Origin: Daejeonella sp.
GTDB lineage: Bacteria; Bacteroidota; Bacteroidia; Sphingobacteriales; Sphingobacteriaceae
Assembly (NCBI GenBank): GCA_041749185.1
Contig: JBGTBV010000146.1
Coordinates: forward strand, 4,898 to 68,897
Direction of reading: 5' to 3'
DNA: 64,000 nucleotides
Part shown: in pieces, positions 1-64,000 of the stretch
Layout of the letters: each line of letters opens with the position of its first letter
Numbering within the stretch: the first letter of the stretch is position 1
The notes under the pieces: generated by a model
What the model was told of the DNA's origin: nothing
The model's database searches: none
The model's input: the letters and a program-made list of their open reading frames with translations, nothing else
Program-made: the position numbers and the translations under genes

Positions 1-1
1 A

Positions 2-697
2 ATCGGGGCCATCCTCATCGCCTTGTTCGTCCTGTCGCTTTTAACGAGCAAACTGTATCTCATCGCCGGCTTAATTGTAATATGCGCATTGCTTATTTAC
101 AACTACAAGAAAAACAGGGCCTTTGTAAGCACTGTTATTTACGGCTTTATTATCTCGGTGGTATTTATTTTCTGTGTTGATTTTGCTTATAATAATGTGC
201 TGCAATCGCACCAGCGCAACCGTATAGACGTACTTTTGGGCACGGTGCAAGATTTGCGGGGCGAGGGGTATAACGTAAATCAATCGAAAATAGCTATCGG
301 TTCTGGCGGTATGTGGGGCAGGGGATATTTGCAGGGAACGCAAACCAAGTATGATTTTGTGCCCGAGCAAAGCACTGATTTTATATTCTGCACCATTGGC
401 GAAGAATGGGGCTTCGCGGGTAGTTTTGTGGTGATATCGCTTTACCTTTTCCTGCTGCTCAGAATTGTGAACATCGCCGAAAGGCAGCGCTCCTCGTTCA
501 GCAGAATTTATGGATACGGGGTTGCATCAATTATTTTCTTTCACTTTTTCATTAATATCGGGATGACAGTTGGCCTTGTACCCGTAATCGGTATTCCCCT
601 GCCCTTTATCAGCTATGGCGGTTCTTCACTTTGGAGTTTTACCATTCTTCTATTTATCCTCCTCAAACTTGATTCTCACCGCATGGGAGTTGTGTAA
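2..697 (+). CDS. FtsW/RodA/SpoVE-family peptidoglycan glycosyltransferase, C-terminal part (5' end lies upstream of the window)
   Basis: The reading frame of ORF 23..697 stays open back to base 2. It is polytopic and hydrophobic, with family-typical motifs VPEQSTDFIF and GLVPVIGIPLPFISYGGSS. Confidence 0.85.
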   Translation: MGAILIALFVLSLLTSKLYLIAGLIVICALLIYNYKKNRAFVSTVIYGFIISVVFIFCVDFAYNNVLQSHQRNRIDVLLGTVQDLRGEGYNVNQSKIAIGSGGMWGRGYLQGTQTKYDFVPEQSTDFIFCTIGEEWGFAGSFVVISLYLFLLLRIVNIAERQRSSFSRIYGYGVASIIFFHFFINIGMTVGLVPVIGIPLPFISYGGSSLWSFTILLFILLKLDSHRMGVV

Positions 698-709
698 AAT
701 GACGTGGCT

Positions 710-1600
710 TTAAGCGAACCGTCGGTTAAGCACTTCGTAAAACTGATCTACGGTGCTTTGTTTCTCGGCCCACCTGTTTTTCCCGGCGTAGTTCTGCTGC
801 AAAAAGTTATCGGCCGATTCAAAATCCTCAAAACGGTTCACCAGCTCAATCGCTTCGCTGTAGGCTAAACTGTATCCGCTAAATAAATCGCGTACAAACA
901 TCAGCTTTTCATTGAGTTTGATCATTGATTTCAGATCGCGTTCTTCACTTTGCTTCAGCGATGCAACTGTTTCATTTTTTTTAAGGCTTGCGGACAGTAT
1001 TTCGTTAAGAGTAGGAGTTTTCTCCCGGCTAGCCTGATTTGAGTCTATTTTTTCTTCCGCTCCCGGTGATGTGCCCAGAATTATCGGTTTAACCGGAGGT
1101 TCTTCATCAAGGTTTTCCGCAGATTTTAAATTCTCATTCTCTGAATGGTCTTCATCATTAAAACCGTTGAATTCTACATTACGGGGAATTTCCTCTACGA
1201 GATCAACTGGGCTAACATTAGATTCTTGTTCGGGTGTGATAATTTCAAAGCGAAGTTCCTCTTTGTTTGAAAGGATTAATTCAGGGTAAAAATCCGCAGA
1301 TTTATGGAAATCCTCCGGCGAAGAAGCCGGATCAAATTTATCGTTTGAGCTAAGCTGACAAAGTTCATCAACTTTGCTATCCGATATCAGGGGAACTGGA
1401 TTGCGTTCGTTGAGCAATTCTGGCGACTGATCCAGCTTTCTGAGAATTGCCAGGTGCTCTGATAGAAAATGAGTGTTTGCTATTAAAAGTTCCAGTTCCA
1501 GCGGATTTATGCTTTCAGGATTTTGCGCTAAAAATTGATATTGCCCGGCAACTTCGTTTATAATTTCACCTATTTTCTTAAAAATTGTTGTCTGATTCAT
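710..1600 (-). CDS. hypothetical protein, acidic Ser/Glu/Pro-rich middle region
   Basis: This is a long ORF. The ORF-track start at 1690 is a TTG, so I prefer the first ATG at 1600 (MNQTTIFKKIG...). I recognised no catalytic motif. Confidence 0.6.
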   Translation of the reverse strand: MNQTTIFKKIGEIINEVAGQYQFLAQNPESINPLELELLIANTHFLSEHLAILRKLDQSPELLNERNPVPLISDSKVDELCQLSSNDKFDPASSPEDFHKSADFYPELILSNKEELRFEIITPEQESNVSPVDLVEEIPRNVEFNGFNDEDHSENENLKSAENLDEEPPVKPIILGTSPGAEEKIDSNQASREKTPTLNEILSASLKKNETVASLKQSEERDLKSMIKLNEKLMFVRDLFSGYSLAYSEAIELVNRFEDFESADNFLQQNYAGKNRWAEKQSTVDQFYEVLNRRFA

Positions 1601-1800
1601 CCTTATTAATGTTTTAGCATTTATGGCGATCGGAAATTGATAAAATATTTCCCGGCAACGGCCAAATTGACGGTCTAAAGATAAGCACAATTATGAATTG
1701 CTGCCGCCGGAATGTTCACACTTTGCTGCCGGAAGTCTGAATTTGTTCAGCAAATTTTTAGATATTAGCCGCCCAATCAAATAGAAAAAATACAGGGCGA

Positions 1801-2376
1801 ATGCTATTTAGCGAACACAATTTTAAAAAAAGAAAAGAACTTGGCGGGAGCATTGAAGTGATTTGCGGTTCTATGTTTTCCGGTAAAACCGAAGAACTTA
1901 TCAGGCGCTTGCGCCGGGCACAGATTGCTAAATTGAACGTAGAGATTTTTAAGCCCGCTACAGATGTGCGCTATGACGAAAACGCGGTGGTATCGCACGA
2001 TTTAAATTCCATTCAATCAACACCGGTTGAGAATTCGGCGGCTATTCTGTTGCTCGGAACCTATACCGAAGTAGTTGGAATTGATGAAGCCCAATTTTTT
2101 GATGAAGGACTTCCGGAGGTTTGCAACCAGTTGGCTAACCGCGGCATCCGCGTAATCGCTGCCGGTTTGGATATGGACTTTCAGGGTAAGCCCTTTGGAC
2201 CCATGCCGGCATTAATGTCTATCGCAGAGCTGGTAACCAAGGTGCATGCGGTTTGTTTACAATGCGGCGGACCGGCAACGTACTCTTACCGCACGGCAGC
2301 AAGTGAAAATAAAATTCTGTTAGGCGAGAAGGAAAGCTATGAGCCCCGATGCCGCATTTGCTATAATTCCCTTTAA
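1801..2376 (+). CDS. tdk: thymidine kinase
   Basis: P-loop [17 protein letters not shown] motif and C-terminal zinc-ribbon cysteines (CLQCG ... CRIC). The size of 191 aa is typical. Confidence 0.93.
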
Positions 2377-2377
2377 T

Positions 2378-5233
2378 TTACCGCACGATCAGCATTTTCA
2401 TGGTGCGGCTTTTGTTCTCATAGCTCATCCTGTAAAAATAAACACCACTTTTAAGCCCGCCGAGGTCAACGTTGATGCGGTAAAGTCCCTGCCTTAAATT
2501 CTCGTTTAAAACTTCGCGAACACGTTTGCCAACCACATTGTAAAGAGAAATGGAAGTCACCGCTTCTTTCGGGATACTGAACTCTATGGTTGTGCTGTTA
2601 ACCGCCGGATTGGGGTAATTTTGCTTCAGAACAAATCCTTCTGAAGGCGAAACAGATTGGTTTAACAGCGTGTTGTATTTGTTTTCCGCAGCCACGGCAC
2701 TGGCCTGCAAATCTTCCAGATTATCGCCTCCTATAAAGGCGAAAGCCACTTTAACAGCCCCGTTGGCGGGAATTGTATACGGCCCCGATCCAATCACAAA
2801 ACTAACATCATATCCGTTTGCAGGGCTATCGCCCAAACTATTGGTCTTTATACCGCTAGAAAGCGTAAGGTATTTTTCTGATAAGCTAAAGCCACCGCCC
2901 GTTTCCAGCAGATCGCCCGATACCTGATAGGTTAGGGGATAGTAGGCCGGAGCGGCTGTATTTTTCAACAACTTAACCGCCGCATATTTGGTTCCCGCAG
3001 TTCTTCCGTAAACATAACCCATCCGGTTTACTGCGTCGTATTTTGTAATGTCGCGGCCGCTTTCGTCTATATCCCAATCTGTGTACAAACCCACATACAC
3101 GCCTACCAGGGGAGTTGCGTTATTGTTCTGAATATCGTATTCTACCAGGGTATATTTGTCATCGGGAACTTCAGAATAAGCAAGTTGACGATGCCGCACA
3201 TACAAGCTCAATGGCGAGGGGCTTCTTGAATCGTTAAACTCAGACCGGGCTTCAAAGGTGGCGTCGGGGTTTTGAGCCCGGCTAACCCGAACCTGCTTTA
3301 CAAAATGATTATCGCTGTCGCCGGCATCATTACGGGCATTGTTAGAAACGCGGTTGCTTGCATTGCCAATCATTAATGATGCCTCGTACAAAAGTGACTG
3401 GCCCTTGTACACAAACCCTAAGCCATTGGTTGCCTCCGGCGAATTATAGCCTACCCTCCCATTACTGGTGATTGTTGATGAAACCTTGTTCACTTCAATG
3501 TTCAGGTAATCAAGAGAAACGGTGATCTTAAAAATTTCAAAATCGCGATAGTTACCGCCATTTGATGTGTAACTCAATCTGAATTCTACCTCCTCATTAT
3601 CGCTCACGCCCGGCTTTATAAAAACCCGGAACGGACCCACCGCGTTCTTTGTTTCGAGAGTACTAAGGCCGCCTACGTTCAACTGGCCGTCTATAATCTC
3701 CACATCGGTATTTGTAGAACTGAGGTTTAAAACCAGGCCCGTTGCCGGTGCCAGAAAGTTTCTGATATCAAAGAAAAGACGCATGGTATCATTTGCGGCA
3801 AGGGCGCCATTGTTTCTGTCTACTATAGTTATTTTCTGGTTTCTGATTGATGGAGAAGCTTCGGTAACAGCCCTTAAAACGTTTATCCGGCCCTTGCCCA
3901 GCAAACCTACAAAATCCGGATTTTCACTATCTATGTTATCGGCCGTAACCCGTAGCTGCTCTCCAACCTGCAACATGTTAAAATTTGGAAACCTGGCTTT
4001 TACAAGTGCCGCGGCGCTGGCGGCCATTGGCGAAGACATGGATGTGCCGGATCGGTTTCCGTAAGTTCCTCCGTTACGTGTATTGTAAATGGTTGCCCCC
4101 GGAGCGGCTAAATCTACCGTAGGCCCAAAATTGGAAAAAGAGCTTTTGATATCGGTGCTGTTTACGCTGGCGACAGACATTACGCCGCCATACGATGCCG
4201 GAAAATCGGGCAGATCGGTGTTATCATTTCCGGCCGCAGCCACAATCAAAACGCCTTTGCTAAGAGCGTAGTTAATAATTTCCTGACCGAAATTGCCTCC
4301 GCCCGGACCGCCCCATGAACAGTTAATAATCTGGGCGCCGTGGTCTGCCGCGTATTTTATTCCCTCATATCCCCGGTAGATTGCTCTTGAATTATTATCT
4401 GCGCCAACCTTCACAATTAATAATTTAGCGTTGAACGCCGTGCTGGCCACACCGATTAAATTATCAGAAACTGCGGAAGCAATACCACTGACATGCACAC
4501 CATGGTCGGTTGAATCGCTGGTAACATCGGGGTTGTTATCCTCCTTGATACTGCCCGCAGACAGGCCAATAAAATCCCATCCGGTATAATTATCAATGTA
4601 GCCGTCCCGGTCATCATCTATTCCGTTTACGGGATCTGCCTGATTGAGAAAAATATTTGCCGCCAGATCCGGATGTTCCAAATCAGACCCCGAATCAACA
4701 ATAGCGATAACCACATTTGCCGAGTTGCGGATCACATCCCAGGCCTGGGTAGAACGAATTTGATTAAGATAACCCTGTCGCGACTCAAAAAAAGCATCAT
4801 TTGGCGTGTATTGGCTGTAATAAATGTAGCTGGGTTCAGCATAATCTACGTTCGGGTTTATCAAAATTTCATTGATAACCTGATCAACCGGTTTTTTACC
4901 TGTAAAAGTAAGTTCAAAAATCCGGTCTAAACCGCCATCATCCGGTTTCTGCCTGCCCGTTGCAGAAACTTCGGCGTTCGAGTTAGCAAAAATTTGCTTA
5001 ACTCCGGTAATAGAAACCGACTTAAGCTGGAGTTTGTGGACGTTCCCCAAGGTTTTAATAGAAAACGCTCCCGAAGAATCGGGCCTGAATTTTACAATTA
5101 CCTTGTCGGGAAGATAATCTGCAGCAGTAACTCCTGCCGGAAATTTAAAGACCCGGCGTTGTGCAAGAGGACCGTCTGCCGCGAAACAAAAAGAATAATT
5201 AATTAGTAAAAAGAGGGTAAAAAATACTTTCAT
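2378..5233 (-). CDS. secreted S8 (subtilisin-like) serine peptidase with T9SS C-terminal sorting domain
   Basis: Signal peptide present. Asp/His/Ser triad contexts are AIVDSGSD, DHGVHVSG and GTSMSSPMAA. The C-terminal ~80 aa (NYPNPAVNSTTIEF...GVYFYRM...MLIVR) look like a Por/T9SS CTD. Confidence 0.88.
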   Translation of the reverse strand: MKVFFTLFLLINYSFCFAADGPLAQRRVFKFPAGVTAADYLPDKVIVKFRPDSSGAFSIKTLGNVHKLQLKSVSITGVKQIFANSNAEVSATGRQKPDDGGLDRIFELTFTGKKPVDQVINEILINPNVDYAEPSYIYYSQYTPNDAFFESRQGYLNQIRSTQAWDVIRNSANVVIAIVDSGSDLEHPDLAANIFLNQADPVNGIDDDRDGYIDNYTGWDFIGLSAGSIKEDNNPDVTSDSTDHGVHVSGIASAVSDNLIGVASTAFNAKLLIVKVGADNNSRAIYRGYEGIKYAADHGAQIINCSWGGPGGGNFGQEIINYALSKGVLIVAAAGNDNTDLPDFPASYGGVMSVASVNSTDIKSSFSNFGPTVDLAAPGATIYNTRNGGTYGNRSGTSMSSPMAASAAALVKARFPNFNMLQVGEQLRVTADNIDSENPDFVGLLGKGRINVLRAVTEASPSIRNQKITIVDRNNGALAANDTMRLFFDIRNFLAPATGLVLNLSSTNTDVEIIDGQLNVGGLSTLETKNAVGPFRVFIKPGVSDNEEVEFRLSYTSNGGNYRDFEIFKITVSLDYLNIEVNKVSSTITSNGRVGYNSPEATNGLGFVYKGQSLLYEASLMIGNASNRVSNNARNDAGDSDNHFVKQVRVSRAQNPDATFEARSEFNDSRSPSPLSLYVRHRQLAYSEVPDDKYTLVEYDIQNNNATPLVGVYVGLYTDWDIDESGRDITKYDAVNRMGYVYGRTAGTKYAAVKLLKNTAAPAYYPLTYQVSGDLLETGGGFSLSEKYLTLSSGIKTNSLGDSPANGYDVSFVIGSGPYTIPANGAVKVAFAFIGGDNLEDLQASAVAAENKYNTLLNQSVSPSEGFVLKQNYPNPAVNSTTIEFSIPKEAVTSISLYNVVGKRVREVLNENLRQGLYRINVDLGGLKSGVYFYRMSYENKSRTMKMLIVR

Positions 5234-5503
5234 ATAGAAAACTTGAGGCGGAGTAAATATACATATAACAATAGCCCAACCGTTGAGATTCTACCCGTTT
5301 TTTGATTATATTAGGGCAGAGGCCGAAAAAATTACTGTCAACATTTCGGTTAAGAAATTCACAGGTTAGTCAATTGGAATTAAACATTTTAACTTCTACT
5401 TTGTACATACAGAGAAAGTTGAACAAATGTTTCCATGTGTATTTGCCAGCGAGAAAAGTGATCAGGTGATATTTGGCACACTACTTGAAAAGTTTATTTA
5501 TCT

Positions 5504-5902
5504 ATGGACATAAAGCAGAAGGTATTAATTATTGATGACAGTCAGATTGACCTCCCGGTTAGTGCTTTGCTTCTTAAAAACAAATTTAAAAACGCCGATA
5601 TTCATTTGGCCAGCAGTGCGGGCAGCGGCCTGCAGTGGCTCAAAGAAAATCAAGATCAGTTGAATGATGGTCTGATTATTCTATTGGATGTACGGATGCC
5701 TGAAATGGATGGTTTTGAGTTTTTAAATGCGTATGAGCTTTTATCCGACCAGATTAAATCAAATACCCACATTATCATGCTGTCTGCTACCTTAGACCCT
5801 TTCGATATTCAAAAGGCGCAAAAAAACAAATATGTTAAATCTGTTCTTAGCAAGCCGCTCGCCGTTTCAGAATTGATAGAAATCCTTAGTTCTATGCAGT
5901 AA
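5504..5902 (+). CDS. stand-alone response-regulator receiver domain (CheY-like)
   Basis: 132 aa with an N-terminal acidic pocket (IIDDS), the phospho-acceptor context LLDVRMPEMDG and a conserved Lys region (LSKP). No output domain and no adjacent kinase. Confidence 0.85.
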   Translation: MDIKQKVLIIDDSQIDLPVSALLLKNKFKNADIHLASSAGSGLQWLKENQDQLNDGLIILLDVRMPEMDGFEFLNAYELLSDQIKSNTHIIMLSATLDPFDIQKAQKNKYVKSVLSKPLAVSELIEILSSMQ

Positions 5903-5930
5903 TTTCGTTCAGAGCCGCAAACTCAAAAAT

Positions 5931-7025
5931 TCACTTCCATACTTCTTTTACTTTTTCGGCTATGGTATGCTCAGCCCGAAAAGTTAGTCCTAATAAGGAA
6001 GCAATAGTTTGGGCCAACTGCTGCTGATAGAGTTGCGTATCTGTTTTGATTTCGCCTTTTGCAGCGATGCCCGGGGCGATCAGTCCAAACCAGGTTTCAT
6101 CAGATCCGGGAATACTTTTGCCGTGCTCTGTCCATAGGTTTTTGTTCATATCTCCGCGACCGTGATCTACGGTTATCAGCAACGCCGTTTTATTTTTATA
6201 CCGGGGGTTAGATTGTAGGTATGTCCATATCTCCTGCAACCATTTATCAACCTGATGGGCTGCCTGCAGGTAAGACCGGTATTGCCCGGCATGAGCCCAT
6301 TCGTCGGTTTCGCCATAAGCGATATACAACACTTTAGGCTGATGAATTTTTAAGTGTTCCATGGCGGCATAATGCGTATACACATCCATACATTCTGCAC
6401 TGTTCCAGGGCCTGTAACTATCCGCCAGCATTTGATTGATGAGTACCTGTTTCTCTGAAGGCTTGACGCCGCCGCTGGCATCAAAAGCAGAAATTACCGG
6501 GAAGCCGGCCCGCTCCTCATTTAATATTCTATCGAAAGCGTTCCAGGCACCTAAAGCGACAACTTTGTTCTTAAATGCCGCCTGCCGGTTTATAAATTCG
6601 AGCACCGTAACGTTCGGGTTGGCCGGATAGGCGTTTGAATTGATACGCTCATCGGCATAACCTGTAAAAAGCTCACTATAACCCGGGTAAGAAAACCAGT
6701 AGTTATTGGCGGTGTTAACCTTGTTGCCAACTTGCCTGTTGCCATACAATTGCCCCTCCCGGCCTAATTTTCCCCACACAAACGGCAGCAATTTTTCCCG
6801 GCTGGCCTGTTCGGTATTTTTATAAAACTCCTCAAAAATCAGGCTGCTGTCGCCCTGATTAAAGCGTGTGTTTTTTGCCAAAGAGGTATCTAAACCTTTA
6901 AATACCTCCTGCCAGCGCAAGCCGTCGGTCGTTATGATGATTAAGTTCTCAATTTTGTTTTGTGCGTTTACGTTTACGGCCGCAAAGAGAAAAGTTATAA
7001 ACAATATTTTTACGATAGATTTCAT
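5931..7025 (-). CDS. alkaline-phosphatase-superfamily enzyme (phosphodiesterase/nucleotide pyrophosphatase-like), secreted
   Basis: Signal peptide present. Metal-site-like motifs are ITTDGLRWQEVF near the N-terminus and YGETDEWAH / VDHGRGD near the C-terminus. Confidence 0.65.
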   Translation of the reverse strand: MKSIVKILFITFLFAAVNVNAQNKIENLIIITTDGLRWQEVFKGLDTSLAKNTRFNQGDSSLIFEEFYKNTEQASREKLLPFVWGKLGREGQLYGNRQVGNKVNTANNYWFSYPGYSELFTGYADERINSNAYPANPNVTVLEFINRQAAFKNKVVALGAWNAFDRILNEERAGFPVISAFDASGGVKPSEKQVLINQMLADSYRPWNSAECMDVYTHYAAMEHLKIHQPKVLYIAYGETDEWAHAGQYRSYLQAAHQVDKWLQEIWTYLQSNPRYKNKTALLITVDHGRGDMNKNLWTEHGKSIPGSDETWFGLIAPGIAAKGEIKTDTQLYQQQLAQTIASLLGLTFRAEHTIAEKVKEVWK

Positions 7026-7131
7026 TTGGCAAATACAGATTTTGATTTTAATGATTTACGTAGTTAATATTAAAATACCGGCAGAGATAGCAAAAAACGC
7101 CCCTTATAATGATTGTCAGAAACTGAAAACC

Positions 7132-8364
7132 TTATTCGTTCAGCTTTCGGGCGAATTTACCAATAGTGAGCCCCTGTACCAATATGGAGAAACAAACAAT
7201 CACGTAGGTAATGGTTACCCAGATATCGCGGTTATACTCTGGCCTGATGGACAGGGCCAACGCAATAGAGATACCACCCCTCAGACCGCCCCAGGTTAAA
7301 ATGAGAATCGTTTTCTGCGTTATTTTTTCTTTAAAAGCGATAGCCAGCGCCGGAATATAAATTGAAACATACCTGGCCCCTACACTAATGAAGATTAAGA
7401 TTAACGCCGCATAAATGATGGTTTGATTGGCTTCTACTACCAGCAGCTCCAAACCGATCAGCACAAACAAAATGGCATTTAAAATCTCATCAAGAAGCTC
7501 CCAAAACTTATCAATATATTCTTCGGTTTGTAGAGACATTCCGTGCTCTTTGCTAAAATTTCCGGTTATCACGCCGGCTACCACCATTGCTAAGGGACCA
7601 GAAACATGGAGATAATGCGCTAACGTATATCCACCCATAACAATAGCCAGCGTAATCAGAACTTCTACCTGATAATTATCAATGCTGGAAATTAATCGGA
7701 AACCCAGCCAGCCAAGGCCCAAACCAAGCAATAAACCTCCCAGTGCCTCCTGTCCGAAAAACAGCAAGATGCTGCCGACAGTTAAATCTATGTTTGGGTC
7801 TGCAAGTTTTAAAATGGTGATAAATACAACAACCGCCACACCGTCATTAAAAAGCGACTCGCCGGCAATTTTTGTTTCCAGTGATTTTTTTACGCCCGCT
7901 GTTTTCAGTATGCTTAAAACCGCGATTGGATCTGTTGGCGAAATGAGGGCCCCAAATAAAAATGCGTGGACCAAACTGACCGAAACCCCGAATAAGCCAA
8001 GCAGGTAAAAAGTGATGTATCCGATTATAAACGTGCTGATGAGTACACTGATGGTAGAAAACAACAAAATACTTAGCCGCTCGCTCTTTAAATCCCGATA
8101 ATTAATGTGTATCGCTCCGGCAAACAACATAAAACTGAGCATTCCTTCCAACAACAATTCGCTGAAATTGATATTGTAAAGTTCAACCTCCACCAGGCTT
8201 TTAAAAAGAGGAAAGAAACGCCCGACCAACAATATGCAAAACGAAAATATAAGCGAGCCAAGCATCAAACCAATGGCGCTGGGCAATTTCAAAACCCGAA
8301 AATTGAGATAGGAAAAGCAGGCCGATAGAACAATGATGATAGAAATAAGATGGAATAAACTCAT
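7132..8364 (-). CDS. cation:proton antiporter (CPA1 / NhaP-type Na+/H+ exchanger)
   Basis: 410 aa with about 11-12 hydrophobic helices. Family-like stretches include LFGALISPTDPIAV and ESLFNDGVAVV. Confidence 0.85.
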   Translation of the reverse strand: MSLFHLISIIIVLSACFSYLNFRVLKLPSAIGLMLGSLIFSFCILLVGRFFPLFKSLVEVELYNINFSELLLEGMLSFMLFAGAIHINYRDLKSERLSILLFSTISVLISTFIIGYITFYLLGLFGVSVSLVHAFLFGALISPTDPIAVLSILKTAGVKKSLETKIAGESLFNDGVAVVVFITILKLADPNIDLTVGSILLFFGQEALGGLLLGLGLGWLGFRLISSIDNYQVEVLITLAIVMGGYTLAHYLHVSGPLAMVVAGVITGNFSKEHGMSLQTEEYIDKFWELLDEILNAILFVLIGLELLVVEANQTIIYAALILIFISVGARYVSIYIPALAIAFKEKITQKTILILTWGGLRGGISIALALSIRPEYNRDIWVTITYVIVCFSILVQGLTIGKFARKLNE

Positions 8365-8408
8365 GATGCGGCGTTATAGACTTCGTATTTAAAATTGAAT
8401 ACGGCGGC

Positions 8409-10289
8409 TTACGCTTCGCCGTCTTTTCTCATCTGGATATTAAAAGCAGGCGCCTGATAGTCTGCAGGCATGTAACCGGGCGGAATGGTTGTTGCGTTGC
8501 CGTCGCGGGCGGCCCGGTAATGAGGCGAGAGTATTTCTATGCCATGTTCATTGCACACATCCTGGATATTCTGATGCAGATCTGAATAAATTACTGCCTG
8601 CTTGTTAGGTTCTTTGATGTAACCGTTTATCTGGTAAGAAACATAGAAATCATCCAGGCTGGTTTGGAGTACAAAGGGTTCTGGCTTTCGCAAAATGAGC
8701 TTGGTTTTCATCGCCGCTTCAATCAGCACTTTATGCATATCCCGCCAGGGCACGTCATATCCAATGGTTACGGTGGTATGCACAATCAGGCCGTTAACTG
8801 GCGCATCACTGCTGTAATTAATGGTATGGCTGTTCATAATTGTTGAATTGGGGATGGAGATAATTTCATTTTTTATTGTGCGGATGCGGGTTACCAGCAA
8901 TGATTTTTCGATCACATCGCCCACCACATCGCCGAATTTTACGCGGTCGCCGATTCTGAACAAACGCATATAAGTAAGTATTAAGCCCGAAACAATATTA
9001 GAAAGCGACCCCGCCGAACCGAACGTAAACAGAAATCCAAGAAAAACGGTAACGCCTTTAAAAATTTCAGAATCGCTGCCCGGCAGATATGGAAATATTA
9101 CGACCATCATAAAAGCATAAATCAGAATTCTGATAATCTGATAGGTTGGGTTAGCCCAATCCGGGTAAAAGCCGTTTAGGTGAAGATTCCCCCTTTCAAT
9201 TTCGGTTTTGAGAAAATGGATTCCTTTTAAGACATATCTGAAAAAAATGATCACCACAATAATGGTAATCAGATTTGGAAGATAGTTCCAAAGGCCGGCG
9301 AAAATCCGCTGTACAGGCTTAAGAATATACCCAAATAAGACTTCCGCGAAATCTTTTGTCCACGGGAAAATGCCGAACAGGATGGGTAATGCCACATAAA
9401 CCGATAGTAAAATAACAAACCATTTCAGAATGTTATTCACCCACAAAAATGCATTTACCTGCTGCTTTGAGTCAAACAGCACATAACTTTTTATCTTAAT
9501 GCCGTTAATTCGGCGACCCTCTTCTCCCCGGATTTTTTTTGAGCTGTACGCGAATAGTTTACCGATATAAAAAATGAGAACAACAATTATCAGGATGATG
9601 AGCAAAGCCAGTCCAATTTCTTTGGCAAGGGTGGCGAAGCTGGTTTCTGATCTATAATTAATAACCGCATTGCTGATAATTGCTTTGTACTTTTTGGCCG
9701 CTTCCTGCTTTGTTTCGTTCTCCCAGAGCGCATCATTTTCAGAAACACTCATTATAATATCTTCACCGTAAACCAGATCTATGGTATTTTCTGCTTCTAC
9801 GAGTTTGAGCGAATCGGCACTGAAAACTAAAACATCTGCCAGATCTTTAATCCTCCCGGTTAATGCTTCAGCCCGATCTTTTGGAGAAAAGCTGCCCTGC
9901 TTACTATAAATCACAAAAAGGGTATCGGTAAAGAACCCGTTTACCGGATAGCCAATCGCGGTTGATCGTAAGGAATCAATTTCATTTCTTTTTTGCGCCA
10001 GCCGCCTGATCTCGGTTTCGCGAAGCGACTCCAATTGCTTTTGAAGTTCTTCTTTTTTTAAATTATCAGTAGTTCGCAAAGAACTGAGCTGCGCCTCCAG
10101 TTCCGCCTTTTTTACGGAGTCGGCAATACGCTGCTGCCTGATTTGTTCAAGCTTAATATTATAATCCTGCAGGATGGTGGCATTCAGCGAATCATTTTTT
10201 CTGTTAGAAGAGTCTTTCTGAGCGTAAGAAAAGCCTTGTGTCAGAAAGAAACACAGAAAAAACAGCAAGATTTTAGCGGGCCCGCACAT
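8409..10289 (-). CDS. mechanosensitive ion channel family protein (MscS/MscK-like) with N-terminal coiled-coil exported domain
   Basis: Signal peptide, then a Q/E/L/R-rich coiled-coil, several TM helices, and an MscS beta-domain signature region GDRVKFGDVVGDVIEKSLLVTRIRTIKNEIISIPNS. Confidence 0.85.
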   Translation of the reverse strand: MCGPAKILLFFLCFFLTQGFSYAQKDSSNRKNDSLNATILQDYNIKLEQIRQQRIADSVKKAELEAQLSSLRTTDNLKKEELQKQLESLRETEIRRLAQKRNEIDSLRSTAIGYPVNGFFTDTLFVIYSKQGSFSPKDRAEALTGRIKDLADVLVFSADSLKLVEAENTIDLVYGEDIIMSVSENDALWENETKQEAAKKYKAIISNAVINYRSETSFATLAKEIGLALLIILIIVVLIFYIGKLFAYSSKKIRGEEGRRINGIKIKSYVLFDSKQQVNAFLWVNNILKWFVILLSVYVALPILFGIFPWTKDFAEVLFGYILKPVQRIFAGLWNYLPNLITIIVVIIFFRYVLKGIHFLKTEIERGNLHLNGFYPDWANPTYQIIRILIYAFMMVVIFPYLPGSDSEIFKGVTVFLGFLFTFGSAGSLSNIVSGLILTYMRLFRIGDRVKFGDVVGDVIEKSLLVTRIRTIKNEIISIPNSTIMNSHTINYSSDAPVNGLIVHTTVTIGYDVPWRDMHKVLIEAAMKTKLILRKPEPFVLQTSLDDFYVSYQINGYIKEPNKQAVIYSDLHQNIQDVCNEHGIEILSPHYRAARDGNATTIPPGYMPADYQAPAFNIQMRKDGEA

Positions 10290-10536
10290 GAGTTTCGTTT
10301 TCGCTAAATATAGCAGAATTTCGATCGTTCAAATCCAGAATCGCACAGATTTGATAACACACCCTGGTATACAAATTTAGCGTGCTTCGGTAACTTGTTT
10401 CAACGACCTTTAACCCTATCGAACCTTTACATCAAAAATGATGTTAGTGATGCAGCTATAAAAACGCAAACAGGCGCTTCCGCGATACGGGAAAGATCAG
10501 GCTGAATTTAAATCAATTCAAAAATAGAAACCGGTT

Positions 10537-10896
10537 ATGGACGAACTCAAAATTTACATCAATTACATCGCTAAAGTTTTCGAATCTATTGGTGTGATTA
10601 CCATCGTGATCGGCACGTTGATGGCACTCTTTAAGTATGTTTTTGCCATACAGAAAGTGAAACCAAGATCGTACAGAATTGTGCGGGAAGAGTTGGGAAA
10701 AGCTTTGCTTTTAGGCTTGGAAATTCTGGTTGCCGGGGATATCATAGCAACCGTTGCTACCGAACCCGAGATGCAGCAGGTTCTGGCTCTGGCACTTATT
10801 GTGGTGATCAGAATTTTGCTGAGCTTCTCCACAGAAATTGAAATTGAGGGAAAGTTGCCCTGGCGGAAAGCGGAATCAGAGCAACGCGATCGTTAA
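10537..10896 (+). CDS. small membrane protein, DUF1622-like
   Basis: 119 aa with two or three TM helices. The stretch LGKALLLGLEILVAGDIIATV resembles the DUF1622 family. Confidence 0.65.
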   Translation: MDELKIYINYIAKVFESIGVITIVIGTLMALFKYVFAIQKVKPRSYRIVREELGKALLLGLEILVAGDIIATVATEPEMQQVLALALIVVIRILLSFSTEIEIEGKLPWRKAESEQRDR

Positions 10897-11058
10897 AACT
10901 TGGAATTGACGTGTATCGGGTGGAATGCAGGTAACGGAAATATTATAAAATTTTCCCAAACACAACTAAATTCTTTCAGGTTATGGATCAAACAAGTACC
11001 GGCCAAACATTTTTTTGGTATCTGCCCCGGTTATTTTAAAACGCCAAACACAAGCCCT

Positions 11059-11589
11059 ATGGAACATAATTTTCACGATGAAGATAACAATGTCAAAAAC
11101 TACAGCGGCGCCGAAGCCATTAAAAAGTTAAAAGAGTTAGCTGAAGATGCCCGGATCTGCATGTTCACTACCTTTACTACCGAACGCCCGCTTCCGAGCA
11201 GGCCGATGGCGCTACAGGGTGTTGACGAAGACGGAACCCTTCAATTTTTCAGTGCCACAAACTCAGACAAGAACCGGGAAATTGAAGCTGATGCTTATGT
11301 ACAGCTTTTTTTTGAAAACAATAGCAGCAGCGAATATTTGCACGTTTTCGGTCAAGCGGTTATTTCGCAAAACCGTGAAAAGATCAGGGAACTTTGGAGC
11401 GCCTGGGCAAAAACATGGTTCCAGGATGGCCCGGAGGATCCGAAGCTAAGTTTAATCAGCGTAAAGCCTCAAGCCAGCGAATATTGGGATACCAAACACA
11501 ACAAAATGGTTCAGTTAATCAAGATTGCCGCTTCCATAGTTTCTGGTAAAACTATGGATGATGGCGTTGAAGGAAAATTGAACATCTAA
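11059..11589 (+). CDS. pyridoxamine 5'-phosphate oxidase-like FMN-binding protein (general stress protein 26 family)
   Basis: From the internal ATG at 11059 (MEHNFHDE...), the pattern ARICMFTT ... RPMALQ ... YLHVFGQA ... EYWD fits the GSP26/PNPOx-like fold. The 10900..11058 extension looks non-coding. Confidence 0.7.
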   Translation: MEHNFHDEDNNVKNYSGAEAIKKLKELAEDARICMFTTFTTERPLPSRPMALQGVDEDGTLQFFSATNSDKNREIEADAYVQLFFENNSSSEYLHVFGQAVISQNREKIRELWSAWAKTWFQDGPEDPKLSLISVKPQASEYWDTKHNKMVQLIKIAASIVSGKTMDDGVEGKLNI

Positions 11590-11653
11590 GTAATTCTAAT
11601 CAGGTGAGCGGTATTACCGACGACGAAGCCTTGGAATTATTTTTTTTAAAAGG

Positions 11654-11675
11654 AGAGCCCGGCTCTTCTTTTTTC
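11654..11675 (+). terminator. weak candidate intrinsic terminator after the PNPOx-like gene
   Basis: A short stem (agagc / gctct) with a 3-nt loop, followed by the run tcttttttcg. Confidence 0.35.
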
Positions 11676-11843
11676 GTTTACCGCCCTATAAACCAGTATT
11701 TGCCAATTGACTCAAGGTTTTTTTACAGACCGCTTCTGCCCTGTAATTATTTCTGTGCTTAAAGTTTTTAGATTTGTGCCCGTTATGAGCGGTTTATCCG
11801 CCAATAGCGGCCAGCCAAAATAATAATAGAGCACACACACATA

Positions 11844-12800
11844 ATGCGGAAACTTTTTTACCTCCTTGCGGCTACATTGCTGATTTTTTTTCCAGCGGTT
11901 TACATATTTATCCCCAACCAGATTGTAGTTTCAAAATCCGAGTTAGTTGAATCGAGCGAGCGGATCATAGCCGCCCACTTAAACTATAACCGCGGGCGCC
12001 AAAAATGGTGGCCTGCTCAGGACGATATAAAAACTGAAAGTAAATTAGCTGCTGATACGGGTACCATAACTCTTGATGGCTACCAATTTCATTTCATGGA
12101 TCCGCGGTTCAATTTAACAGAGGTGCTGATCAAGAAAGGAAACCTGGAAATAGAAAGTGTAATAACCTGGGAAGCTATGCCTAAAAATCTGATGAAAATT
12201 ACCTGGATCGGCACGTTTACAACCAGTGTTAATCCTTTTAAACGCGTTGCAGAATATCAAAAAGCGGTGATGCTGAAAAAGAATATGCGAACAATTTTAG
12301 ATAATCTGCTCGGCTATATTGTCAGTTCAGAAAACATTTATGGTTTTAATTTCCGAAGAGAAACCGTAAGAGATACCGTTTTGGCAACGGCAACCATTAA
12401 CAGCAAAACCTATCCCGGGCTTCCTGAAATATATAACCTGATCGACTCTGTAAAGCGCTTCTCTAAAGCAAAAAATGCGAAGCAGCAAAATCCGCCCATG
12501 TTAAACATCTCCGTAACCGAGAGCGGCGGCTACCGCACCATGATAGCCATACCCATTAATAGAGTAATTGAGCAAAACGAGAATATTGCCGTGAAGCGGA
12601 TGGTGCCCGGCAATATTTTAGTTGTCCGGGTAACAGGAGGACCAAATACCATTGAAAAAGCGTTTGATCAAATGAAAATTTACATGCGGGATTTTAAACT
12701 AACCTCTCCGGCAATACCTTTTCAATCGCTCGTTACAAACCGGATTGCTGAGCCCGACACGGCGAAATGGGTAACAGAACTTTACTATCCTATATTTTAA
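11844..12800 (+). CDS. hypothetical N-terminally membrane-anchored protein (possibly SRPBCC/GyrI-like ligand-binding folds)
   Basis: N-terminal TM segment LLAATLLIFFPAVYIFI with no catalytic motif. The fold guess is only a resemblance. Confidence 0.55.
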   Translation: MRKLFYLLAATLLIFFPAVYIFIPNQIVVSKSELVESSERIIAAHLNYNRGRQKWWPAQDDIKTESKLAADTGTITLDGYQFHFMDPRFNLTEVLIKKGNLEIESVITWEAMPKNLMKITWIGTFTTSVNPFKRVAEYQKAVMLKKNMRTILDNLLGYIVSSENIYGFNFRRETVRDTVLATATINSKTYPGLPEIYNLIDSVKRFSKAKNAKQQNPPMLNISVTESGGYRTMIAIPINRVIEQNENIAVKRMVPGNILVVRVTGGPNTIEKAFDQMKIYMRDFKLTSPAIPFQSLVTNRIAEPDTAKWVTELYYPIF

Positions 12801-12882
12801 AAACAAACATCAAAAAAGATTTGATCAATTGGCGAGGTAGTTAGAAGATTTTATACTGGTTGAATCTGCTTAATTACCAGTT

Positions 12883-13623
12883 TTATTCGTGGTGACCCGA
12901 TTCGTCTTTAAACGTTTTCATCAAACGATCCCAGAAGGTGAAATATAATCCATAATTATCCCTGCATTTGAGATGATGCAGATTATGATGAATGGGATAG
13001 CCCTTTAACCGATGCCAGCTTGTTTGCCTGTAGGTATAATTTGTTAATTCATACCCGGCGTGGCCGCGTACATTCTTGTAAACCATATATATCAAAAAAC
13101 ACAAAATAGCTAACGGATGTGCGGGAATGAATATAATCATTATCGGGAGCACCGCTGCTTGTATAATTGCTTCGAGCGGGTGAAATGAAAGGGAAGTAAA
13201 CGGTGATGGATTAGTTGAAAGATGATGAACAGTATGTATTTTTTCATACCACCCTGGAAGGTGTAGCAAACGATGAGTCCAGTAGAAATACATGTCATGA
13301 AAAAGCATGAGCAGGAAGATGGATGCCGGCATGTAAATTACATCAAGTGTGTTAACTTCCATATAGATAACGCTGTAACCATTTTGATACAACAAAAACA
13401 CCCCATAGCCCGAAAAGGCAAATAGGCATAACGACGTAAAACTGTAGTTTAGTTCTCGCCTAATCTGGGCGGGCACAGAATACTCAGGCTGTATTTTGCT
13501 TTTTTTTAGATGCATGCTTTTTCGCGAATAATAGCTTAAGTAAAAAGCCACCATAGTAATGAGGAATAGTACCGGAACCAGAAAGGTGCTTAAAATCCAG
13601 AAATATTCGTGTATAATATTCAT
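12883..13623 (-). CDS. fatty acid hydroxylase / sterol desaturase superfamily membrane di-iron enzyme
   Basis: Four or more TM helices and three His boxes: HDMYFYWTHRLLH, HTVHH and HHNLHH. Its start lies 1 nt after the stop of the upstream KAS III-like gene. Confidence 0.85.
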   Translation of the reverse strand: MNIIHEYFWILSTFLVPVLFLITMVAFYLSYYSRKSMHLKKSKIQPEYSVPAQIRRELNYSFTSLCLFAFSGYGVFLLYQNGYSVIYMEVNTLDVIYMPASIFLLMLFHDMYFYWTHRLLHLPGWYEKIHTVHHLSTNPSPFTSLSFHPLEAIIQAAVLPIMIIFIPAHPLAILCFLIYMVYKNVRGHAGYELTNYTYRQTSWHRLKGYPIHHNLHHLKCRDNYGLYFTFWDRLMKTFKDESGHHE

Positions 13624-13624
13624 A

Positions 13625-14512
13625 TCAGAATTGCCAAAGCCCTGCTGTAATTAATCCGCCGGTTCCAAAGCTACAGATCATCACCTTTTTATTTTGAATT
13701 TCGGATTTTATAATATCTAAAACAATACCTGTTGTGGCACAGCCGCAATTTCCGGTCATCTTAGCTATATTTATGAACCGTAACGGATATTTTGAAAACA
13801 CCTGTTCAAGATGATTGATAATCTGCTCATTTACCTGGTGGAGGATCAATATGTCCGGGTGACCGCATTCTGAAATGAAATTCAAATAGAAGCTTTCCGC
13901 TTCTTTCATCAGTTTAATGGCCAGATGATTATTAAGAAGGAGCCCGAGATGTTTACGTGAATCAGTTAAAATCTCCTCCAGATTCTCTGATATAATTTCA
14001 TCAGCATCGTGCCCTAAGCCAATCTTTACTACGTTGTGAAGATCTTTATACTGTTTGCTTTTGGAATGAATCAGTCTTTTATTATTGTCAGAAAAAGAAA
14101 TGCAGCTTGCAAATACGCCGTTGTTAAAAGCTTTGTAAACCGGACTGGATGGCGAAGATGCTTTGCGAGCCGCATCCGCCGTAACTACCAATACATTACT
14201 TCTGTTAAATTCGGCTAAATGAGAAGCAAGAATAAGCGCAGATACACCGCCGGCACAACCCTGAACCAAATCGATGGTATGAGTATTACTAAGTAATGGA
14301 TGGAAGCATTGATTGAGGCTTTGACCAAGAGATGGGGCAATGGAATCAGGGCAAGAAGTGGCAACCAGCAAATGCGAATACTCCATTTTTTCATCAAATA
14401 CCCGATCTAGGCAATATTCAGAAAGACTTAAAACCGTATGCTTTCCCAGATTGATTTTATCTAAAACTATGCTTCGATGTTCTGAAAACATTCGGCTTAT
14501 TGCTACACCCAT
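13625..14512 (-). CDS. 3-oxoacyl-ACP synthase III (FabH)-like condensing enzyme, short form
   Basis: Thiolase-fold contexts for the Cys/His/Asn triad: VQGCAGGVSAL, ILHQVNEQII and TGNCGCATTG, plus a C-terminal FGTGG. At 295 aa it is shorter than a typical FabH. Confidence 0.75.
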   Translation of the reverse strand: MGVAISRMFSEHRSIVLDKINLGKHTVLSLSEYCLDRVFDEKMEYSHLLVATSCPDSIAPSLGQSLNQCFHPLLSNTHTIDLVQGCAGGVSALILASHLAEFNRSNVLVVTADAARKASSPSSPVYKAFNNGVFASCISFSDNNKRLIHSKSKQYKDLHNVVKIGLGHDADEIISENLEEILTDSRKHLGLLLNNHLAIKLMKEAESFYLNFISECGHPDILILHQVNEQIINHLEQVFSKYPLRFINIAKMTGNCGCATTGIVLDIIKSEIQNKKVMICSFGTGGLITAGLWQF

Positions 14513-14553
14513 AACGCGTTCTAAAAAAGGATTCTGAAGAATCTTGAATGCAT

Positions 14554-14572
14554 AAATTTATATTATAAATTT
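14554..14572. promoter_or_regulatory. 19-nt perfect palindrome AAATTTATA-T-TATAAATTT in the divergent promoter region
   Basis: Read directly. It sits in the 103-bp gap between the divergent starts at 14512 (-) and 14616 (+). Confidence 0.35.
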
Positions 14573-14615
14573 TTATATTTAAGTAATAATACTTTATAAT
14601 TTTACCACTAAGCTT

Positions 14616-16286
14616 ATGAAACCTCATTCTCTCCAAAAGAAAATAGTGGCTTATATGCTGCTTTTTTCATGTGTTAACTTATTTGTTGGATGCAACCGCT
14701 TTTACCGTCCGGTTGAAGTAAATAGTCCGAATCTCGAAAGTAAAAATCTTTCATTAAGGCAACTAACCGGAGAAGGTCGCTATTTTATCCTACGTAAAGG
14801 AAAGGAGAGTTATTCATTATCTGATATAGTTTACAGCCAACCTGCGATGACATTAACAGCAAGCGTTCATCAAGTTCGATCTAATCATAATCTTTACACT
14901 CAAGCCCAAAAAAAAACCCGCCGCATTTATGTAAAATCAAAGCAACAGGATGCAGTTCTCGAAGAAGTGCACTTGTTCATACCAAATACGTTAAAGATCA
15001 ATACTACCGGCCGCTATGTTTTAGATCTTTCTGATATTCAGAAAATAGAAGTGATCGAATTCGACAAAGGGAAAACTACTTCGAGTTATGTTTTGGGAAC
15101 TATTGGTTTTGTAGTAGGTGCCGTGTTAATTGCTGCAATTATTTCAGCGGCAACTTACGAAGAGCCCGAACCAACCTCGTCCTGCCCGTACATCAGTACA
15201 TATGACGGGGAAAAATATGTATTGCAGGGCGAAATTTATGGGGGCGCTATATTTCCACAATTGCAAAGAGATGATTACCTGCCCTTAAAAACACAGTCTA
15301 TAAATCAAATTTACAGCCTAAAAATTAGTAATGAACTGCAGGAAATCCAGCATACTGATTTTGCTGACCTGTTGGTCGTAGAACATAATTCTGCTCATAA
15401 AATAATGATCGGGCCGGATGGCCAGCTTCATACCATTTTAAATCCACAGGCGCCTTTAAAGGCTCTGTTAAACAATCAAATGGATGTAAGCACATCGCTA
15501 TTAACAAAAGATAACAAGAGTTGCTTGTTTAACGGCACCAGCAGCCCGAATAATTCTGAAGAGCTGAACTTAACTTTTAAAAATGATTTGAAAAACACCA
15601 GTGCGAAACTTGTCCTTAATCTAAAATCGTCTTCCTGGTTTGATAATTTGTATAGCGAATTTACAAAGGGTTTAGGTAGCTACTATCCAACCTGGATTAA
15701 AAAGCAGAGCAAGGAACCCTCAGCTAATTTGGAAAAATGGATGGACGAACAGCATATTCCGTTAACTATTTCTGTAAATACTCCACAGGGATGGAAAATA
15801 GTTAAAAAACTCAAAACGATTGGCCCATTGTTAAACCGTGAATTAATTATCCCTCTAAGCGTTCCTGCTGATGAACAGACGGAGATAAAATTATCATGCG
15901 GTTATTTGTTTTGGGAGGTGGATTATGCATCAATTGATTTTTCTGACGATGAGCCTTTCACCACTACTCGGTTGAAACCGTTTGAAGCCATCAATGAACT
16001 TAACGTTGATGTTTTGCCTGAAATTCTTCAACCCGATAGGAAGTTTTTAAACCAACCTAATTCGGGTGATGCCACTATCTTAAAATACAAAGTTAAAAAA
16101 ACTCCAGACGGGAAAACTCAAACGTTTTTTCTTCACAGCAGCGGATATTATGAACATGTTCGGAATTATAAAGGAACACCTAAAACGGCTTTTCTCAAAA
16201 GTTTTAAAAAACCGGGTGCCTTTCCTGCTTTTAGTAAAAGGCGGTTCTCAGAAACATGGAAAACATTAGCGAGTGCTCAACAATGA
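14616..16286 (+). CDS. hypothetical lipobox-bearing membrane protein (556 aa)
   Basis: N-terminal signal with lipobox LFVGC, a second hydrophobic helix (YVLGTIGFVVGAVLIAAIISAATY) around residue 170, and a ~380-aa C-terminal domain with no recognisable motif. The composition is AT-rich/K,N-rich. Confidence 0.7.
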   Translation: MKPHSLQKKIVAYMLLFSCVNLFVGCNRFYRPVEVNSPNLESKNLSLRQLTGEGRYFILRKGKESYSLSDIVYSQPAMTLTASVHQVRSNHNLYTQAQKKTRRIYVKSKQQDAVLEEVHLFIPNTLKINTTGRYVLDLSDIQKIEVIEFDKGKTTSSYVLGTIGFVVGAVLIAAIISAATYEEPEPTSSCPYISTYDGEKYVLQGEIYGGAIFPQLQRDDYLPLKTQSINQIYSLKISNELQEIQHTDFADLLVVEHNSAHKIMIGPDGQLHTILNPQAPLKALLNNQMDVSTSLLTKDNKSCLFNGTSSPNNSEELNLTFKNDLKNTSAKLVLNLKSSSWFDNLYSEFTKGLGSYYPTWIKKQSKEPSANLEKWMDEQHIPLTISVNTPQGWKIVKKLKTIGPLLNRELIIPLSVPADEQTEIKLSCGYLFWEVDYASIDFSDDEPFTTTRLKPFEAINELNVDVLPEILQPDRKFLNQPNSGDATILKYKVKKTPDGKTQTFFLHSSGYYEHVRNYKGTPKTAFLKSFKKPGAFPAFSKRRFSETWKTLASAQQ

Positions 16287-16287
16287 A

Positions 16288-17520
16288 ATGATGCTGAAAA
16301 ATGGACTTACTGCCGGCTACACTTTCTCAACTGAGATCACTAATGTACAGAAAGCGCAAAAGTCAGGGAATAAAGGCAATTCTGTGCGAATTCTGAAAGG
16401 CTGGGAGAAATGCTGGATTGAATTAAGGGCAGGCTTGCATATATTCAGTCTAGCCATACGTAATTACGGCTCAACTAGCCGCTCGGTCAAAGTTTTAAAA
16501 ACCTTGTATTTATTTAAAAAATCAATTTTGGGTGGGATTGAAACAAAAATTGTTAAGGCAGATTCAAAGTATTATCATAGCATATATGCCCCCGGCTACC
16601 CTTCAGAAGCCTTTGATCGGTATATTGAGGCTGAATTTCATCGAATTTCGCCGCTAAAAAAGAAAACTAACTTTCTAAATTTCATCTTTTTCGCAATTAC
16701 CAGTAAATGTCCGCTGCAATGCGAGCATTGTTTCGAATGGAATAACTTAAACAAGGCTGAAACTTTTTCTTTGGAGGAGTTAAAAAGTGTGGTTAATAAA
16801 TTTCAGGCTGAGGGCATCACCCAATTTCACTTTAGTGGCGGCGAACCTATGGTAAGAATTAAAGACCTTTTACAATTAATTGCCGGAAGCAGAAAAGACT
16901 CCGAATTTTATGTTTTAACTTCCGGATTCAATTTTACCGCAGCTCATGCCGTTTCTTTAAAACAGGCAGGACTTACCGGTGTAGTGATTAGTCTGGATCA
17001 TTTCGAACCCGAAAAACATAATGCTTTCCGCGGTTTCCGCAATTCTTACAACGACGTAATCAAGGCCGTACAAAACGCAAGTGAGCAGAACCTAATTGTG
17101 GTATTAACAATCTGCGCCACCAAAACTTTCATCAGCCAGGGAAATCTAATTAAATATGCAGAACTGGCAAAAAGCTTAAATGTGCCATTTATTCAAATTC
17201 TTGAGCCTAAAGCAATTGGTCATTATGAAAACACAGACGTTTGCCTGAATGAAAATCATATTTGTTTATTAGAAGAATTCTACCACAAATTAAACTTTGA
17301 CCCAGATTACGTAAATTATCCCATAATCATTTATCATGGCTATCATCAACGCCGGATCGGCTGTCTGGCAGGCGGAAATCGTACGTTGTATATTGATTGT
17401 GAAGGCTTTGTAAACGCTTGTCCATTTTGCCATACTAAAAATTTTAATATTCGGAATGCTATTCAACCAGGAATAAATATACCATCAGCTATGCAGTCCA
17501 TGGGTTGCCAACGTTATTGA
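16288..17520 (+). CDS. radical SAM enzyme with C-terminal SPASM/twitch-like Cys cluster and ~130-aa N-terminal extension
   Basis: CX3CX2C motif CPLQCEHC, a GGEPM SAM-binding motif, and a C-terminal CLAGGNRTLYIDCEGFVNACPFC stretch (CX13GX4C followed by CX2C). The ATG at 16288 lies 1 nt after the upstream stop. The ORF-track GTG at 16273 would overlap that gene by 14 nt. Confidence 0.85.
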   Translation: MMLKNGLTAGYTFSTEITNVQKAQKSGNKGNSVRILKGWEKCWIELRAGLHIFSLAIRNYGSTSRSVKVLKTLYLFKKSILGGIETKIVKADSKYYHSIYAPGYPSEAFDRYIEAEFHRISPLKKKTNFLNFIFFAITSKCPLQCEHCFEWNNLNKAETFSLEELKSVVNKFQAEGITQFHFSGGEPMVRIKDLLQLIAGSRKDSEFYVLTSGFNFTAAHAVSLKQAGLTGVVISLDHFEPEKHNAFRGFRNSYNDVIKAVQNASEQNLIVVLTICATKTFISQGNLIKYAELAKSLNVPFIQILEPKAIGHYENTDVCLNENHICLLEEFYHKLNFDPDYVNYPIIIYHGYHQRRIGCLAGGNRTLYIDCEGFVNACPFCHTKNFNIRNAIQPGINIPSAMQSMGCQRY

Positions 17521-17652
17521 AGTTTATGTAGGTTCCCTATTATCGTCGAAATTCTAACATACCACTTGTTTCCGAACAAATAGGTCCCCATGCTTCCTGT
17601 TAACCACTGCCCTTTTTCAGAAACCCTCATGATTTTTAACCACATTCTAACT

Positions 17653-20600
17653 TTAATATTTAGCCAAAACAGCTTTACTATTGATGATTGAAACATTCAA
17701 GAGTTTTCCTTCACTTGTCAGAATTATCCAGTTAGACTCTTTATTAGGGTTTAATTTGGAAATGAAGCTAATCTCATTAAAATTAAAAAAAGAATTTACC
17801 CAATATTTAGGTGGTAAAAACGATTTGCTGCTGGTATTGTATTCCAATATAGCGAGTCCGAGGGCATCATATTTTCCCTCAAAAGGGATGGCTCCCCAGA
17901 AATTTCCGTTTATTAACAATGAATTTTTATCCGCTGTGGCCGCTGCCGAAACGAGGGGAGCCTGCTGATATAAGAATGGAAGTTCTGTTACCGTTTCAGA
18001 ACGGAGCACATCGCTGATAAAAATGCTGCTGAATGAATTTACTTCCAACCGGCCTTCTTCAGAAATCCGATCTTTAAATATCTCGGAAGTAGTTTTATCG
18101 GCCATTTTCTGATAACTGAGCCACTCCTTTTTTAGAAAAGGCAGCTCCTGCTCCAGATCAGTTTTTGGCCTGAAAGGGTAATGGTTTCCATTATAAAAAT
18201 AAGACAGGATGAAATCTGGCTTACCGTCGTTATCCAGATCATTGTTATAGCCATACAATGGCTGATTTTCTGCAACGTTATATTTATTGTTCAATCCCCA
18301 GTTACCGGCAAGCAGATCGGCTTTACCATCCTGGTCTAAATCGGCTATAGTTGCCGACTGCCACCAGCCCGATTTGTTTTTCAGCCCGGGCAAATTCTGT
18401 TTTCTAAGCGTTTTGCCATCATTTAAAAAAACCTGTATGGGTTGCCATTCAGCAGCAATAACTAAATCATCCTTACCGTCGGCGTTTAAATCGGCAACAG
18501 CCAGATCCCGTATAAACGGAATATTTGCCAGTTCAGAAAATAGCGCAGGCGGAGCTTTTTCAAAATTTCCGTTGCCACGATTCAGAAATAAAAACGAAGG
18601 CATTTTTCGGGTGTAGTCCTTAAAATAAACCGCTCCGGCCAATAGGATATCTTTTAATCCATCACCGTTATAATCTATTACTGCAAGTTTTGATATCGGA
18701 GAAAGCTGGGCAGGGAGTTGCTTTGCTTCGAATTTCAGGTTCCCCAAATTCATAAAAATGCGGTTGGGCTTAATACTTGGGAAATCAATCAACGGATGTT
18801 CTGAATTGGTAACCACCAAATCTAAATCCTTATCGTTATCCAGATCAACCCATTGAGCTTCCGCGTCGGCAGCGCCGAGATATTCAGAAAAAGCATCTAC
18901 CGATACTTTGTTGTACTTTCCAGCCTCATTTCCTACTAAAATATACTTTTCCTGGCCAGCAATCCCGCCAATATACAGATCATCAAAACCATCATTATTA
19001 ATATCTGCTACCGCGATGGCTGGTGTATGCTTCAGATAACTATGCGGTAACAGGGAATAATAATTAAAATCAGGGGTCTCGGTGACGCTTATTTCTGCGA
19101 TCAGTTCGGCATTGATATTCTGGTATTCAAATTGGGAACTGCCTTGTACAAAATCAGAAATAACACCCGATATCTGATTGCCAGAAGCAATAACCGCTGC
19201 CACGTCCCAAACAATTTTTTGATTTGTTTGGAGCGTAAAATCCTTCAGGGTCTGGTAAGAATTATCCGGCCATACCAACAAAAGATCAGCAGGCTTATCG
19301 CCGTTTGCAAAGGTAAAAAGCAAATTATTGTTCTGATTGCTTTGGAAAGCCGTACTGGTTTGGATTTCCTGATGGTCAACATCGCCGCCCCTGGAGCGAA
19401 GGAAAAGCTTGGTTCCTATCCCGTCCATATTGGCTCCTTTAAATTTCACCGAAAATGTAAGGAACGCAGGCTTCTTTTCTGCGCCGGCCCTGATTGTATT
19501 GTTCTGGTATAAGAAAGCCGGTTCATCCATATTATTGCACACAATGTCCAAATCGCCGTCATTATCCAGATCTGCATAAACGGTACCTGCCGAAGCGGAA
19601 GGTTTGGTCATAGCATTAACTGCTGACACATCTGTAAACTTCAACGCACTATCGCCGCGGTATAAAACATTGGCAACCCGGCCGTCTGGCATTTTTTCAA
19701 TTTTTGTCCGGTCAAACTTCCGGTTTTTATCAAAGTCGTTCAGCACAGTCGGATCTCCAAGATATTTCAGGTAATCCAGATCGTTTAAACGTTTTTTAAT
19801 CCCGTTAGAAAAAAACAAATCTTTGCGGCCATCCATGTCAAAATCCTGTATCAAGGGCGACCATGTCCAGTCTGTTGCCGAAACGCCCGCATACAAACCG
19901 ATATCTACAAATTTCTTCCCGTTTGCCACATTTAGCTGGAGCGAATTTCTTGAGTTCTGATAGTAGAAGCCGCTTTTAACTTCGAGATTGTAAATGTCCA
20001 GCGGTTCATCATTAATGGTCGTTTTCAGCATCTTCATATCGGCGGGAAGCATATCTGTAGAAACAATGTCCAGGTTTCCATCCAGATTAATATCGCCCGC
20101 GACGCTCCCCATAGAAAAAAGGCTGGTATGCCCGAAAGCTTCTTTCAATTTCTCTTTAAACGTGCCGTCTTTTTGGTTGATGTAATAATAATCCTGTTCG
20201 AAAAAATCATTGCTCACGTAAATATCGTCCCAACCATCATTATTAAAATCAGAAATGCTAAGCCCCAAACCATAGCCAATTGAAGCGGCGTAAATTCCCG
20301 ATTGCTGGGTAACGTCGGTAAATTTATTGTCATCGTTTCTGAAGAGATGATCGCCGGCAATTTCATTGTACTTAAACCGCAAGGTTGAGTCGCCGTAGGT
20401 ATCGTTGCTATGAACCGAATGGGTGAGCAGGAACATATCCAGGTCGCCGTCTTTATCGTAATCAAAAAATGACGCCTGAGTAGACAGTCCGGAGAAATCC
20501 AAACCATAATCCGCTGCCTTTTCTGAGAAGGTAAGATTGCCGTTGTTGATATATAATTGATTTTTCCCCTTCAGGCTTTTGTATCCCGAAACAACCGAAA

Positions 20601-21027
20601 CGTAGATATCTTTAAAACCATCGCTGTTAATATCAACAACGGTAACGCCTGTTTTCCAGTTTCCCGAACCTGCAACACCTGCCTTTTGGGTAATATCTTC
20701 AAACTTCAGATCACCTTTGTTAAGATATAATTTGTTCGACTCCTGGTTAGAAACAAAATACAAATCTTCTAAACCATCGTTATTAAAATCGGCGGAAGCC
20801 AACCCGGCGCCATTATAGAAATACAGATAATCGAGAATGTTCAATGAATCACTCTCGGTAATGTTGTTTGAAAACGCAAGCCCGGTCTTACCGGCATCCA
20901 GTAACTCAAAAAATCCCTTCTGCCCGTCGTCTTTATTTCCGTTACAGGAATACAAAGCTGCCAAAAATGTTAGCCCTGCACCGAGACAGAGTAAAGCATT
21001 TTTAGAAGAGCGGCGGGGACTTAGCAT
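17653..21027 (-). CDS. FG-GAP/VCBS-repeat lipoprotein with central UnbV/ASPIC-like domain (CRTAC1-like), paralog 1
   Basis: Lipoprotein signal (LAALYSC). There are 12 or more DxDxDG-type repeats (DFNNDGLEDLYF, DINSDGFKDIYV, DLDNDGDLDIVC ...). The central block GIGTKLFL...VWPDNSYQTL resembles the UnbV/ASPIC domain. Confidence 0.85.
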   Translation of the reverse strand: MLSPRRSSKNALLCLGAGLTFLAALYSCNGNKDDGQKGFFELLDAGKTGLAFSNNITESDSLNILDYLYFYNGAGLASADFNNDGLEDLYFVSNQESNKLYLNKGDLKFEDITQKAGVAGSGNWKTGVTVVDINSDGFKDIYVSVVSGYKSLKGKNQLYINNGNLTFSEKAADYGLDFSGLSTQASFFDYDKDGDLDMFLLTHSVHSNDTYGDSTLRFKYNEIAGDHLFRNDDNKFTDVTQQSGIYAASIGYGLGLSISDFNNDGWDDIYVSNDFFEQDYYYINQKDGTFKEKLKEAFGHTSLFSMGSVAGDINLDGNLDIVSTDMLPADMKMLKTTINDEPLDIYNLEVKSGFYYQNSRNSLQLNVANGKKFVDIGLYAGVSATDWTWSPLIQDFDMDGRKDLFFSNGIKKRLNDLDYLKYLGDPTVLNDFDKNRKFDRTKIEKMPDGRVANVLYRGDSALKFTDVSAVNAMTKPSASAGTVYADLDNDGDLDIVCNNMDEPAFLYQNNTIRAGAEKKPAFLTFSVKFKGANMDGIGTKLFLRSRGGDVDHQEIQTSTAFQSNQNNNLLFTFANGDKPADLLLVWPDNSYQTLKDFTLQTNQKIVWDVAAVIASGNQISGVISDFVQGSSQFEYQNINAELIAEISVTETPDFNYYSLLPHSYLKHTPAIAVADINNDGFDDLYIGGIAGQEKYILVGNEAGKYNKVSVDAFSEYLGAADAEAQWVDLDNDKDLDLVVTNSEHPLIDFPSIKPNRIFMNLGNLKFEAKQLPAQLSPISKLAVIDYNGDGLKDILLAGAVYFKDYTRKMPSFLFLNRGNGNFEKAPPALFSELANIPFIRDLAVADLNADGKDDLVIAAEWQPIQVFLNDGKTLRKQNLPGLKNKSGWWQSATIADLDQDGKADLLAGNWGLNNKYNVAENQPLYGYNNDLDNDGKPDFILSYFYNGNHYPFRPKTDLEQELPFLKKEWLSYQKMADKTTSEIFKDRISEEGRLEVNSFSSIFISDVLRSETVTELPFLYQQAPLVSAAATADKNSLLINGNFWGAIPFEGKYDALGLAILEYNTSSKSFLPPKYWVNSFFNFNEISFISKLNPNKESNWIILTSEGKLLNVSIINSKAVLAKY

Positions 21028-21044
21028 AGTTTAGTTGATTTTTC

Positions 21045-24000
21045 TCAATTACCGGCTTTAGCACTGATTGCCGTTCCTGATTTAATTTTTGGATTCAGCC
21101 GGTACGTAATCAGTGTATCATTGTTTCTGCCGAATAAGTAAATTTGATTTTGATTTTTGTCCTGAACCACCAACGAAGAACGAACCTGGCCATTTAATTT
21201 CAAGCCGGTTTGGGTCGGGGGCAAATATTGGAATTTATCGTTTTTGAACCGAAATATTTGGCCGTAGCTGGCGTCAAGCCGCCCAACCTCAGGCTTAAAC
21301 CCATAAAAATTACCGGCCAGAATTAGCTCCTGTGTGCCATCGCTATCCAGATCATCAATTAAAATCGTGTTAACAGACGATAGTTGGGCCTGATACGGGA
21401 AGGGCTTAAAGCTGAACGGTTTGTTATTTCCGGCATTAACAAACACCCCGGATTGCAGAAGACTGATCTGCCGTACTTCGGCCTCATCGAGCAATTCCTG
21501 CGGGAACACTTCGCTGAAGGTCTTCCCCGCGTAATCTTCATATCTCAGAAATTTCTTTTTCAGAAAAGGAAGCTGACCCGTTAAATCTTGTTTCAGATGA
21601 AAAACGTATTCTTTGTTATCGTTTTTAAATAAGGACATTACGCTCTCTTTCGTGCCGTTGTTGTCAAAATCATTAATGTACAGCCTCATGGGCATTTTCT
21701 CAGAGGCCCTGAATTTTGAATTTGAACCGAGGTTTCCGGCAATAATGTCGGCATCGCCATCGCCATCAATGTCGCTGACTGCTACACTATTCCACCAGCC
21801 TTTGTAATCTTCCAGCCGCTTGTCGCGGATAAACTTTCCCTGCTGATTTTTAAAAATCAGAATGCCCATCCAGTTGCCCGTAATGATCAGGTCCTCGAAC
21901 CCATTTTTGTCTATATCCGCCCATTTAGCATCGGTAACCATCCCAAGGTTACTATTCGGCCCAAATATTTTTGCGGAAATATCCGAAAAATTGCCCCTGC
22001 CGTTGTTTAAAAGCAAGTAAGATTTCGGGGAACTTCCGTAACTGCCGGGTACGCTCCGGCCGGCAATAAACAAATCCATATCGCCATCATGATCAATATC
22101 TGAGGGAATAATTACCGAAGCATTTACAGAAACGGGGATTGTTCTTTCGGTATTTCGCGTCAGCTTACCCTTACCGTCATTTTCAAAAAAACGCGGATAA
22201 AGTACTTTCGAACCCGGTTCCTCTGCATTACCACCGAAAGTAACAATCAGGTCGGCATCGCCATCTCCATCAAAATCAGCTATAGCGCCGCCTGCGTTTT
22301 CCAGATAGATCTGCTTATTAAACTCATCGGGCACGTACTTTGTAAATTTGCCCGATTTACCGGAAAGATACACAGATGCGGTTTGATCTTTGGAAGCGCT
22401 CATGTAAAAATCGTCCAGACCGTCGCCGTTCAGATCGCCCGAGGCGAGATACGGGTTTTCTGTAGAAAGCATCTGGAGCATCAAACGCTCATTGTCAAAA
22501 TCAATGTAGTTGTCTTCTATATTTACCGGCGGAACAGCAAATGATTCGCTGTTTGCTTCAATTAGCAACGGTTGTTTAGATACCGGATTGTAAGAGTACG
22601 TTAAATTAGCATCATCCTGCTTAACGTTATACAGACTGTCTGATCTTAAAGATCGGAGAGTTTGATATTTTCCATCCGGCCAGATAACCTGAACAGAATC
22701 CGCGGTCTGATATTCTCCTAAACCTACGGTGATCAGATTGGGCGAAATGCTGCTCTGAAATCCGCGGGCTGGCTGGTGATAATAGGTAGTAACCTGATTT
22801 TTATTAAAGGTTTTAACGGTACTCCCCACCCCGTTTTTGTTCAACTTGTTGCCCGAAAGATGCAATTGGATGTAATGATTGCCCGAAATTTTCTCCGCGT
22901 TATTTTTGTAAATAAACAGAGGCATGTTTACGTTATTTACAATCAGGTCGTTATCGCCATCGTTATCTAAATCTCCGTAGGCGGCACCGTTGCTAAACGA
23001 TTCTTTGTTTAAGCCCAGTTCTTCAGAACGGTTTGAAAAGGTTAAGTTCTTATTATTGATAAACGCATAATTTGAAACCGGGGTTGATTTCATTTTATCG
23101 GTAAAGTCTTTAAAGTCGAATTTTTTACCCTGCGCAATCTTCTCCATATTATCCCTGTTGGCCAAAAACTCGATGTAATCCTGGTTGGTGAGATCTTTGA
23201 AAATACCGTTAGACACGAAAATATCTTTCCAGCCATCGTTGTTCATATCAAAAGTTAAGGCTCCCCAACTCCAGTCGGTAGCGGCCACCCCTGCATAAAA
23301 AGCGATTTCAGAAAAAGAACCGTCGCGGTTGTTAAGTTGCAGGGAATTTTGCATGTACTGATTGTAATAACCGTCCCGTTGCTTGGCTTTAACAATGTCG
23401 AAAGATTCAAACGAGGTCATCGTTTTTAAGCGTTTGTCTCCTTCGGGAAGCATTTCTGTAGTAAATACATCGTAAAACCCGTCGTTATTTATATCGGCGA
23501 TGTCTGATCCCATGGAGGCCAGGCTTAAATGACCAAAGCCCTCTTCAATACTTTCTCTAAAGGTTCCGTCGGCCTGATTTAAGTATAAATAATCGTGTTC
23601 AAAAAAATCGTTCGATACGTAGATATCCGGGTAACCGTCCTGGTTAATGTCTACCACAGAAAGCCCCAGACCGAAGCCAATATCACTGGAATAGATTCCG
23701 GCGCTGGCTGTCACGTCCAAAAATTTTCCAGAATCATTTCGGTATAGCCTGTCTCCGCCAAGCTCATCAACCTCCTGGCGCAGATTTTTGCTGAAGTCAA
23801 AACTACCTATCGGCCTGAACGAATTGTTCAACACATAGCAGTCGAGATCGCCGTCGAGGTCGTAATCAAAAAATACGGCGTGGGTAGACAGACCGCCGTC
23901 GGCCAGCCCGTATTTTTTGGCTTCATCTTTAAAACTTCCGTTTTGCTGGTTTACAAAAAGCTCGTTCTCGGTTTCGCCGCCTTGAGCATTGCCGCTATTG

Positions 24001-24386
24001 CAAACGTAGATATCCAGCCAGCCATCCGCATTGATGTCAACCATGGTTACGCCGGTGCTCCAGTATTTAGAACCTTTTACGCCTGCCTTCTCGGCGATGT
24101 TCTCAAATTTCCAGGCTCCGTTATTAATAAGCAACTGGTTATCGCCCTGGTTTGACGTGAGGTACACATCGTTAACGCCGTCGTTATTCACATCGCCAAT
24201 GGCTACCCCGCCACCGTTGTAATAATTGCGGAATGTAAACACGTTTGTCCCCTGCTTATCCTCCAAATTGTTTGCAAAGTTTACACCGATGCTTTCGTTG
24301 CTTTGAAGAGAAAAAAGCGTCTGCTCTTTTTTGGAACACGAACCAAATATCGTGGCTGTAAAAAGAAAAATAATAGTTCTATCCAT
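21045..24386 (-). CDS. FG-GAP/VCBS-repeat lipoprotein with central UnbV/ASPIC-like domain, paralog 2
   Basis: Same architecture as paralog 1 (DVNNDGVNDVYL, DINADGWLDIYV, GVGSTVKT...IWPDGKYQTL). I prefer the ATG at 24386 (MDRTIIFLFTATIFGSCS, lipobox), because the ORF-track start at 24413 lies inside a terminator hairpin. Confidence 0.85.
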   Translation of the reverse strand: MDRTIIFLFTATIFGSCSKKEQTLFSLQSNESIGVNFANNLEDKQGTNVFTFRNYYNGGGVAIGDVNNDGVNDVYLTSNQGDNQLLINNGAWKFENIAEKAGVKGSKYWSTGVTMVDINADGWLDIYVCNSGNAQGGETENELFVNQQNGSFKDEAKKYGLADGGLSTHAVFFDYDLDGDLDCYVLNNSFRPIGSFDFSKNLRQEVDELGGDRLYRNDSGKFLDVTASAGIYSSDIGFGLGLSVVDINQDGYPDIYVSNDFFEHDYLYLNQADGTFRESIEEGFGHLSLASMGSDIADINNDGFYDVFTTEMLPEGDKRLKTMTSFESFDIVKAKQRDGYYNQYMQNSLQLNNRDGSFSEIAFYAGVAATDWSWGALTFDMNNDGWKDIFVSNGIFKDLTNQDYIEFLANRDNMEKIAQGKKFDFKDFTDKMKSTPVSNYAFINNKNLTFSNRSEELGLNKESFSNGAAYGDLDNDGDNDLIVNNVNMPLFIYKNNAEKISGNHYIQLHLSGNKLNKNGVGSTVKTFNKNQVTTYYHQPARGFQSSISPNLITVGLGEYQTADSVQVIWPDGKYQTLRSLRSDSLYNVKQDDANLTYSYNPVSKQPLLIEANSESFAVPPVNIEDNYIDFDNERLMLQMLSTENPYLASGDLNGDGLDDFYMSASKDQTASVYLSGKSGKFTKYVPDEFNKQIYLENAGGAIADFDGDGDADLIVTFGGNAEEPGSKVLYPRFFENDGKGKLTRNTERTIPVSVNASVIIPSDIDHDGDMDLFIAGRSVPGSYGSSPKSYLLLNNGRGNFSDISAKIFGPNSNLGMVTDAKWADIDKNGFEDLIITGNWMGILIFKNQQGKFIRDKRLEDYKGWWNSVAVSDIDGDGDADIIAGNLGSNSKFRASEKMPMRLYINDFDNNGTKESVMSLFKNDNKEYVFHLKQDLTGQLPFLKKKFLRYEDYAGKTFSEVFPQELLDEAEVRQISLLQSGVFVNAGNNKPFSFKPFPYQAQLSSVNTILIDDLDSDGTQELILAGNFYGFKPEVGRLDASYGQIFRFKNDKFQYLPPTQTGLKLNGQVRSSLVVQDKNQNQIYLFGRNNDTLITYRLNPKIKSGTAISAKAGN

Positions 24387-24400
24387 CAAAAAGTAGACAT

Positions 24401-24431
24401 TAAAAAAGCGCATCGTTAATTAACGATGCGC
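24401..24431 (-). terminator. intrinsic terminator/attenuator between susD-like gene and the VCBS genes
   Basis: A 24-nt perfect palindrome gcgcatcgttaattaacgatgcgc (24408..24431), followed on the minus strand by a run of six T. Confidence 0.75.
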
Positions 24432-24469
24432 TTAAATTAACAAAAATCTATGCGATTTAAACCCGGTTA

Positions 24470-25999
24470 TTAATAACCAGCGTTTTGTGTCAAATTAGGA
24501 TTAGTATCAACAGCCCGTTGCGGTATTGGAAATAACGTACGGCTTGGATCTGATTTTGTTGCTCGCTGATCAACCGGCTCGTTGAACGTGCCGAAACGGA
24601 TCTGGTCATTTCGTCTCCAGCCTTCCCAGTACAATTCGCGGCCACGCTCTGCTAACAATGAAGTGGCATCCACAGAAGCAACCGGAGTTGCACCCCGAAC
24701 GGTTCTCAGGTTATTTACAAGAACCAACGGGGTTTGACCTTGAGGATCGGTTCCACCGCGAAGTATGGCTTCCGCTTTCATTAGCAGAACGTCTGCGTAG
24801 CGTAAAAACACATAATCATTACCAGCCTGTTCGATAATATTATCGTTTGCAGCATTGGGTTTTGGAATATATTTGATTACTCGTATACCCTGATTTTCTG
24901 TCGAGAACAAAAGATTTGCGTTTTCTGTGAAAATTAGCGGATTCCCACTTCTGTCTTTCAGCGCTACATTGTTCGGCCCAAATTGCTGACCGATTAAAAA
25001 TCCGGAGCGCAAACCGATCCGATCAGTTAATCCTGGAAAGCTTCCGCCAATTCGCTGATCGTTGGCTTCGAAAGATTTGTAAAAATCAGCCAACGTTGTA
25101 AATCCATTCCATCCTCCCGGGGTTTGATTGTAATGCAAAGTCATCCGAAAACGATTCTGCACATTACCAATTGCGGCACCTTCATTGTTTGGTATAACGA
25201 AGATTAATTCGGTAGAGGCAGTTGAATTATCTGGAGTAAAGTTGTTAAAATAGGTTGAAGATAAAGACTTGCCAGTTATTTTGTTCGTGTATTCAATGGC
25301 TTTGTCCATATCCGCCTTTGCGAAGGTAAAGGGACCGCCCACTGTTGCAGCAGTATAAACTGCTTTGTTTAGATATACTTTTGCTAACAGTGCCTGTGCT
25401 GCGGCTTTATTTGCTTTTCCCGGATCACCGGCAGAAAGGTTAGCCTCGGCAAATTCCAGATCCTTGATAATGAAATCAGTCGCTTCCGTCCGCGTGAAAA
25501 CTTTAGGATTTGTTTCTGGAGAGTCGGTAAGCTCACGAAATGGCTGTTGACCGAAAAGGTCAACTACCTGAAACATAAAGAACGCACGCAGAAAGCTAGC
25601 CTCTCCTTTAATCTGATTATCTGTTGCTTTGTCAATTACTTGCGTAGCACGATAAATACCAGTATTCAGTTGATCCCAGCTACTGTTTATCTGATTATGA
25701 AACGGGTCCCAGGTGTGCTGGTGTAATTTACGCCAGGTTCCAAAATCACCCCAGTCTGTTCCTCGGGTTGGACCCATCATCTCATCTGTAGAATGTTCCT
25801 GGAGTGCGTACACGTTAGATTGATCGGAAAAGCCATTTAAAACTGAATAAACACTTCCTAAATCTGCCGTAGACGCAGTATTACTGGTATTTACAAACTT
25901 CGATCCCAACGCCTCTTCATCCAATTTGGTACAGCTTGATGCACTAAGTATCAAGGCACTACAGCACGTTGCTAAAACTTTAAAATTTAAATTTTTCAT
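24470..25999 (-). CDS. RagB/SusD-family nutrient-binding outer-membrane lipoprotein
   Basis: Lipoprotein signal (LSASSC), located 20 nt downstream of the SusC-like gene, with typical size and SusD-like TPR-rich composition (RAFFMFQVVDLFG, LRYADVLLMKAEA). Confidence 0.9.
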   Translation of the reverse strand: MKNLNFKVLATCCSALILSASSCTKLDEEALGSKFVNTSNTASTADLGSVYSVLNGFSDQSNVYALQEHSTDEMMGPTRGTDWGDFGTWRKLHQHTWDPFHNQINSSWDQLNTGIYRATQVIDKATDNQIKGEASFLRAFFMFQVVDLFGQQPFRELTDSPETNPKVFTRTEATDFIIKDLEFAEANLSAGDPGKANKAAAQALLAKVYLNKAVYTAATVGGPFTFAKADMDKAIEYTNKITGKSLSSTYFNNFTPDNSTASTELIFVIPNNEGAAIGNVQNRFRMTLHYNQTPGGWNGFTTLADFYKSFEANDQRIGGSFPGLTDRIGLRSGFLIGQQFGPNNVALKDRSGNPLIFTENANLLFSTENQGIRVIKYIPKPNAANDNIIEQAGNDYVFLRYADVLLMKAEAILRGGTDPQGQTPLVLVNNLRTVRGATPVASVDATSLLAERGRELYWEGWRRNDQIRFGTFNEPVDQRATKSDPSRTLFPIPQRAVDTNPNLTQNAGY

Positions 26000-26019
26000 C
26001 TTATTATGCGATTTAATAA

Positions 26020-29004
26020 TTAAAATCCGGCGTTAATACCAAGAGTAAAAGTTCTGGCACTAGGATATGAGGTATAATCAATTCCCCGGGACGGAACAGA
26101 ATTTCTGGCTTTATTCGTATTTACTTCAGGATCTAAACCAGAATAGTCAGTGATTAAAAATAAATTCTGACCTGATAAAGATACCCTTAAATTTTTAAAC
26201 GTTTTCATATTGGCGGTATTGAATGTGTATCCAATGGTTGCATTTGACAAGCGCAAAAAGTCGCCCTTCTCCAGAAAACGGGTTGAAACCTCAGGAGCGT
26301 TTAACGCGTCTTCAGGGCTTTGAGACACATCGACTGTCACGTTTCTTCCGTTCTTCAAACTTCCCTTGGTAAATAAAGCGTTGGCTGTATTATTATATAC
26401 GAAGAAACCGGTTGAAGCGTTGAGGAAAAAACTCGCATTCCACTGACCGAAATTGAAATTGTTTGTCAAGCCTGCATTAAAGGTTGGCAATGCACTTCCT
26501 ACCACACCAAATGCGGCATCATTCGGATAAATTGCTAATCCGTTTGCGTCATATCCATTAAACGTTGGCAGGTTAAATGATGCCAATGGGAATCCATTAC
26601 GGATGGTTTGAACGTATGCTCCAGATAAACCCTGACCGTTGATATCGCCGGTAATCACCGTAGTATTTCCGAAATTCTCAACTGTATTATCTAAAAAGGT
26701 CATATTATACAATACCTCCCATCCAAATTTCGGTGACTGGATAGCCTGCAAATTCAATCCAACCTCCACACCTTTATTTATTACGTTACCGTCAAGATTT
26801 GTCCATCTTCTGCTATTCGCCGTGGGTTGTGCAAAATCCTGCAAGAATAAAAGGTCTTTTGTAGATTTGTTGAAATAGTCAACGGTACCACCAATACGGC
26901 CATTAAGGATAGCAAAGTCAACTCCGGCACCATATTGGGTAGTTGTCTCCCACTTGATATTCGGATTGGCATCGTTAAGTATAACTACGTCACCATTTAG
27001 CTGGCGCTGTGAAAGTTGTAACGCCGCCCCACCAGGATATTCCTGATTACCAGTTTGCCCGTAATTTAAACGTAAACTCAACTCGCTAAACAACTTTTTA
27101 GGGCCAAACGACTCGTTCATGATCTTCCACTTTCCGGCCAAGGCAGGGAAATAAGCATACTTGTTATTCTCACCAAATTTAGATGAACCGTCTGAGCGCA
27201 ATGTTGCAGTAATCAGGTATCTGTCTTTTATATTGTAGTTTAAACGTGTAAAGTAAGACTGGAGCTCATTCCGGGTGCTATCGCCGAAACGGGGAACCCG
27301 TTTAGTGAATTTAGAGAGATCCTGTTCAAGCATATTTGGAGTAGTTGTATTAGCCGCTACGTCAAAAAATGCGTTATTTTTAAAGTCCTGATAAGACAAA
27401 CCTACTAAAGCAGTAAGTGGATTGCCAGCCACATTTACATCATATGTAAGGGTGTTTTCAATCAGCGTTGTTTGCAATTTATAGGTCTGCTGAATAGCCC
27501 TTCCGTTTCCGCTAACCTGGTCAACGGTAATTCCTCTGAAATTGGCCCCGCCAGTATAACCCTGAAGCCTTGGATCCAGATAGGTTTCTCTAAAGCTCTT
27601 GGAATCATCGTAGCCAAAAGTCAGTTTGTAGGCAAGCCCTTTAACAATATTCCAGGTACCGCTGATGTTTGCGAGATACCGGTTTATGTCGTCATTGTCG
27701 TCAATCAAACTTAACATTGCCGCGGGATTTCTAAAATCTCCACCCGGATTAAAAAATGTTCCGTCGGTATTTCTAACGGGATAAGTAGGATTTGCCTGAA
27801 TAGCCGCACCGATCAAACTTCCCTGAAAACCAGCGTTATCTGAAATGGGAGCGTAATCGTTTCTTACGTTCGATCCTGTAACCGAAAGATCAATTCTGAC
27901 TTTATCGTTAAACAAGTTTCGTGAGCCATTTAACCTACCGGTAAACCGGGACAAGGATGAGTTTTTAACAGTTCCGTCAATTTTATCATATCCTGCGGAA
28001 AAACGGTAGTTTCCTTTATTAGAAGCACCACCATAGCCCAGATTGTAATTTTGTGAAACACCGGTTCTGAAAATCTGATCTTGCCAATCGGTATTTGCTT
28101 CGCGATCAACTTCTGATGGATTTCCACCTGCGGCCTGAATACCTGCAAGAAATTGAGAAGCATTCAACAGATCATAACGATTTGCTGTATTCGCCACGCT
28201 GGTTGAAACTCCAAAAACCAATCCCTGGCCCGAAGTTCCTTTTTTGGTAGTGATTAATACCACACCATTGGCACCTCTTGATCCGTATATAGCGGAAGCA
28301 GACGCATCTTTTAGAATACTGATGTTCTCTATATCAGAGGGGTTTAAAAACGCAAGCGGGTTTCGGGCAGATGATCCACCGGCACCACTATCAAATCCTC
28401 CTGATGTGCCGCCACCATCAATGGGCACACCATCAATAACAAATAAGGGATTGTTTCCACTACGGATGGATCCGGTACCGCGGATGTTAATGGTAACACC
28501 AGAACCGGGCTCGCCGCTTGCCGGTGTTACCTGCACACCAGAAACACGGCCCTGGAGCAACTGCTCTGGCGTAGAAATTACCCCTTTATTAAATTCTTTT
28601 TCACCCAATGATGCTACCGAGCCGGTGGCGTCTTTAACTTTTTGCGTGCCGTAGCCCACAACAACAACTTCATTTAATGCAGTGCTGCTTCCTTCTAAAG
28701 CAACATTAACGGTGGTTCGGCCGGTAATGCTCACATCCTGATTGTTGTAGCCTAAATAAGAAAAAACAAGTGTGGCAGTATTTTCCGGAACAACCAGCCG
28801 GTAAGTTCCGTCAACTCCGGTACTGGTACCGGTAGACGTACCTTTAATTGCGACTGAAACGCCAATTAAAGGTTGGTTGTCCTTGCTGTCAGTTACCGTT
28901 CCGGTTATTGTTTTGTTCTGCGCAAAGGCCGAACCGCAAACAAAAAACAAAAGCAGACTGAAGCAGAACCTCGAAAGTAAAATCTTTAAGTTCATAGTAA
29001 TCAT
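26020..29004 (-). CDS. SusC/RagA-family TonB-linked outer-membrane transporter
   Basis: Signal peptide, a carboxypeptidase-regulatory-like domain (ITGTVTDSKDNQPLIGVSV), a SusC-type plug (VVVGYGTQKVKDATGSV, ILKDASASAIYGSRGANGVVLITTKKG) and a C-terminal aromatic residue. The first ATG is at 29004; the ORF-track start at 29019 is a TTG. Confidence 0.92.
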   Translation of the reverse strand: MITMNLKILLSRFCFSLLLFFVCGSAFAQNKTITGTVTDSKDNQPLIGVSVAIKGTSTGTSTGVDGTYRLVVPENTATLVFSYLGYNNQDVSITGRTTVNVALEGSSTALNEVVVVGYGTQKVKDATGSVASLGEKEFNKGVISTPEQLLQGRVSGVQVTPASGEPGSGVTINIRGTGSIRSGNNPLFVIDGVPIDGGGTSGGFDSGAGGSSARNPLAFLNPSDIENISILKDASASAIYGSRGANGVVLITTKKGTSGQGLVFGVSTSVANTANRYDLLNASQFLAGIQAAGGNPSEVDREANTDWQDQIFRTGVSQNYNLGYGGASNKGNYRFSAGYDKIDGTVKNSSLSRFTGRLNGSRNLFNDKVRIDLSVTGSNVRNDYAPISDNAGFQGSLIGAAIQANPTYPVRNTDGTFFNPGGDFRNPAAMLSLIDDNDDINRYLANISGTWNIVKGLAYKLTFGYDDSKSFRETYLDPRLQGYTGGANFRGITVDQVSGNGRAIQQTYKLQTTLIENTLTYDVNVAGNPLTALVGLSYQDFKNNAFFDVAANTTTPNMLEQDLSKFTKRVPRFGDSTRNELQSYFTRLNYNIKDRYLITATLRSDGSSKFGENNKYAYFPALAGKWKIMNESFGPKKLFSELSLRLNYGQTGNQEYPGGAALQLSQRQLNGDVVILNDANPNIKWETTTQYGAGVDFAILNGRIGGTVDYFNKSTKDLLFLQDFAQPTANSRRWTNLDGNVINKGVEVGLNLQAIQSPKFGWEVLYNMTFLDNTVENFGNTTVITGDINGQGLSGAYVQTIRNGFPLASFNLPTFNGYDANGLAIYPNDAAFGVVGSALPTFNAGLTNNFNFGQWNASFFLNASTGFFVYNNTANALFTKGSLKNGRNVTVDVSQSPEDALNAPEVSTRFLEKGDFLRLSNATIGYTFNTANMKTFKNLRVSLSGQNLFLITDYSGLDPEVNTNKARNSVPSRGIDYTSYPSARTFTLGINAGF

Positions 29005-29265
29005 GTTAGTTAAATTCAAATTGGTTAGTTTATAAATTGGGATATTCTTAAGATAAAGTTAAGTAATTGTACTTGATACACAAATAAAGCAATATTTTTT
29101 TTTTGACCTTGAAAGTGCTTTAAAGCGGGTTTTTGGTGGAAGTTGAAAAAATTATTTTAAACCCAACTGCAAATCAGGAAATTTATGGCGTTAAAAATAT
29201 ATAATGCTATCTAAACAATTTCCGCGACCGCGACTTGTTGGGCATGTTTGGTCTATCGCTCTTAA

Positions 29266-29961
29266 TTATTTACTAAAGGAAAGTTCTTTCTGAAACAGTT
29301 TCGCGTATTTTCTGCGGTCAAATTTATAAAGCTTCGCCGCTCTGTAAGATACGCCTTTTTGCTTCTCGTCAAGCTCTTTTAAAATGCCGTAGTTGAGCAT
29401 TTTTTTTCTAAAGTTTCGTTTATCCAGCGAAGTATTAAGAATCACTTCGTATAAATGCTGCAATTGCGTTAGCGTAAATTTTTCTGGAAGCAACTCAAAT
29501 GCAATAGGCTGGTAACTTATTTTGTTGCGAATTTTAATAAAGCCTTTTTCAAAAATTTTGGGATGATCAAAAGCCAGTTTCGGGAGATCTTTTACCGGGT
29601 ACCAAACCGCTTTCCGTGCAAATGAAGTTACTGGCTTCAATTCTTTGGTGCCGTTCAGCCTGATCATGGCGTAATAAGCAACCGTAACCACCCTGCCCTG
29701 GGGATGCCTGCCCACATCACCGAAGGTATAAAACTGCTCCATAAAAATATCACGCAGCCCGGTTAGTTCATACAGTATTCGCTCGGCGGCAACATCTAAA
29801 CTCTCGTTTTCTTCAACTAAATATCCAGGCAAGGCCCACCAGTCTTTAAATGGTTCTTCGTTTCGCTCAATTAAGAGTATTTTTAACTCTCCTTCGTCAA
29901 AACCGAATATTACACAATCTATAGAGAATACTGAATCAAACGTAGGCAGGATAGCTTCCAA
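29266..29961 (-). CDS. Nudix-fold + winged-helix transcriptional regulator (NrtR-like)
   Basis: The N-terminal Nudix fold has a degenerate Nudix box GYLVEENESLDVAAERILYELTGL, and the C-terminal ~80 aa are basic and helix-rich. It must start at TTG 29961, because there is no in-frame ATG near the N-terminus. Confidence 0.7.
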   Translation of the reverse strand: MEAILPTFDSVFSIDCVIFGFDEGELKILLIERNEEPFKDWWALPGYLVEENESLDVAAERILYELTGLRDIFMEQFYTFGDVGRHPQGRVVTVAYYAMIRLNGTKELKPVTSFARKAVWYPVKDLPKLAFDHPKIFEKGFIKIRNKISYQPIAFELLPEKFTLTQLQHLYEVILNTSLDKRNFRKKMLNYGILKELDEKQKGVSYRAAKLYKFDRRKYAKLFQKELSFSK

Positions 29962-30036
29962 ATTTTTCTGATTTTTTTGATCGTTAAAGATATAAGGATA
30001 ATCAGGAAGCGGGGAATTTTTTACAAATTCTCCTTA

Positions 30037-30051
30037 GTGTAAATTATACAC
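30037..30051. promoter_or_regulatory. inverted repeat GTGTA-AATTA-TACAC between the Nudix regulator and pfkA
   Basis: Read directly in the 121-bp divergent intergenic region. Confidence 0.25.
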
Positions 30052-30082
30052 CTTATATTCGTAAATATTAAAACTCACACCA

Positions 30083-31066
30083 TTGTCGAAAATTAAAAAA
30101 ATAGGCGTTTTTACATCGGGGGGTGATTCTCCTGGAATGAATGCCTGCATCAGGGCGGTCGTGCGGTCAAGCATATACATGGGATTAAAAGTAATGGGTA
30201 TCCGGCAAGGCTACCGCGGCATGCTCGAAAAAAACTTTTACCCGATGGATTCCCGCTCGGTGAGCAACATTATTCATTTGGGAGGCACTATTCTAAAAAC
30301 CGCCCGATGCGCAGATTTTCAAACCGAAGCTGGAATGGAAATAGCTTATCAAAACTTAAAGGCCGCCAAAATTGATGCGCTGGTGGCTATCGGCGGAGAT
30401 GGTACCGCAACCGGGGCAGAGCGCTTTTCTGAGAAATATAATGTGCCAGTCATTTGCATTCCGGGCACCATAGATAATGATCTGTACGGAACAGATTTTA
30501 CGCTCGGTTTTGATACTGCCAATAATACCGTGATTGAGGCTATTGATAAAATACGTGATACAGCAGATTCTCATGATCGTTTGTTTTTTATCGAAGTAAT
30601 GGGCCGGGATTCCGGCTGTATTGCCCTCCGCTCTGGTATTGCCGGCGGGGCCGAAGCTATTTTGCTTCCCGAAAGGGACACCGCCATTGATGAACTGATC
30701 CAAAAACTCGAAGAAGGCGCCCGAAGCAAAAAATCATCAAGCATTGTAATTGTAGCCGAGGGAGATAAAAACGGCGGTGCGTACGACGTGGCGAAGAGGG
30801 TTAAGGAAAAGTTTAATTTTTACGACACCAAGGTGACCATTTTGGGGCACCTGCAACGCGGCGGATCTCCGAGCAGCACAGACCGGGTTTTGGCATGCCG
30901 GTTCGGTTACGCTGCTGTGAAGGCGCTAATTGCCGGAGAGACCCGTCAAATTGTAGGCATACGCGGCAATTCAATCAAATTAACAAGTTTACACGAGGCT
31001 TTGAATTTGCACGAGTTTAAGCTTGAAGAAGATTTACTGGAGCTCACAACAATCCTATCCATATAG
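30083..31066 (+). CDS. pfkA: ATP-dependent 6-phosphofructokinase
   Basis: Motifs GVFTSGGDSPGMNA, IGGDGT, PGTIDND and MGRDSG. It must start at TTG 30083: an in-frame stop lies at 30062..30064, and the first in-frame ATG lies downstream of the conserved SGGD motif. Confidence 0.93.
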   Translation: MSKIKKIGVFTSGGDSPGMNACIRAVVRSSIYMGLKVMGIRQGYRGMLEKNFYPMDSRSVSNIIHLGGTILKTARCADFQTEAGMEIAYQNLKAAKIDALVAIGGDGTATGAERFSEKYNVPVICIPGTIDNDLYGTDFTLGFDTANNTVIEAIDKIRDTADSHDRLFFIEVMGRDSGCIALRSGIAGGAEAILLPERDTAIDELIQKLEEGARSKKSSSIVIVAEGDKNGGAYDVAKRVKEKFNFYDTKVTILGHLQRGGSPSSTDRVLACRFGYAAVKALIAGETRQIVGIRGNSIKLTSLHEALNLHEFKLEEDLLELTTILSI

Positions 31067-31067
31067 C

Positions 31068-31919
31068 ATGTTAGCCTTAATTTATAGCGGCTCGCGTTAT
31101 GCTAATTGGAAACTGTCCGAAAAAAAACAGATTGTCGAAGAATTCAGAACTTCGGGAATAAACCCTTTTTTTAACGACGAGAAGCATATTCTGCAACTGC
31201 TCAATAAACAAACCGCGTTAATTAACAATGCCGAAAAAATAAAACGGATCTACTTTTTCGGCGCTGGCGCCGCAACCGTAGAAAAGCAAAAAATTGTTGA
31301 GAACGCTTTCGCGAAGTTTTTCAGATACGCTAAAATTCAGGTAAATACAGATCTGCTGGCGGCCGCAATTGCGAGCTGCGACGAGAAAGAGGGAATTGTT
31401 GGCGTGTTGGGTAGCGGCTCTACCGCCGGGTATTTCAACGGCAGTCTGATTGAACCAAACAATTTCGGTTTGGGATATATCCTTGCCGATGAGGGTTCTG
31501 CCAATTGGCTGGGAAGACAACTTTTAAAAGATTATCTGTATGAAAAATTGCCCAAAGATCTGAATCAAAAGTTTATAAAAAAATACGATTTGAACCGCAG
31601 GGAAATTTTAGAACGGGTTTACAAACAGCAGCAACCCACACTGTTTTTAAGCTCATTTGTTGACTTTTTGATGGAAAACTATCAGCACAATTATGTAAAA
31701 ACTGTTGTATGTTACGGTTTTGATTTGTATATTAAAACGTATATTCTCCCCTTAAAAAAACAATATCCGCCAACACCTATTTACTTAGCAGGAACTGTGG
31801 CCTCAAATTTTGAAACCTGGTTAAGCGAGGTGGCTGCCAAAAATAACCTGGCTATCAGTTCGGTAATTAAAGAACCCATCAACAAATTGTTAACTTATTA
31901 CACCAATAAAAATAGTTAG
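31068..31919 (+). CDS. BadF/BadG/BcrA/BcrD-type ATPase (N-acetylglucosamine-kinase-like)
   Basis: Motifs YFFGAGAAT, GVLGSGSTAG and GLGYILADEGSANWLG. The ATG at 31068 lies 1 nt after the pfkA stop. Confidence 0.7.
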   Translation: MLALIYSGSRYANWKLSEKKQIVEEFRTSGINPFFNDEKHILQLLNKQTALINNAEKIKRIYFFGAGAATVEKQKIVENAFAKFFRYAKIQVNTDLLAAAIASCDEKEGIVGVLGSGSTAGYFNGSLIEPNNFGLGYILADEGSANWLGRQLLKDYLYEKLPKDLNQKFIKKYDLNRREILERVYKQQQPTLFLSSFVDFLMENYQHNYVKTVVCYGFDLYIKTYILPLKKQYPPTPIYLAGTVASNFETWLSEVAAKNNLAISSVIKEPINKLLTYYTNKNS

Positions 31920-32921
<1,002 letters not shown>

Positions 32922-33055
32922 TATTTGAGGTGTTGAAACGACAGTAATTTCTGGCCCAAACTGACCAATATTGTAGCAATATCAGCCTGGCGCCCGGCGA
33001 TTATGATTTGTTAACAAACCAGTTTGCACACCAATTATAGGGACAATTTTAAGTC

Positions 33056-33093
33056 AAAACCCTGCGTATTAAATAGTACGCAGGGTTTTTTTT
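33056..33093 (+). terminator. rho-independent terminator of the pfkA-gap operon
   Basis: A 9-bp GC-rich stem (ccctgcgta / tacgcaggg) with an 8-nt loop, followed by eight T. Confidence 0.85.
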
Positions 33094-33347
33094 GCCGCAT
33101 TTCGAAAGTATTAAGCGGGTGAGATTTAGAAAATCAAAGGCATCAAAGATCGCTTGGCACAGTCCCGTCTTCCGCTCATACTGCACAGGGCTTTAGCCAC
33201 GGGCCGGTATCCGCTGCACCCGGGTTTAGACCGAACGTCAGACTTTCAGAGCCCAGGTGTACAAAGTTTGAAATCTTAAGAATTTTCATGCTGCAGTCTG
33301 CTTCCGTAAGAGGTGCACCGCTCATTGGAAAGTATTATCTGCTTTTT

Positions 33348-33447
33348 GGAGTTTGCAATCCCGAAGTAAATAACGCTGGATTTAAAATCCGGAATATCTA
33401 AATAAGATTAAAAATCTTAAATTATATCCGTAGGGATTACAAATCCC
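33348..33447. repeat. array of four short palindromes (GGAGTTTGCAATCCC, GGATTTAAAATCC, AAGATTAAAAATCTT, GGGATTACAAATCCC) spaced about 27-29 bp apart
   Basis: Read directly. The centres lie near 33355, 33384, 33411 and 33440. Confidence 0.6.
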
Positions 33448-33450
33448 AAC

Positions 33451-33496
33451 AAGCGGCGTCAACTTATTCTCCAAAGCGGCAACAACTTATTTTCCA
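33451..33496. repeat. 23-nt tandem direct repeat (20/23 identical) spanning the stop codon of the iminopeptidase gene
   Basis: aagcggcgtcaacttattctcca is immediately followed by aagcggcaacaacttattttcca. Confidence 0.7.
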
Positions 33497-34503
33497 AAAC
33501 TGCCCCCATCCACATCATTTATGAATTTTATTACGCCGTTCATAAACGTTCGCTGGTCATCCCACATAGCCAGATGGCTGCCCTTGGGGCAGTACAAATA
33601 CCTGCCCTGCTGCACTTGTGTGCTCATCCATTTCATATGTTCCGGATCCATCGTATCATATTTGGCGCCCACGGTTAAAGTCGGAACAGTAATTTTCGGC
33701 AGGTCGGCTTTGATGTCCCAGGTGATGAGGCGACCGCCGGTTTTAAATTCGCTCGGTCCCTGCATCATTACATAAACCTGCTCGTTAATATGTTTAAAAC
33801 TGCGCATTACCGGCTCGGGCCAGGGTTGCAGGCGACATAAATGTTTGGTATAATATTCATCGAAAACCAATTGCTGGTAAACCGGATCTTTAAATTCCCC
33901 TTTGTCTTCGAAAGTTTGTAGCGAGTCAACCAGAGATTTTCGCATCTGACTGCGTAATACCCCATTATACTTCTCGTAATCAGGTATACTGGCCATCATG
34001 TTGCAAATAATCATGCCTTTTAAATGATCCTGATATTTCAAAGCGTATTCCATAGCCAGAATTCCGCCCCAGGAGTTTCCCAGAATATAGAAATTATCCT
34101 TATCTAAATTTAGGGCTTTTCTCACCTGCTCAACTTCTTCAACAAAGCGGCTGGTTGTCCATAAAATGCTGTCGGTTGGCTGGTCGCTATAATAAGATCC
34201 GAGCTGATCGTATTCAATCATCTCAAAACCTTCTGCGGGGAAGTAACTTTCAAAGGCTTCCATATATTCATGTGTCATGGCAGGGCCGCCATGCAGCAAC
34301 AGCACCTTAATCTTCGGATTGTTGCCAATGGTTTTGGTCCATACGTTAAACTTTCCGGCCGGGGTTTCAATAGGCACCATTTTTACTCCTCCCGCTAAAA
34401 CTCCTGAATCCGCCGCAGCGAAATAACTTTTAAGTGTAGTTTGTTTGTTTTGGCAGGATGCGAGGGCAAGCAGCAGCAGAAATAAAAGACTATATATTTT
34501 CAT
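33487..34503 (-). CDS. prolyl aminopeptidase / S33 alpha-beta hydrolase, lipoprotein
   Basis: Lipobox LALASC, oxyanion region LLHGGPAMTHEY, and the nucleophile elbow GNSWGG. Confidence 0.8.
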   Translation of the reverse strand: MKIYSLLFLLLLALASCQNKQTTLKSYFAAADSGVLAGGVKMVPIETPAGKFNVWTKTIGNNPKIKVLLLHGGPAMTHEYMEAFESYFPAEGFEMIEYDQLGSYYSDQPTDSILWTTSRFVEEVEQVRKALNLDKDNFYILGNSWGGILAMEYALKYQDHLKGMIICNMMASIPDYEKYNGVLRSQMRKSLVDSLQTFEDKGEFKDPVYQQLVFDEYYTKHLCRLQPWPEPVMRSFKHINEQVYVMMQGPSEFKTGGRLITWDIKADLPKITVPTLTVGAKYDTMDPEHMKWMSTQVQQGRYLYCPKGSHLAMWDDQRTFMNGVIKFINDVDGGSFGK

Positions 34504-34509
34504 TGAAGA

Positions 34510-36516
34510 TCAGTTTCTTTTAAATATTAATCCGGCGAGTGGAGGCAAATCAGTAATCAGCGATACAGATTTTCCCTGCCAGGGGATTTCATCGGAAGTG
34601 ATGTTCTCCGGGACAAGCTTCCCACTACCGTAATATTGCAATTCATCCGAATTCAAAACAGCCGTCCAGCTCCCGCTATGGGGCAAACCAATCCGGTAGC
34701 CCGGCCTTGGAACCGGGGTAAGATTTAAAGCAATAATCAGTTCATCGTCCGGGGTGTTTCCTTTTCGGGAATAAATTAAAACAGAATTATCGGCATCGCC
34801 GCCCTCTATCCACTCGAAGCCATCATAGGTAAAGCTTTTCTCATAAAGCGCCGGCTGGTTTCTGTATACATGATTGAGCGATTTAACCATTTTTTTAAGG
34901 CCCTGGTGCGATGCATATTCGAGCACATGCCAGTCTAAAGAAAAATTGTGGCTCCATTCCCTGCCCTGGCCAAACTCATCGCCCATAAACAGCAATTTAG
35001 TTCCCGGATGGGTAAACATGTAAAGATAAAGCAGGCGCAGGTTGGCAAATTTCTGCCACTCGTCACCGGGCATTTTGTTTATCAAGGAACCCTTTCCATG
35101 CACCACCTCATCATGCGAAAGCGGAAGCATAAAATTTTCTGTAAAAGCATACTCGGTGCTAAATGTAATGCGGTTGTGGTGATGCTTACGGAAATAGGGA
35201 TCTTTCTCAAAATAGCTCAAAGTATCATTCATCCAGCCCATCATCCATTTCATGCCAAAACCCAAGCCACCCATATAAACCGGCTTGCTTACGCCGGGAA
35301 AGGCGGTTGATTCCTCGGCAATGGTTTGCACATCGGGGAAATTGCCGTAAACTGCCTCGTTAAATTCTTGTAAAAAGCTAATGGCCTCCAGATTTTCGCG
35401 GCCGCCAAATTCGTTTGGAATCCATTCTCCCGCTTTACGCGAATAATCCAGATAAAGCATGGATGCTACCGCATCCACCCGCAATCCGTCGGCATGGTAG
35501 CGGTCTAACCAGAAAATTGCATTGCTGATCAGGAATGACCGCACCTCGTTTCTACCGTAATTAAATATGTACGATTTCCAATCGGGATGAAAGCCCTTGC
35601 GCATATCAGCATGCTCGAATAAATGGGTACCGTCAAAATTATAAAGTCCGTGGGCGTCGCCCGGGAAATGAGAAGGAACCCAATCCAAAAGCACCCCGAT
35701 GTTATTTTTGTGAAGCTCCTCAATTAAAAACATCAGATCTTGCGGCGTGCCAAACCGGGAGGAAGCGGCAAAATATCCGGTTATCTGGTAGCCCCAGGAT
35801 GGTGCAAAGGGATGCTCCATAATGGGCATGAACTCTACATGCGTAAACTCCATTTCAATCAGATATGGAATCAGCCGGTTGGCCATCTCGCGGTAGCTTA
35901 AAAATTCTTCTGGCGATTCCAGGCTACGTGCCCAGCTGCCAAAGTGCATTTCGTACACAGAAAAGGGCTTGTTTAACGCATTGCGGTCTGAACGTTGTTT
36001 CATCCAATCTTCATCTTTCCACTCGTACCACGTATCCCACACCATAGAAGCGGTAGAAGGCGGCTCTTCCCAGCGCAGGGCAAACGGGTCGCCTTTCTCC
36101 AGCTCTTCGCCAGAGTTTGAAACGATAAAATATTTATACAGCTCGCCGTTGCCAACCGCCGGAACAAAAGTTTCCCAAATTCCAGAATTATCCCAGCGGG
36201 CATGCATGGGCACAGATTGCCGGTCCCATCCATTAAAGTTTGCAGTGATGGATACAGAGCGGGCGTTAGGCGTCCAAACGGCAAAGTACGTACCCTTTTC
36301 CCCTGCATGGGTAACCACATGCGAACCAAGTTTTTCGTAGAGCTTAAAATGCTTCCCGGCTTTGAACAGGCTTATATCAAAATCTGTAAAGCGTGAATAA
36401 AATTGGGCGGACTCCGGCCCTGCAAGACGTTCTTTCTTGATAACCGACGATTTTGAATCCGCCACCCCCGCTTTATTTTTAATCTGCGGATCTGTAATCT
36501 TTTTTGCCTTCGCCAT
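34510..36516 (-). CDS. glgB: 1,4-alpha-glucan branching enzyme (GH13_9)
   Basis: GH13 regions DWVPSHF, GLRVDAVASMLY, IAEEST and LSHDEVVHGK, plus a CBM48-like N-terminal domain. I prefer the ATG at 36516 (MAKAKKITD...). Confidence 0.9.
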   Translation of the reverse strand: MAKAKKITDPQIKNKAGVADSKSSVIKKERLAGPESAQFYSRFTDFDISLFKAGKHFKLYEKLGSHVVTHAGEKGTYFAVWTPNARSVSITANFNGWDRQSVPMHARWDNSGIWETFVPAVGNGELYKYFIVSNSGEELEKGDPFALRWEEPPSTASMVWDTWYEWKDEDWMKQRSDRNALNKPFSVYEMHFGSWARSLESPEEFLSYREMANRLIPYLIEMEFTHVEFMPIMEHPFAPSWGYQITGYFAASSRFGTPQDLMFLIEELHKNNIGVLLDWVPSHFPGDAHGLYNFDGTHLFEHADMRKGFHPDWKSYIFNYGRNEVRSFLISNAIFWLDRYHADGLRVDAVASMLYLDYSRKAGEWIPNEFGGRENLEAISFLQEFNEAVYGNFPDVQTIAEESTAFPGVSKPVYMGGLGFGMKWMMGWMNDTLSYFEKDPYFRKHHHNRITFSTEYAFTENFMLPLSHDEVVHGKGSLINKMPGDEWQKFANLRLLYLYMFTHPGTKLLFMGDEFGQGREWSHNFSLDWHVLEYASHQGLKKMVKSLNHVYRNQPALYEKSFTYDGFEWIEGGDADNSVLIYSRKGNTPDDELIIALNLTPVPRPGYRIGLPHSGSWTAVLNSDELQYYGSGKLVPENITSDEIPWQGKSVSLITDLPPLAGLIFKRN

Positions 36517-36620
36517 GGATTTATTCTGTAAATATTCTCTTAAAATAAATATACTACAATTGTGTACGCCGCCGCAGCTACGGGTCAATAATTTTGTTGC
36601 TTGCAGGGCCCGCTTTTCTA

Positions 36621-36725
36621 CCGCATATCTTGTGCGGCTTATAGATTTTTGCGTGAGGGATTAACGCTGAAATACTTTTGTCTCGCCTCAAGCGAGAACA
36701 AAAGATTGAAGCAGGGCGTACGCCC
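36621..36725 (-). promoter_or_regulatory. three hairpin-forming elements in the GH31-glgB intergenic region
   Basis: The elements are ccgcatatcttgtgcgg, a 12-bp stem (cttttgtctcgc / gcgagaacaaaag, one bulge) and the perfect palindrome GGGCGTACGCCC. None has a canonical U-tract. Confidence 0.3.
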
Positions 36726-36791
36726 AACCTGAAATCAAGAGCACTAAATCTTTAGCTGATGTTGCTACTCAAAAATGGCAGCATCCTTAAA

Positions 36792-39254
36792 TTATTCTAA
36801 AATTTGTATCTGCTTAAAATTCTTATTTGACTTAAAGCGCAAACAGCCTTTTTCGTCCAGTCTAAACTCGGTAATTTCTTTACCGTCAACCGTAATGCGC
36901 TTAACCGCGAAGGGCAGCCCGATTACATTGTAATCATACGATTCATAAGTTGGGGTAAAAAGGCCTTCAATGTTCTGCTTCACAATCATTGTCGAAGCAT
37001 CACCTTTCACAACAAATTTTTTCTCGAGGTAAATATCCTGCTCATAGGCGAAGGTGTCGCCGTGATCCTCAAATAAAAACGAATTCACTTCGTAGGCCGC
37101 GTAATAAATGTTAAGCCAAAGTTCTTCAATATCTTTCTCGCCCACGTATTGCATTACCGGATACTCGGGCAATACCGAACCGGCTTTTACAAATACCGGC
37201 ATACTGCTTAAAGGAGCATGTACGCGGTGCTCGGCGCCGCCATCAAGCACCTGATGAGACCAGAAATGGTACCATTTACCTTCGGGAAGGTATACATTCT
37301 TAAATTCTGCGCCGGGTTGCATAACGGGAGCAACCAATATTTTATCGCCGAAAGTGAATTCATCTTCGAGGTAATGGGTAGCCGGGTTTTCCTGCTCGTG
37401 CATCACCACCGGCCTTATAATAGGAAAACCGTAGCGGTGATGTTCCCAAAAAGCGGAGTAGATATACGGCAATAACCGGTAACGCAGTTCAATAAATTTT
37501 CGGTTTATTTCCTCAAACTCCGGCCCGAAACTCCAGGGCTCCCGCTCGCGGGTATCTCCGGCCGAGTGGGCCCGCATGAGCGGAGAAAAAACGCCGAGTT
37601 GTATCCAACGGGTAAATAGCTCTGCGCTGGGCTCGCCGCTAAAACCGCCAATATCTGATCCGCAGAATGATATCCCCGAAATAGAAAGTCGCTGGCATTG
37701 TACGTTTGCCAGTTTTAAATGCTCCCACGATGCCACATTATCTCCCGTCCAAACCGAGGTGTAGCGCTGAACACCGGCATAGCCTGCCCTTGTAATGGTA
37801 AAGGGGCGCTTGTTTTTTTGAAGTTTCTTTAATCCATCGTAGGTAGAACGCACCATTTGCATGCCGTAAACGTTATGGGCCTTACGGTGTGATCCCCGAA
37901 ATCCATCGTAGTTATGACGAACATCATCAGGGAATGTGCCCGAGCCAAACACAGCGGGTTCGTTCATATCATTCCACACACCGGCTACGCCCGCATCTAC
38001 CAATTCTTTAAACAAACCACCCCACCAGGTTCTAACTTTAGGGTTGGTAAAATCGGGGAACTGGCAGCGACCGGGCCACACATGGCCCTCCATGAAATAA
38101 TCGTCGCAACGGCGGCAAAAATAATTGTTGGCTTTTCCTTCTTTAAAAACCCAGTAATTGTCGTCTACGCGGATTCCCGGATCAATAATTACCACGGTTT
38201 TAAAACCATCATCGGCGAGCTCCTTGATCATTCGCTTCGGGTCTGGAAAATATTTGCGGTTCCAGGTAAAGCAGCGGTAGCCATCCATGTAGTCAATATC
38301 CAGATAAATAGCGTCACAAGGAATTTTTCGCTCTCTGAAGTTGCGGGCGATATCTTTCACCTTCGACTCGGGATAATAGCTCCAGCGGCATTGATGAAAT
38401 CCTAAAGCCCATTTCGGCGGCATGGGATGTGTACCGGTTAAGGTATGATAACGTTTTACCACGTCCATCATGTGCGGACCGTGAATGTAATAATATTGAA
38501 GCTCACCGCCATCGGCCCAAAAGCTGGTCTTGCTATTATCCTGCTGGGCGAAATCAAAATGAGTGTGAAAGGTGTTCTCAAAAAAAATACCGTAGCTCTC
38601 ACCACCGGTGATGCCAATGTAGAATGGAATGGACTGATATAAAGGATCCTGATTACGGGAGAATGAATAAGCATCTGTATTCCAGTTATGAACCCGTTTT
38701 CCCCGCAGATTAAAGTCGGTTGCTTTATCGCCCATTCCGAAGAAGCTTTCATCATTTCCGCAGGTCTTGGTGGCGTACACGTAATAACCGCCAAAATCTG
38801 TGTTTTCTTCCCAGTGCATGGGCATCCTGTCGCTGTTTATGATCTTTTCATGATTATCAGCAAAAGAAATCAGGAAGTCTTCTTTACTTACCAGGCAGGT
38901 TACTGTGTTAGTAGACACCCGAAAGTGGGTTTCATCGTCCTTAAAACTTAATACCGTAACCCGTTGGGCCGGCTGATTTACAGCGTAAGAAAATTCTTCT
39001 AAGAAAACACCGTGCGGTGCCAGTTTAATTCGAATGATTTCATCGCTCACAACCCGAACTTCAACGATGGCATCACCATCAGAAAAATAAAAGGTATTGT
39101 CCTCCTGCTTAACCGAAATTACTTTGGTTAAATACTTTTTAACAATAGGCTGAAGGTTTAAAACCGGGTTGTTGAGGTGCTGAATTCCCGCTTCATTTTC
39201 TTCTAACTTTGCTAAGTTAATATCATCTGTTAACAGATCTTTAGTTTCTTCCAT
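36792..39254 (-). CDS. GH31 alpha-glucosidase
   Basis: Nucleophile region GVWNDMNEP and acid/base region VWTGDNVASW. No signal peptide seen. Confidence 0.9.
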   Translation of the reverse strand: MEETKDLLTDDINLAKLEENEAGIQHLNNPVLNLQPIVKKYLTKVISVKQEDNTFYFSDGDAIVEVRVVSDEIIRIKLAPHGVFLEEFSYAVNQPAQRVTVLSFKDDETHFRVSTNTVTCLVSKEDFLISFADNHEKIINSDRMPMHWEENTDFGGYYVYATKTCGNDESFFGMGDKATDFNLRGKRVHNWNTDAYSFSRNQDPLYQSIPFYIGITGGESYGIFFENTFHTHFDFAQQDNSKTSFWADGGELQYYYIHGPHMMDVVKRYHTLTGTHPMPPKWALGFHQCRWSYYPESKVKDIARNFRERKIPCDAIYLDIDYMDGYRCFTWNRKYFPDPKRMIKELADDGFKTVVIIDPGIRVDDNYWVFKEGKANNYFCRRCDDYFMEGHVWPGRCQFPDFTNPKVRTWWGGLFKELVDAGVAGVWNDMNEPAVFGSGTFPDDVRHNYDGFRGSHRKAHNVYGMQMVRSTYDGLKKLQKNKRPFTITRAGYAGVQRYTSVWTGDNVASWEHLKLANVQCQRLSISGISFCGSDIGGFSGEPSAELFTRWIQLGVFSPLMRAHSAGDTREREPWSFGPEFEEINRKFIELRYRLLPYIYSAFWEHHRYGFPIIRPVVMHEQENPATHYLEDEFTFGDKILVAPVMQPGAEFKNVYLPEGKWYHFWSHQVLDGGAEHRVHAPLSSMPVFVKAGSVLPEYPVMQYVGEKDIEELWLNIYYAAYEVNSFLFEDHGDTFAYEQDIYLEKKFVVKGDASTMIVKQNIEGLFTPTYESYDYNVIGLPFAVKRITVDGKEITEFRLDEKGCLRFKSNKNFKQIQILE

Positions 39255-39261
39255 ATAGATT

Positions 39262-40602
39262 TTAATGTGGCGCAGGCACTACCTGCTTAATTTCACTGGC
39301 ACTGTCTTTTACCAAAAGGGTTAGCAGGCCTGCTAATATCATGCAAACACCGCCCAATACCATTGTTTTAACCGTATGACCGTCGAAAAAGTTTTTGGTA
39401 ATAAGCCCTAACAACAGGCCGCTTACAATTTGCGGTATAACTATAAAGAAATTGAAAACGCCCATAAAATAGCCCATTCTCTCGGGTGGCAATGCGCCTG
39501 CTAAAATTGCGTAGGGCATAGTCAAAATACTTGCCCAGGCAATTCCTACTCCGGCCATCGGCAATAATAACCATTCTTTGCTATGGATCATAAATATGCT
39601 TGCCAGACTGATTCCCCCGATAATGAGGCAGACCATGTGCACAAATTTACGACTTGTTTGCCGGGCCAAAACCGGCAGTAAAAACGCTGCCAGGGCAGAA
39701 ACTCCGCTGTAAACGGCAAACATGGTCCCAACCCAGTTACCGGCATCCTGGTAGGCGGCAGACTGCGCATCTGTTGAGCCGAAAACGTTATCGGCTATAG
39801 CCGAAGTGGTGTAAATCCACATAGAAAATAGTGCAACCCAGGTAAAAAACTGCACAAGGGCAAGCTGAACCATGGTTTTGGGCATTTTGCCGAAGCCAGT
39901 TACAATTTCTGTAACGGCTTTTCTGAAATTTCCAGCCTTTCTTTCGGCTTTAAACCTTTCCGGATTTTCTGGCGGAAACTCACTGGTTGTAAAGACGGTA
40001 TACAGTACCGAGGCGAGAAAAATAAAACCGCCGATGTAAAAAGAATAACGAACCGAATCGGGTATCAAACCGTTAGCCGCCGAGTTGCTTACATTAAACA
40101 CCTCCGAAAATAAGGTTGGCAACAGCGAGGCGATGACGGCTCCGCAGCCGATAAAAAATGTTTGCATCGCGAAACCGGCGGTTTGTTGCGCCGGGTTTAG
40201 CTTATCGCCCACAAAAGCCCGGAAAGGTTCCATAGAAATATTTATAGAGGCATCCATAAGCCAAAGCACGGCAACGGCCATCCAAAGCACGGTTGAATTG
40301 GGCATTAGAAATAAGGCCGTAGAAGCCAGGATAGCGCCAATAAAAAAAAACGGGCGACGGCGCCCCCAGAACGGATGCCAGGTATGGTCACTCAAATAAC
40401 CGATGACGGGCTGCACCAATAAGCCGGTAACCGGGGCGGCCAGCCAGTAAAGTGGAAGCGCATCGGCGGTGGCGCCGAGCGTAGAGAATATCCGGCTGGT
40501 GTTGGCATTTTGCAAAGCAAAGCCAAATTGGATACCGAAGAAACCAAAACTCATATTCCAGAGTTGCCAGAACGACAGTCTGGGTTTACTTATTGACGAC
40601 AT
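39262..40602 (-). CDS. MFS sugar:H+ symporter (GPH/SLC45-like; probable maltose/maltodextrin transporter)
   Basis: 12 predicted TM helices and the motif GRRRPFFFIG, which is typical of the glycoside-pentoside-hexuronide/SLC45 group. It sits inside the alpha-glucan cluster. Confidence 0.8.
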   Translation of the reverse strand: MSSISKPRLSFWQLWNMSFGFFGIQFGFALQNANTSRIFSTLGATADALPLYWLAAPVTGLLVQPVIGYLSDHTWHPFWGRRRPFFFIGAILASTALFLMPNSTVLWMAVAVLWLMDASINISMEPFRAFVGDKLNPAQQTAGFAMQTFFIGCGAVIASLLPTLFSEVFNVSNSAANGLIPDSVRYSFYIGGFIFLASVLYTVFTTSEFPPENPERFKAERKAGNFRKAVTEIVTGFGKMPKTMVQLALVQFFTWVALFSMWIYTTSAIADNVFGSTDAQSAAYQDAGNWVGTMFAVYSGVSALAAFLLPVLARQTSRKFVHMVCLIIGGISLASIFMIHSKEWLLLPMAGVGIAWASILTMPYAILAGALPPERMGYFMGVFNFFIVIPQIVSGLLLGLITKNFFDGHTVKTMVLGGVCMILAGLLTLLVKDSASEIKQVVPAPH

Positions 40603-40630
40603 TTATGATCGGGTTAAAAAAATAAAAAGG

Positions 40631-42433
40631 CTAAAAACTGAGCATCCATGCGTCTGTAGCAGCTACCGATACCGGTACGCCCTTAGAAACATCTTCCACT
40701 ATGAATTCCTTATCAGTTAAAATTTCCCTGAATTTTACTTTGCGGGTACTCTTTAACTGTTTTAATATTTCTTCGGGGAGTTGAATGTTGGCTGAAAGCG
40801 TATGGTTCCGTTCAAAATTTGCAATTATTAACACCCGTTCCTGCGTGTTGAAGCGCAAATACGCATAATTTCGGTTTGAGAAGCCGGGCTTATCTAAGGG
40901 TAAAAATTTACCATCGCGTAAAGCAGTGTTTGAGCGTACCGCATTTAGCAACGTGCTGTAAAAACCACGCAGGTATTGCTGATCTTCGCTTAAGCCTGCT
41001 CCGTCAAAGGCACCTCCGTTCATCCATTTTTGATGTTCGGGAACGCCCCAATAATCAAAAATAGTCGTGCGGTTATTCTCTCCGGCGAAACCGGCGTTTC
41101 CGCGTCCGGCTTCCCCCACTTCCTGTCCGAAATAGATCATTACCGGCCCCGTTGATAGCGTTGCGCTTATCACCATAGCCGATTTTGCAAACCAGGCATT
41201 TCCGGCGAAGCCGTCTGAGGCAATCCGCTCTTCGTCGTGGTTTTCTAAAAAGCGCAACATCCGCGAACCGAATTCCTTGCTTTCAACATTCCAAACATGC
41301 GTTATATCCTTCACATCCGCATGCGGTTCATTGCGAATCAACTTTTTCAGTCCGTCGTACAATCCTACCTTATCATACAAATAGTCAAATTTGCCGGTTG
41401 TTAAAAAGCTGTTGTACTTTCTGGAATCGTAGGCTTCCCCAATAAAAATAATATCAGGATTCACCTTTTTTACTTCGGGGATTACCCAACTCCAGAATTC
41501 AACAGGCACCTCTTCGGCCATATCGCAACGGAAACCATCAATCTTCCGATTCGTCCAGAATATCAAAATATCTTTCATTTTGTTCCATAACGGCGGAATT
41601 GGTTCAAAGTGAGTCTGTTTATTCTGATAATCAATACCGTAATTGAGTTTGATGGTTTCAAACCAATCATTAATTCCGGGTGTTTCAGAAAACACGTTAT
41701 TGCCCGTTACCTTGGCGGGATATTCATCATAACGGCTGTCTTTAAGCGGGTGCTGGAACCCATCGCCGCCGGCGTTTACCCCGCCCGGAACGTTAAAATT
41801 TTTGCCGGTGATGTAGTAAAAATCATTCTGCGGACTGAAAGGCTTTGAGATATCATCGTCCTCGCCAAAACTGCGCACTCCCTGCGGAGCGGCGTCAGAT
41901 GTATAATGGCGGGCAACATGGTTTGGTATAAAATCAATAATCACTTTCAGATCGTGGTCATGGCTGCGCTTAACCAGGTCGTCAAATTCAACCATGCGCT
42001 GCGCCACGTTTACCGCAAGGTCGGGATCTACATCGTAATAATCTTTAATGGCATAGGGCGAGCCCGCTCTACCCTTTACAACGTCGGGGTCGTCCATTTT
42101 TATTCCCTCGGATGTGTAATCAGTCATGGTGGCGTGTTCTATTACGCCGGTATACCAAATATGGCTAATGCCGAGGTCCTTAAGCCGGGAGAGCGCCGTG
42201 CCGGTTATGTCATTAAACTTGCCTACGCCGTTTTCGTCACGGCTGCCGTAATGTTTATTGGTTTGATTGGTGTTACCAAACAGGCGTACCATCATCTGGT
42301 AAATTATCAGCTTATCGTCGCCTGCTATTTTAGCGTTTTGTACTTTCATTGTTGGTTGTTTCATCAGCCTGTCAGAACATGATCCGGCAAAGACGGCCGT
42401 TAAAATTAAAAAGGTATACAAAGTTATCTTCAT
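40631..42433 (-). CDS. GH13 alpha-amylase-family lipoprotein
   Basis: Lipobox FAGSC and GH13 regions DFIPNHVA, GFRCDMAEEV, FIGEAYD and FLENHDEER. The ATG is at 42433; the ORF-track start at 42439 is a TTG. Confidence 0.88.
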   Translation of the reverse strand: MKITLYTFLILTAVFAGSCSDRLMKQPTMKVQNAKIAGDDKLIIYQMMVRLFGNTNQTNKHYGSRDENGVGKFNDITGTALSRLKDLGISHIWYTGVIEHATMTDYTSEGIKMDDPDVVKGRAGSPYAIKDYYDVDPDLAVNVAQRMVEFDDLVKRSHDHDLKVIIDFIPNHVARHYTSDAAPQGVRSFGEDDDISKPFSPQNDFYYITGKNFNVPGGVNAGGDGFQHPLKDSRYDEYPAKVTGNNVFSETPGINDWFETIKLNYGIDYQNKQTHFEPIPPLWNKMKDILIFWTNRKIDGFRCDMAEEVPVEFWSWVIPEVKKVNPDIIFIGEAYDSRKYNSFLTTGKFDYLYDKVGLYDGLKKLIRNEPHADVKDITHVWNVESKEFGSRMLRFLENHDEERIASDGFAGNAWFAKSAMVISATLSTGPVMIYFGQEVGEAGRGNAGFAGENNRTTIFDYWGVPEHQKWMNGGAFDGAGLSEDQQYLRGFYSTLLNAVRSNTALRDGKFLPLDKPGFSNRNYAYLRFNTQERVLIIANFERNHTLSANIQLPEEILKQLKSTRKVKFREILTDKEFIVEDVSKGVPVSVAATDAWMLSF

Positions 42434-42490
42434 CAGCAATAAGGTAAAATAGTACCGGGCAATTGCTTCGCCGGCAATCGGCCGCGATGA

Positions 42491-44809
42491 TCAATTTTTA
42501 GTATGAGGTATGGATATACTTTTTTTTCCGCCCACCGTGTGCAAAGTTTTGTAGATAACTATATTGGTTTGCTGCGCAGACAGATTTGAAATGGCAACGC
42601 CCGCACGATCTACTTTTACGGATAGCAACGCATCTCTGAAGCCAACTTTGAAAGAAAATGATTTCCATTTAGATGGCAAAAATGGATGAAACTCCAAAAC
42701 ATTGTTACGCACCCGCATGCCGCCGAAACCTTCTACAACGCTCATCCATGTGCCGGCCATGGAGGTAATGTGGCATCCATCTTCGGTGTCGTTGTTGTAA
42801 TCATCAAGGTCTAAACGGGCGGTTCTCAGATAGAAGTCGTACGCACGGGTTTCATCGCCCAGTTTTGCAGCTAAAATTGCATGCACACAGGGTGACAGGG
42901 AACTTTCATGAACAGTACGCGGCTCGTAAAAATTAAAGTTACGCCGTATGGTTTCCAGGTCGTAATTATCCTCAAAAAAGTAAAGGCCCTGCAAAACATC
43001 CGCTTGTTTAATAAAGCAGGATCGCAATATGCGGTCCCAGCTCCATTTCTGATTCAGCGGCCGGTCAGCATCGGGCAAATCGCTTACCAAAATCTGTTCT
43101 TTATCAAGATATCCATCCTGCTGCAAAAATATTCCCTGAGTTTCATCTTCCGGCAAGTACAAGTCGGAGACAATTTCCTGCCATTGCCGAATTTCTGCAT
43201 CCGCATCAAATTGCAGTTTATCAACCAGCTTAGTGTACCGATCGGGGTTTGTCTTTTGAACTTTTTCTAAAGCTTCAATGGCATAACGGAGGCACCATGC
43301 AGCAAGTGTACTGGTATACCAATTGTTGTTCACATTATTTTCGTATTCGTTGGGGCCGGTAACGCCAAGCATCACAAACTTATCCCGTTTCCCGCTCCAG
43401 TTTACCCGTTGTGCCCAAAATCTGGCTATGGCAATAAGCACTTCTAACCCGTACGCTTCCAAATAGCCATCATCACCGGTGTACCGAATGTAGTTGTATA
43501 TCGCGTAAGCGATAGCGCCGTTGCGATGAATTTCTTCAAAAGTGATCTCCCACTCGTTGTGGCACTCTTCACCGTTCATGGTCACCATCGGATACAAGGC
43601 TGCACCGTTGCTGAAGCCAAGTTTAGCTGCGTTTTCTATGGCTTTTTCCAGATGGTTGTAGCGATAGATTAACAGGTTTTTTGTAACACTTGCCTCGGCT
43701 GTAGCCAGATAAAAAGGCACACAATAAGCTTCGGTATCCCAATAAGTGGAACCACCATATTTTTCTCCGGTAAAGCCTTTAGGGCCGATGTTGAGGCGGG
43801 CATCCTGACCGGTATAGGTTTGATGCAACTGAAATATGTTAAAGCGGATGGCTTGCTGTGCGCTGACATCGCCTTCGATCTCAATATCGGCACGCTCCCA
43901 TTTTTTGGCCCAGGCGCTTGCCTGCTCTGCCTTCATTCTTTCAAAACCTTTTGCAGCTACACGCTCAACAAGAATTTTTGTGTTGCTTAAAAGTTTTTCT
44001 TTCGGATGATTTTCTGATGATAGATTTCCCGCGTACTTATAAACCGTCAGCGTATCGCCCGCAGTTAATTTCCGGATGATTTTTAACGCTGTGAAACTGC
44101 CCTTAGAAACCGGCTCTGCTGTAAAATCAATAGGTTCCCCGTTTAAAGCTAAATCTACCTTGAAACCGGTGCAGACCTCAAAGTTTGTTTTTTTAGTGCG
44201 AAGCGTTAAGAACGATGTGTCTTTGTGGATTTCCTGCTGAACCTCTTCCCAAAACTTCTCATCGTAATTGGCATCCTGGTTTTTTACATCGCCATCAATA
44301 AACGGACACACTGTTATGTTCCCCTGGAAATTTAGCGGAGTAATGGAATAAGAAATGGCACCCGCTTCGTCGTCTACAATGCTGCAAAAGCGTTTGGCAT
44401 TTATCTTTAGTTGTTTGCCATCGGGCAAGTTTGCAATGAATGATCGTTCCAAAAACCCTTCCAGCATGTTTAACACCCGGCGGAAATCAACTATTGCGCA
44501 AGTGTTCATATCCAGTTGATATTCGTCAATGAATACTTCTATGCCAATCCAGTTGGCGGCATTTAAAACCTTTGCGAAGTACTCCGGGTAGCCGTTTTTC
44601 CACCAGCCAACCCGCGTTTTATCCGGATAGTAAACCCCGGCAACATAATTGCCAGGCAAAGTTTCGCCAGTATAAGTTTCTTCAAAATTGGCACGCTGCC
44701 CCATGCGGCCGTTACCCAGACTGAATATACTTTCAGAAACTTTATTAAGACCGGGCTCAAACCCTTCTTCAATTATATTCCACTCGTGTGGTATGATGTA
44801 ATTTTTCAT
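42491..44809 (-). CDS. GH65 maltose (or kojibiose/trehalose) phosphorylase
   Basis: 772 aa with typical GH65 blocks (GPKGFTGEKYGGSTYWDTE, VTGPNEYENNVNNNWYT). It sits next to beta-phosphoglucomutase. Confidence 0.88.
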   Translation of the reverse strand: MKNYIIPHEWNIIEEGFEPGLNKVSESIFSLGNGRMGQRANFEETYTGETLPGNYVAGVYYPDKTRVGWWKNGYPEYFAKVLNAANWIGIEVFIDEYQLDMNTCAIVDFRRVLNMLEGFLERSFIANLPDGKQLKINAKRFCSIVDDEAGAISYSITPLNFQGNITVCPFIDGDVKNQDANYDEKFWEEVQQEIHKDTSFLTLRTKKTNFEVCTGFKVDLALNGEPIDFTAEPVSKGSFTALKIIRKLTAGDTLTVYKYAGNLSSENHPKEKLLSNTKILVERVAAKGFERMKAEQASAWAKKWERADIEIEGDVSAQQAIRFNIFQLHQTYTGQDARLNIGPKGFTGEKYGGSTYWDTEAYCVPFYLATAEASVTKNLLIYRYNHLEKAIENAAKLGFSNGAALYPMVTMNGEECHNEWEITFEEIHRNGAIAYAIYNYIRYTGDDGYLEAYGLEVLIAIARFWAQRVNWSGKRDKFVMLGVTGPNEYENNVNNNWYTSTLAAWCLRYAIEALEKVQKTNPDRYTKLVDKLQFDADAEIRQWQEIVSDLYLPEDETQGIFLQQDGYLDKEQILVSDLPDADRPLNQKWSWDRILRSCFIKQADVLQGLYFFEDNYDLETIRRNFNFYEPRTVHESSLSPCVHAILAAKLGDETRAYDFYLRTARLDLDDYNNDTEDGCHITSMAGTWMSVVEGFGGMRVRNNVLEFHPFLPSKWKSFSFKVGFRDALLSVKVDRAGVAISNLSAQQTNIVIYKTLHTVGGKKSISIPHTKN

Positions 44810-44854
44810 AGAGCCTCGCCCCCGGTCCCGGCTCTAAAAGAGCGGGGTATTGGG

Positions 44855-45505
44855 CTATAAATTTCTTAATTTATCAACATTCATGGCATTCAACCCGGCA
44901 ATGACCAGATCGGCTCCGGGAAGCAAACTCTCGGCTCCGATACCCACTACTTTCATCCCGCCAGCCCTGGCCGCCTCAACTCCCGCAATAGCATCTTCAA
45001 AAACTAAACATGCCGCGGGTTCAATTTCCAGCATTTCGGCGCCTTTTAAAAACACCTCCGGATCTGGTTTTGACGCCGTAACTGTGTTGCCATCAACAAT
45101 CGCATCAAAATAATGAGTAAGTTCTACCTTTGTTAAAATAATGCCGGCATTTTTACTTGCCGAGCCTAAAGCTATTTTGTAACCTGCTGCTTTCAATTCG
45201 TCAAGAAACATCAGTGCGCCGGGTAAAACATCGGCGCCGGTCATCCCACTAATCATTTCTACATACCATTTATTTTTAAGTTCGGCGAGTTCAGCCTTTT
45301 CGGCGGCGCTTTTTGTGGTCATTCCCCAGTCAAGAATCAATTCTAAAGATTGTTTCCGGCTTATGCCTTTTAAACGCTCGTTTTCCACTTCTGTAAAGTC
45401 AAAACCAAGTTGATTTGCAAGGCGTTTCCAGGCCTGGTAATGATAGATGGCGGTATCTACAAGAACCCCGTCTAAATCAAATATACATGCTTTAATCTGC
45501 GACAT
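44855..45505 (-). CDS. pgmB: beta-phosphoglucomutase (HAD superfamily)
   Basis: HAD motif I FDLDGVLVDT, LGSASKN, and VFEDAIAGVEAARAGGM. It is adjacent to GH65. Confidence 0.9.
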   Translation of the reverse strand: MSQIKACIFDLDGVLVDTAIYHYQAWKRLANQLGFDFTEVENERLKGISRKQSLELILDWGMTTKSAAEKAELAELKNKWYVEMISGMTGADVLPGALMFLDELKAAGYKIALGSASKNAGIILTKVELTHYFDAIVDGNTVTASKPDPEVFLKGAEMLEIEPAACLVFEDAIAGVEAARAGGMKVVGIGAESLLPGADLVIAGLNAMNVDKLRNL

Positions 45506-45506
45506 T

Positions 45507-47360
45507 TTATTTTTTCAGTTCAAAAACAGAAGTGGTATTGCCCGGAACATTTATCGTTTCTATAGAAGGTAGTTCTTCCTGAGACATCACGTTGAGGGCT
45601 TTACTGAATCCGTTAAACCGCTGGCCAAACCGCCCGGTACCGATTGTTTGAGGCTCGGCATTGCTGTTCATGATCACCATTACGGTTTTTTCGCTGTTAA
45701 ATCTGAAGTATACATAAACCCCATTTTCCGGAACGTACTGCATCAGACCACCAGTTTGGAGTGCTGTTGAGTTTTTGCGATAATTGGCCAGCTTTTTTAT
45801 GTAATTAAATGATTCATTTTCCTGCTCGGTACGGCCAGAAGCGGCAAATTTATTTTGCAGGTCTCCGGCCCAGCCGCCTTTAAAATCCAACCGCACCAGT
45901 CCGTCCGGGTTGGTAAACCCCGTCATCAAAATTTCACCACCATAATAAATCTGCGGAATTCCTCGGGTTGTTAAAAGCCAGGTGAGAGCCGATTTGTATT
46001 TCTTCAGATCTTCACCAACAATTGAATAGAATCGCCCCAGATCATGATTATCTAAAAATACCACCAACCTGGTGGGGTCCTGGTATATAAAATCACTCGC
46101 GATGGTTGTGTATAATTTATTTACTCCTTCGTTCCAGCCAAATTTTCCGTTTATCGCTTCCGTTATTCCCCACAGTGCCTGAAAATCGGTGACCGATTGC
46201 AATCCCGAATCAAACGTCTGGTTTACGGTTTCCCCTTCGGTGAAGTAAGCCTGGTTGGGCAATCCATGCACCCAGGTCTCGCCAAAAAAAGTAAATCGCG
46301 GATATTCTGCCGTGATGGCTTTGGCCCATTCGGCCATGTAGGCCGCGTTGTTGTACGCATAGGTATCTAATCTAAATCCATCTAAACCAGAATATTCGAT
46401 CCACCAGATATGGCTTTGCGTGAAATAATTTTTAACAAATTCACTCTCCTGGTTCATGTCGGGCATGTGCCTATCAAACCAGCCATCGGTCATTTGCTTC
46501 CGATCAACTTCGGCGGCATAGGGATCAAAAAGCACCTGATCTTTGTAAGTGGTTTTTGTGAAAGCCGGCCATTGGTGTACCCAATCGCTAAACGGCTTGT
46601 CTTTAATCGTCCAGTGTTCTGTGCCTACATGGTTATGAACCAGATCTTTGATCATTTTCATTCCACGCTCATGTAGCTTATCTACCAATTCCTTGTATAA
46701 AGCATTGCTGCCGTAACGCCGATCAATTTTGTAATTTTCGGTATTTGCGTACCCGTGGTAAGATGTTTTGGGCTGATTATTTTCCAGCACCGGATTTAAC
46801 CATAAAGTGGTAACTCCTAAATCCTGCAGATAATCAAGATGGTTGATAATTCCCTGGAGATCGCCTCCGTGACGTAGATACATAGAATCGCGGTTAAGCG
46901 ACGTTTCATTCATTCCGGGGATTACATCATTTGAAGGGTCGCCATTAGCAAACCGGTCTGGCATAATGAGGTAAATAAAGTCTTGATTGGTAACACCCTG
47001 AGCACGGTTTTCAGATTTTTCCCGATGAAGCAACGCATATTTAACCCGAATAGGTTTTGCACCCTTTCTGGCGAATGTGATATCAAATTCTCCGGCTTTG
47101 GTTTCCTTGCTGATATTTAAATCCAGAAACAAATAATTTGGGTTCTCCGTTTTATGAACCTTGTCTAAAACAACACCCGGATAGGATAAGCTGACCTCGC
47201 GATCGGCAATACGGTTGCCATGGACAATTAGTTGGAGCTTAGGATTGTTCATGCCCACCCACCAGTTTGCCGGTTCAATTCGTTCAAAAGTCGGTATCTG
47301 GGCAGAAGCGCTTAAAGCGATGCAATTAAATAGCAGAAAAACGGTGAATTTCAGTTTCAT
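45507..47360 (-). CDS. GH13 alpha-amylase/cyclomaltodextrinase-like enzyme, secreted
   Basis: Signal peptide, DRFANGDPSND, and GH13 regions DLVHNHVG, GFRLDTYAY, FFGETW and FLDNHDLGRF. Its stop lies 1 nt before the pgmB start. Confidence 0.88.
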   Translation of the reverse strand: MKLKFTVFLLFNCIALSASAQIPTFERIEPANWWVGMNNPKLQLIVHGNRIADREVSLSYPGVVLDKVHKTENPNYLFLDLNISKETKAGEFDITFARKGAKPIRVKYALLHREKSENRAQGVTNQDFIYLIMPDRFANGDPSNDVIPGMNETSLNRDSMYLRHGGDLQGIINHLDYLQDLGVTTLWLNPVLENNQPKTSYHGYANTENYKIDRRYGSNALYKELVDKLHERGMKMIKDLVHNHVGTEHWTIKDKPFSDWVHQWPAFTKTTYKDQVLFDPYAAEVDRKQMTDGWFDRHMPDMNQESEFVKNYFTQSHIWWIEYSGLDGFRLDTYAYNNAAYMAEWAKAITAEYPRFTFFGETWVHGLPNQAYFTEGETVNQTFDSGLQSVTDFQALWGITEAINGKFGWNEGVNKLYTTIASDFIYQDPTRLVVFLDNHDLGRFYSIVGEDLKKYKSALTWLLTTRGIPQIYYGGEILMTGFTNPDGLVRLDFKGGWAGDLQNKFAASGRTEQENESFNYIKKLANYRKNSTALQTGGLMQYVPENGVYVYFRFNSEKTVMVIMNSNAEPQTIGTGRFGQRFNGFSKALNVMSQEELPSIETINVPGNTTSVFELKK

Positions 47361-47457
47361 AAAACCGTGTTAAACATACACGAAGCAACGCTAAAACAAT
47401 GATAAGGAATTTAGCTTACAACAGGGTTTACAAAAAACATAAACAAAAAAATGATCC

Positions 47458-47497
47458 CGAAAAAGAAAAGCCCCGCTGCGTTTTAATGCACCGGGGC
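47458..47497 (-). terminator. intrinsic terminator downstream of the TonB-dependent receptor gene
   Basis: A stem (agccccg / cggggct, 47468..47474 and 47491..47497) with a further 3 bp inside, followed on the minus strand by ttttcttttt. Confidence 0.7.
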
Positions 47498-47515
47498 TTT
47501 TTAACTGGAGTGTTC

Positions 47516-50407
47516 TTACTGGTTGAATGTAAATCCTACATAATACATTGCACCTATTGAAGGGTTTCCGTAGGAAGTAAAGTAATAATTATTCAGAAGA
47601 TTGGATGCCCCAATTTTAATCATGGATTTTACGGAGGGTATTTTAAGGTTTACCTGGCCGTCTAAATTACCGTAGGATGGTACGGTACCGGCTGCGAAAG
47701 AAGAGTTCCAGAAAAACTCGTCCTGCCAGCGGTAATTTAAATTAAAAGCGAGATTTTTAGCGATCTCCCGATTTCCTAAACCCAGATTATAGCGGATTTT
47801 CGGAGTGTTAAAATCGTTGATGTAATTGCTGGGAAGATTTCCGATCTCATTATAAGAAATACTACCGGTAAGGTTGAATTTGCCGATGATGTAATCCAGA
47901 CCGAATGCACCGCCGTAAGAAGTAACTTCGCCTTCGGCATTAACAGGAGCGCCGAATTTGGTAAAAGCGGTACCTGCCGCATTTGCCTGGTAAACTTCTA
48001 CCGCAGTTATAAAATCTTTGTACATGTTGTAATAGCCGTAAGCATCAATTAAAACATTAGGGCCCAACAAGCCTTTATAGCCCAGTTCATAAGCTTGGAC
48101 ACTTTCTGGCTGTACGCCCTCGGCATCGAAGGTGTAGGCTTGCAAAAGCGCCGGGTTTGGACTTCCCGCGGAAGCGGAAGCCAGGAAATTGCGGTAGCTT
48201 ACATCTGTAAAGCCCCGGTTGTTGTACAAATCGAATTTTTGCAGGAGTTCGGGAATTCCACCAATCAAACGGGTTGAACCTCCGCCCACAGACAAGTTGA
48301 TGTACTGATTCTGAGTTGTGGGGTTACGATAACCGGTTTGGTAAGAAGCCCGGATATTATTATTCGGCGCAACGGTTAACACACCAGTAACGCGTGGAGT
48401 AAAGCGGCCGTCGAAATTGGTGCTCTTATCATAACGACCGGCAAAGGTTAGCTTAAATTTATCGTTAAAAAGTTTTTTGCCGATAGTTCCGAAAGCTCCG
48501 TACTCATTAATGTCTATTTCACGATTCAGATCATCAAAAATTGTTCCGGCCGAATTGAGATCATAGATGCGATATGACGTACCGATTTGCAGCTCAACCA
48601 CGTTATTAAAGGCATTTGTAAAGTTGTACATTCCTTCGTAGTGGTACAGATTGGTCTTATCGTCAAAGCGGGCACCTAAACCCGTGCTGCTGCTGATGTT
48701 GGTATTCACAATCCGATTTTTTGCGGTTTCATACGCCGGCGAGCCCGGAGCAAACCTTCCCTGATCGGCTGCGTTACGAGCAAACTGATGGGCCTGATTA
48801 TCCGGGGCTCCGGCGGCACGGGCGCCAACATAGTTCCCCACGTATTGTGGAAACCAGGTAGTTGAAGCCTTGGATGTTTCGTTAATGTAGGCTCCGAGGA
48901 TGGATGAAATGTAAGAATCGCCGGAGTTTTCGCGGGTTGTATAACCTCTCAGCATAAAATTCTGACCTTTTAACTCCAGCTTGTACTGGCCAATACTGAA
49001 ATTACGGAGGGAATACCGGTCTGATCCGGTGTAAACCGACGTTCCCGAACCAAAGTTTGCCTGGGCAATAGCTTCAACCTTATCAGTAAACTTATAATGA
49101 ATAGAATTTGAAGTTTTAAAGGATTTCGTATCGTAATCAACGAGGTTACTTTCTGCGTACCCGGTGCGTGAAACCGGCTGATCCGGGATTAAACCAGCTC
49201 GTAAACCGATGTTAAAAGGGAGCACATTTTGGATTGCTGGTCTTAACGCCGGCGGGAAGGCACCTAGAAAACCACCAATCTGCGCAGGTGTTGCCGTTAC
49301 CGGAAGACTGGCATTAATCAAGGCGATAATATCTGGAATTGCTCCGCCTGTTGCTGCGGCAACCCCCGCCCGGGTGGCATTTTGTACCGAGTTGGCCACA
49401 TTGCGCATATTGGCATTCACCTCATCGCCGTAACTGTTAATGCCGTCGTAATTAGGGTCTGTACTCCTGTCGCCGGGAATAACATTGCGGGCGATGCGGT
49501 CAAAATTATTAAAATTTCCGGCCCGCCAATCCTGGGCCTGCAGAAATGAAACGTTGGTTTTGAAGGCGAACTTGTTCCAGGCTTTGGCATAACGGAACGC
49601 TACATCTTCAAACGTTTGACTGTTCTGCAAGGGATCATCTACATGATTCAGACCAGATTTTACCTGGAAAGCCAAACCCTGATAAGTGAACGGACTTTTT
49701 GACGTTAACAACATGGTTCCGTTTATACCGCCGGCTCCGTATAATGCAGAGGCCGCACCCGGTAACAATTCAATATTGTCTAAATCAAGTTCAGAAATAC
49801 CAACAATGTTGCCAACCGAAAAGTTAAGGCCTGGCGCCTGGTTGTCCATCCCATCTATAAACTGATTAAAACGCGTATTGCCGTTTGAGTTAAAACCACG
49901 CGTATTTACTGACTTAAATGTTAAACTCTGTGCGCTCATCTCCACACCTTTGATGTTGGCAAGGGCATCGTAAAATGTTGGGGCGGCTAATTCGCGTATT
50001 GCTGCCTGCCCCACACGCTCTATAGATACCGGCGATTCTAATATCCTTTCGGGAGTTCTGGAAGCGGCGATAACTACCTCCTGACCCAAAATTGCCTGGC
50101 TTTCCATCTGAATGGTTAATTCGGCAACAGGCCCCGTTATGGTCTGTTCTATGGTGCGGTAGCCTAAATAACTGATCACCATTGTAAAGGGGGTGCTTTC
50201 TGATGTTGAAAATGAAAATCTTCCGTTAGCGTTACTGGATGTGCCTATTGATTTTCCCTTTACGGATACGGCAACCCCGGCCAGGGTCTCGTTTGTTGCC
50301 TTATCTGTAACCGTGCCCGAAATGGTGATGTTCTGGGCAAACGCCGCCGAACTGACTAAAGTCAGCATGAGGAGACCGAAGAAGAAACGGGTAAAAATTT
50401 TAGACAT
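47516..50407 (-). CDS. TonB-dependent outer-membrane receptor with carboxypeptidase-regulatory-like N-domain (no SusD partner)
   Basis: Signal peptide, ITISGTVTDKATNETLAGVAVSV, a plug domain (PVSIERV..., FNQFIDGMDNQ) and a long beta-barrel. Confidence 0.88.
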   Translation of the reverse strand: MSKIFTRFFFGLLMLTLVSSAAFAQNITISGTVTDKATNETLAGVAVSVKGKSIGTSSNANGRFSFSTSESTPFTMVISYLGYRTIEQTITGPVAELTIQMESQAILGQEVVIAASRTPERILESPVSIERVGQAAIRELAAPTFYDALANIKGVEMSAQSLTFKSVNTRGFNSNGNTRFNQFIDGMDNQAPGLNFSVGNIVGISELDLDNIELLPGAASALYGAGGINGTMLLTSKSPFTYQGLAFQVKSGLNHVDDPLQNSQTFEDVAFRYAKAWNKFAFKTNVSFLQAQDWRAGNFNNFDRIARNVIPGDRSTDPNYDGINSYGDEVNANMRNVANSVQNATRAGVAAATGGAIPDIIALINASLPVTATPAQIGGFLGAFPPALRPAIQNVLPFNIGLRAGLIPDQPVSRTGYAESNLVDYDTKSFKTSNSIHYKFTDKVEAIAQANFGSGTSVYTGSDRYSLRNFSIGQYKLELKGQNFMLRGYTTRENSGDSYISSILGAYINETSKASTTWFPQYVGNYVGARAAGAPDNQAHQFARNAADQGRFAPGSPAYETAKNRIVNTNISSSTGLGARFDDKTNLYHYEGMYNFTNAFNNVVELQIGTSYRIYDLNSAGTIFDDLNREIDINEYGAFGTIGKKLFNDKFKLTFAGRYDKSTNFDGRFTPRVTGVLTVAPNNNIRASYQTGYRNPTTQNQYINLSVGGGSTRLIGGIPELLQKFDLYNNRGFTDVSYRNFLASASAGSPNPALLQAYTFDAEGVQPESVQAYELGYKGLLGPNVLIDAYGYYNMYKDFITAVEVYQANAAGTAFTKFGAPVNAEGEVTSYGGAFGLDYIIGKFNLTGSISYNEIGNLPSNYINDFNTPKIRYNLGLGNREIAKNLAFNLNYRWQDEFFWNSSFAAGTVPSYGNLDGQVNLKIPSVKSMIKIGASNLLNNYYFTSYGNPSIGAMYYVGFTFNQ

Positions 50408-50556
50408 AAGATTTAAGATTTGTATGATTAGACATTTGGATAGTTTAGATAAACTTAGGCTTTATTTTAATTTTAAGCAATTTCTAAGAAACTTTTTATG
50501 CTTGCATAGTAATTTTGATTTATTTTAGATGCCTGAGCGGTTCAACCGGAGAAATT

Positions 50557-50617
50557 TCAATTTTAAAATTGAGTATTTTCGATTAATTATTTTAAAATCG
50601 TGCGGTTGATTTCAACC
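50557..50617. promoter_or_regulatory. two palindromes (TCAATTTTAAAATTGA and GGTTGA-TT-TCAACC) in the divergent control region
   Basis: Read directly at 50557..50572 and 50604..50617, between the receptor gene (-) and the acylase gene (+). Confidence 0.3.
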
Positions 50618-50639
50618 CCCTCATAACGATGCTATTCAC

Positions 50640-53072
50640 ATGAAATTAACCAAAGCCATACTTTCTCTGACAGCAGCCTTAGCACTGCTCATTGTTTTAA
50701 ATCTCAAACTCGGAGACATCCCTCCCTTGGGAAAATTTCTGGATCCGTTCCATGGCTTCTGGCAGAATGCAGAAAACAAAAAAGTGGAATCAAGCCGTGA
50801 GCTGACCTTGAAGGGTTTGAAGGGCTCGATCGAGATTAAGTTTGATGAGCAAATGATCCCTCATATTTTTGCCCAGAATGACCACGACGTTTTTTTTGCC
50901 CAGGGTTTTATTACGGCTAAAGACCGGCTTTGGCAGATGGACTTTCAAACGCGTTTCGCCGCCGGAAGATTATCTGAAGTAGTGGGGCCCAAAGCGATTG
51001 AGCTTGACAAGTACCAACGCCGTATGGGCATGGTATATGGTGCCGAAAATATGATCAAAGGCTTGAAAAAAGATGCCCGGATGATGGAGATTATGAACGC
51101 GTACGCCGCCGGAATTAATGCTTACATCAACTCGTTAAACCCAAAAGATTATCCCATTGAGTTTAAAATTCTGAATTATGAGCCCGAAGAGTGGAAAGTA
51201 ATCAACTCGGCATTCCTGTTAAAACTCATGTCGGCTACCCTTGCGGGAGGCTCAAACGAGTTTTATATGAATAATATTTTGAACGAATTCGGGCCCGAGG
51301 TGGTAAAGAATCTATTCCCGGATTATCCCTTCCGTGAAGATCCGGTTATTCCCGCGGGCACCAAGTGGGATTTTAAAGCTCTGCCGATTCCAGAGCAGCC
51401 CACACTTTTAACTTCATCGCCCAAAGAGCGAACAAAAGAAAAAGTAGAAGGAATAGGCAGTAATAACTGGGCCCTGGCCGGATCTAAAACCGCCAGCGGA
51501 TATCCCTTATTAGCCAATGACCCGCATCTGGAACTTAGCCTGCCTTCTATATGGTATCAGATTCAAATGGTAGCGAATAATTTGAATGTGTACGGAGTAT
51601 CATTGCCCGGTGCTCCGGGTGTGATTATTGGCTTCAATAAAGATATTGCCTGGGGAGTAACCAATGTGGATGCAGATGTTTTAGACTGGTACCAGATACG
51701 TTTTAAAGACGATTCGAAGGCCGAATATTGGTATAACAACTCCTGGAAAAAGGTTAAAAAACGTATTGAAACCATCAAAGTGCGTGGCGGCGGTACGGTT
51801 ACAGATACCGTTTACTACACGCATCAAGGTCCGGTGGTGTATACCGAAGGGAAAAAGCCCGAGGGCTTTCCGAAAGCCCGGAACATCCCGGTAGGGCATG
51901 CTTTAAAATGGGTTGCCCACCAACCTTCTAATGAGTTTAAGGCAATTTACATGCTCAATTACGGTAAAAACTATAAGGACTACCGCGAGGCCATTGCATA
52001 TTTTAACGCCCCTGCCCAAAATTTCGTCTTTGCCAGCAACAGCGATATCAGCATTACGCCCAGTGGCTATTTGCCCCTGAAGTATAAAAACCAGGGCAAA
52101 TTTATTTTAGATGGCAGCTTGCCCGAGAATGACTGGTATGGCCGGATCCCCACAGCGCAAAATCCGACGGTCAAAAATCCGGCTCGCGGTTTTGTTAGTT
52201 CGGCAAATCAATCGTCAACAGACCAAACGTACCCATATTATATAAACTGGGAATTTGCCCCTTACGAGCGGGCTCACCGAATTAACAACCGCCTTGCCGT
52301 AATGAGCGGTGCTACGGTTGATAGTATGCGCAGTATACAGAACGATAATTATAGCATCCTGGCAGAAAACATCCGTAAAAACCTGTTATCGTCTGTAAAT
52401 ACCGGCAAGCTTAATGCTTCGCAGCGGGAGGCTTTTCGGTTAGTTGGGGCATGGGACAATTATTACAACGCCGCGGAAATTGCTCCGAGCATTTTTGAAA
52501 TTTGGCGCAAGCTACTTGAGAAAAACATTTGGGCAGATGAATTTGACAACTCAGCATCACTCATGCGTTTCCCTTCGCGGGATCGTTTTGTACAGCTTTT
52601 ATTAAACGAGCCAGATGCCCCTTGGTACGATAACATCAGCACCAGCCAGAAAGAGGTCAAAACCGACGTGGTAACCGAAAGTTTTATTGCCAGCGTAGAT
52701 AGCCTGGAACGGCGCTTCGGTTCAATTTCTGAGGAATGGAAATGGGGTAATGTACTGCACAGCCACGTACCGCATCTGGCGAAAATAGCCGGTTTTGGTT
52801 CTAAATTTTTAAACGTTGGTGGCTCCAAATCTTCTGTAAATGCCATGAGCGAAACGAATGGGCCATCGTGGCGTATGGTGGTTGCTCTGGGCAAAGAGGT
52901 AAAAGGATATGGGGTTTTTCCGGGCGGGCAGTCTGGCAACCCAGGTAGTTTTTACTACGATGACATGATTGACACCTGGACCAGCGGACGCCTGAACGAG
53001 CTTTTATTTTTAAAATCTAATACCGATCAGTCAAAGCGCATTCTTTCAACCTGGAAACTTGTTGCCGATTAG
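50640..53072 (+). CDS. penicillin-acylase-family Ntn hydrolase (possible acyl-homoserine-lactone/N-acyl amide acylase), exported
   Basis: N-terminal signal/anchor and the typical autoprocessing site G-SNNW (EGIGSNNWALAG). The 810-aa size is typical of the family. Confidence 0.85.
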   Translation: MKLTKAILSLTAALALLIVLNLKLGDIPPLGKFLDPFHGFWQNAENKKVESSRELTLKGLKGSIEIKFDEQMIPHIFAQNDHDVFFAQGFITAKDRLWQMDFQTRFAAGRLSEVVGPKAIELDKYQRRMGMVYGAENMIKGLKKDARMMEIMNAYAAGINAYINSLNPKDYPIEFKILNYEPEEWKVINSAFLLKLMSATLAGGSNEFYMNNILNEFGPEVVKNLFPDYPFREDPVIPAGTKWDFKALPIPEQPTLLTSSPKERTKEKVEGIGSNNWALAGSKTASGYPLLANDPHLELSLPSIWYQIQMVANNLNVYGVSLPGAPGVIIGFNKDIAWGVTNVDADVLDWYQIRFKDDSKAEYWYNNSWKKVKKRIETIKVRGGGTVTDTVYYTHQGPVVYTEGKKPEGFPKARNIPVGHALKWVAHQPSNEFKAIYMLNYGKNYKDYREAIAYFNAPAQNFVFASNSDISITPSGYLPLKYKNQGKFILDGSLPENDWYGRIPTAQNPTVKNPARGFVSSANQSSTDQTYPYYINWEFAPYERAHRINNRLAVMSGATVDSMRSIQNDNYSILAENIRKNLLSSVNTGKLNASQREAFRLVGAWDNYYNAAEIAPSIFEIWRKLLEKNIWADEFDNSASLMRFPSRDRFVQLLLNEPDAPWYDNISTSQKEVKTDVVTESFIASVDSLERRFGSISEEWKWGNVLHSHVPHLAKIAGFGSKFLNVGGSKSSVNAMSETNGPSWRMVVALGKEVKGYGVFPGGQSGNPGSFYYDDMIDTWTSGRLNELLFLKSNTDQSKRILSTWKLVAD

Positions 53073-53132
53073 AAAAAAAAAGGCGAAAAACCAATTATCT
53101 GGTAGTCTCTAAATCCAACCTGTTAATCTGTA

Positions 53133-53175
53133 ATTCTTAATCTCTCATTCTTAATTCCTAATTCTTAATTCTTAA
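53133..53175. repeat. short heptamer repeat (ATTCTTA / ATTCCTA), 4 tandem copies plus one nearby
   Basis: Read directly. Copies begin at 53133, 53147, 53154, 53161 and 53168, ending 10 nt upstream of the ATG at 53185. Confidence 0.6.
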
Positions 53176-53184
53176 TTTTCAGTA

Positions 53185-53559
53185 ATGCTGTTCATCCTCA
53201 TATTCATTTTATCCCTCATCTTACAATTATTTTTACCCTGGTGGATCATTGCGCCGCTTGCGTTTGGGTTAGCTTTTTGGAAGTCCAAAAGCTCGTTTAA
53301 TGCTTTCGTGTCTGGTTTTGGAGCCATTTTTCTGTTATGGATCATCATGGGGTTAGTGAAAACGCTGCCGAATGAAAATTTATTGGCGAACCGCGTGGGC
53401 GAAATGTTTATGCTCCCTTCCTCATCTGTAAACTGGATATTTATGCTACTGCTTACCGGGATTGTGGGCGGTTTGGCGGCAGGCTTTAGCGCAATGGCAG
53501 GCTTCTTTTGCAGAAACCTGTTTAGAAATACAAGCCGCCGGCAGGCAGCTAACACCTAA
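53185..53559 (+). CDS. small hydrophobic membrane protein (hypothetical)
   Basis: Four hydrophobic helix-like segments. I chose it over the mirror ORF 53172..53555 (-), which has no such pattern. Confidence 0.55.
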   Translation: MLFILIFILSLILQLFLPWWIIAPLAFGLAFWKSKSSFNAFVSGFGAIFLLWIIMGLVKTLPNENLLANRVGEMFMLPSSSVNWIFMLLLTGIVGGLAAGFSAMAGFFCRNLFRNTSRRQAANT

Positions 53560-53576
53560 ATTGTACCTTTGAGGCG

Positions 53577-54563
53577 ATGAACCCTATTGCCGCATCTGAC
53601 ATTTTTTCGGTTAAAACACCACAGGATTTTGAGCGTGCAGCAATAGAGGTCTTCCGCTTTCAGGCAGAACATTGTAAGGTTTACGCGGATTTTATAAAGT
53701 ACCTGAGTATAAATCCCGTAAAGGTTAAGGAACTGGCGCAGATCCCCTTTCTCCCGATTGAATTTTTTAAAACCCGCGAGGTTATCTCTTCTAATCAACC
53801 AGTAGAAATTACGTTTACCAGTTCGGGCACCAGCAAAACTTCGGCAAGCAGGCATTTAGTAAATTCTGTGAATATCTATGAGCAGAGCTATCAAAAATGC
53901 TTCGAAAAGTTCTATGGCGATGTAAGAGATTACGCTTTGCTGGCTCTGCTGCCCTCGTATCAGGAACGGGAAGGTTCGTCTCTGATCTATATGGTTGATG
54001 ACCTCATCCGCAAAAGCGGAAACAAGAGCAGTGGCTATTTTTTAGATAATTACGCGGCTCTTGCCGACAGGCTTAACGCTTTGAAAGAAGTCGGTACACA
54101 CACACTTTTAATTGGTGTAACTTATGCCTTGCTTGATTTTGCCGAAAGCCATTCGCTTGAACTGCCACAATTGATTGTGATGGAAACAGGTGGCATGAAA
54201 GGAAGGCGAAAGGAAATTATCCGCCCGGAACTGCACGAAAAGCTTTGCGAAGGCTTCGGCGTTCCGGCGATACACTCAGAATATGGAATGACCGAATTGC
54301 TATCGCAGGCCTATTCTAAAGGCGGCGGCAAGTTTCATGCCCCTGCCTGGATGCAGGTTTGCATTCGCGATGTGAACGATCCGCTTCAACTTCTGCCTCA
54401 AGGTTTTACCGGCGGAATTAATGTAATTGATTTGGCAAACCTAAATTCCTGTGCATTCATCGCTACGCAGGATTTGGGTAAAATCCATTCTGATAAAAGT
54501 TTTGATATACTAGGGCGTTTTGATCACAGCGACATCAGGGGATGCAATTTGCTGGTGCAATAG
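53577..54563 (+). CDS. LuxE/PaaK-like acyl-adenylate-forming enzyme (acyl-protein synthetase family)
   Basis: AMP-binding P-loop-like FTSSGTSKTSASRH, HSEYGMTE, and ETGGMKGRRKE with the conserved Lys. Confidence 0.7.
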   Translation: MNPIAASDIFSVKTPQDFERAAIEVFRFQAEHCKVYADFIKYLSINPVKVKELAQIPFLPIEFFKTREVISSNQPVEITFTSSGTSKTSASRHLVNSVNIYEQSYQKCFEKFYGDVRDYALLALLPSYQEREGSSLIYMVDDLIRKSGNKSSGYFLDNYAALADRLNALKEVGTHTLLIGVTYALLDFAESHSLELPQLIVMETGGMKGRRKEIIRPELHEKLCEGFGVPAIHSEYGMTELLSQAYSKGGGKFHAPAWMQVCIRDVNDPLQLLPQGFTGGINVIDLANLNSCAFIATQDLGKIHSDKSFDILGRFDHSDIRGCNLLVQ

Positions 54564-54565
54564 GA

Positions 54566-54595
54566 AAGAAAAAAGCCGGAGCATTGCCCCGGCTT
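54566..54595 (-). terminator. intrinsic terminator after the Tat-exported oxidoreductase gene (may also act for the + strand gene)
   Basis: A stem (aagccgg / ccggctt, 54573..54579 and 54589..54595), followed on the minus strand by ttttttctt. Confidence 0.7.
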
Positions 54596-54625
54596 GCTTT
54601 AATAAATTGCTCTATTTTTTATCAC

Positions 54626-56077
54626 TTAAGCTCCCAGACTCCAGCCTTTGCGGTACTCCCGTTTAACAAACTGGTTGGCTTCGTCAAAGTTGGTAACTTT
54701 CATATTGGGACCGTCCCAAAGTAATTTAATATACCTGCCGGGATAAGAGAATCCATTGCCTGTAGCATTTTGCTTCCGGATGTCATATCCCCTTATGGCC
54801 AGATTTCCCATCAAAATTGTTTCTGTTAGCGGCCCTGCGATTGAAAAATCTGAGCTCAACTCCATTTTGCCATAGCCTGCAATTGCGGCTTCAACCCATT
54901 GAGTATAGTGGCCGGCTTCGCCACCCGGAACCAGCGGTATGGTTGAGGCTACTTTAACCTCCTCGCCCCGCGATAAAGGCAGCAATTTTGGATCACGCCC
55001 GTAGGTGCTGCACATCATTTTACCTTTGGTACCAATAAATAAGGCGCCGTTTCCTCCATCGCCCATTTTTTCATTCGGGCCTAATTCTTCCGGTCTTTGT
55101 GGCTGTATTCCGCCGTCCATCCAATGCAATTTCAGCGGCTGACCGCCCTTATTTTTAGACGCAAAGGTCATAATTGCATGGGAAGATGGGGGGCAGCTTT
55201 CGGGGAAATAACCCCGTTTAAACTCATCAACATACACACTTCCTACACTTGCCTCCACTTCTGTTGGATAACCCAGACCTAAAACCCGGAAAGGTGCTTC
55301 CACCAAATGGCAGGCCATATCTCCAAGAGCGCCGGTACCGTAATCCCACCATCCACGCCAATTAAACGGAACCAGTTTGTCTATATAGTTTTTTTCGGGG
55401 GCAGTTCCCAGCCATAAATTCCAGTCAAGCGAAGCCGGGATTTCTGCTGATTTATCTGGCCAGGGAATGCCTTGTGGCCACACTGGCCGGTCTGTCCAGC
55501 AGTACACGGTATGTACATCGCCAATTACGCCGGCATTGTACCACTCCCGCAACTGGCGTACACCATCGCCCGATGCCCCCTGGTTTCCCATCTGGGTAAC
55601 TACCTTATATTTTTTGGCACCCTCTGTAAGCATCCGGGCTTCATAAATATCGTGGGTAAGTGGTTTTTGTACATACACATGTTTACCCATCTGCATCGCG
55701 GCCAGCGTTATTATCGCATGATTGTGATCTGGGGTAGCAACAGAAACCGCATCGAAGTTTTTAGATTCCTTTTCAAACATTTCCCGCCAGTCTCTATAAT
55801 ATTTAGCCTTCGGAAAGTTTTTTACAGAGGTGGCGGCCCTTTTATCGTCCACATCGCAGAGGTAAGCAATATCACACTTGCCGCCCGCCATAAAACCTGT
55901 TAAGTCACTTTGGCCTTTTCCGCCAACGCCAACTCCGGCAATTAATAACCGGTCGCTTGGGGCGATAAAACCTTTGCCGCCCAGCACATAGCGGGGCACG
56001 ATCATGAAGCCGGCAGCGGCCACTGCGGCGGTTTTCACAAAGTCTCTTCTACTTGTTGTATTTATGGTATCAGACAT
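54626..56077 (-). CDS. Tat-exported Gfo/Idh/MocA-family NAD(P)-dependent oxidoreductase
   Basis: Twin-arginine motif SRRDFVKTAAVAAAGF, a Rossmann segment IAGVGVGGKG, and a family-typical EKPL-like motif (VQKPLTH). Confidence 0.85.
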   Translation of the reverse strand: MSDTINTTSRRDFVKTAAVAAAGFMIVPRYVLGGKGFIAPSDRLLIAGVGVGGKGQSDLTGFMAGGKCDIAYLCDVDDKRAATSVKNFPKAKYYRDWREMFEKESKNFDAVSVATPDHNHAIITLAAMQMGKHVYVQKPLTHDIYEARMLTEGAKKYKVVTQMGNQGASGDGVRQLREWYNAGVIGDVHTVYCWTDRPVWPQGIPWPDKSAEIPASLDWNLWLGTAPEKNYIDKLVPFNWRGWWDYGTGALGDMACHLVEAPFRVLGLGYPTEVEASVGSVYVDEFKRGYFPESCPPSSHAIMTFASKNKGGQPLKLHWMDGGIQPQRPEELGPNEKMGDGGNGALFIGTKGKMMCSTYGRDPKLLPLSRGEEVKVASTIPLVPGGEAGHYTQWVEAAIAGYGKMELSSDFSIAGPLTETILMGNLAIRGYDIRKQNATGNGFSYPGRYIKLLWDGPNMKVTNFDEANQFVKREYRKGWSLGA

Positions 56078-56136
56078 CCTCTTGTTTTATAAGTTAAAGC
56101 AATTTGATCTTCGAAGTTAATTTAAGTTGGTCCTTA

Positions 56137-56715
56137 TCAGGTTGCCCAGGCTTTATCACCCTTCTTGTACGGATAATCTCCATCATATTTACCCGGAATG
56201 GCAACATACCGCAAGGCTTTGGTTGCGCCGACCTCTGAGGTAAAGAATCCTAATAATGTTAACTCTTTGATCATCCTGAAATAATGCGAAGGCTGCTCGG
56301 GAGTTTTATTTTTCATATAAGCGTTCTGCTTAGCATCCACTTTAGTGAAGAAGGCGGTACGCTCTGCGGCGCTGCAGTCCATAAAAGTTTTGCCGGTTTC
56401 TTCTTTGCATTGCTCGTCCAGCCGTTCCATTCCCCGGCGAAAAACCGCCTGGTTTCGTGGTGTGTAGCAATCGCGAACCATTACATTCATAAATTCGCCA
56501 ACTTTGGCGGCTTTGGCGCCCGGAGTACTGGTTGCAGGCAAAATGGTTTCGCCCATTTCATCTAACAAAGCGATTTGCTCGTTGCTAAAAAATGCTCCCG
56601 CAGATTTTGCGTTCTCAACTCCGGGTGTGCAGCCGATCTCTAAAAACAGGTTGGCCCCGATTATGGTTCCGCCAAGCAGAAAACCCACTTTTGTTATTGC
56701 TTCTCTTCTATCCAT
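56137..56715 (-). CDS. gluconate-2-dehydrogenase subunit-3-like small subunit with Tat signal
   Basis: N-terminus MDRREAITKVGFLLGGTIIGA, a size of 192 aa, and a position immediately downstream of a GMC flavoenzyme gene. Confidence 0.75.
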   Translation of the reverse strand: MDRREAITKVGFLLGGTIIGANLFLEIGCTPGVENAKSAGAFFSNEQIALLDEMGETILPATSTPGAKAAKVGEFMNVMVRDCYTPRNQAVFRRGMERLDEQCKEETGKTFMDCSAAERTAFFTKVDAKQNAYMKNKTPEQPSHYFRMIKELTLLGFFTSEVGATKALRYVAIPGKYDGDYPYKKGDKAWAT

Positions 56716-56746
56716 AATATTCTTTTTTAAACGATAGATTTTTCCT

Positions 56747-58429
56747 TTAGATATTTCGCTTTTTCAGTTCATTTACGGCATGATCAACCGCACGGGCGGT
56801 CATGGCCATATAGGTTAGTGATGGGTTCTGGCATCCGGCCGACGTCATTGCGGCACCATCTGTAACATATACATTAGGAGCATCCCAAACCTGATTATTT
56901 CCATTCAACACTGAAGTTTTGGGGTCGCGACCCATGCGGGCGGTACCCATTTCATGTATTCCCATACCCATGGTATAACCGGCATCGAACGTATTTACAT
57001 CTTTTAAGCCGGCAATTTCAAGCATTTCTTTACCATCTTCCATCATGTCCTTCCGCATTTTCCGCTCGTTGTCTTTAATATCACAATCAATGGCCAGAAC
57101 ATTTAAACCCCATTTGTCTTTAGTGGTTTTATCAAGCGAGATTTTATTTTCATGATAAGGTAAGGTCTCGCCGAAGGCGGTAATTCCCATTCTCCAGTCG
57201 CCGGGCTCGCACAACGCATCCTTAAAAGCGGCACCCATACTAAGTTCAGCCACTTCGCGGCCCCAGCCTTCACGACTTGCGCTTCCCTGATAGCCAAATC
57301 CGCGAATGTAATTTCGATTTCTATCTCCTGGAAGATTCTGGAACCTCGGAATGTAGATTCCGTTAGGCCTGCGCCCATAATAATATTTATCATCAAACCC
57401 TTCGGCCCGTCCTGAAGCCCCGGCACGGAAATGGTGATCCATCAGGTTGTGACCTAACTCACCGCTACTACTGCCAAGCCCGCCTTCCCAAACGTCGGTA
57501 GCCGAGTTCATTAAAATCCAGGAAGAATTTAAGGCTGAAGCGCAAACGAAAACAACCTTTGCCAGATATTCATAGGTTTGGTTGGTTTGGGCGTCTAACA
57601 CTTCTACACCGCGGGCTTTTTTAGTATCCTTATCGTACAGAATACGCGTTACGATAGAGAACGGACGAAGGGTTAAATTACCGGTGGCAACCGCGGCTGG
57701 CAGGGTGGAAGACTGCGTGCTAAAATAAGCACCAAACGGGCAACCCAGCCAACATTTATTTCGGTACTGGCAATTGGTACGGCCCTTTAAAGGCTCTGTA
57801 ATATTTGCCACCCGACCCATTATCATGTGCCGGTCTCCCTTGTAATGCGCTTTTATGCGTTCTGCAACATCTTTTTCCACCACGTTCATGGCCATTGGCG
57901 GCATAAATTCGCCATCGGGAAGTTGCGAGAGGCCGTCACGGTTACCGCTAATCCCTGCAAACTTTTCAACATAGCCATACCAGGATTCGAGGTCTTTATA
58001 ACGTATCGGCCAGTCTACCGCAATCCCATCTTTTTCATTCGCTTCAAAATCAAGATCGCTCAGACGATAACTCTGACGGCCCCACATTAACGACCGACCT
58101 CCGACATGGTACCCGCGGTACCAGTCAAAACGCTGAACTTCTGTATAGGGTGCGTCTTTTTCGACGGTCCAATAATTTAAGTTGGTTTCGTTTAAGGGAT
58201 AATCTCGTTTTAGAACCGGGTAATCTTTGATCATTTCCTGCGTGCGCCCGCCCCGATGCGGAAAATCCCATGGATGTTTATTAGCGTTTACGTAACCTTT
58301 AACGTGTTCAATGTCTTCGCCCCGCTCAAGCATAATGGTTTTGAGCCCTTTCTCGGTAAGCTCTTTTGCAGCCCATCCACCGCTAATTCCAGATCCTATT
58401 ACAATTGCATCATATGTGTTATCAGCCAT
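56747..58429 (-). CDS. GMC-family FAD-dependent oxidoreductase (catalytic subunit, no own signal peptide)
   Basis: FAD fold YDAIVIGSGISGGWAAKEL, and a C-terminal GMC block (GTARMG ... VYVTDGA). Confidence 0.85.
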   Translation of the reverse strand: MADNTYDAIVIGSGISGGWAAKELTEKGLKTIMLERGEDIEHVKGYVNANKHPWDFPHRGGRTQEMIKDYPVLKRDYPLNETNLNYWTVEKDAPYTEVQRFDWYRGYHVGGRSLMWGRQSYRLSDLDFEANEKDGIAVDWPIRYKDLESWYGYVEKFAGISGNRDGLSQLPDGEFMPPMAMNVVEKDVAERIKAHYKGDRHMIMGRVANITEPLKGRTNCQYRNKCWLGCPFGAYFSTQSSTLPAAVATGNLTLRPFSIVTRILYDKDTKKARGVEVLDAQTNQTYEYLAKVVFVCASALNSSWILMNSATDVWEGGLGSSSGELGHNLMDHHFRAGASGRAEGFDDKYYYGRRPNGIYIPRFQNLPGDRNRNYIRGFGYQGSASREGWGREVAELSMGAAFKDALCEPGDWRMGITAFGETLPYHENKISLDKTTKDKWGLNVLAIDCDIKDNERKMRKDMMEDGKEMLEIAGLKDVNTFDAGYTMGMGIHEMGTARMGRDPKTSVLNGNNQVWDAPNVYVTDGAAMTSAGCQNPSLTYMAMTARAVDHAVNELKKRNI

Positions 58430-58522
58430 ATTATTTTATTTTATGAGTATGTATTCGTATTAATTTAAATAAATCCGCATTGCCGATGCTGCGTTGTCAC
58501 AATGTTATCAGCAGAAACAGAT

Positions 58523-59785
58523 TTATACTTCCGAAATGATCGTTCGCTCCGCGACGGTATCCGCATCAATTTCTTTATTATCATTAAAAAATAGAAAGAA
58601 AATAACCGTTACCACGGCTGCTATTCCTGCGGGAATCAGCCAGATAGTTTGCCAGTCGTTCTGGGTCTCAGAAATTTTATTGGCATCGGTAATAATGCCG
58701 GCAACCCAGAAGCCAATTAACATACCCACACCGTACGTGGCCAGGGTGATGAGGCCCTGGGCGGCACTTTTGTATTTCTCTCCAGCTTTAGAGTTGGTAT
58801 AGATTTGCCCGGTTACAAAGAAAAAATCGTAACAAATTCCGTGTAGGGCAATTCCCAGTAAAAGCATAAATGTTAATTCATTCGCGTTTCCGTAAGCAAA
58901 AAATACGTACCGTAAAACCCAGGCAAGCATACCCACTAAAATGGTATACTTAACCCCAAACCGTTTAAAAAATAGAGGCAACAAGAGCATAAACAATACT
59001 TCAGAAATCTGTCCGATAGTCATTTTACCGGTAGGATTCTCCAGGCCAATGCCGGATAAAAACGGATTGGCATTTTGATAATAAAAGGCCAGCGGGATGC
59101 ATATTAATATAGAGGAAATAAAGAATACCAAAAAGTTCTTGTTCTTCAATAATTTAAGGGCATCCAATCCCAGCATATCCGAAACGGTTACTTTTTCATT
59201 TTTATCAACCTTTGGTGGAGTTGCAGGCAGGGTAAAACTAAATAAGCCTAAAACCAGCGAAGCGATTGCGGCCATCAGAAATGTATTCCTCAGCAATCCT
59301 TCAGAAATTCCGGAAGGAGAATCCCAACTAAATAAGAAACTGATAGAAAGGCCGGCAACTATCCAGCCAACGGTTCCCCAAACGCGGATGGTTGAAAACT
59401 CCTTCTCGGGATCTTTCATCTGGTTAAATGATACCGAATTAACCAGCGCCAGAGTGGGCATGTACATAATCATGTAACCAAGTACAAAGGGATAGAATCC
59501 ACCAAAATCAACACTTCTAAACATCAGAAACATTAATAGCGCTCCAATGAGGTGCAAAATGCCGAGTATTTTTTCGGCGTTAAAATATCGGTCGGCAATT
59601 AAGCCGATGATAAACGGGGCGATGATGGCACCGAAGGACTGTGTTGAAAATGCGGCAGCGATCTGAGACCCTGTGGCGCTGAGATTGTTGCCCAGAAAAG
59701 TTCCCAATGTTACAAACCAGGCTCCCCAAATAAAAAATTCAAGGAACATCATTAACGAAAGTTTAAAACGGATTGTTGAGTTCAT
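58523..59785 (-). CDS. NupG/XapB-like nucleoside (or glycoside):H+ symporter, MFS
   Basis: 12 TM helices. The N-terminus RFKLSLMMFLEFFIWGAWFVTLGTFL resembles the NupG family signature. Confidence 0.75.
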   Translation of the reverse strand: MNSTIRFKLSLMMFLEFFIWGAWFVTLGTFLGNNLSATGSQIAAAFSTQSFGAIIAPFIIGLIADRYFNAEKILGILHLIGALLMFLMFRSVDFGGFYPFVLGYMIMYMPTLALVNSVSFNQMKDPEKEFSTIRVWGTVGWIVAGLSISFLFSWDSPSGISEGLLRNTFLMAAIASLVLGLFSFTLPATPPKVDKNEKVTVSDMLGLDALKLLKNKNFLVFFISSILICIPLAFYYQNANPFLSGIGLENPTGKMTIGQISEVLFMLLLPLFFKRFGVKYTILVGMLAWVLRYVFFAYGNANELTFMLLLGIALHGICYDFFFVTGQIYTNSKAGEKYKSAAQGLITLATYGVGMLIGFWVAGIITDANKISETQNDWQTIWLIPAGIAAVVTVIFFLFFNDNKEIDADTVAERTIISEV

Positions 59786-60040
59786 CTATATAGTGTTATG
59801 AAAGTTTATCAGGAAATTAACGAGAGTCTTTGCGGCTACCGGACAGGTATGCGAAGTAGTACGGGTTTCAACAAATGAGCGGAATATGTGTTGAGAATAC
59901 ACTCAGATAGCTTATTTTTCAAATTAAAAACTGCGTTAATAATTGATTTCATAACAATTGGTTAGTTTAGTAGTATTAAATAAATGTATATTTTTATTTT
60001 CAAAAAACACGAATATCGATTTTAATCTTAGAATTATTAC

Positions 60041-61210
60041 ATGAACAGAAAATTACGAATGGGCATGGTTGGCGGCGGAAAAGACGCTTTTATTGGTGCC
60101 ATACACCGTATTGCCGCTAATATGGATGGGCTTACCGAACTGGTTTGCGGTGCGCTGAGTATAAACCCCGATGTTGCGGCAGAAAGTGGAAAAATGCTCT
60201 TTTTACCTGAAGACCGCACCTATAAAACCTATCAGGAAATGATAGAGCGGGAAAGCAAACTGCCGGAAAGCGAGCGCATGGATTTCGTAACCATCGTAAC
60301 TCCTAACTTCGCCCATTTTGCGCCTGCGATGCTGGCACTCGAACATGGTTTTCATGTGGTGATAGAAAAACCCATCACCTTCTCAATTGATGAAGCCAGG
60401 CAACTAAAAGCTAAAGTGGAAGAAACCGGGCTAATCCTTTTATTAACGCATACTTATTCTGGTTACCCGATGGTAAAGCAGGCCCGGCAAATGGTTAAGG
60501 AAGGCGTTTTGGGCGAAATCAGGAAAATATATGTCGAGTACCCCCAGGGCTGGCTGAGCAAATTGTCTGAACGCGAAGGAAACGCACAGGCGGCCTGGCG
60601 CACGGACCCGAGCAAATCTGGCAAAAGCGGAAGCATGGGCGATATCGGCACTCATGCAGCACACCTGGCAGAATATATTTCCGGATTAAAAATTACCAAA
60701 ATATGCGCCGACCTGAATATTGTGGTAAAAGGCCGGATGCTGGATGATGACGGGAATGTTTTGCTCAAATTTGATAACGGGGCCAACGGCGTTTTAATGG
60801 CATCGCAGGTTGCCGCCGGAGAAGAAAATGCCTTGAAGATTAGAATTTACGGAGAAAAAGGAGGTCTGGAATGGCGGCAGGAAGAACCCAATACCCTGCT
60901 GGCAAAGTGGCTGGATAAGCCAACCCAAATTTTGCGTGCCGGTAGCGGGTACACAGACCGGCTTTCTTCGTTTGCCACGCACAATTGCCGCACCCCGGGC
61001 GGGCATCCGGAAGGATATTTGGAAGCGTTTGGAAACTTGTACCGCAATTTCGCCTTAACCTTAGGCGCCCGGATAGATGGAGAGCAGGCTTCGGCAGAGA
61101 TGCTCGATTTCCCTTCTGTTGATGACGGCATAAGAGGAATGGCCTTTATAGATAATGTGGTGCGAAGCAACCAAAGCACTGAAAAATGGACGGATTTTGA
61201 AATCGAATAA
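60041..61210 (+). CDS. cytoplasmic Gfo/Idh/MocA-family oxidoreductase
   Basis: N-terminal Rossmann segment MGMVGGGKDAFIG and the EKP motif (VVIEKPITFS). No signal peptide. Confidence 0.85.
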   Translation: MNRKLRMGMVGGGKDAFIGAIHRIAANMDGLTELVCGALSINPDVAAESGKMLFLPEDRTYKTYQEMIERESKLPESERMDFVTIVTPNFAHFAPAMLALEHGFHVVIEKPITFSIDEARQLKAKVEETGLILLLTHTYSGYPMVKQARQMVKEGVLGEIRKIYVEYPQGWLSKLSEREGNAQAAWRTDPSKSGKSGSMGDIGTHAAHLAEYISGLKITKICADLNIVVKGRMLDDDGNVLLKFDNGANGVLMASQVAAGEENALKIRIYGEKGGLEWRQEEPNTLLAKWLDKPTQILRAGSGYTDRLSSFATHNCRTPGGHPEGYLEAFGNLYRNFALTLGARIDGEQASAEMLDFPSVDDGIRGMAFIDNVVRSNQSTEKWTDFEIE

Positions 61211-61255
61211 ACAGAACCAAACTCAGAGGTAAATTTTCAAATTATAACTCGCTAA

Positions 61256-62308
61256 ATGACAACAATAAAAGGACCCGCCATTTTTCTGGCTCAATTTTTA
61301 GGAGACGAGGCACCATTTAATTCATTAGAGGCAATTTGCAAATGGGCAAAAAGTATAGGCTTTGAAGGCGTGCAGATCCCAACCTGGGACAGTCGTATTT
61401 TCGACCTGCAAAAGGCTGCCGAAAGTAAAACCTATGCCGACGAAATTAAAGGACTGGTAAATGATTGCGGCCTGGAGATTACCGAAATCTCTACCCATTT
61501 GCAGGGACAGTTGGTTGCTGTAAACCCGGCTTTTGATATTTTATTCGATTCATTTGCACCGGCAGAAATTCGTGGAAATTACAAAGCCCGCACCGATTGG
61601 GCGGTACAGCAGTTAAAATATGGCGCTTTAGCTTCCAAAAATCTGGGCCTAACTGCCCACCCCACATTTAGCGGCTCGCTCTTGTGGCATACATGGCACC
61701 CCTGGCCGCAACGCCCGGCCGGTTTGGTTGACGATGGTTTTAAAGAATTAGCCCGCCGCTGGCTCCCGATACTCAATTACTTTGATGAGCAGGGCGTAGA
61801 TGTATGTTATGAAGTGCATCCCGGCGAGGATTTATTTGACGGGGTAACGTATGAGCTGTTTCTTGAAAAAGTAAATAATCACCCTCGGGCATGCCTTTTA
61901 TATGATCCCTCGCATTTTGTGTTGCAATGCCTTGATTATGTAGCGTACATTGATATTTATCATGAACGGATAAAGTCTTTCCACGTAAAGGATGCTGAAT
62001 TCCACTCTAATGGCCGTCAGGGAACATTTGGCGGTTACCAAGCCTGGGCCGACCGGGCGGGCCGCTACCGCTCCCCGGGAGACGGGCAAGTGGATTTTAA
62101 ACGGATATTCAGCAAATTAACCCAATATGATTTTAAGGGTTGGGCGGTTATGGAATGGGAATGCAGCCTCAAACATCCCGATGACGGAGCCCGCGAAGGA
62201 GCAGAATTTATCCGTAAAAATATCATCCGGGTAACCGAAAGAGCTTTTGACGACTTTGCCGGAACAACACCCGATGCGGAACTAAACCGGAGAATTTTGG
62301 GTATCTGA
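61256..62308 (+). CDS. xylose-isomerase-like TIM-barrel protein (sugar phosphate isomerase/epimerase family)
   Basis: Typical metal-ligand contexts (CYEVHPGE, SFHVKDAE, AVMEWE). Confidence 0.8.
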   Translation: MTTIKGPAIFLAQFLGDEAPFNSLEAICKWAKSIGFEGVQIPTWDSRIFDLQKAAESKTYADEIKGLVNDCGLEITEISTHLQGQLVAVNPAFDILFDSFAPAEIRGNYKARTDWAVQQLKYGALASKNLGLTAHPTFSGSLLWHTWHPWPQRPAGLVDDGFKELARRWLPILNYFDEQGVDVCYEVHPGEDLFDGVTYELFLEKVNNHPRACLLYDPSHFVLQCLDYVAYIDIYHERIKSFHVKDAEFHSNGRQGTFGGYQAWADRAGRYRSPGDGQVDFKRIFSKLTQYDFKGWAVMEWECSLKHPDDGAREGAEFIRKNIIRVTERAFDDFAGTTPDAELNRRILGI

Positions 62309-62376
62309 TCCAGAAATATCCAAACTAAATAAGCCCGAAACCCTTTATATAATAGTCTTAATCAAACCTCATCAAA

Positions 62377-62823
62377 ATGAAAAAACTGCTTATTTTATTA
62401 GGAATAACTATCAGTATCGCCGCTTGCAACAGCGACACGAAATCATCTGGCGGTCTGGCCGATGATACCACTGAAGTTGGCGAAAATTCGAGCGCCGCAG
62501 CCCAGCAATCAAGTGTTGATACCAATGTGAACAAAATTGGTACCGACCCTGCTAACCCTCAAAGTGCAAAAGGGGAGCAGTTAATATCAGGTTCTGACTG
62601 TTTAAGCTGTCATCAGACTAACGAAAAACTCATCGGTCCATCGTATGTAGAAGTGGCTAATAAATACGAGAACAATGAAAAAAACCGCGAGTACCTTGCC
62701 GGGAAAATCATTTCTGGTGGCTCTGGCGTTTGGGGAGAAATCCCGATGACCCCGCACCCCGCACTGAGCGAAGGCGATGCCCAGGAAATGGCCGCTTACA
62801 TCATGTCGTTAAAAACCAACTAA
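62377..62823 (+). CDS. monohaem c-type cytochrome lipoprotein
   Basis: Lipobox SIAAC, the haem motif CLSCH, and the distal Met context GEIPMTPHP. Confidence 0.85.
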   Translation: MKKLLILLGITISIAACNSDTKSSGGLADDTTEVGENSSAAAQQSSVDTNVNKIGTDPANPQSAKGEQLISGSDCLSCHQTNEKLIGPSYVEVANKYENNEKNREYLAGKIISGGSGVWGEIPMTPHPALSEGDAQEMAAYIMSLKTN

Positions 62824-62824
62824 T

Positions 62825-63556
62825 ATGACAAAATCAATAATTATTCTTTCAATAGCGGCGCTGGCCTTAGGCTGCGGCAGTGTAAAAAGCACAAACCCGA
62901 TGAGCACTACCAACACAAATTCTTCTGACGAATGGATTTCACTGTTTGACGGCAAAACCCTGAACGGCTGGCACACTTACGGCCGCGACACCGTTGGCGC
63001 CGCCTGGAAAGTGCAGAATGGCGCTATCTGGTTGGATGCAGACGGCAAAAAGAATATGCCGGCCAACACTGGCGGCGATATTTTAACGGATGAAGAATTC
63101 GGAGATTACCATTTAAAACTGGAGTGGAAAATTGCCCCCAACGGCAACAGCGGCATTATCTTTAACGTAAATGAAGATCCTGAAAAGTACGGCAACACCT
63201 ACAACACCGGGCCAGAAATGCAGGTTTTAGATAATAACGGCCATCCGGATGCGAAAATAAACAAGCACCGTGCAGGTGATCTTTATGATCTGATTGCCAG
63301 TAAATCTGAGCCTGTTAAAGAGCCGGGAGAATGGAATTTAGCCGAAATAATTTCTGACGATGGCAACCTGACCCTGCGCCTCAACAATGTGGATGTGGTG
63401 CAAACTACCATGTGGGACCAACAATGGCGGGACATGATTGCCGGAAGCAAATTCGCCAGTATGCCCGGTTTTGGAACCTTTAAAAAAGGGAAAATTGCTT
63501 TGCAGGATCATGGCGATAACGTGTGGTACCGCAACATTATGATCAAGAAACTGTAG
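62825..63556 (+). CDS. DUF1080 (3-keto-disaccharide-hydrolase-like, concanavalin fold) lipoprotein
   Basis: Lipobox ALGC and motifs WISLFDGKTLNGW, NGNSGI, EMQVLDN and LQDHGDNVWYRNIMIKKL. Its ATG lies 1 nt after the cytochrome c stop. Confidence 0.8.
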   Translation: MTKSIIILSIAALALGCGSVKSTNPMSTTNTNSSDEWISLFDGKTLNGWHTYGRDTVGAAWKVQNGAIWLDADGKKNMPANTGGDILTDEEFGDYHLKLEWKIAPNGNSGIIFNVNEDPEKYGNTYNTGPEMQVLDNNGHPDAKINKHRAGDLYDLIASKSEPVKEPGEWNLAEIISDDGNLTLRLNNVDVVQTTMWDQQWRDMIAGSKFASMPGFGTFKKGKIALQDHGDNVWYRNIMIKKL

Positions 63557-63570
63557 AAATATAAGTCCAT

Positions 63571-63606
63571 AAAAAAGCCGGAAGCTGATGCTGTCCGGCT
63601 TTTTTA
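63571..63606. terminator. bidirectional intrinsic terminator between convergent genes
   Basis: A stem (agccgga / tccggct, 63576..63582 and 63594..63600), flanked by an A-run upstream and a T-run downstream. Confidence 0.75.
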
Positions 63607-63618
63607 TGTTAACTGAAA

Positions 63619-63999
63619 CTACATGAGTGTTTTTACATATTTGCTGCTTTGGGCGATGCTTCCAAAAGCGTCCATCGAAAAGTTTTCCTGCTCTACAAAA
63701 TAATGCTCGGCGCCAGAAAGCTTGGCTTTAGAGAAAATCTTCTTGTAATCAATACTACCGTTGCCAATTTCTGTGTTTTGCTTGGGGTTGGTTTTGTCCA
63801 TGTCTTTAACATGCCATAGCTTAAACCGCCCTGGATTGTCTGAGAATAATTTCACCGGATCTACACCAGCCCGTGCAACCCAGTAAATATCCATTTCGAA
63901 ATCAACCAGGTCTTTATCGGTCTCATTTAATAAAATGTCATATCCGGTTTTATCGCCGAAGCGGGTAAATTCAAAATCGTGGTTATGGTATCCCAACTG
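63619..63999 (-). CDS. xylose-isomerase-like TIM-barrel protein, C-terminal part (5' end beyond window)
   Basis: The motif GYHNHDFEF lies at the window edge, followed by LWHVKDM and HYFVEQE. The ORF-track start is only a TTG, and the frame stays open to the window end. Confidence 0.75.
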   Translation of the reverse strand, partial: QLGYHNHDFEFTRFGDKTGYDILLNETDKDLVDFEMDIYWVARAGVDPVKLFSDNPGRFKLWHVKDMDKTNPKQNTEIGNGSIDYKKIFSKAKLSGAEHYFVEQENFSMDAFGSIAQSSKYVKTLM

Positions 64000-64000
64000 T

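Follow-up and report, generated by a model that had tools for sequence, protein, structure and literature searches.

The pairing of P556, a predicted membrane lipoprotein of an unannotated family, with a radical SAM enzyme (rSAM) constitutes an invariant, translationally coupled two-gene core, to which a FabH-like enzyme (KAS) and a di-iron hydroxylase (HYD) are joined as an accessory arm in the 64,000-nucleotide stretch of Daejeonella sp. DNA analysed here (hereafter the window). The core is more widespread than the arm, which was recruited by one ancient branch of the core and kept through several rearrangements. In our best explanation, which we hold with a confidence falling a little short of even, the four genes form a single membrane-associated module that tailors a lipid or lipid-linked substrate. 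P556 and rSAM form an extensive gene pair, so far without annotation, that occurs in Bacteroidota from soil, fresh water and hot springs; Niastella, Flavisolibacter, Ferruginibacter and Echinicola are among its cultured carriers. The four-gene form is its most informative variant because it brings lipid-handling enzymes along, and the partners encountered (FabH-like enzyme, di-iron hydroxylase, sulfotransferase, acyl-AMP ligase, START-like protein and small outer-membrane barrels) point to an undescribed envelope biochemistry. Solving the product would provide a function for a new protein family, and could reveal a new lipid or protein modification.

The two gene pairs diverge from an intergenic region of 103 bp (14513..14615, assigned to no strand; 20.4% GC). 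On the minus strand, the TGA stop codon of KAS (13625..14512, 295 aa) is followed by a single T and the ATG of HYD (12883..13623, 246 aa); on the plus strand, the TGA of P556 (14616..16286, 556 aa) is followed by a single A and the ATG of rSAM (16288..17520, 410 aa from this codon), for which an alternative, overlapping GTG start exists at 16273. The four open reading frames with their coordinates, the two 1-nt junctions and the AT-rich divergent region had all been described in the initial annotation, and each was recovered here, the junctions by reading the bases at both. Counterparts of the intergenic region in 18 related loci are AT-rich and mostly 84-117 bp long (one of 177 bp), and their sequence is not conserved. 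A near-palindrome at 14543-14583 was considered as an operator and dropped, as relatives do not conserve it. Scans for the sigma-70 consensus and for intrinsic terminators, both unsuited to Bacteroidota, performed no better than on shuffled sequences, and Rfam and tRNA scans returned nothing. We found no RNA-seq runs containing the module sequence, which is present only in hot-spring metagenome DNA runs.

Among species-representative loci with enough flanking sequence, 75 of 76 have rSAM as the next gene after P556, and in one locus (L152) the two genes overlap by 11 nt. The KAS/HYD arm was present in 8 of the 67 species-representative core loci, the other 59 having no lipid enzyme nearby. Cores devoid of the arm are often preceded by a gene for a small outer-membrane beta-barrel, which was found immediately 5' of P556 in 35 loci, in addition to L084, L113, L080, L082 and L086. 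Where the arm and the core are linked, four independent arrangements occur: divergent (the window, L003-L012, L067 and L095-L147); collinear in the order P556-rSAM-KAS-HYD (L084, L113, L122, L127, L134 and L138); collinear with a sulfotransferase gene between rSAM and KAS (L086/87 and L112); and P556-KAS followed by an in-frame HYD::rSAM fusion (L151). The recurrence of the linkage in four different arrangements excludes a chance neighbourhood. Furthermore, the major clades of the neighbour-joining trees of KAS and rSAM match, and in the latter tree KAS-linked enzymes are placed apart from a 54-member KAS-free clade. The proposal that the four genes are co-conserved as a unit thus stands insofar as they recur together after rearrangement, and once as a fusion, but they are not four equal parts, since the core usually lacks KAS and HYD. 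It might be argued that they constitute two unrelated operons sharing only a promoter region, KAS and HYD performing one task and P556 and rSAM another, as most cores lack the arm and 12 of the 24 metagenome loci with sufficient flanks contain KAS without the other three genes. We consider this highly improbable, and largely refuted by the loci with rearranged or fused genes, because the linkage survives four gene orders and a fusion, the two trees are congruent, and KAS-only loci are nested within KAS clades otherwise linked to rSAM and P556. Both module types co-reside in the same metagenome-assembled genomes (MAGs) (L004 with L032, L005 with L037), which suggests non-redundant functions.

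Residues 44-286 of KAS align to positions 74-312 of the 322 in the FabH profile; PF08541 was matched with an E-value of 6e-7 and PF08545 weakly (E 1.5e-3), and the nearest PDB sequences are FabH (E 1e-9). KAS shares with FabH/KAS III enzymes and KAS III-like acyltransferases the thiolase-fold C-terminal domain, a GxGG-type C-terminal motif and the catalytic-type triad Cys86-His225-Asn255 (codons 14255-14257, 13838-13840 and 13748-13750). The Cys, His and Asn contexts recognised initially are a property of the whole family: in 16 members H225 and N255 never vary and C86 hardly does, and the triad is conserved in 298 matches, all of about 295 aa. In contrast to FabH, approximately 30-45 N-terminal residues are missing (295 aa versus about 320), no fab genes are adjacent, the scores against the NCBIfam FabH models TIGR00747 and NF006829 (41.4 and 37.6 bits) lie below the cut-offs of 249 and 292, and the family is confined to the company of rSAM, P556 and HYD or of a START-like protein. 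The latter, a secreted protein, is the partner of KAS in 14 of 15 KAS-only loci, and an acyl-AMP ligase gene adjoins KAS in L085. In 60+ loci, the genes next to KAS encode HYD, rSAM, P556, sulfotransferase, AMP-ligase and START-like proteins, none of them a candidate for DarA, the condensing enzyme that adjoins the FabH-like DarB in flexirubin/dialkylresorcinol clusters.

HYD is predicted from its sequence to be a membrane di-iron hydroxylase/desaturase of the fatty-acid-hydroxylase superfamily. It matches PF04116 with an E-value of 2e-27 (96.5 bits, cut-off 31) and displays the hydrophobic N-terminal half and the three His boxes typical of the fatty-acid hydroxylase/sterol desaturase superfamily (HDx6HRLLH, HTVHH and HNLHH, at 13261-13299, 13222-13236 and 12973-12987, respectively). 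These boxes, previously reported as intact, are conserved in the family, HX3H, HX2HH and HX2HH all being invariant among the 13 invariant His/Asp positions of 8 orthologues. Searches for an NCBIfam subfamily and for PDB sequence matches of HYD gave none. The PF04116 superfamily includes sphingolipid, sterol, carotenoid and ornithine-lipid hydroxylases; within it, HYD stands out by its unique linkage with a radical SAM enzyme, which in one locus is a fusion. No radical SAM enzyme that acts on membrane lipids is known to cooperate with, or to be fused to, an O2-dependent di-iron hydroxylase.

The assignment of rSAM holds on the basis of PF04055 (E 2e-20; 73.9 bits versus a cut-off of 29.5), with PF13353 also matched, and of the CX3CX2C motif (16708-16731), whose C141, C145 and C148 are invariant, together with GGEP, in 20 sequences. 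Towards the C-terminus, Cys359, Cys378, Cys381 and Cys407 are invariant, as is Cys276, and a putative auxiliary-cluster site spans 17362-17508; the enzyme is twitch-like, with one presumed auxiliary cluster and five conserved non-core Cys. The AlphaFold2 (AF2) model (pLDDT 84) has BlsE, SkfB, MoaA, viperin, SuiB and anSME as its top Foldseek matches, and the best PDB sequence match is the thioether-forming SkfB. With SkfB, MoaA, BlsE, anSME and SuiB it shares the CX3CX2C core, the GGE motif and C-terminal Cys for an auxiliary Fe-S cluster. It nevertheless differs from twitch/SPASM enzymes in its low identity (11-18%), in its scores against MoaA (80 versus 284 bits) and PqqE (76 versus 381 bits), in the lack of a detectable SPASM or RRE domain, and in a helical N-terminal domain of about 100 aa that is peculiar to its family. 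The best scores against NCBIfam equivalogs (MoaA, PqqE, NirJ and others) were 80-81 bits, for cut-offs of 284-500. SPASM maturases (PF13186, including anSME) bind two auxiliary clusters through a seven-Cys motif, as opposed to the five non-core Cys found here; PF13186 was not detected in the window enzyme, and 3 of 20 relatives gave weak matches (best E 0.009). Of the Pfam families put forward for verification in the initial annotation, PF04116, PF08541 and PF04055 were found and PF08545 weakly so, but PF13186 was not. A defence role of the prokaryotic viperin (pVip) type was also considered and rejected, as the PADLOC match, a generic similarity of the radical SAM core, reaches only 46 bits and covers about 110 core residues out of 257-262, and the genes around it have lipid and envelope functions, with no defence island.

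P556 had been singled out as a lipobox/TM protein without known function, a description that our results bear out. Neither Pfam nor NCBIfam yielded a match; a Pfam screen of 16 members at E<=1 revealed no consistent match, 10 N-terminal variants gave nothing, and an exact-sequence look-up of the window protein returned no record. The family is large, with 381+ homologues, 3,620 representatives at 50% identity and 391 relatives in species-representative genomes. Its members begin with a lipoprotein-type signal leading to Cys26 (14691-14693). An alpha/beta N-domain follows at residues 27-150, then a hydrophobic helix at residues 151-180 (15066-15155), Cys190-Pro191 (15183-15188) and two beta-sandwich domains. 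With its positively charged n-region, hydrophobic h-region, small residue at -1 (G, S or A in 16 of 16 aligned members) and invariant Cys, P556 has the sequence attributes of a signal peptidase II lipoprotein, and lipidation is predicted. In 141 divergent representatives, C26 and P191 are present in all and C190 in 140; the latter Cys stands a median of 6 residues past the second hydrophobic helix, within a C-P-[YFHQ]-[IV] motif. A catalytic Cys-His dyad was considered and dropped, no His being conserved across the same representatives. Comparison of the AF2 model (pLDDT 83) with the PDB revealed only local jelly-roll/CBM likeness (TM about 0.15), from which no function can be transferred. On topology, the connectivity of lipobox and helix contradicts the positive-inside rule, with which a rare TM-less lipoprotein variant agrees; this contradiction leaves a role of P556 as a partner on the cytoplasmic side uncertain.

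Under the lipid-tailoring explanation, the module would work at the cytoplasmic membrane, probably in the synthesis or attachment of an unusual envelope lipid. The FabH-like enzyme would condense or transfer an acyl unit, HYD would use O2 to hydroxylate or desaturate the chain at the cytoplasmic face, and rSAM might then abstract a hydrogen atom for further C-H functionalisation, whether oxidation or formation of a C-C or C-S bond. P556 may tether the soluble rSAM to the membrane, and may present or accept the product or hand it towards the outer membrane. The evidence of lipid type comprises the PF04116 enzyme, the acyl-AMP ligase of L085, the START-like binder, the sulfotransferase and the outer-membrane barrels, and the fusion of rSAM to an integral-membrane HYD places the radical chemistry at the membrane. 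A lipid-like or polyketide-like product had been proposed at the outset; the neighbouring genes make lipid-like the best reading, and nothing specific supports polyketide-like, ACP, KR, DH and TE genes being absent. Among genes of lipid assembly, no ACP, acyltransferase, flippase or glycerolipid gene was found in the module. On the other hand, as most core pairs have no lipid enzyme nearby, the core reaction is independent of KAS and HYD and may not concern a lipid, and the nearest solved radical SAM enzymes include, besides small-molecule enzymes, the peptide or protein modifiers SkfB, SuiB and anSME, the lipid enzyme GDGT-MAS coming no higher than rank 28.

Radical SAM enzymes acting on membrane lipids are few and were found recently. 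Like Tes/GDGT-MAS and Mss, rSAM belongs to the radical SAM class in which these enzymes of membrane-lipid tails are found, with GDGT-MAS as a structural neighbour at rank 28; against the Tes model NF045702, however, it scores 50.3 bits (cut-off 450), only the radical SAM core being aligned. The bacterial enzyme Mss is reported from anaerobes alone and to be active only under anaerobic conditions (Sci Adv 2022, PMC13159169). By this description the module stands apart from Mss, as it carries an O2-dependent di-iron enzyme and its hosts are mostly aerobic Chitinophagaceae. The name of the TIGR04133 family (rSAM_w_lipo) implies the same association of a radical SAM enzyme with a lipoprotein, its members presumably adjoining a lipoprotein gene; the window enzyme reaches 55 bits against a cut-off of 425 and so lies outside that family, and P556 corresponds to no NCBIfam model. 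Ladderane/polyunsaturated-hydrocarbon clusters of anammox bacteria and Desulfotalea include predicted radical SAM enzymes of putative function among genes of fatty-acid-synthesis type for an unusual lipid (PMC2649909). Those clusters differ from the module in having FabF, FabZ, FabG and ACP paralogues and neither P556 nor PF04116 proteins. The earlier statement that the module matches no characterised pathway agrees with our searches of NCBIfam, Pfam, PADLOC, the PDB and the literature, in which no paper was found on the combination of a radical SAM enzyme, a FabH/KAS III enzyme and a hydroxylase in Bacteroidota.

The universal conservation of the P556/rSAM pair, with its 1-nt gap here and its overlap in L152, is also what would be expected of a protein and its maturase. 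By analogy with anSME acting on sulfatases and with sactisynthases acting on Cys, rSAM might modify Cys190 of P556 (in Cys-Pro-Tyr/Phe) near the membrane, modified P556 being the product and KAS and HYD loose helpers. C190 and P191 show the highest conservation in the 141 divergent representatives, in the AF2 model they are placed where the first beta-strand begins, after a linker of low confidence, and their motif is retained though P556 diverges to 27% identity; SkfB, SuiB and anSME as sequence and structural neighbours would be in keeping with such a role. Nonetheless, this reading would explain neither the HYD::rSAM fusion nor why lipid enzymes were recruited repeatedly; rSAM, with no SPASM domain and a single auxiliary-cluster site, is unlike anSME, and no RRE/PqqD-like domain was detected in it; the small-molecule enzymes MoaA, BlsE and viperin are equally close; and the near-invariant polar residues of P556 (R218, D220, N239, E243, D299, D436, D474 and Y512) suggest a binding or catalytic protein and not a passive substrate. 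The anSME-sulfatase motif C/S-x-P-x-R is likewise lacking in P556, which has Pro at +1 and no conserved Arg. We regard this maturase role, the main rival explanation, as unlikely, at about one chance in four.

A further reading, which we put forward as speculative and improbable, is that rSAM links Cys190 of P556 through a thioether-type bond to a lipid-chain carbon, the FabH-like enzyme and HYD supplying and tailoring that chain in the four-gene variant. It would explain together the two invariant Cys after hydrophobic helices, the sactisynthase-like neighbours, the lipid enzymes and the HYD::rSAM fusion. If true, it would represent a new radical route to protein lipidation and would give P556 a second anchor besides Cys26.

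With 38.2% GC versus 43.6% for the window, the 4.6 kb module is the AT-richest stretch of its length. Across sliding windows of the same length (mean GC 0.435, sd 0.021), 1.8% are as low as the module, all of them overlapping it, and the minimum (0.377) starts at 13201. Each module gene has a GC content of 0.38-0.395, the mean over 39 genes being 0.44 (sd 0.03); in GC3, KAS, P556 and rSAM (0.345-0.363) rank below all other genes of the window, the value of HYD (0.433) being ordinary. The dip, of about 5.5 points, is therefore genuine yet modest: all nine hand counts of the initial annotation (17, 21, 21, 16, 22, 31, 30, 26 and 28 of 60) were exact, and the dip persists under proper sliding-window analysis (0.382 versus 0.436). 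The foreign origin suggested from it is weakly supported, as the dip is real in its own genome but is missing from the copy in a Daejeonella MAG, and marks of mobility are lacking. That MAG carries the same module adjoining the same metalloenzyme-like neighbour gene without a dip, the neighbour (66% identity) being about as divergent as the module (64-75%). It is accordingly doubtful, as a marginal option in our judgement, that the module is a recently acquired AT-rich cassette, a secondary-metabolite island of polyketide-like or RiPP-like type making a diffusible small molecule. Such an origin would account for the compositional minimum, for the presence of type A modules in both Sphingobacteriales-like and Chitinophagales genomes, and for the IS elements beside some related loci (IS1 at L138, IS1595 at L152). 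However, no tRNA, integrase or flanking or direct repeat was found at the borders, and the module contains no precursor-peptide ORF and no exporter, in addition to the absent polyketide-type functions. Moreover, in 19 related loci the GC content of the module follows that of the host (0.31-0.455), only about 1 point under the flanks, and the core pair is widespread, and housekeeping-like in Chitinophagaceae.

The four genes at 12883-17520 of the window form a biosynthetic or maturation cassette that centres on a radical SAM enzyme and is arranged around an unannotated protein family. The initial annotation had described a divergent four-gene module and suggested a lipid-like or polyketide-like product; a real, conserved, uncharacterised and probably lipid-related module was indeed recovered, but it is organized as a two-gene core with an accessory arm. 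All four open reading frames were found where they had been placed: on the minus strand a membrane di-iron hydroxylase (HYD, 12883-13623) and a short KAS III/FabH-like enzyme (KAS, 13625-14512), and on the plus strand a 556-aa lipoprotein-type protein (P556, 14616-16286) and a radical SAM enzyme (rSAM, 16288-17520, with an alternative, overlapping GTG start at 16273). Both 1-nt junctions consist of a stop codon, a single base and an ATG, and the divergent intergenic region measures 103 bp, as previously counted, with 20.4% GC. A near-palindrome at its centre (14543-14583; 20-nt arms, 80% complementary, 1 nt apart) has no sequence conservation across the corresponding intergenic regions at 18 related loci.

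P556, which matches nothing in Pfam or NCBIfam, defines a large family lacking annotation, with at least 381 homologues in a 90%-identity database and, after clustering at 50% identity, 3,620 representatives. When one genome per species was scanned, 391 relatives came up, nearly all from Chitinophagaceae and other Bacteroidota, the cultured carriers including Niastella, Flavisolibacter, Ferruginibacter, Limnovirga and Ginsengibacter, and also Echinicola; public runs carrying the module sequence were hot-spring metagenomes only. Among loci with enough downstream sequence, an rSAM gene directly follows P556 on the same strand in 75 of 76. The sole well-flanked homologue without an adjoining rSAM (locus L077, 5755-7650) has a convergent histidine kinase downstream. 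The KAS/HYD pair lies upstream of P556 in only 8/67 loci, those whose P556 is closest to that of the window (45-67% identity). Immediately ahead of the other, two-gene loci there is often at least one gene for a small outer-membrane beta-barrel (PF13568). Both kinds of locus occur within one MAG twice (L004 with L032, L005 with L037), so they are paralogous, and presumably they are not redundant.

The KAS protein has 298 relatives, all of about 295 aa. Twenty-four well-flanked metagenome KAS loci comprised 11 with all four genes, 1 lacking only HYD and 12 with KAS alone, and at KAS-alone loci a secreted START-like protein (~204 aa) comes after KAS in 14/15. This association, found without rSAM, P556 or HYD in related loci L107-L145 (e.g. 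L123, 8001-9536), is a second, separate conserved pairing of the KAS family. Where the four genes occur together their architecture varies: divergent in the window; collinear P556-rSAM-KAS-HYD in L084, L113, L138 and others; the same collinear order but with a sulfotransferase separating rSAM from KAS in L086/87 and L112; with an acyl-AMP ligase after KAS in L085; and, in L151, P556-KAS followed by a 646-aa in-frame HYD::rSAM fusion. Because linkage persists through four gene orders and one fusion, a chance neighbourhood of the four genes is excluded, and the view that the window merely juxtaposes two unrelated operons, a minor rival, is largely refuted and now highly improbable. In a neighbour-joining tree, KAS sequences form a divergent-type and a collinear-type clade, with KAS-only lineages nested in the latter, and the rSAM tree recovers the same two KAS-linked groups apart from a 54-member KAS-free clade. 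PF13469 sulfotransferases were observed within the module in three independent lineages (L057, 6001-10846; L086, 6973-7995; L112, 2750-3754), in the first of which, devoid of KAS and HYD, the gene sits between P556 and rSAM; these insertions hint that the product or target of the module can be sulfated.

Pfam searches matched the domains anticipated for HYD (PF04116, E 2e-27), KAS (PF08541, E 6e-7; PF08545, weakly) and the radical SAM core of rSAM (PF04055/PF13353, E 2e-20), while the SPASM domain (PF13186) also proposed for rSAM went undetected in the profile search. Catalytic motifs are present and conserved within each family, namely Cys86/His225/Asn255 in KAS, three His boxes in HYD, and CX3CX2C, GGEP and five more invariant Cys in rSAM. 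HYD is a clear PF04116 member for which neither an NCBIfam subfamily nor a PDB sequence gave a match. KAS is distant from FabH (41 bits vs a cut-off of 249), falls short of the FabH profile by some 30-45 residues at its N-terminus, and does not belong to FabH proper. The AF2 model of rSAM (pLDDT 84) comprises a helical N-terminal domain of ~100 aa and a C-terminal site of four to five Cys; its nearest solved relatives are those of the twitch/SPASM group (BlsE, SkfB, MoaA, viperins, SuiB, anSME), GDGT-MAS ranking 28th. Every score against NCBIfam equivalogs fell far under its cut-off, rSAM showing neither the scores nor the defining features tested for MoaA, PqqE, NirJ, anSME and Tes, and scoring too low for TIGR04133; the module likewise lacks the defining features of pVip defence systems. 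In its mode of action it would most resemble the lipid-modifying radical SAM systems described recently, Tes/GDGT-MAS and Mss, or else radical SAM protein maturases. What sets it apart from both is its partner protein and its connection with a di-iron enzyme that depends on O2. Literature searches returned no account of these genes in combination.

P556 begins with a lipoprotein-type signal whose last residue is Cys26. In its AF2 prediction (pLDDT 83), an alpha/beta N-domain (residues 27-150) is followed by a 23-residue hydrophobic helix inside 151-180, a short low-confidence linker and a C-terminal part of two beta-sandwich domains, for which Foldseek returned local jelly-roll/CBM likeness only (TM-scores ~0.15). 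Across 141 divergent representatives, Cys26 (141/141), Cys190 (140/141) and Pro191 (141/141) are strictly conserved, as is a set of Gly, Asp, Asn, Glu, Arg, Trp and Tyr residues within the sandwiches; no His is. The median distance from the helix downstream to Cys190 is 6 residues. The lipobox and the further helix predict that the N-domain is periplasmic and the C-domain cytoplasmic, the latter placement fitting contact with the cytoplasmic rSAM. However, K+R counts at the helix flanks (3.0 before vs 0.7 after) count against a cytoplasmic C-domain, as does the rare P556 variant of L084, which is simply a lipoprotein that carries a CarboxypepD_reg domain and a Pro/Gly linker and lacks the second helix, a layout that would export the C-domain. 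The second helix is absent in just 2/132 representatives.

The universality of the P556-rSAM unit, together with Cys190-Pro191 as its most conserved feature, would agree with the main rival interpretation, in which rSAM serves specifically to mature P556 by acting at this motif, much as anSME or sactisynthases act on their substrates. We consider this unlikely, though worth retaining, since it leaves the lipid arm and the HYD::rSAM fusion without explanation and neither a SPASM nor an RRE domain was detected. Attachment of a lipid to Cys190 by rSAM is improbable, but, if true, would constitute a radical route to protein lipidation.

We tentatively prefer a reading in which the genes form one module, associated with the membrane, whose substrate is a lipid or is lipid-linked. 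It draws on the functional linkage of the genes, their enzyme superfamilies and motifs, membrane anchoring, neighbours of lipid and envelope type that keep recurring, and an integral-membrane di-iron enzyme fused to rSAM. Under such a scheme the FabH-like enzyme would supply or transfer an acyl unit, the di-iron enzyme may oxidize the chain in an O2-dependent manner, and rSAM would carry out a step begun by hydrogen abstraction, with P556 tethering rSAM and presenting or accepting the product or else passing it on, perhaps in the direction of the outer-membrane barrels.

The foreign origin suggested from base composition fared less well. All nine 60-nt GC hand counts were exact on recount and the dip is real yet modest (module 38.2% GC vs 43.6% for the window): the lowest GC of any stretch of module length in the window overlaps the module, and among the window's 39 genes the three that rank lowest for GC3 all belong to the module. 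In 19 related loci, however, module GC follows host GC (range 0.31-0.455), lying under that of the flanks in 16/19 with a median difference of ~1 point. The nearest relative, a Daejeonella MAG (L003), shows no dip, and its four module proteins share 64-75% identity with those of the window, a divergence comparable to that of a neighbouring metalloenzyme/sulfatase-like gene (66%). Neither tRNA, integrase nor bordering repeats were found at the module, and the 64-kb window contains no tRNA genes or Rfam families at gathering threshold. Given the dip-free MAG, host-tracking GC and lack of mobility marks, the dip is a local peculiarity of the window's genome; recent acquisition is possible but weakly supported, and a horizontally acquired secondary-metabolite island, another minor rival, is improbable.

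The metalloenzyme/sulfatase-like gene adjoins the hydroxylase directly in L003 (297-1388), whereas the window copy (5931-7025, minus strand, 364 aa) is inverted and ~6 kb from the module, indicating rearranged synteny. The intervening ~6 kb holds a Na+/H+ exchanger, MscS, DUF1622, a pyridoxamine-oxidase-like gene and a 318-aa gene (11844-12800, plus strand), convergent with HYD, whose product has a hydrophobic helix at its N-terminus and gives a weak GyrI-like (small-molecule-binding) match. No homologue of the latter exists in any of ~150 related loci, which places it outside the module. Downstream, a PUL-like cluster with no relation to the module (17653-29019, minus strand) comprises two tandem ~1,120-aa FG-GAP/VCBS + ASPIC/UnbV genes, then a SusD-like gene (24470-25999) and a SusC/TonB-dependent receptor (26020-29019). 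The only other ORF of comparable AT-richness in the window (31023-31919, plus strand; 298 aa, GC 0.388, z -1.8) has no Pfam match and overlaps the end of a phosphofructokinase gene by 44 nt. A long cluster for alpha-glucan/maltodextrin utilisation, all on the minus strand (33487-50407), encodes an alpha/beta hydrolase, GH13+CBM48, GH31, an MFS transporter, GH13, a GH65 phosphorylase, a cyclomaltodextrinase and a TonB-dependent receptor. The minus strand at 2378-5233 encodes an S8 subtilase that carries a C-terminal sorting domain for type IX secretion (Por_Secre_tail).
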